Source: a virus (lineage: Duplodnaviria > Caudoviricetes). From it: a DNA stretch of 24,725 nucleotides. Shown piece by piece: positions 1-24,725 of the stretch (within the stretch, counting starts at the first letter, position 1; the number at the start of each line of letters is the position of its first letter). Location of the stretch: positions 1 through 24,725 of the IMG/VR virus record IMGVR_UViG_3300021964_008821; one strand, written 5' to 3'. The notes under the pieces are model-generated. The model did not search any database. It was given only the letters and a program-made list of their open reading frames with translations, and was not told where the DNA came from. A program made the position numbers and the translations under genes.

Positions 1-495
1 GATCAGCTACAGAACCGCAAGAGATGGCCTTTCCGCTACTCGCACACTGATCAATACGGTAGCATAGCAGTCATAGACTGGGAGGGTCGACTGTTAGAGC
101 GCCAGTTCGTAGCACGCATGTACAGCATGGACGGATACTTGGATTACCGTAGCTTCATGGACATATACACCGCGGGCTATACCATACAGCTCATTGACGT
201 ATTGGATATACACCCTGATCTGCGCACCATAGACACTACCTTGCGTGCATACGGACAGCAGTTTACCGCTAACATATACATGTCACAGCAGGATCGTGGA
301 GCCGCTAGCTTTCCACCACATTCGCACCCTTATGACGTCATAGTAAAGCAGTTATATGGAGAGTGTACGTGGCTTTTAGGTGAAGATAGTGTTCTGCTCA
401 CGGGCAGTTCAGCCGTTGCTGTACCCGCTGGCACCCTGCATCAAGTAGTGAGCCATCGCTGTCCTAGAGCGTCATTAACCGTCAATTTTGGCTAG
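1..495 (+). CDS. JmjC/cupin_4 (YcfD/ROX-like) oxygenase-fold protein, 5'-truncated by the window
   Basis: The frame is open from base 1 (DQLQNRKRWPFRY...ARM) into the 118..495 ORF. ANIYMS...SFPPHSHPYDVIVKQLYGECTW and VPAGTLHQV match the YcfD-like pattern NxY..P...F.PHxDxxDVxxxQxxGxKxW...PxGxxH. Confidence 0.7.
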   Translation, partial: DQLQNRKRWPFRYSHTDQYGSIAVIDWEGRLLERQFVARMYSMDGYLDYRSFMDIYTAGYTIQLIDVLDIHPDLRTIDTTLRAYGQQFTANIYMSQQDRGAASFPPHSHPYDVIVKQLYGECTWLLGEDSVLLTGSSAVAVPAGTLHQVVSHRCPRASLTVNFG

Positions 496-746
496 TTTCT
501 GCTGTTTTCCGATATATACTATAAAGCATGCCAGCCAGTGAACGCTATGTCCGATATCGTGCTGACAGCACTATGTAACCCTAAGCACTGTACAGCATGC
601 TTTTTTAATTACTGTGAAAAAACCCGACCCAATCATGACTATAGTAGTGTTGTTGTTATTATTGTTGGTATTAGTGCATATATACTACTAATCCTTGCAC
701 AATCGACCTTAGTGCGACGTTCATCCTCATCAGCAAGGTAGAGCAC

Positions 747-874
747 CCAGCAGGAGCAACTCTGCTGGTATTATCTGATCTGTTAACCAGCCACGCTAGC
801 TGTCGCTACCAAATTTTTTGCGCTATCGCTCAGCTACTTCGTAGCTCTGTAAAAATCGCTTTACCGCTCTGCGG
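747..874. other. Cluster of short hairpins in an intergenic region
   Basis: Inverted repeats CCAGCAG(747-753)/CTGCTGG(762-768), AGCTAC-TTC-GTAGCT (832-846) and CCGC-TCT-GCGG (864-874), with recurring CGCT/GCTA words. Confidence 0.5.
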
Positions 875-876
875 CT

Positions 877-895
877 GATAAATACACGGGAGGAG
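877..895 (+). promoter_or_regulatory. T4-late-like promoter (GATAAATA) plus Shine-Dalgarno (AGGAG)
   Basis: GATAAATA at 877-884 (T4 late consensus is TATAAATA). AGGAG at 891-895 lies 5 nt before the ATG at 901. Confidence 0.55.
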
Positions 896-900
896 CAATT

Positions 901-1110
901 ATGCCAACATATCTATTACCCAAAGCCCGTAACACCCTATCAGGTGCTACACAAAAGACGCAGAATCTAGATGGTTATCACATACCGCACAGCCAGCGTG
1001 CATTAGCACAGGCACAGGCTGATCAGTTAGCGCAGACCTTGACTGAAAGGACTGGAGAGCCGTGGCAGGGGTTTTTGGTGGAATACACGCCTTCGACGAG
1101 GCAGGGTTAA
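901..1110 (+). CDS. Hypothetical phage protein (69 aa)
   Basis: Strong SD and a late-type motif upstream. The stop overlaps the convergent gene's stop (TTAA, 1107-1110). Confidence 0.75.
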   Translation: MPTYLLPKARNTLSGATQKTQNLDGYHIPHSQRALAQAQADQLAQTLTERTGEPWQGFLVEYTPSTRQG

Positions 1111-1829
1111 TCTAAACTGGGAGTCTGTTGCTCTAGGCTTAATTCTTGGTCTTCTAACGCTCTTATCTTTTCAACTATCTCTTCTATGACACCTAGATTC
1201 CTTAGGTTTTTGAACACTTGATTCTCCACTGACCATTCGCCTCCGCGAGCCAGTCCAGCTTTTCTCATGTTCGTTAAACGATCTTTTACTGTCCGTAAAT
1301 CATCTAGATCGCTGTTAGTTAGAGCTAGCTGTATGTCATGGATCATGCTGGCCTGTTTGGCCTGTATAGCAGAGTCATCTACCTCGGGTCGCTGTTTCAC
1401 GGGCTCGACCAACCACTGGCTGTCGTTGATGCTATAAACGCCCGTGCTGTGATGTTCTTCTTGGGTGCCTTGTACATAGACTTCTACAGGTATACCTTTG
1501 ATCTTGATATCGTGCTGTTCGTTCCACAGTGCTTTTTTAGCATTGAACAATTCACGCATAGCATCAGTGACTTCACCTTCGACCATTAGGTGCAGGTCTA
1601 GATCACTGTAAGGTGTCCAGGTGTAATTAGCGTTACTGCCTGTCAGCGTTAGATCGACTATGTCGAGATCTATGCCTATGAATGTTTCAAAACTATCTGC
1701 TATTTTCTTTAGTTTGGCAGTTATCTCGGGTTTTAATCCGTTATCTGACCATATTTTAGGATTGAGGTCACGATTGACCGTGACGCCGTCAAGTTCTTCG
1801 TGTAGGTTGTATAGTTCTCTTAGAAGCAT
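1107..1829 (-). CDS. Pol-beta superfamily nucleotidyltransferase
   Basis: hGS motif (LTGSNANY) followed by SDLDLH, and a third acidic residue in PVEVYVQ. Helical C-terminal region. Confidence 0.8.
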   Translation of the reverse strand: MLLRELYNLHEELDGVTVNRDLNPKIWSDNGLKPEITAKLKKIADSFETFIGIDLDIVDLTLTGSNANYTWTPYSDLDLHLMVEGEVTDAMRELFNAKKALWNEQHDIKIKGIPVEVYVQGTQEEHHSTGVYSINDSQWLVEPVKQRPEVDDSAIQAKQASMIHDIQLALTNSDLDDLRTVKDRLTNMRKAGLARGGEWSVENQVFKNLRNLGVIEEIVEKIRALEDQELSLEQQTPSLD

Positions 1830-1832
1830 ACA

Positions 1833-2072
1833 CTATTTAGCCCACCTTAAATGGTAATCTACAGCGGTAACATCATCGTAGAATTCGGCTACTAGATTAT
1901 ACCTACCATTGGATCTTTCTACCATTAGCTGTCCTCGCTCGTGAGGCAGAGATAATAACCACTCTAGATGATCTTGTCCTAGCTCACGCTGTATCCTAGG
2001 CCAATCTACGTCTATGTTTTCAGATTCGTAGGTTTCTTCCCAAAACGCCAAATGTATCTTTCTAGTCTTCAT
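1833..2072 (-). CDS. Hypothetical protein (79 aa)
   Basis: Exactly fills the gap between the helicase and the nucleotidyltransferase, and its start overlaps the helicase 3' end. Confidence 0.7.
   Translation of the reverse strand: MKTRKIHLAFWEETYESENIDVDWPRIQRELGQDHLEWLLSLPHERGQLMVERSNGRYNLVAEFYDDVTAVDYHLRWAK
1834..1841 (-). promoter_or_regulatory. Late-promoter-like TAAATA motif
   Basis: GCTAAATA on the minus strand, ending 4 nt upstream of the ATG at 1829. Confidence 0.4.
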
Positions 2073-3486
2073 CTCCGCCCATGTTGTTTAATATTTCTCT
2101 TAACTTGGTGCTTTCAACATGTGCCTTGACTCGTCCTACTGGTACGCCTTGTGTAGGTTCTTCTCTGTTTTCTTGATTTACGTTAGATTTTCGTTTGATG
2201 TCGTTTATGATACTAGATGTGCCTCTTGGTGCTGATCCTGAGTGTTCCTGCTCGTCTTCTGGTAGATCTGAAATGCGTAGTGTTTCCATGTTGTATTCTA
2301 GATCAACCTTCATACCAACACCACTGCTTGATCTGGTCTTCATTAACTGTATCTGATATCTACCACGCTCACGCATAGCTCTTGATGTAAAGATACCAAA
2401 TACGTTATCTGCTGTCTGTATCTTGCTCAAACCACCTGAGATATGGCTGTGATCAAATTCTACTTCTTCTACAGCACCCCTGTTTAACTGTGCCGCTGTC
2501 ACGAACACACAATCTAATTCCATCGCTAGGTTACGCAATTCTTCACTTACATACTTGTCTTTGATGAATAGATCCGCTGGAGATATCTTACGGCTGTTAG
2601 GCATTAATAAATCTAAGTAATCTACCAACAACACATCTACACGCTTGCCTACTTTAATCTCATACTCTTTTAGATATGCTCTAACATCATTAGATGTCTT
2701 ACCACTTGGCATATATTTTACCTGTAGGCTACCTGATTTCTTGCCTATCATCTTAACTTTCATCTCGACATCATCTAAGCTCTTAAACACTTCACGTGTT
2801 GGAATGCCTGTGATCATACTATCGATACGCATACTAACTAACGCTTCTGAAAGTTCTAATGTTAGATAAACAACATTGAGTCCCTGTAACGCCCAGTTAA
2901 CACCTAGATTTGCCAAGAATAAGGATTTGCCAGCACCTGATCCTCCCGCAAAAATATTCAACTCGCCTCGATTCATGCCACCAAACAAACGATTGTCAAG
3001 CGCTGGCCATCCCGTCGAAATCTGTCCGTTCTTGTCACGCAATCCCTGTAGCCTAGCTCTAGGATCACTAAAGTAATCTGTACCTAAGTCTTTGGCTAAT
3101 CCTATCTGTACTGCTTCTTTGATCATGGATTCTACCTGTCCATAATCATTCTTTTCTAATAGATCTGCTGAATTGATGATCGCACGTTCTAATGCTTTGT
3201 GTCTAGTAAACTGTTCAAATTCATCCATCAACCAATCTAAGTGTCCTTCTTTGATCTCTTCTGGCTTCTTTAGATCTGTACGGCAATGTGTATTAACCAT
3301 ATCAAAGTCAGGCATCACGCTGTATTGTTTGGTATATTCGTTGATAAACTCCGCCGCATCTTGTAGTTTGCGATCAAACAATGTGTGATCAAAGATACCT
3401 TGGCATCTAACAAATGTTTCAGCATTTGAAAGCATCAGTTCAAGATATAGTTTTTGTACTTCTGGTCCGTAATCGTTGTTTTGCAT
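2062..3486 (-). CDS. Replicative DnaB-like (T4 gp41-type, SF4) DNA helicase
   Basis: Walker A AGGSGAGKS, YLTLELSE, Walker B VDYLDL, TAAQLNR and QLMKTRSS. Adjacent to the primase. Confidence 0.95.
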   Translation of the reverse strand: MQNNDYGPEVQKLYLELMLSNAETFVRCQGIFDHTLFDRKLQDAAEFINEYTKQYSVMPDFDMVNTHCRTDLKKPEEIKEGHLDWLMDEFEQFTRHKALERAIINSADLLEKNDYGQVESMIKEAVQIGLAKDLGTDYFSDPRARLQGLRDKNGQISTGWPALDNRLFGGMNRGELNIFAGGSGAGKSLFLANLGVNWALQGLNVVYLTLELSEALVSMRIDSMITGIPTREVFKSLDDVEMKVKMIGKKSGSLQVKYMPSGKTSNDVRAYLKEYEIKVGKRVDVLLVDYLDLLMPNSRKISPADLFIKDKYVSEELRNLAMELDCVFVTAAQLNRGAVEEVEFDHSHISGGLSKIQTADNVFGIFTSRAMRERGRYQIQLMKTRSSSGVGMKVDLEYNMETLRISDLPEDEQEHSGSAPRGTSSIINDIKRKSNVNQENREEPTQGVPVGRVKAHVESTKLREILNNMGGDED

Positions 3487-3488
3487 AT

Positions 3489-4454
3489 CTAATTATTATA
3501 CTTGATTTTAATGTGTTTTGCAAGTGAACCTTTCCACTCTATTCTAGTGTTTTGGCTATATAAAGCGCATCCTATAGCGCTGGCGCTATCTCCAGGTACT
3601 GGTAAACTCCATATGCCTTTGAACTGATTCTCTAATTTTTTATTAAACTTGCTGTTCATAGCACATCCGCCCATATATACTAAATTATCACTGTATTCTT
3701 TAGCGATATCAAAAACTTTCTGTGCCTGTTTTTCGAATACTTCCTGTACTGCCGCGGCAACATCTGCACGATCAGAATATTGGAAATAACCTTTCCAGTC
3801 TCTAACACCTTTGTGTAAATTCTGTCTTAATTGCCAATCGCTAGTCCAAAAATCTTTAACTAATAATTTGTATCTAGTAGGATTTCCTTGATCACTTAAT
3901 TTTTGTAGTTCGTGTTCTTCACTGATAGGTTTTAGTCCTATTAGATCTGTAAATGCTGAATAAAATAATCCAAGACTAGTTGGATATTTACGGCTCCACA
4001 CTTTCTCAAAAGTCCTACCACGTGCATACCATATAGTGCTTGATTCCCATTCTCCTAGTGCATCTAACACTACGATAACAGCATTCTTAAATGGAGAAGT
4101 TAAGTAACCAGCGGCCGCGTGCGATAAGTGATGCGGAACATATTTAAATTTACGATATTTAATTTTTAATTTTTTCAAATATACTTTAGGAAGTTCGCTG
4201 TAACTAAAAGCCCAACGATATTGTCCTGCATATAATTGTCTGGTTTTCTTTAACCAAGCATTCTCATACCAGACGACTTCGTTAGGATGACAACCACCTG
4301 CTTTTGTAGCATCCTGTATGAGCTGACGACATAAGAACTGATCGCCAACTACATTGGTATATTCTGAAGAACGTTTCCAAAAAATCAGTTCGCCATCTTT
4401 AACAACAGCGATACTAGCATCGTGATTGAGTGCGTTTATTCCCCAAGTAATCAT
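3489..4454 (-). CDS. Carbamoyltransferase (NodU/CmcH family), N-terminal Kae1-like domain only
   Basis: Motifs GINALNHDASIA, HHLSHAAAGYLTSPF, VLDALGEWES, SLGLFYSAFT, AAAVQ, YMGGCAMN and PGDSASAIG. The ORF ends at 321 aa with no C-terminal YrdC-like domain. Confidence 0.9.
   Translation of the reverse strand: MITWGINALNHDASIAVVKDGELIFWKRSSEYTNVVGDQFLCRQLIQDATKAGGCHPNEVVWYENAWLKKTRQLYAGQYRWAFSYSELPKVYLKKLKIKYRKFKYVPHHLSHAAAGYLTSPFKNAVIVVLDALGEWESSTIWYARGRTFEKVWSRKYPTSLGLFYSAFTDLIGLKPISEEHELQKLSDQGNPTRYKLLVKDFWTSDWQLRQNLHKGVRDWKGYFQYSDRADVAAAVQEVFEKQAQKVFDIAKEYSDNLVYMGGCAMNSKFNKKLENQFKGIWSLPVPGDSASAIGCALYSQNTRIEWKGSLAKHIKIKYNN
3495..3523 (-). promoter_or_regulatory. sigma70-type promoter for the helicase
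   Basis: TTGCAA (3523-3518), 17-nt spacer, TATAAT (3500-3495). It ends 8 nt upstream of the ATG at 3486 and lies inside the carbamoyltransferase 3' end. Confidence 0.65.
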
Positions 4455-4564
4455 TTGTATATAAAAGGATCCTGTTTTTTAAGTTGTTTAATTCTTTTCT
4501 TAAATTGTCTATGCTGTTGGAATTTGCGATAGGGTTTAAGAAGCCATTCAATTATTTTCTTCAT
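4451..4564 (-). CDS. Small basic peptide (37 aa) ending DPFIYK; absent from the supplied ORF track
   Basis: Manual translation gives MKKIIEWLLKPYRKFQQHRQFKKRIKQLKKQDPFIYK*. The start overlaps the primase 3' end and the stop overlaps the carbamoyltransferase ATG (ATGA). Confidence 0.8.
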   Translation of the reverse strand: MKKIIEWLLKPYRKFQQHRQFKKRIKQLKKQDPFIYK

Positions 4565-5573
4565 ATTCTAACCTTTCTATTTTTTGTTCCATTTTATGTT
4601 TTGCAACATTAATTTTAATTTGTCCTTGTTGTGCAGTTTTAATGGCATCAACAATTACAAAAAGTTTACCGTATTGTTGTACAGCGTCACTGACATCTTT
4701 GATATGATCATCCCAGTTTGGAAATGCTACACTCCAACCTAACTCTGCGGCTTTAGATACTAAGTTTAATCCAGCACTATCTTGATCTGGAATAACGATA
4801 ACTTCGTGCCCTAAACTATTAATTATCCTAGCCTGTGTGTCATTAACATCGTTAGTGAGTAATGCTACTCCTCCAATGTTTAATGCATCAAACGGACCTT
4901 CTACAACAAAAATATATTTTTGTTCTTCTTTTTGATTATCTACATTAAAAACAAATCCGTTATGATGATCGCTGAGATATTTTGGTTTTCCTTTATCAAC
5001 ACGTCTTGATGTATAACCAACTATCTCGTTTTTATATGTAAATGGAATAGTTACACGTTTATCAAATCCTCCTAACGGTGACCAATAAAAATCACCACTC
5101 AAAGGATCTTGCCCTCGGCTTTCTAGATACATTATGACTTCTGCAATCTTTTCTTCGATATCACTAGGCAGATCAGTATCAATCCAATCTAGCAATCTAA
5201 GACTGCCTTCGGGAAGATCCTTTTTGGTGAATTCTACTTTTGGCTTGAAAGACTCTGGTTTGTATTCGGGGGATTCAGTCTTGAGTGCCTCGAACACAAG
5301 ATCCTTGATCATATCTTCATTTGCACCTAGCCATCGGCACAACGATTTAAATTTCTCAGACAACCCACGTCCTGGTTGCCAACTAGCAGTGAATTTACAG
5401 TTAAAACAGTTAAAGACAATACCGTCAGCAAATCTAATACCACCTCGTTTGCGAGAATCTGGACTATGTCCTCGATGCTGACAACAAGGGGCGTTAAATG
5501 ATGTCCAACCGCTAGGATTGGATTTTGCTCTCGCAGGGAGTAGTTTTCTAAAAGAATCGATTACCAGAGTCAT
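4548..5573 (-). CDS. DNA primase (T4 gp61/DnaG-like, Zn finger plus TOPRIM)
   Basis: N-terminal APCCQH...FNCFNC zinc-binding region. TOPRIM motifs VVEGPFDA, IPDQDSAG and KDVSD. Confidence 0.93.
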   Translation of the reverse strand: MTLVIDSFRKLLPARAKSNPSGWTSFNAPCCQHRGHSPDSRKRGGIRFADGIVFNCFNCKFTASWQPGRGLSEKFKSLCRWLGANEDMIKDLVFEALKTESPEYKPESFKPKVEFTKKDLPEGSLRLLDWIDTDLPSDIEEKIAEVIMYLESRGQDPLSGDFYWSPLGGFDKRVTIPFTYKNEIVGYTSRRVDKGKPKYLSDHHNGFVFNVDNQKEEQKYIFVVEGPFDALNIGGVALLTNDVNDTQARIINSLGHEVIVIPDQDSAGLNLVSKAAELGWSVAFPNWDDHIKDVSDAVQQYGKLFVIVDAIKTAQQGQIKINVAKHKMEQKIERLEYEENN

Positions 5574-5579
5574 ACATAT

Positions 5580-5608
5580 ATTGTACTATCTGTATAATAT
5601 CGTGTCAA
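5580..5608 (-). promoter_or_regulatory. sigma70-type promoter for the primase operon
   Basis: TTGACA (5608-5603), 17-nt spacer, TACAAT (5585-5580). It ends 6 nt upstream of the ATG at 5573. Confidence 0.75.
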
Positions 5609-6446
5609 GCGTTCCTGTGTTCGAATTGTTCGGAATATGTTTGATTCTAAAGAAATTCCATTTACCTACCACATTTTTATATAATGTAGTTTCTAGTGAA
5701 ACAGAAAATGTATTTGAACCCGGGGTTACATCTGAGGATTGTACATCAACCCATTCGTGAGGTACACCTCCTTCGTTTAAACTTGCCTGAATAGTAACTT
5801 GCCCAATGTAATTGTTAAAGTTAAATTGGAAAGTGTGCAGACTTTGCGGTACTTCGTTTTCGCCTTTAGTGTCTATAATACTAGAAATATAATAGTCTGG
5901 ATCTGATTCTCCTAATGTAGCAGGATTTACATATTCAAACTTATTAACAGTTAATGTTTGTGTGGTATCTCCTAAAACATCCCCGGACACTTCTATAGGA
6001 CTAACAACACCATATTGACTATCAATATATAGTGCTTTTCTATTTGATACTGTATATTCATCCGTGGTGCTATCTGTATTTACAGATGTTCTAGTTTCAG
6101 ACACTACACTGTATGCATAGAATCCTTTTTCAATATCTTCTAATTCAGCCTTGGTCAAATTAACATAAACTCGACCTTTTACAGCATCTACTGTTATGCA
6201 ATCTTTAGATAGAATTAAATTTTTATCCTCTCTAGAGATCAGGTTAAATACCAGTGTAGACCCAGTCACGTTTTGCGCTTTTTGATCTGAGTTACGTACC
6301 TGTATATCAATACGATTGTCAACACTACGATAAATTTTTAAGTTGCGATTATACACTCTACGATACCTCTCAGTTTGCCAGGAAGCCAACGCATTCGTGA
6401 ATACGTCTATTTTGTTTGATAATAAATAAACTGAACTTAATTGCAT
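5586..6446 (-). CDS. Probable virion structural protein (beta-rich; BppU-N/Ig-like N-terminal region)
   Basis: T/S/N/V-rich beta-strand pattern. RNSDQKAQNVTGSTLVF...VDAVKGRVYVNL...GFYAYSV resembles baseplate-upper N-terminal domains. A late-type motif lies upstream. Confidence 0.5.
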   Translation of the reverse strand: MQLSSVYLLSNKIDVFTNALASWQTERYRRVYNRNLKIYRSVDNRIDIQVRNSDQKAQNVTGSTLVFNLISREDKNLILSKDCITVDAVKGRVYVNLTKAELEDIEKGFYAYSVVSETRTSVNTDSTTDEYTVSNRKALYIDSQYGVVSPIEVSGDVLGDTTQTLTVNKFEYVNPATLGESDPDYYISSIIDTKGENEVPQSLHTFQFNFNNYIGQVTIQASLNEGGVPHEWVDVQSSDVTPGSNTFSVSLETTLYKNVVGKWNFFRIKHIPNNSNTGTLDTILYR

Positions 6447-6464
6447 ACATTGGACCTTTACTAA

Positions 6465-6472
6465 TATTTATC
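6465..6472 (-). promoter_or_regulatory. T4-late-like promoter (GATAAATA)
   Basis: Same octamer as at 877-884, 18 nt upstream of the ATG at 6446. Confidence 0.55.
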
Positions 6473-6473
6473 A

Positions 6474-6845
6474 ATGAAAATTACAGATAATCTAAAAGAA
6501 AACTTCCCATTTATTGCGTGTGTCAATCACGTAGATAAAGAGTACGTTGGTATAATTATTAATCAAGATGCTCAAATAACTAGTATGTACGACTATACTT
6601 CAATCCGTTCAGAGGAAGAAAAAAAGAGATTCTTAGAACTAGGAGAAGCTTGGTGGTGGGAATCCAATAGGCAAATTCCTATTAATATATTTCTTTCTAG
6701 GGAGATTATGTCTTATCGATACGCTATTCGTAATTTTAATACCAAGGATATTAAAGTATTGTTTGGTCCTGTAGTAAGTTTAAACGATATAATCACAAAA
6801 AGAATCAAACGTAAATCAATTACACTCGTTAGAAAAACCAAATAA
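6474..6845 (+). CDS. Hypothetical phage protein (123 aa)
   Basis: Only long ORF in the interval, with a distinctive WWWESNRQIPI segment. No function recognised. Confidence 0.8.
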   Translation: MKITDNLKENFPFIACVNHVDKEYVGIIINQDAQITSMYDYTSIRSEEEKKRFLELGEAWWWESNRQIPINIFLSREIMSYRYAIRNFNTKDIKVLFGPVVSLNDIITKRIKRKSITLVRKTK

Positions 6846-6859
6846 GATAATTACTCTAT

Positions 6860-7672
6860 ATGAGTAAAATACTTTTTATTGGTGACAGTCACACTTCGGG
6901 ATATAGTATTGACCAAGGTCCTATGCCCGATATCTTCATTCCAAAAGTTTGGCATCCTAATAACTACGCAGAAATATACTGTAAAAAACATAATATAGAT
7001 GGTGTAATATATGCGACTCCAGGAGTTGGAAACGATAGGTATCCCGACTGGATTAGATTTTGTCTTGATATGTATCCTGACATAGATAAACTGATATTAC
7101 AAACAACATATTGGAATCGCTGGATGCTGTCTAGCAATCTATATAGCACCTTTGAAGAAGAGATTCCATTAGATAACTTTACGGTTCATCAAGACCAATA
7201 CGACAATATTGATAGATTTATGGACAACATACAACAAGATTGTAATGGTCATTACTTATTTCATGCTAAAACATATCCAGGGCACATGGATCATTTGATA
7301 TTACCTGATGTAGAAAAACCAGAGCCATTCGAAACAGCAAACTATCTACAGATGAAAGTTTTTAATGAATTGGAAACGTTCATATCTAAACAAAATTATA
7401 CAAGAAATTTATGTCTAATAGATAGAATGTGTAAAGAAAAAAATGTTAAAGTTTATATGTGGAGACTCAATAAAGATGTGTTCATACCTACCGAGTTAGA
7501 TGTTTACGGGGATCTAGATATTGTTTTAGAAAGAACACCATGTATTGAGTTTTTAAAGGAAAAAGGTATTGATCATTTAAAACATCATGTAGGTGATGAT
7601 CAAGAACATTATGATTATTCATTCCACAAAGAAATAGCTGAACAGTTTATTCCTCACCTGATTGGACTGTAA
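6860..7672 (+). CDS. SGNH/GDSL-like hydrolase or acyltransferase-fold protein
   Basis: N-terminal ILFIGDSHTSG (GDS block I), PGVGN (block II-like) and C-terminal DDQEHY (DxxH). Confidence 0.6.
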   Translation: MSKILFIGDSHTSGYSIDQGPMPDIFIPKVWHPNNYAEIYCKKHNIDGVIYATPGVGNDRYPDWIRFCLDMYPDIDKLILQTTYWNRWMLSSNLYSTFEEEIPLDNFTVHQDQYDNIDRFMDNIQQDCNGHYLFHAKTYPGHMDHLILPDVEKPEPFETANYLQMKVFNELETFISKQNYTRNLCLIDRMCKEKNVKVYMWRLNKDVFIPTELDVYGDLDIVLERTPCIEFLKEKGIDHLKHHVGDDQEHYDYSFHKEIAEQFIPHLIGL

Positions 7673-8228
7673 AATCACAGATTAGATTCATCTGTACAAC
7701 GATCGCAACAGCATAAGCAGTAGCATGTGACTTCTTAAAGAAGTATTCATCACCTTCTGGTTTCTGCCATACTTCCTGCATTACTGTGTTCCAATCTTTA
7801 CCTACGAGATATCTTTTAGCAGGACGTATTACTGCTAACACTGCCGCTAGTTGTGGAATAGAAGTGGGTTTCATCTTCCTTAGTATTTCACCGTGTCCAT
7901 TAACGTGGAACAACATATCTGTAAAATCATCTTCTTCTAACAGTCCCCACATAGGTTCTTGATTCATTAGTTCTACAAGATGTTGTTCGTCACGTATGCC
8001 TTTGTACAGGCCTACATTTAGAAAATCCAATTTAAAGAAACCCTCTTCGTCCGCTTGATCATATGGAACACTACATAGTCCTTCTACTGCATTAACTGGT
8101 ACATCATGCAGATACACACCTGTGTTGTGTTTAACCATCTTGCCATCTTCAATACGACTAGCAACTACATGATCAAACAGTTCGAGTGCTTTTTCTCTAT
8201 CTAAAAAATCTATATCTATATCAGGCAT
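7647..8228 (-). CDS. Miniature DNA polymerase III alpha (DnaE)-like protein, catalytic palm/fingers fragment
   Basis: Starts MPDIDIDF, then KHNTGVY, FFKLDFL, LAVIRP and YFFKKSHATAYA. These are family-C polymerase motifs in the canonical order within 193 aa. Confidence 0.85.
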   Translation of the reverse strand: MPDIDIDFLDREKALELFDHVVASRIEDGKMVKHNTGVYLHDVPVNAVEGLCSVPYDQADEEGFFKLDFLNVGLYKGIRDEQHLVELMNQEPMWGLLEEDDFTDMLFHVNGHGEILRKMKPTSIPQLAAVLAVIRPAKRYLVGKDWNTVMQEVWQKPEGDEYFFKKSHATAYAVAIVVQMNLICDFTVQSGEE

Positions 8229-8467
8229 TAGTGTTTTATCGTAGTTTCTAATAATAATAAAGGAAGGTTTTTCTTAAGTGTTTCTGCATAATCTTCTGCA
8301 TCTTCTATATCATCAAAATTCATTATCTTAACATAGACTGCAGGTGCTTCGTCTTCTTCTACTGCAAAAATTACTAACTCTAAATCTGCAGGACTAAGAT
8401 ACTCTTCATTTTCTTCTAGTTCTTCTAAATCTTCTATAATCAATGGCGGTTTCTTTTTGTCTTTCAT
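8228..8467 (-). CDS. Small acidic hypothetical protein (79 aa)
   Basis: Very E/D-rich. Translationally coupled on both sides by 1-nt stop/start overlaps. Confidence 0.75.
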   Translation of the reverse strand: MKDKKKPPLIIEDLEELEENEEYLSPADLELVIFAVEEDEAPAVYVKIMNFDDIEDAEDYAETLKKNLPLLLLETTIKH

Positions 8468-9150
8468 TACAGTATCCTCGCTTCGTGTATTACGTCTTTG
8501 ACTAATTCCGTATCAGCAGGAACTGCTTTGAATCTGCTCATCCAAAATTTAGGATCTATCATAGGTCCTACTATTTCTAATTGTTCGTCATTCATTTGCC
8601 TTAACATTTCTTTGCCTGACTTAGTATTTAATAACACCCAAGGACTTATTAACCCTTCTTTAATATCGTGTGTAGCTCGATTAAGATTTACATATTTAAA
8701 ATAATGTTCCCATGGTGCTTCCTGATCGTCCGCCCAATCCATCATAGTTTTAAGTGTTCTCTGTATAGCACCATCTGCTGGTTCTTTCTTAATCAAGTCA
8801 GCGATATATTTTTCATACAATTCATCACGACACCAGTGGTCTAGCTTCACTCCGCTTTTAACAACATATTCTACAAACAGCTCAGGATATATTGGCGCTG
8901 TATTAACCATGAAGCTACCAAACTTCACAAATGCTGTGTAATAAGGACTCTTTACAAAATCATCAAACGTTTTTGTTGTTTTACCTTTTTGTGTGAATTC
9001 ATAAAACTTTTGATAGGTCATTAATCCCATCTGTGTGTGTTTTTCGTTCTTAGCGAGATACCTACGTTTTTGTTCGCAGACATGCACAGCCAAAGTTTTT
9101 TCTTTGACGAACTCTTTTTCGCAATATTCACATTTAAAACTTGATAGCAT
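8467..9150 (-). CDS. Zinc-finger (C2HC/C2H2-like) protein
   Basis: N-terminal FKCEYCEKEFVKEKTLAVHVC; the remainder is helical. Confidence 0.7.
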   Translation of the reverse strand: MLSSFKCEYCEKEFVKEKTLAVHVCEQKRRYLAKNEKHTQMGLMTYQKFYEFTQKGKTTKTFDDFVKSPYYTAFVKFGSFMVNTAPIYPELFVEYVVKSGVKLDHWCRDELYEKYIADLIKKEPADGAIQRTLKTMMDWADDQEAPWEHYFKYVNLNRATHDIKEGLISPWVLLNTKSGKEMLRQMNDEQLEIVGPMIDPKFWMSRFKAVPADTELVKDVIHEARIL

Positions 9151-9610
9151 TGATCTGTTTCTTATCCCAACCTAAACTTTCGCAATAGTTTTTGATTTCT
9201 TTGTCCGAAGTTATCTTAGCCATAGTTTCGATATCTGCATATTTCATATCCGGAAACAAGTTAGCTAAGAATTCTTCTTTTTTGTTTTTTTGTCTTTTTA
9301 AAGGAATCCATTCATGGAAGTGTGTTTTTTTGCTTTCATGTCCGCACATCGCTAGAGTCATCCAAACTAACTTAGGATGCTTTTGTATCTCATTCCAATT
9401 TTTATTATAGAACTCATTAACTGTTAGAACATAATGTTCTTGAAGCTCTCTGTTGTTTGTTTTGACGTTACTGATATACCGATTAAGATTCCAAAAATCT
9501 AATTTGATTTCTTTCTTGCCTTCGTCTGTGGCGGCATCCCACAGTTCTTTGATACCCATATCGACTGCGGGTATCATATCTTTGAATAAATCTACATATT
9601 TGTTAGGCAT
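9134..9610 (-). CDS. Probable clamp-loader small subunit (T4 gp62-like)
   Basis: Size (158 aa), the pattern FWNLNRYIS...VNEFYN...HPKL...FHEWIPLK, and replication-gene context. Confidence 0.55.
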   Translation of the reverse strand: MPNKYVDLFKDMIPAVDMGIKELWDAATDEGKKEIKLDFWNLNRYISNVKTNNRELQEHYVLTVNEFYNKNWNEIQKHPKLVWMTLAMCGHESKKTHFHEWIPLKRQKNKKEEFLANLFPDMKYADIETMAKITSDKEIKNYCESLGWDKKQINAIKF

Positions 9611-9848
9611 TTGTGTCTTTTTTAGTTAAATGATATAACATTTTAACACGTTCTATAGCATTTTGCAAGACCGGATTGTCTTCTGCGGCCTCCAATATTT
9701 CTTTCCAATGTGCTTCTTCTTCTTTAATGCGGGCATTTTTCGATACTCCGACTTTTTCTTTTTTATCAGAATAAAATTTCCTACGATATATTGTTTCACC
9801 CCCGTCGGGAGATTCATAAATGTATGAGTCTGTCATAATGATATCCAA
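9603..9848 (-). CDS. Hypothetical phage protein with YIYESPDGGxTIYRR motif
   Basis: Coupled ORF. The true start may be the second Met (MTDSYIYESPDGG). Confidence 0.75.
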   Translation of the reverse strand: MDIIMTDSYIYESPDGGETIYRRKFYSDKKEKVGVSKNARIKEEEAHWKEILEAAEDNPVLQNAIERVKMLYHLTKKDTNA

Positions 9849-10477
9849 ATATTATCTTTTCCAATTTTTTTAACTAATTTATATTTTAATTTTTTTAAAA
9901 AAATAGAAACATCTTCTCTTATTTTTTTTCTTTCAAGTTCTACTGTTATCACAGGTTTATAACTATTAATAGTATTTTCGGCTCCTTGTAAAATTTCTAA
10001 TTCCGAACCCTGTGTATCAATTTTTATTAAATTTGTTTCTAACCCTAAGCTATCTATTGTAATAATTTTTATTTGTTCTTCTTTTAAACTACTTTCATCT
10101 AATAGATTATATTCAGATGTAGAAAACAATCCACAATTATTAGAAAGTTTTGGAAGTTTTAATTTTTTATCTTCTTGGATTTTGCCTAACCCTAGATTAT
10201 ACAATTTTATGTTTTTATCGTTTCCACAATTTTTTTCTAAACATATAAAGTTTTCAGCAGAGGGTTCAAACGAATATACCTTATTAAATTTTTTTGCAAA
10301 TCTTACAGAATGTAGCCCTACATTAGCTCCAGCATCAATAGCTACTTTGAAATCTTTTACATACTTTAATGATTCTTCGAATACTTCTTGTTGATAAAAA
10401 GTTTCTGGGTAGTTACTAACGTATTTTTTAAAATGAGAATCAAATAACGGAAAAGCCCACCCGTTAACAAATTTCAT
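9833..10477 (-). CDS. FkbM-family SAM methyltransferase
   Basis: AIDAGANVGLHS, YSFEP, LIKIDTQGSELEILQGA and PVITVE. Confidence 0.9.
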   Translation of the reverse strand: MKFVNGWAFPLFDSHFKKYVSNYPETFYQQEVFEESLKYVKDFKVAIDAGANVGLHSVRFAKKFNKVYSFEPSAENFICLEKNCGNDKNIKLYNLGLGKIQEDKKLKLPKLSNNCGLFSTSEYNLLDESSLKEEQIKIITIDSLGLETNLIKIDTQGSELEILQGAENTINSYKPVITVELERKKIREDVSIFLKKLKYKLVKKIGKDNIWISL

Positions 10478-11025
10478 AGTTTTGATCCCATAATGAAGTA
10501 ATTTTTTACAGGAAGTTTTTTGTTAAGCTGTTTTGAAAATTTTTCAAATTCTACATAGTGTTCTTTGTATATATTAAATCCTAAATCTAAAAACTTCTTG
10601 CGCCACCACTCTGGAGTTTCTTGTATAAGGTGAGCATTACGACCGTCTGGTAAAATAAGTTTAGCAGGTGCGCAACTTATTAAATGATAGGTATGATTGC
10701 AATTATCTGCTATTTCTTCTAATGTTTGATCGATTAGATTGGGTTCAATATGTTCTAAAACATCTGTTGATATGATTAGGTCTACTTGAGATAGTAAATT
10801 ATCAAACTTAGGGTTGGCAGGATCAAATCCTAAGATATTTGTTTTGGGATAAACTTCTTTTAATTTTTCTACTAGATTTCCTTTGCCACACCCAAAGTCT
10901 AAAATGCTTGTTGGAGATATTTTTTCTATAAAGACAGGCAGAAAATCCGGAATTTTTGATCTTTTTCCAAATTTAGTTTTAGCGTGTATCTCTGTATAGA
11001 TTTTTTTATAACTATCTGAAATCAT
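10474..11025 (-). CDS. Class I SAM-dependent methyltransferase
   Basis: ILDFGCGKG, GFDP, STDVLEHIEP and NAHLIQETPEWW. Confidence 0.9.
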   Translation of the reverse strand: MISDSYKKIYTEIHAKTKFGKRSKIPDFLPVFIEKISPTSILDFGCGKGNLVEKLKEVYPKTNILGFDPANPKFDNLLSQVDLIISTDVLEHIEPNLIDQTLEEIADNCNHTYHLISCAPAKLILPDGRNAHLIQETPEWWRKKFLDLGFNIYKEHYVEFEKFSKQLNKKLPVKNYFIMGSKL

Positions 11026-11663
11026 AATCCTAAACTTCTCTTTACGGTATGATAGTGTAACATACTTTCTTTGTGATCTTTTTGTTCTCCTTTAAATGTT
11101 ACTAAAGGAGCATGCCCTCTATAGAAGCTCATTATGTCTCCGACTATTGTTTCATGAAATTCATACGTTTCGGAAAGATTTCTTAAAACTTTTTGGTCAA
11201 TACCTGATCTTAGTCTGTCAAACGGAAACTCTAATAATCGTTTTTTTAGATCTTCTCGAAAACTATTATCTCTACCAAAACTAACTAGACCTGCTAACCA
11301 TCTAGGTTTTTTATGATGCCTAAGAACATAAATGTTAGATGAAAGTCGATTCCATTGCTCAACCGTAATTTCTCTCCAACAAATTGTGTCACAATCAATA
11401 GTTACCACCGGTTCTTTATTTTGAAATAACTCCGCAGATTTGATAAATCTAGAGCATTGTAAATATCCAATTCTATGATCTTCTGATGAAAATTCTTGAG
11501 AATCATAATGATACTTAACCCCAGGAAGTTCTTCTATTTTTGTTGCATTAACTATGTTGGCGTGTAATTTAACTGCTGGCGAAAATTTTTGTATACTTTT
11601 TAAACAAGTTTCTCCCCATAGTTCGTAATAAGATTGATCACAAGATATAAGAAGATTAATCAA
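11022..11663 (-). CDS. Putative GT-A fold glycosyltransferase
   Basis: ISCDQSYY start, SRF, DxD motif (TIDCDT), WLAG, DQ and C-terminal TFKG. Distantly similar to the 15401 and 22056 ORFs. Confidence 0.6.
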   Translation of the reverse strand: MINLLISCDQSYYELWGETCLKSIQKFSPAVKLHANIVNATKIEELPGVKYHYDSQEFSSEDHRIGYLQCSRFIKSAELFQNKEPVVTIDCDTICWREITVEQWNRLSSNIYVLRHHKKPRWLAGLVSFGRDNSFREDLKKRLLEFPFDRLRSGIDQKVLRNLSETYEFHETIVGDIMSFYRGHAPLVTFKGEQKDHKESMLHYHTVKRSLGL

Positions 11664-12259
11664 AAGGTTTTCCTAATTTCCTTCCATTCAGCCTCATCTA
11701 TTTTCAAACACCAGTGTCCGATAGACGTGTCGTCGGGTTTTTTGTTAAACAATATTTTGGCAAATCCTGGATTGTATTTCTTTAGACTGCCGCCTTCGTT
11801 TAATTTAAAAAACACTCTATTGCAATAATTGAAACAGTCATCTAAGAAGTATTTCCAATCCCAGTTTTCCTGTCTATCAAACTCTGTTCTAGTTGCTACA
11901 ATCATGTCATATTTTCTTGGTAAATTCATAGGCTGATTTGGTTTTACCCAGAGTTCAAATCTTTTTAAATTAATAAGCTGACAACATTCTATAAACATTT
12001 TTCCTGTAATATCCTCGGTAATATCAGTGCCCTCAACTTCAAGCCCTCTTTGTTCATAGATAAAAGGTAACATTCCTACACCTGTTCCGATATCTAGAAC
12101 ACTTTTAATGTTATTTCCTTCTAACAAAGATAAGTCTGCTATTAATTGTTTTTCGTCCCAGAAGTGGTCCCACCTACGTACATATTTTGATCCGCGGGCT
12201 TTTTTATCGTATCTCTTTGCTATTTCCCACATTTTATCTTTGTATTCTTGTTCTTTCAT
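11660..12259 (-). CDS. Class I SAM-dependent methyltransferase
   Basis: SVLDIGTGVG, VEGTD and KYDMIVA. Confidence 0.8.
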   Translation of the reverse strand: MKEQEYKDKMWEIAKRYDKKARGSKYVRRWDHFWDEKQLIADLSLLEGNNIKSVLDIGTGVGMLPFIYEQRGLEVEGTDITEDITGKMFIECCQLINLKRFELWVKPNQPMNLPRKYDMIVATRTEFDRQENWDWKYFLDDCFNYCNRVFFKLNEGGSLKKYNPGFAKILFNKKPDDTSIGHWCLKIDEAEWKEIRKTF

Positions 12260-12260
12260 T

Positions 12261-13181
12261 TTATCTCCGTTTTAAAAGATGTTTAATAGGATCTCCATTT
12301 AAACATTCGTCTTCTCGCCACTGGCAATATCCAAGATTATTTAACCATTGCTGTCTTTCAAATAACATTGGACTTTCTAAGTCTTCTAAACTTTTGTTTG
12401 ATACATCCCATGCCATTGAGCTTGGACACATACTGAACGTTGGAATTCCTTCACACACGCTTTCTGTTAATGCGTTGGAGTTAAATCCAACAACTGCCCA
12501 TGCATTACTAAAATCAGTATAAAGTCCATCACCTCCTGATAATGAACCTTCTTTAGAAGGGGTGTTACTTATTGTTATTCCTGTTAGATTCAGTGATTCT
12601 ATAATTTTTATTTGTGCTTGTTTTCTGCTTGGATGAGGTCTAATTAATATATCTCTATCTGTATTTTTTTTAATTTCTTTAATTGTATATGATACAAAGT
12701 TTTCATAAGAACCGTGTTTGTCTATTAATTTAGTTAAACTGGTATCTCCGGGTCTCTGTAAAAGAAGAAGGATATATTCTCCTTCTGTCCTCCAAGATTT
12801 TATTTCAATATTTTGATCTGTTTTAATTTGATTCCATCTATCAGGCGGGCTATTTTCATTACAATAGTCTCCCTCGTCTCGAAAGTAACTAGTCCAGCTC
12901 CATCGATGATATGCCATTGGGTTTGGAGGAGTTGGCATATTTCTTCTAAACACCGCTGACTCTACACAGATAAAAGGCTTACCGCTATCTATAACATATT
13001 GATATATTTTACCCAGTTTTTTCTCTCGTTTTCCGCCTTTAATATTTGTTTGTAATAATATGTCTGCAGAATCTATAACAGATTTATTGTCAAATGGTAC
13101 TATAATTACATCATTAGGTAACGGATGATAAGCCCATAACAATTCTTTAATGGCAACTATTTTAATATTTTTATCGAACAT
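12261..13181 (-). CDS. KpsS/KpsC-like (capsule polysaccharide synthesis, GT-B) glycosyltransferase
   Basis: YILLLLQRPGDTS (QxxxD), IRPHP and FNSNALTESVCEGIP. Confidence 0.7.
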   Translation of the reverse strand: MFDKNIKIVAIKELLWAYHPLPNDVIIVPFDNKSVIDSADILLQTNIKGGKREKKLGKIYQYVIDSGKPFICVESAVFRRNMPTPPNPMAYHRWSWTSYFRDEGDYCNENSPPDRWNQIKTDQNIEIKSWRTEGEYILLLLQRPGDTSLTKLIDKHGSYENFVSYTIKEIKKNTDRDILIRPHPSRKQAQIKIIESLNLTGITISNTPSKEGSLSGGDGLYTDFSNAWAVVGFNSNALTESVCEGIPTFSMCPSSMAWDVSNKSLEDLESPMLFERQQWLNNLGYCQWREDECLNGDPIKHLLKRR

Positions 13182-13819
13182 TGTTGATAATTACTACGTC
13201 CTAATATTGTAAATTCTCGATCATACCGTTCAACCCATTCTTTCAAGGCCTTGTATTCGTGACGTTCCCAGAGTTCATATTCTGTTTTGTCTCTGAATGG
13301 ATAAAATTCATCGAATACAATAACTGTTTCTTTAACAATGTGATTGTTTAACAAATCGAAAATAGTTTTTGTGCTAGAATATAAATCACAATCTACATGT
13401 AAAAATTTAATCTGTGCCGGAGCAATTTCTTTAATATGTAGTGGAAGTGTAGAATTAAACCATCCTTTCCATAACCGAACATTAGAATGTACACTAGGTA
13501 ATTGGCCTACTGAAAAATGTCCTTTGGCTACTCTAGGATTTCCTCTAGTAATATCTTTTTTAGTCATTGCCCACGCTTCTGGTAATCCTTCAAAGCTATC
13601 AAAACCATGAACTATGTCTTCTAAAAATTTCTCAGCTATCATATTAATTGAAGCACCACTATACACTCCGAATTCTAATACTTCTCCAGTAATAGATACC
13701 TGTTCCATCGCAAATTTTAAATGATTGTATCTGTGAGTTCCATTTTTAACAGCAGAGGGAGTAACTAATTGACTATCTATAAAATGAGCTATATTATAAT
13801 TAGATTTATTAATAATCAT
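13157..13819 (-). CDS. TylF/MycF-like O-methyltransferase
   Basis: VLEFGVYSG, HGFDSFEGLP, KGWF, LHVDCDLYSST and IVFDEF. Confidence 0.9.
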   Translation of the reverse strand: MIINKSNYNIAHFIDSQLVTPSAVKNGTHRYNHLKFAMEQVSITGEVLEFGVYSGASINMIAEKFLEDIVHGFDSFEGLPEAWAMTKKDITRGNPRVAKGHFSVGQLPSVHSNVRLWKGWFNSTLPLHIKEIAPAQIKFLHVDCDLYSSTKTIFDLLNNHIVKETVIVFDEFYPFRDKTEYELWERHEYKALKEWVERYDREFTILGRSNYQQCSIKILK

Positions 13820-13829
13820 AACAGTAACA

Positions 13830-14402
13830 TTAATTTACATTTGAATTCATAAATAATAACCCTCGGTTTCTCACAAACGCTTTTTTTCCTTTTTTAACCT
13901 TAAGGTTTAATGTTGATGCTACTCGAACTTGTTTAGTATAGTCCTCATTATAGATCAGCCCATAATTTTTAAAAGTATCGATCCAATATTTTTCTTCTTG
14001 TAGATTGACATGATGATGGCCTTCCCAACCAGGAGGAGCATACGTCATTAATATAGTTTTGCAAGATTGGAAGGCTTTTATGAAATTAGGAATATACTGT
14101 TCATAGACATGTTCAACAAATTCAACACTCCATCCTATGTCGTATGTTCCTGACAAAGGTGCTGGTCCTTTAGTAAAATCGTGTATTAGAAATCTATCTT
14201 CGTTGTATCGATTAACAGTATAATCTCCATCTATGCCTTTTGAATCCAGACCCATTTCTTCTGCTAATTGTACCATTCCTCCGGGACCACAGCCTATATC
14301 TAAATAGCTTTTTGCGTTAAAGGTATTTTTTAAAAATGTTAAAGCACCATGATCTAAATGTGTTTTATCAGCATGCCCGCCTAAGTGTTTTTCTAATGCC
14401 AT
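13830..14402 (-). CDS. Class I SAM-dependent methyltransferase
   Basis: YLDIGCGPG, GIDGD, WSVEFVEHV and GHHHVNLQ..YW. Confidence 0.88.
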   Translation of the reverse strand: MALEKHLGGHADKTHLDHGALTFLKNTFNAKSYLDIGCGPGGMVQLAEEMGLDSKGIDGDYTVNRYNEDRFLIHDFTKGPAPLSGTYDIGWSVEFVEHVYEQYIPNFIKAFQSCKTILMTYAPPGWEGHHHVNLQEEKYWIDTFKNYGLIYNEDYTKQVRVASTLNLKVKKGKKAFVRNRGLLFMNSNVN

Positions 14403-14435
14403 TATTTTCTTCTTACTATATTGTAATATTGTTTA

Positions 14436-15404
14436 TTAAGATAATCTTTTAATATCTGCATCGACCATCATTTTTATTAATTCTTCAAATGTTACTTTAG
14501 GAGTCCATCCTAACAACGCTGTTGCTTTTGAGCTGTCTCCGCAGAGACTATGTAATTCTGCAGGGCGTTTGAATCTTGGATCTGATTTTACGTATTTTTG
14601 ATAATCAGTAATACCGACATGATTAAATGCTACGTCTAATAATTCTCCTATACTATGTTGTTCGCCAGTTGATATAACATAATCGCCTGGTTCTTTTTGT
14701 TGTACCATCATCCACATCGCTTCAACGTAATCGCCAGCAAATCCCCAATCTCTTTTAGAATCTAAGTTACCTAAAGTTATCGTATCTGAAAGCCCTAATT
14801 TAATTCTAGCAACAGCGTCGGTTATTTTTCTTGTAACAAAATCTATTCCTCTTAATGGAGATTCATGATTAAACAAAATACCATTTGAAGCATGAAGACT
14901 GTAGCTTTCACGAAAATTAATAGTGATCCAATAAGCATATAGTTTTGATACACCATACGGACTTCTTGGCTTAAACGGAGTATTTTCATGCTGTTTAGTA
15001 CCGTCACTGTTTCCATACATTTCACTGGTACTTGCTTGATAATATCGTGTACTAGGATTATTCAATCTAATAGAGTTTAGTATGTTCAACGGACCCATAG
15101 AATTTGTTTCTGTTGTTAATTTATTAAGTTCCCAACTAGCGCCAACAAAACTCTGTGCCGCTAAATTATAAAATTCTTCTGGTTTAATAGTTTTAATGAT
15201 ATGATTCATAGAATTTTCATCAGTGATATCACCAGTAATTAATTCTATATCATTTTCAATTCCTAAAAATTTAATATTATCTAAATTTGGATTGGAATAT
15301 CTTTTTATAAGACCGTAGACTTCATATCCTTTCTCTAACAAAAATTTTGATAGATACGGACCGTCTTGACCGGTTAATCCGGTAACAAACGCTATTTTTT
15401 TCAT
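14436..15404 (-). CDS. gmd: GDP-mannose 4,6-dehydratase
   Basis: VTGLTGQDG, NLAAQSFV, YQASTSEMYG, PRSPYGVSK (YxxxK), LFNHESPLRG, FVTRKI and KRDWGFAGDYVEAMW. Confidence 0.97.
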   Translation of the reverse strand: MKKIAFVTGLTGQDGPYLSKFLLEKGYEVYGLIKRYSNPNLDNIKFLGIENDIELITGDITDENSMNHIIKTIKPEEFYNLAAQSFVGASWELNKLTTETNSMGPLNILNSIRLNNPSTRYYQASTSEMYGNSDGTKQHENTPFKPRSPYGVSKLYAYWITINFRESYSLHASNGILFNHESPLRGIDFVTRKITDAVARIKLGLSDTITLGNLDSKRDWGFAGDYVEAMWMMVQQKEPGDYVISTGEQHSIGELLDVAFNHVGITDYQKYVKSDPRFKRPAELHSLCGDSSKATALLGWTPKVTFEELIKMMVDADIKRLS

Positions 15405-16105
15405 TTTAAACTTCCTTGTGACATTTTTGTTTTTTTATCGCCCTTGAAATGAATCATATGTCCGACAAATGTTTTATTAAAATTATTTTTATTCAATGCA
15501 GGAGTTAAATTAAAAGATTTAATTTTCTTATTATTTTCAAAGTTAATCCTTGTGGCATCGTAAACATGACAATCTGTAAATGCGTTTAGTGTATAAATTT
15601 TATCACTATCATAATACCCTTTATATTCTTCGAAAAACTCTTTTCTATAAGGATATCCTAAATTAAATGCTAAAAAACCAGTTTCAGTATAATTTCTTGC
15701 TCTGCCTAAATAGCTTGTAAAGTATCCTTTAGGAAGAAATTGTTTTAAGTAATCCGAAGTGATTTCTTTTTTAATTAACGTATCAGCATCTAACCATATT
15801 AAAATGTCTGTATTAATGTTTTCTGAAGCATGCCAAATAGCATAACTTTTATGACTAAATCTTACAGCATCAAACAAAAAGTTTTTATGTAATTTATTTT
15901 TGTTTCTATTTTTAAATTTAACTAAGTCTGGAATTGAATTTTCTAAAGGTATGGTGTTAATTTTTGGACTATTAATTTTTACATTATCGGTATACAAATT
16001 TATAACAATGCTTGAATCAAAATACTTTTCTATACCATCAACAAACACGTGTGCATATTCGTTATATCCGGTATCACTAAATGTTGAAACTAGTCCGATT
16101 TTCAT
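15401..16105 (-). CDS. GT-A fold glycosyltransferase
   Basis: VSTF..GY..Y, DAVRFSHK, WLDADT (DxD), YLGR..YTETGF and HFKG. Paralogue of 22056..22895. Confidence 0.75.
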   Translation of the reverse strand: MKIGLVSTFSDTGYNEYAHVFVDGIEKYFDSSIVINLYTDNVKINSPKINTIPLENSIPDLVKFKNRNKNKLHKNFLFDAVRFSHKSYAIWHASENINTDILIWLDADTLIKKEITSDYLKQFLPKGYFTSYLGRARNYTETGFLAFNLGYPYRKEFFEEYKGYYDSDKIYTLNAFTDCHVYDATRINFENNKKIKSFNLTPALNKNNFNKTFVGHMIHFKGDKKTKMSQGSLK

Positions 16106-16452
16106 TTTTTACTAATATATCCTACGCTTGTTCTTTCAATGTCGTCGTGATCGAAATGTGCCCAATATAATTCAAAAGCTAACGTATTTTCTAATGCTTC
16201 GAACTGATGATATTCTCCCGGTCTTACGACAGTGTATTGGCCTTCTGTGACTATTGTTTCATCTACTAAGTCATAGTCGTTCTTCCAAACTTTTACAGAT
16301 AGTTTACCAGATACAACATAAAATCCGTTGAATTTAAATTTGTGTTTATGTTTAGAACAAGTTCCGCCTTTTTTAATATCTATACGATGGAATTCTAAAC
16401 TAGAATTTGCTTCTATGAGTTCAGTTTGACCCCAGACTTTTCCTTCTATCAT
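16102..16452 (-). CDS. Cupin-fold protein (mannose-6-phosphate isomerase/sugar isomerase-like)
   Basis: GKVWG, CSKHKHKFKFNGFYVVSG and VRPGEYHQFEA. Confidence 0.8.
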   Translation of the reverse strand: MIEGKVWGQTELIEANSSLEFHRIDIKKGGTCSKHKHKFKFNGFYVVSGKLSVKVWKNDYDLVDETIVTEGQYTVVRPGEYHQFEALENTLAFELYWAHFDHDDIERTSVGYISKK

Positions 16453-16478
16453 AACTACCCTTAATTAAGTGCTCTGTT

Positions 16479-16486
16479 TATTTACC
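16479..16486 (-). promoter_or_regulatory. Late-promoter-like TAAATA motif heading the cupin-GT-gmd run
   Basis: GGTAAATA in one of the few true intergenic gaps, 26 nt upstream of the ATG at 16452. Confidence 0.45.
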
Positions 16487-16993
16487 TTAGAGTTTTTTGA
16501 ACCACACATTGTTAGGACCGACATCATATTTCTTTACTAACTCGGATACTGCTTGATTTACACCTGGGTAGTCAATATCATGTCCTGTTATCAATCCTCC
16601 TTTTTTCAGTTTAGGAGTATATAATTGTATATCTTTTCTTACAAATTCATACTTATGATTACCATCTATAAAAATGATATCAATGGAGTTATCTGGAATA
16701 AAATCAGCCAATGTATGACTCATTCCTTTTAATACTATTAATCTATCTCCATATTTTTCTTGTATTTCAGAAGAATAAAATTGACTAATATTAGTATCTA
16801 TGCCATATACTGTTAAATTAGGAAACAGATCAAGAAGATAAAACGAAGTACCTCCGTTTCTCACACCAATTTCTATCATAGTGTTACAGTTATAAGTTTC
16901 TATTAACCACTGAAGAACATGTCTTCTACTACTTTTCTTTCTATTCCATTCTATAGTTCGTGGAACAATTAATCTATCATTGCTATTCGCCAT
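16487..16993 (-). CDS. SAM methyltransferase (Methyltransf_24-like)
   Basis: IEIGVRNGGTS, YGID, IFIDGNHKY and GGLITGHD..YPGV. Confidence 0.9.
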   Translation of the reverse strand: MANSNDRLIVPRTIEWNRKKSSRRHVLQWLIETYNCNTMIEIGVRNGGTSFYLLDLFPNLTVYGIDTNISQFYSSEIQEKYGDRLIVLKGMSHTLADFIPDNSIDIIFIDGNHKYEFVRKDIQLYTPKLKKGGLITGHDIDYPGVNQAVSELVKKYDVGPNNVWFKKL

Positions 16994-17499
16994 TAGAGCA
17001 ATTTGTCCAGTTGTATAATTTCGCTCTGTCTAGAAACTTCTTTAACAAAATATGCACACGGAGGATTTAAATCATCATTTAACGGAACAGTTAATAATTG
17101 TCCGTTTTTCATTTTAGGAAAATACCATTTAACATCTTGATAGATGTTAAGTATTTCAATAGGCATATATTCTGTTCGATATCCTGCAATTGGATTGAAA
17201 ACCATTGCGTCAAACCCACGCTCATTGATTGATGTCAGCGGAAGTATTTCTGGATCTAATCCGGATTCGCTATCTGCTACAACCATACACCAATCCAAAG
17301 GCATCTGTACTTCGTATCCTCCTATGTTTAACAGTATTGCAGGACTGTTAAATGATTCTAAAAATATAAGAGGCATAAAAAAGAAATCCGGCTCTTGAGG
17401 ATTGCTGTTGTCTAAAACATTAAATCTCGTACCCTCATCTACCTCCTCTGGCAATTCATTTAGATCAAATGCTCTATTTTCTAACGTTAATATTTTCAT
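16993..17499 (-). CDS. Hypothetical protein, possibly a non-catalytic Hint-like fold
   Basis: Coupled 168-aa ORF. Strand spacing is reminiscent of Hint domains (see findings). Confidence 0.7.
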   Translation of the reverse strand: MKILTLENRAFDLNELPEEVDEGTRFNVLDNSNPQEPDFFFMPLIFLESFNSPAILLNIGGYEVQMPLDWCMVVADSESGLDPEILPLTSINERGFDAMVFNPIAGYRTEYMPIEILNIYQDVKWYFPKMKNGQLLTVPLNDDLNPPCAYFVKEVSRQSEIIQLDKLL

Positions 17500-18131
17500 T
17501 TAGTTTTCCTCATAATTACATTTCTGTGATCATCGTCCCAATCACTTATCTGATATCCAAGTGTTTGACAGAAAGCAATAGCATCTCTATCAGTTCCTTC
17601 TTGTTCTATTATTAATAAAGGCGAGTATTTTTCTATGGTATTAACACACCCTTTTAAAACTTTAAGTTCATATCCATCTACATCAATTTTAATATAATCT
17701 ATATCTGGAAGATTAAATTCGTCTAAGGTATAAAGTTGTTCTTCGTACCAATTCTCTTTAGGAATTTTTCCAGCGGTCATGCTTCCGCCGCCACTTACTT
17801 TTTCTATCTTATGTTCGTCAGCTAGTCCGCATTTAAAATGTGTTATCTTTTTTAAATCTACGTTTTTATGAAAAAGTTTTCTTTTTCTATAATCAAAACA
17901 AAATACATGATTAAAATCTTTATGAAGATATCTTGTGTACTCTCCATCACGACATCCGATATCTACAGCATTTCGATAATTTTTTATATAAGGAATACTT
18001 TTAATCCAAGTTAATTTACAATGATGATTTGGAAATTCCTTAGTTCCATCTGGACTGCAAAAAAAGTCTCTATCAAACCATTCCCATTCGAATGGATTTT
18101 CTTTAAAGGTAGTAGGTTCTAAAGGATACAT
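17496..18131 (-). CDS. FkbM-like SAM methyltransferase
   Basis: AVDIGCRDG, TLDEF, YIKIDVDGYELKVLKG and PLLIIE. Confidence 0.85.
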   Translation of the reverse strand: MYPLEPTTFKENPFEWEWFDRDFFCSPDGTKEFPNHHCKLTWIKSIPYIKNYRNAVDIGCRDGEYTRYLHKDFNHVFCFDYRKRKLFHKNVDLKKITHFKCGLADEHKIEKVSGGGSMTAGKIPKENWYEEQLYTLDEFNLPDIDYIKIDVDGYELKVLKGCVNTIEKYSPLLIIEQEGTDRDAIAFCQTLGYQISDWDDDHRNVIMRKTK

Positions 18132-19585
18132 TAAATATTAATCTTTGTAATTGTAAATGGATATTTCGCTTCTTTGTAAAATTTCTTACGTTCTGTTAAA
18201 TGACGCTTGGCATACTTACAGGTTGACGTTAAGTCCCAGATTTGCACGAAATCTTTGTCCTCCGCTTTGCGAATGCCACGCCCGATACTCTGGATAACCC
18301 TAACAAATGACTTACCAGGTTCAATAAGAACGAGGTTAAAAATCCTAGGGATATTAATACCAACAGCGGCAACACCATAAGTAGCAACAATAATCTTGTT
18401 ATCACTCGTTTTAATTTCATCATACTCCTCCTTGCGTTCGTCTAGTTTTACAGATCCGCTAATGAATACAGCATCCGGTAAGCGTTCCATTAGCTTATTT
18501 CCAGTATCAATCCTATTAACTAGTACTAGAGTATTTCCTGATTGGCTAACATCATTGATAGTTTTTGCCATCCATGTTAGTCTAGTATCATCTGTAACAA
18601 GAAAAGTATACTCTTCCTGATAGTTTCTAAATTGTTCTACATCTAAGCTCTGTAAAATATTAATCTGTAGATTTGCTAAAACATTTTTTTGTTGCAAATC
18701 ATATGCACTGACTCTATTTGTAACAGGTCCTATGCTGGCTAACAAACTTTGATATTGCCATTCTTCTTTAGGAATCGTTCCTGTAAGTCCCCAACGTATT
18801 ACACAGTTTTTAAAATTTTGTGTCAATAATTTTTTGAGAACATCTGCTTTTGCCTGATGGACTTCATCAATAATTATAGCACTAACTCCTTCTGCGAATT
18901 CTGCTAGAGATAATGTGTCTGAATCATAACTCTTTTTATCTAAAACATTTAGACTCTGCCAAGTGCAGATAGTGTGTGTGCGTCCTAGTTCTTTTCTGTC
19001 ACCGAAGTACACACCCACATCTAATCCTAAGTTGATGTAATCCTCTTCTGTCTGGACTACTAAACTCTTGTTAGGAACGATAACCATAGTCCTACCATAC
19101 GGCTCACACAGTTGGCTTAGTGTTGCTGTGGTAATAGTCTTTCCAGCACCAGTAGCGACTTCTTGTAATGACTGCGGATTCTCCAAAAACTTATTAACTA
19201 CGTCATATTGATAGTCACGTAACACGATAGGCTTACCTTCTTCGCCGTGTCCTTTAGGCCATACTTTTTCTTGATCTGCCCAATAATTTTCGTCTATCTT
19301 TTTGAAGTCAAACGTAGTAGGATGTCGTAAGTCCTCAACTTCTATTTCATAACCGTCGCCTTCTACTATCGGAAGAATAGTTTCGAGATGTGCTAAGAAT
19401 CCAGTACCGCCTATTCCAAAGAAGCTTACAGTGCCGTCCCATCTTCCTAATCTATAAGCAGGCATATGTCTGGCATATGGCAATTCATACTTTAGTTTGT
19501 TCGCTATTTTTCTCCGTGTTTCGACAGCAAGTCCATCTAACTTAATGTTAACTTCGTCTTTAATTACTAATTTACAATTTGCCAA
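18131..19585 (-). CDS. uvsW: UvsW-like superfamily 2 DNA helicase
   Basis: Q motif LRDYQ, ATGAGKT, IIDEVH, GLTGT, AVGINIP and QSIGRGIR. Confidence 0.9.
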   Translation of the reverse strand: MANCKLVIKDEVNIKLDGLAVETRRKIANKLKYELPYARHMPAYRLGRWDGTVSFFGIGGTGFLAHLETILPIVEGDGYEIEVEDLRHPTTFDFKKIDENYWADQEKVWPKGHGEEGKPIVLRDYQYDVVNKFLENPQSLQEVATGAGKTITTATLSQLCEPYGRTMVIVPNKSLVVQTEEDYINLGLDVGVYFGDRKELGRTHTICTWQSLNVLDKKSYDSDTLSLAEFAEGVSAIIIDEVHQAKADVLKKLLTQNFKNCVIRWGLTGTIPKEEWQYQSLLASIGPVTNRVSAYDLQQKNVLANLQINILQSLDVEQFRNYQEEYTFLVTDDTRLTWMAKTINDVSQSGNTLVLVNRIDTGNKLMERLPDAVFISGSVKLDERKEEYDEIKTSDNKIIVATYGVAAVGINIPRIFNLVLIEPGKSFVRVIQSIGRGIRKAEDKDFVQIWDLTSTCKYAKRHLTERKKFYKEAKYPFTITKINI

Positions 19586-20762
19586 TCTCTACCTCACTGT
19601 ACGGGGTTGGTTCAAACTCATTAGCAAATACAACACACGGATGACTAGAAATCCATTCTCTAGTTAACCTTGTACTCGCTGGAATTAATGCGTTTGTTAT
19701 TAACATTTTAACAGAAATGTTATCTTTAAACAACCACTTAGGTGGTTTATGGTTAAAAATGTATATCTTACCATCTAACATTTTTCCACCGTATCCTTTG
19801 TTCGCTACCCATTCGTTAAAATTAGATTCGTCATTGGCTCTAGTTCTAAATCCAACTTTGATATCTGTATTTTTATATCCTGCGGCTTCTGCTGAAGACG
19901 TAATCTGTTCAATCCAATCTAATCCGTCTTGAGATCGATCCATTATAATAGCTATTTTTCCTTCTATATCCAGGCACATCTCAAAAAGTTCTCTAGTATT
20001 ATGTTTCCAAAAGAACATATTGGTATTTGTAGATGCTATACGTTCCATGTGAGTAATAGGGTTTTTGTCATATAACAATCCCATACTTTTGGCTAGAAAT
20101 AAATCATTATTAATATTTCCATTTTTATTATTATCGAACCATTGTTGTGTTTCTTCATTTACATTTTTGAGGATGACTTGATTTTCAAACACTGTACATC
20201 TAGGAAGTATATCTTCTTGATTTTGCCATATCTCTTCCACTTCACTTAGTGCTACCATGAAAGTTTCATCTATTTCAAATTCATATTTCTTACAAAATTC
20301 ATAAATGTGTATTAGATTGGCTTCATAGATGTTTATGGTTCTAATCTTCCGTTCTGGATGCCACATAGCTCTTGCGGATTCGTTTGTTGTGGGAAACAAC
20401 TCAACATCAAATGCTTCTAATAATTGATAAGGGAACTTTAAACAGACATTAATATTTTTTTCATTATCAGTTTCTACGAAAACTTTCTTGCTCATATCTA
20501 TGACACGGAACGGTTGTGCCCATTGAGGATTTTTTATATCCTCGATATAATCAACACCTATGTCGGCCATAGTATTTTTATATTTCTCTAGTATTCTTAA
20601 AATATAATTTCCTTGATTTTTCGTAAGAGCGTTGCCGTTTGATATAGTAGTATAAAAACTAGAAGCCGCAGTTCTATCTTGATGCTGTATGACTACACCT
20701 TGGACCAATATGGTTGAATAAAATTCGAGAAAGATATCTTCTATGTATGAACTCTGAGACAT
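19572..20762 (-). CDS. Hypothetical protein (396 aa) co-transcribed with the UvsW-like helicase
   Basis: Long ORF overlapping the helicase start. Contains a LKFPY...WHPERK segment. Confidence 0.8.
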   Translation of the reverse strand: MSQSSYIEDIFLEFYSTILVQGVVIQHQDRTAASSFYTTISNGNALTKNQGNYILRILEKYKNTMADIGVDYIEDIKNPQWAQPFRVIDMSKKVFVETDNEKNINVCLKFPYQLLEAFDVELFPTTNESARAMWHPERKIRTINIYEANLIHIYEFCKKYEFEIDETFMVALSEVEEIWQNQEDILPRCTVFENQVILKNVNEETQQWFDNNKNGNINNDLFLAKSMGLLYDKNPITHMERIASTNTNMFFWKHNTRELFEMCLDIEGKIAIIMDRSQDGLDWIEQITSSAEAAGYKNTDIKVGFRTRANDESNFNEWVANKGYGGKMLDGKIYIFNHKPPKWLFKDNISVKMLITNALIPASTRLTREWISSHPCVVFANEFEPTPYSEVEIGKL

Positions 20763-20768
20763 TTTTAT

Positions 20769-20797
20769 ATTATAACAAGTTTAAAATGCTATGTCAA
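20769..20797 (-). promoter_or_regulatory. Perfect-consensus sigma70 promoter
   Basis: TTGACA (20797-20792), 17-nt spacer, TATAAT (20774-20769). It ends 6 nt upstream of the ATG at 20762. Confidence 0.85.
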
Positions 20798-21624
20798 GCA
20801 TTAATAAAGGGTTCTAAGCGTTTTAACGGAATACCTTGGGCTATTTCTTCTACGGTCCATTCAGTATGGCAAAGTTTTAAGAACCATTCTTCTCTATCCG
20901 GAAGTGAAATTTTTTCAATTTCTTCAAACTTTGACGATACAGGATATGCTAAACTACTCAAATCACAGATACATGGAACGCCGCTGATTGCGGCTTGTAA
21001 TGCAGGACCACTATTATGATTTACAACACAATGATAATTGTAATCTATATCAAAGTCATCATAGGTGCCGGGTATCTGTTTAGGAATTTCTACTTCAACA
21101 TTTGGCAAATTTAGTTTCAACAGTGATCTAGGATGAGGTCTTACTATGATTTTTCTATCAGTATGATTTTTTATTTCATCGACTGTTTGTTTTACCCAAA
21201 GATCCATTGGAGGCATACCTTGCCACTGAAGACTTTTTTGATGTTGTGTAGCTAATAAGATTTCAGATTTTCTATTTTTGTTTTCTTCTTTTAAAGAAAC
21301 GCCTAATTTTTTAGGTCTATCTAGATCTAAGTCATTCTCATTAGCAAATTGTCCTAGATTATTAATATGCCCTATAGAAATTCTCCAGGTTATATTTCTT
21401 CTAAGATTGCCTACTTCTATGATAATAATATTTTTTAAATTAATACGACAGTTATCGTAAATGGCTTTGTTTTGCGCCATTCTTCCATTCCATAACACTG
21501 ACCAAATAACAGGAACGCCATCATTAGTGATATGATGTCCAAGAGACTTGAGTCCTTGCTCAAATGCATCAAACACAGGATGGCTGTTGAGTGCTCCGTA
21601 TTCGCGATATAATCTAAAGTTCAT
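20794..21624 (-). CDS. KpsS/KpsC-like glycosyltransferase paralogue
   Basis: ILLATQHQKS, VRPHP, NHNSGPALQAAISGVP and REEWFLKLCHTEW. Confidence 0.65.
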   Translation of the reverse strand: MNFRLYREYGALNSHPVFDAFEQGLKSLGHHITNDGVPVIWSVLWNGRMAQNKAIYDNCRINLKNIIIIEVGNLRRNITWRISIGHINNLGQFANENDLDLDRPKKLGVSLKEENKNRKSEILLATQHQKSLQWQGMPPMDLWVKQTVDEIKNHTDRKIIVRPHPRSLLKLNLPNVEVEIPKQIPGTYDDFDIDYNYHCVVNHNSGPALQAAISGVPCICDLSSLAYPVSSKFEEIEKISLPDREEWFLKLCHTEWTVEEIAQGIPLKRLEPFINA

Positions 21625-21631
21625 AGGTTTC

Positions 21632-21653
21632 TATAAATAACTGAGTATTTAAT
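21632..21653. promoter_or_regulatory. Pair of oppositely oriented T4-late-like promoters
   Basis: Exact TATAAATA (+, 21632-21639) and ATTAAATA (-, 21653-21646). Each lies 21 nt from its ATG (21661 and 21624). Confidence 0.65.
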
Positions 21654-21660
21654 TAGAATT

Positions 21661-22059
21661 ATGAGTAAATTTAAAAAAAGATTATCCAAAATTACAAATG
21701 ATTTAGACAATGCTATTATCTACGGAACTGCATTTAATAAATTAGAAGAAATCTTAGATCTCTTTAATACTGTATTTGTTTTAAGTAATGATCCATTAAA
21801 AGTTAGAGCAAAAAATATTGTTTATCTTCCAGATTTACATCAGTTGAATGATTTTACAGGTATTACGATGACATTTGTTGATAAAGATAAAACTAATGAT
21901 TTGTCGCCATTGATTCCGATACTAGTTAAAGGCAACTCTATGATACTAATCGAAGGCAGAGATATTATAGGCAGAGATAAATCAAAATTACTATACACCT
22001 ATAGGTTTCAAGCAATTTCGCAATTTAAAACTTTTCATGTATGGAAACAGGGAAAATGA
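21661..22059 (+). CDS. Hypothetical protein (132 aa), possibly a degenerate Rossmann/methyltransferase fold
   Basis: Coupled to the downstream GT by ATGA. The spacing AIIYGT...TFVD...ILIEG loosely resembles methyltransferase strands. Confidence 0.7.
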   Translation: MSKFKKRLSKITNDLDNAIIYGTAFNKLEEILDLFNTVFVLSNDPLKVRAKNIVYLPDLHQLNDFTGITMTFVDKDKTNDLSPLIPILVKGNSMILIEGRDIIGRDKSKLLYTYRFQAISQFKTFHVWKQGK

Positions 22060-22895
22060 CAATTTCAGTAATAACTACTTTTCATAAAGCAGGATACGAT
22101 CTTTATGGAAAAAGAATGATCGAAACTTTTTTAAAAAATTGGCCTAGTGATATAAAGTTGTATGTCTATGCTGAAGATTGCGAAGTGACAGAATCTGCAC
22201 CTAATCTTATCGTTAAAGATTTACATTCTTCAAGTCCTGAACTAGTTGCATTCAAAGAAAAGTGGAAAAATATTCCAAAAGCAAATGGAGATGTTAGTGC
22301 TGATCCTATTAGAAGTAAAAGAAAAGATTCGGGTAAAGGATTCAAATGGCACGCCATTAGATTTGCACACAAAGTTTACAGTATTTTTTCTTGTGCTAAC
22401 GAATGTAATACAGAATGGCTGTTGTGGATGGATGCCGATACTATATGTCATAGTCCAATCACACTGAAAGACATTAACAGAATGCTTCCAGGTAAGAAAG
22501 AACTTTGTTATCTTGGTAGAAAAGGAAAGTACAGCGAATGCGGACTCTATGCGATGCATCTAACCACTCCAGGATGTAGAGAATTTCTCAAGGAATTTCA
22601 GCGTGTCTATGACGAAGCAGAAACTGGAATTTTTACTATGGCAGAATGGCACGATAGTTTTGTGTTTGATAGGGTTCGTGAAAAATTTAATTTAAATTCA
22701 TTTAATTGGAGTGAATCGTTATCAGATCTAAGACCTAACCCTCGAATGTCAACAGGAGAAGGCCATCCGTTAATCAACTGCGAGTGGGGTGCTTGGTTAG
22801 ATCATCTTAAAGGTGGAAGGAAACATTTAGGCAAAAGCAAAAGAGATGATTTAAAAATACAACGTACAGAACCTTACTGGCAACAGTTTAGATAA
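22056..22895 (+). CDS. GT-A fold glycosyltransferase
   Basis: VITTF..GY..Y, AIRFAHK, WMDADT, YLGR..YSECG, WHDSFVFD and DHLKG. Start placed at 22056 because of the ATGA overlap and alignment with the paralogue. Confidence 0.78.
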   Translation: MTISVITTFHKAGYDLYGKRMIETFLKNWPSDIKLYVYAEDCEVTESAPNLIVKDLHSSSPELVAFKEKWKNIPKANGDVSADPIRSKRKDSGKGFKWHAIRFAHKVYSIFSCANECNTEWLLWMDADTICHSPITLKDINRMLPGKKELCYLGRKGKYSECGLYAMHLTTPGCREFLKEFQRVYDEAETGIFTMAEWHDSFVFDRVREKFNLNSFNWSESLSDLRPNPRMSTGEGHPLINCEWGAWLDHLKGGRKHLGKSKRDDLKIQRTEPYWQQFR

Positions 22896-23808
22896 ATCTT
22901 CTAAAAAACTGCCAAGCCTCTCCTGATTTCATTTCATTAAAATTCCAATGGCACATAGAAATTTTTTCAATCCAGCTCTGTCTTTCAGGTAATTTAGGAT
23001 TTGGTAAATCAGCAAGATTTAAATTAGATACAGGGTAACTTTGACTATACATCGGTTGAGGATCGGTAAGAAATGCTGGTATTCCTTCTATAATACTAGC
23101 GACACTAGGACTACTATTATAAACTACAGTAGCCCAAGCATTCTGTAAATCGTCTGTTAATCTCGGATTGCGACTTATGGTTACATTTTTATGATTTATT
23201 CTTATCATCCTAGGCATTTTTTTATCACCAGGATGCAATCTAATAATTATTGGCATTGTAGGCATGTATTGTCTTACTTGGACGATAGTTTGATCTAACC
23301 AAACCTGTGCAGGCAACCCCCTCATGGACCATCCGCCGTTTCTTTGTAAACAGATTAAAATATGTTGACCTGATGTTCTCCAAGGTTTTAATGAGATCCC
23401 TAAATTAGTACTAATTTTCTGCCATCTTAACGGATCTGGTGCATCGTCAAAATAAAATCCAGTTGTGGGAAATACTCCGTCGAAACTATATCTTAAATAG
23501 GTTTTTGTATTTCCCGGATCTGCATATAAGAATAAATTACTATCTACAATTAAAGATTTTTTACCGCTGTTTTTTTGCATTTCTATGGCTTGAGCTCTTA
23601 ATATTAAATGAGGAGCAGTTTTTCCATGTTCGTGTACGAAACCTTGTATAAGTGCAACATCACAAGGAATAGGATTCATCCCTCTATGTGCGATTGCTTC
23701 GTCACCACTAGCCCTAACGCCTGTTAAAAAATTGTCAAGTATTAACGGTTTTTCCGGATTATTATTCCTTGCAGGAATTCCACCATAATATGCCACGGCC
23801 TTAAACAT
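22888..23808 (-). CDS. KpsS/KpsC-like glycosyltransferase paralogue
   Basis: WRTSGQHILICLQRNGG, IRLHP, YNSSPSVASIIEGIP and RQSWIEKISMCHW. Confidence 0.65.
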   Translation of the reverse strand: MFKAVAYYGGIPARNNNPEKPLILDNFLTGVRASGDEAIAHRGMNPIPCDVALIQGFVHEHGKTAPHLILRAQAIEMQKNSGKKSLIVDSNLFLYADPGNTKTYLRYSFDGVFPTTGFYFDDAPDPLRWQKISTNLGISLKPWRTSGQHILICLQRNGGWSMRGLPAQVWLDQTIVQVRQYMPTMPIIIRLHPGDKKMPRMIRINHKNVTISRNPRLTDDLQNAWATVVYNSSPSVASIIEGIPAFLTDPQPMYSQSYPVSNLNLADLPNPKLPERQSWIEKISMCHWNFNEMKSGEAWQFFRRFI

Positions 23809-24724
23809 GATATTTTCGTACTACAGCTAACGCTGTACCATTTAATAATTCTTCTTTTGTAAACTGACTGTAACTTAATGCACATAACCAATTTGCTAAA
23901 TTTCCTCGATACAAGTTGTTTACATCACTTAATTTGTTCACGGTTACTGGATTAGTAATATGGCGATCTAAAGTAATCGCCGGAATTCCTGCCCATATCG
24001 CTTCGGTAGCGGCATTACTATTAATGTTTACTATACAGTAATAATCCTCATCGCATAATTCTTTGTAAAGATTGGTTCTTTCATTTTTAGGTGCTTTTTC
24101 ACGAAATTTAATTTTTTTATCTGTATATTGTTTTAACTCTTTTTCAACATCATACTTCCATGTTTTCAGATCGCAATGAAAAATTTGAGCCGCGAACGGT
24201 CCTGGTTCTATGATTAGAATATATTCACCGTTTTCTCTCCATTGTGCTGGAAAAGATTTAAAATTTCCTAATCTATCTACAGGCGCCTCGAACAGTTTCC
24301 CATAGTGCAAATGATTTTGTATTAATCGATGCCAACGTTTGTTTGGTTCTAAAAAATTAGTATATCCGCTATCTATAAACCAGAAAGGATAATTATTATC
24401 TACTTTGGTAACTAATAATTTTTCATTACCAACGGTATTTCTAATTAAACAATTTTCTGAATAGTCAGTAAACTCTGTTCTGCGTACCATAACTGCATTT
24501 TTATCAAGATCAAATCCTACACTTTTTACAAAATTTTGTTTTTTATTTTTTTTGTAGTTTTCTAAAATAAATTCTAAACCAAAGTGTTTAATAAAAAATT
24601 CTATGTTTCCATGAACCTTTTCATAATAAAAATTTCTTCTATTCTCTAGCTCTTGATTAACTTGATCTCGATAATGTTTCATATCACGAGTTACAGCAGA
24701 TAGTATCTTATCTTTAAATTTTTT
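23801..24724 (-). CDS. Divergent KpsS-like paralogue, probably 5'-truncated by the window
   Basis: WRENGEYILIIEP, INSNAATEAIWAGIP and WLCALSYSQF. The frame stays open upstream of the Met at 24682 to the window edge (KKFKDKILSAVTRD). Confidence 0.6.
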   Translation of the reverse strand, partial: KKFKDKILSAVTRDMKHYRDQVNQELENRRNFYYEKVHGNIEFFIKHFGLEFILENYKKNKKQNFVKSVGFDLDKNAVMVRRTEFTDYSENCLIRNTVGNEKLLVTKVDNNYPFWFIDSGYTNFLEPNKRWHRLIQNHLHYGKLFEAPVDRLGNFKSFPAQWRENGEYILIIEPGPFAAQIFHCDLKTWKYDVEKELKQYTDKKIKFREKAPKNERTNLYKELCDEDYYCIVNINSNAATEAIWAGIPAITLDRHITNPVTVNKLSDVNNLYRGNLANWLCALSYSQFTKEELLNGTALAVVRKYHV

Positions 24725-24725
24725 T

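Follow-up and report, generated by a model that had tools for sequence, protein, structure and literature searches.

The locus and its gene neighbourhood

The window, by which we mean the whole stretch of 24,725 bases analysed here, is an entire assembly that is about 7% complete, and its content (a DnaB-like helicase, a DnaG-type primase, a UvsW-like helicase, a virion protein and a sugar- and methyltransferase cassette) indicates a piece of a large phage. The region 7647..8228 is coding on the minus strand, where it holds a 193-aa ORF, and its plus frame is full of stops. The original prediction had named no strand for this region, which we assigned by translation, and the motifs were recovered at the positions then claimed: the start MPDIDIDF, H34-N-T-G, K66-L-D68-F-L, I134-R-P and F164-K-K-S-H-A-T-A-Y172. 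The ATG shares one base with the stop codon of the upstream 79-aa gene (TAATG, 8230-8226); in relatives, the start codon runs into a preceding stop at 66 of 80 loci. The features discussed below, with the 193-aa gene referred to as the C gene, are as follows.

7647..8228, minus strand: C gene, 193 aa, predicted C-terminal subunit of a split minimal DNA polymerase III alpha, with metal-binding palm strands, a probable thumb beta-hairpin and shortened fingers
8214..8222, minus strand: D3-I4-D5, corresponding to E. coli D401/D403 and matched in the alignment by the MPD motifs at Taq 461 and Mtb 413
8118..8129, minus strand: H34-N-T-G37, on a beta-hairpin, likely corresponding to thumb strand Tb2 with His511
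8025..8033, minus strand: K66-L-D68, corresponding to E. coli K553/D555 and aligned to the DnaE KMDFL
7815..7826, minus strand: R135-P136-A-K138, template-contact motif corresponding to E. coli R639-P640 and aligned to E. coli 606-641
7713..7745, minus strand: Y162-F-F164-K-K-S-H168-A-T-A-Y172, corresponding to E. coli Y754/F756/H760/Y764 and aligned to E. coli 743-767
8228..8467, minus strand: acidic 79-aa upstream gene, variable, in 54 of 85 related loci and 0 of 5 cultured phages
8467..9150, minus strand: 227-aa C2H2 zinc-finger-like protein (PHROG 11058), in 83 of 85 loci
9134..9610, minus strand: 158-aa protein (PHROG 11758), in 82 of 85 loci
6474..6845, plus strand: convergent 123-aa gene (PHROG 11637), in 84 of 85 loci
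4548..5573, minus strand: DnaG-type primase, located downstream within this conserved block, within 10 kb of the C gene in 76 of 85 loci
2062..3486, minus strand: DnaB/gp41-like replicative helicase, same block, within 10 kb in 68 of 85 loci

The acidic 79-aa protein had been put forward as a candidate partner, and the distribution listed above speaks against a general role of this kind. The 227-, 158- and 123-aa neighbours are unannotated and are conserved like the C gene itself. The 158-aa protein matched the gene behind RFC in the phage Slicko01 at E 0.01 only, which is a weak lead towards a clamp-loader small subunit. Between the C gene and the convergent 123-aa gene lies a 270-aa ORF (6860-7672, plus strand) that overlaps the end of the C gene by 26 bases; it had no Pfam or PHROG match and was missing from all 85 related loci, and its start, ILFIGDSH, presumably recalls SGNH/GDSL hydrolases.

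The helicase is followed downstream by a 240-aa Pol-beta-like nucleotidyltransferase gene (PF01909, PHROG 36119; 1107-1829, minus strand), found in 46 of 85 loci, and between primase and helicase there is a carbamoyltransferase gene encoding the N-terminal domain only (PF02543, 321 aa; 3489-4454, minus strand). A cassette at 9833-16993, 17496-18131 and 20794-24682, which encodes methyltransferases (FkbM, TylF and others), GDP-mannose 4,6-dehydratase, a cupin and probable glycosyltransferase-like ORFs, interrupts the replication block; the family scan of the window covered ORFs up to 20762, and five ORFs lie beyond. UvsW is about 11 kb from the C gene here, compared with a median of about 5 kb in relatives. 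Three marine metatranscriptome runs from one study contained 11-17% of the words of the window, and one run gave two 151-base contigs at depth 2 inside the C gene, with similar scattered cover elsewhere in the window.

A conserved protein family under purifying selection

Protein searches recovered 6565 homologues among 6612 candidates of 106-338 aa, with lengths of 163-205 aa among the 120 matches listed. PHROG 11778 matched residues 3-187 (E 6e-66), and 96 GenBank phage records matched the C protein over at least 80% of its length. The carriers include Phosso, Atu_ph07, Paride/PA5oct, GAP32, RaK2, 121Q, XacN1 and the 141-kb Slicko01. Single-sequence searches with the C protein matched no family in Pfam and no chain in the PDB (0 matches), and the ESM Atlas returned only unnamed viral clusters, one of which had PF17657 on 12% of its members.

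The best 80 of 544 IMG/VR loci, which were partly selected by the MPDIDIDF motif, all encode proteins of 188-195 aa with an ATG at MPDIDIDF. The claim that the protein begins exactly at MPD therefore held for these 80 relatives and not for the cultured phages, where 0-16 extra residues precede the motif and PD is replaced by TD, MD or FD. Residues D3, D5, D7, H34, G37, K66, D68, R135, P136, H168 and Y172 were invariant in all 68 distinct coding sequences. The same residues, together with K138, were invariant in all 15 sequences of a more diverse set (the window protein and 14 cultured homologues, 33-53% identity). Y162, the equivalent of Y754, was invariant in close relatives and kept in 5 of the 15 diverse sequences as aligned.

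The median dN/dS of the C gene was 0.13 and the maximum 0.26 by the Nei-Gojobori method, for the 138 of 2278 pairs with 0.02 < dS < 1.5 among the 68 distinct sequences, the pairs being non-independent. The C gene is thus under purifying selection, and neither the variable breakpoints nor the neutral dN/dS of a pseudogene was observed, which bears out the earlier view of a streamlined protein. The short length of the ORF and the absence of most DnaE domains might suggest an assembly artefact or the decaying remnant of a captured dnaE. This is refuted by the constant length and start position across all 80 loci, by the low dN/dS in all 138 pairs and by the residues invariant in the 15 diverse sequences, and the presence in 96 phage records and the confident predicted fold also stand against it.

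A shifted frame nested inside the C gene was open for 64-67 codons from about codon 92 in 54 of the 68 distinct genes, compared with an expectation of 0.3 under synonymous resampling, a figure that is not a probability since the sequences are related. The corresponding frame in the window, from a GTG at 7950 downward on the minus strand, carries 7 stops in 70 codons, and the frame is broken in all 12 cultured phages examined. The window copy is therefore a natural control without the overprinted gene.

Two separately encoded probable halves of a family-C polymerase core

Profile searches with the C family against PDB sequences matched DnaE chains only, weakly in both cases: four matches in one search (E 0.0014-0.054) and nine in a second. 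The profile alignments to DnaE followed four collinear blocks (MPD, KxDFL through RP, FxKSH). The AlphaFold model of the C protein had a pLDDT of 90.4; the alignments behind the folding models were sequence sets of 60-80% identity. Family-C polymerases took the top 15 rows of a Foldseek search with the C model, none of them at E 0.001. Re-alignment, a second look at the candidates from Foldseek and not an open search, gave Z 9.5 (rmsd 3.5 Å, 186 aligned) for PolC 3f2c and Z 8.9 (rmsd 3.6 Å, 185 aligned) for residues 400-784 of E. coli 2hnh. Family-C polymerases ranged from Z 6.2 to 9.5 in this comparison, and the first unrelated row had Z 2.9. A superposition on the DnaE palm had been named as a test of the original prediction, and the C model is indeed superimposable on the palm and fingers of DnaE/PolC, sharing the fold of E. 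coli 2hnh, Taq 2hpi/3e0d, Mtb 5lew and the G. kaustophilus PolC 3f2c.

The family-C core is marked by a Pol-beta-like palm that carries three catalytic aspartates and leads into finger helices, and the model and the alignments together show this arrangement. E. coli D401, D403, D555, K553, R639-P640 and H760 map to D3, D5, D68, K66, R135-P136 and H168, all of them invariant, and the segment Y162-Y172 is a predicted nucleotide-pocket helix-loop-helix with the steric-gate histidine. A full-length replicative DnaE combines PHP, thumb, HhH and OB regions in one polypeptide of at least about 1100 aa, and the protein, at 193 aa, is not of this type. D5 and D68 are 63 residues apart here compared with 152 in E. 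coli. The thumb was described earlier as missing, and this is accurate for its helical body. The modelled strands 21-27 and 30-39, however, form a beta-hairpin that bears the invariant H34 and likely corresponds to Tb1/Tb2; a KHxxG motif is taken by us to match the thumb hairpin site with H34. According to an E. coli Pol III cryo-EM preprint from 2026, Tb1 (429-438) and Tb2 (503-513, with His511) sit in the DNA minor groove (10.64898/2026.06.29.735100). The model suggests that the DNA-binding beta-strand pair of the thumb has probably been retained and that the helices between the strands have been deleted.

The original prediction placed a GRGS-bearing half elsewhere in the genome, and a gene with GxGRGS was found in 14 of 14 cultured genomes. 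A PF07733 search revealed a small separate gene, hereafter the N gene, in 3 of 5 long related contigs and in 3 of 3 cultured genomes, and a search with the N-subunit alignment detected a single copy in every one of 11 additional cultured genomes. GxGRGS was present in 80 of 80 IMG/VR loci, each protein ending 28 residues past the motif, and in 19 of 19 diverse N subunits of 155-183 aa, which end 28-33 residues after it. PHROG 11127 matched the N subunit of a relative (E 9e-43). The dN/dS of the N gene had a median of 0.27 (168 of 1225 pairs), and the gene lies close to a Cpn10 gene in the three loci scanned.

The N subunit aligns to E. coli 323-392, Taq 412-454 and Mtb 364-406. It ends at E. 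coli residue 392-393, and the C subunit begins at about 399 (Taq 461, Mtb 413), so that the two halves abut in the alignments, with about six residues dropped between them. An open search of 48,161 chains superimposed the N model on E. coli 277-393 with Z 10.3 (rmsd 2.4 Å, 95 aligned), and the best DnaE superposition of residues 67-166 was on 5lew (Z 12.5, rmsd 2.3 Å, 93 aligned). The top 13 rows listed by Foldseek for the N model were family-C polymerases, none at E 0.001. In E. coli numbering, N spans about 277-393 and C about 399-784, the latter with two large internal deletions; the two genes account for neighbouring stretches of the DnaE palm. In the N subunit encoded at L127:3001-3498, residues 1-65 have a confident predicted fold (pLDDT 84-92) without a clear structural match, and they would form a phage-specific segment where DnaE carries its PHP domain.

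The phage pair has in common with DnaE/PolC the catalytic triad, K553, RP and H760, with GRGS contributed by the partner. It differs in size, with two chains of 193 and about 165 aa compared with about 1100-1400 aa, and in having no PHP, helical thumb body, HhH, OB or tau-binding regions. A further family-C hallmark, R390 and R396 beside the dNTP, is lost: the R390 position is Glu or Asp in 50 of 50 close N subunits and Glu in 19 of 19 diverse ones, and the N chain stops before the position of R396. The Lys or Arg at the end of 17 of 19 N subunits, or the invariant K138 of the C subunit, might compensate for this loss.

The two genes are 11 to about 180 kb apart and are therefore not co-transcribed. 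N, C and PolB occur together in 14 of 14 cultured genomes and in 2 of 2 complete IMG/VR genomes, in agreement with the expectation that a family-B polymerase would be found alongside. Across IMG/VR contigs PolB was present in 9 of 12, the three misses being 39-56% complete, and the context is T4-like, with DnaB/gp41 helicase, DnaG primase and UvsW. Neither the N gene nor a family-B polymerase is present in the 24.7-kb window. Among 11 long IMG/VR contigs picked for their C gene, the N gene was found in only 3, all 11 being 30-79% complete; the fullest contig lacking it (G002) stops 19 kb upstream of its PolB, which falls short of the 22-25 kb at which N sits in five relatives. Conversely, the C gene was present in 3 of 5 contigs chosen by the N gene, including both complete ones. 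No match to PHP or HhH_6 was found in five complete genomes (0 of 5 each; the controls matched in 14 of 14 and 13 of 14), and the finger-domain matches in complete genomes mapped to the C gene itself, apart from one weak unrelated match. No fused N and C form was found among 448 longer candidates, which is weak evidence. One 350-aa candidate on a 2-kb contig (P0125) is most likely a chimera, as only its last 122 residues match C and its N part is unrelated, with no similarity to the N subunit.

Earlier descriptions and proposed function

The reading as a split polymerase is supported by these results, and the novelty that had been implied for it is not. Iyer et al. 2021 (PMC7824862) described, for group 2.2 jumbo phages, a minimal Pol III alpha split into an NTP-binding N part and a metal- and template-binding C part that are encoded by distant genes; it accompanies a family-B polymerase and lacks the other Pol III domains, and a role in the synthesis of one strand was allowed. 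The window protein is likewise a small stand-alone protein with Mg-binding aspartates and a template-binding part. It comes from an uncultured clade whose proteins start at MPD, and its own partner gene lies outside the contig. Atu_ph07, a phage named in group 2.2, has a 49.5% identical C homologue together with the partner. PHROGs 11778 (C) and 11127 (N), both full-length matches, are labelled DNA polymerase, and the labels are silent on the two being halves of one enzyme. In earlier work on phage genomes, a Pol III alpha truncated to 172 aa had been noted for CBB (PMC5259590) and a conserved Pol III alpha gene for Rak2-like phages (PMC6102473), and a term search of Yutin et al. 2024 (PMC11348598) returned no passage on a split Pol III alpha. 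The literature searched, which covered few subscription papers, held no activity, expression or essentiality data and no bench test of the split polymerase. Our additions are small: the thumb strand pair probably survives, R390/R396 are lost, a 141-kb phage is among the carriers, and the nested frame is broken in the window.

The intein-split DnaE of cyanobacteria is reported to be likewise encoded by two distant genes, but its halves are full-size and intein-spliced, whereas the phage halves are miniature. They contain no intein-sized segment, the N subunit ending 28-33 residues after GRGS.

We propose, with a probability of about two in three, that the C gene encodes the Asp-bearing half of a two-gene mini family-C polymerase of the GAP32/Rak2/Atu_ph07 type, which putatively pairs with the GxGRGS protein and would act as a template-directed, deoxy-selective and distributive enzyme without proofreading that assists the family-B replicase. 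The cryo-EM preprint lists the residues around the dNTP and DNA in E. coli Pol III and reports that K553A and R362A abolish activity and that R390A lowers efficiency 27-fold (10.64898/2026.06.29.735100); H760 was identified as the steric gate of this enzyme by Vaisman et al. 2021 (PMC8485763). By analogy, the N subunit would supply R362/G363/S364 for dNTP binding. The C subunit would supply the metal ligands D3, D5 and D68, the primer-phosphate lysine K66, the template contacts R135-P136 and the ribonucleotide gate H168, with K138 as a possible stand-in for basic residues of the fingers. A priming aid, repair and non-templated addition had been put forward as possible roles; retention of the template-contact and sugar-gate residues favours templated DNA synthesis. 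The same preprint describes palm residues 271-393 as fixed and the part with D401/D403 as moving on DNA binding (10.64898/2026.06.29.735100), and the split between N and C would therefore fall at a natural hinge.

Because PHP, the helical thumb body, HhH, the clamp-binding region and equivalents of R390/R396 are missing, the enzyme would be expected to incorporate a few deoxynucleotides, with no proofreading, before letting go of the DNA. The position of the C gene beside the primase (76 of 85 loci) and the helicase (68 of 85) points to short-patch synthesis at the fork, before PolB takes over, as the likeliest job. Candidate tasks are the elongation of primers from the primase, gap filling and lesion bypass; gene neighbourhood, the evidence that bears on this point, does not tell them apart. 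Primer-extending helper polymerases that work without proofreading beside a main replicase are known from Bacillus subtilis (DnaE) and from eukaryotes (Pol alpha); they offer a model for how the phage pair may work, but they are large single chains. A bolder extension, tentative and on balance doubtful, is that the heterodimer of about 360 residues is the smallest working family-C polymerase and a dedicated primer extender, which would take RNA primers of the DnaG-type primase, add the first DNA through a rewired dNTP pocket lacking R390/R396 and hand over to the family-B replicase, like eukaryotic Pol alpha, with assembly at the palm hinge (393/399) as the on-switch.

The deletion of most of the duplex-gripping parts, visible in the shortened D5-D68 spacing, the loss of the R390/R396 equivalents, the base-stacking tyrosine that varies in distant members and the 65 or so unmatched N-terminal residues of the N subunit are what one might expect of a template-independent Pol-beta-fold nucleotidyltransferase, either a terminal transferase or a maker of short oligonucleotides or signals. 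We consider this unlikely, as the template-contact pair R135-P136, the primer contact K66 and H34 are invariant and the C gene sits within the core replication block.

Still less probable is a role for the pair as a mimic with little or no catalytic activity, which would bind DNA junctions or parts of the host replisome, for instance to block or recruit host machinery. The two triphosphate-side arginines are lost and every genome tested already encodes a complete PolB, as such a mimic would allow, but the three metal ligands, K66 and GRGS are invariant across 33-53% identity, and the DnaE regions that bind clamp, epsilon and tau are the very ones that are missing. Equally slim is the chance that one of the neighbours (the zinc-finger, 158-aa or 123-aa protein) serves as a third subunit, standing in for the thumb or clamp contact and making the enzyme processive, so that it replicates one strand. 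These neighbours are as conserved as the C gene (83, 82 and 84 of 85 loci), and the one-strand role allowed by Iyer et al. would fit; however, none of them had a polymerase-domain match in Pfam or PHROGs, and no proofreading or clamp-binding part of DnaE was detectable in the five complete genomes.

As the split polymerase has been in print since 2021, the discovery value of the present copy is low. If active, the proposed two-gene polymerase would define the minimum for a family-C polymerase and would imply a replisome that mixes family-B and family-C enzymes. The system is directly testable because both halves are present in cultured phages (Paride, PA5oct, GAP32, RaK2, 121Q and Atu_ph07) and in Slicko01, and suitable mutants follow from the residue map. 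Slicko01 (OQ508956.1, L183), a 141-kb Alishewanella phage well below jumbo size, carries both halves 11 kb apart and is a compact model system. Its family-B polymerase is apparently encoded in two reading frames.
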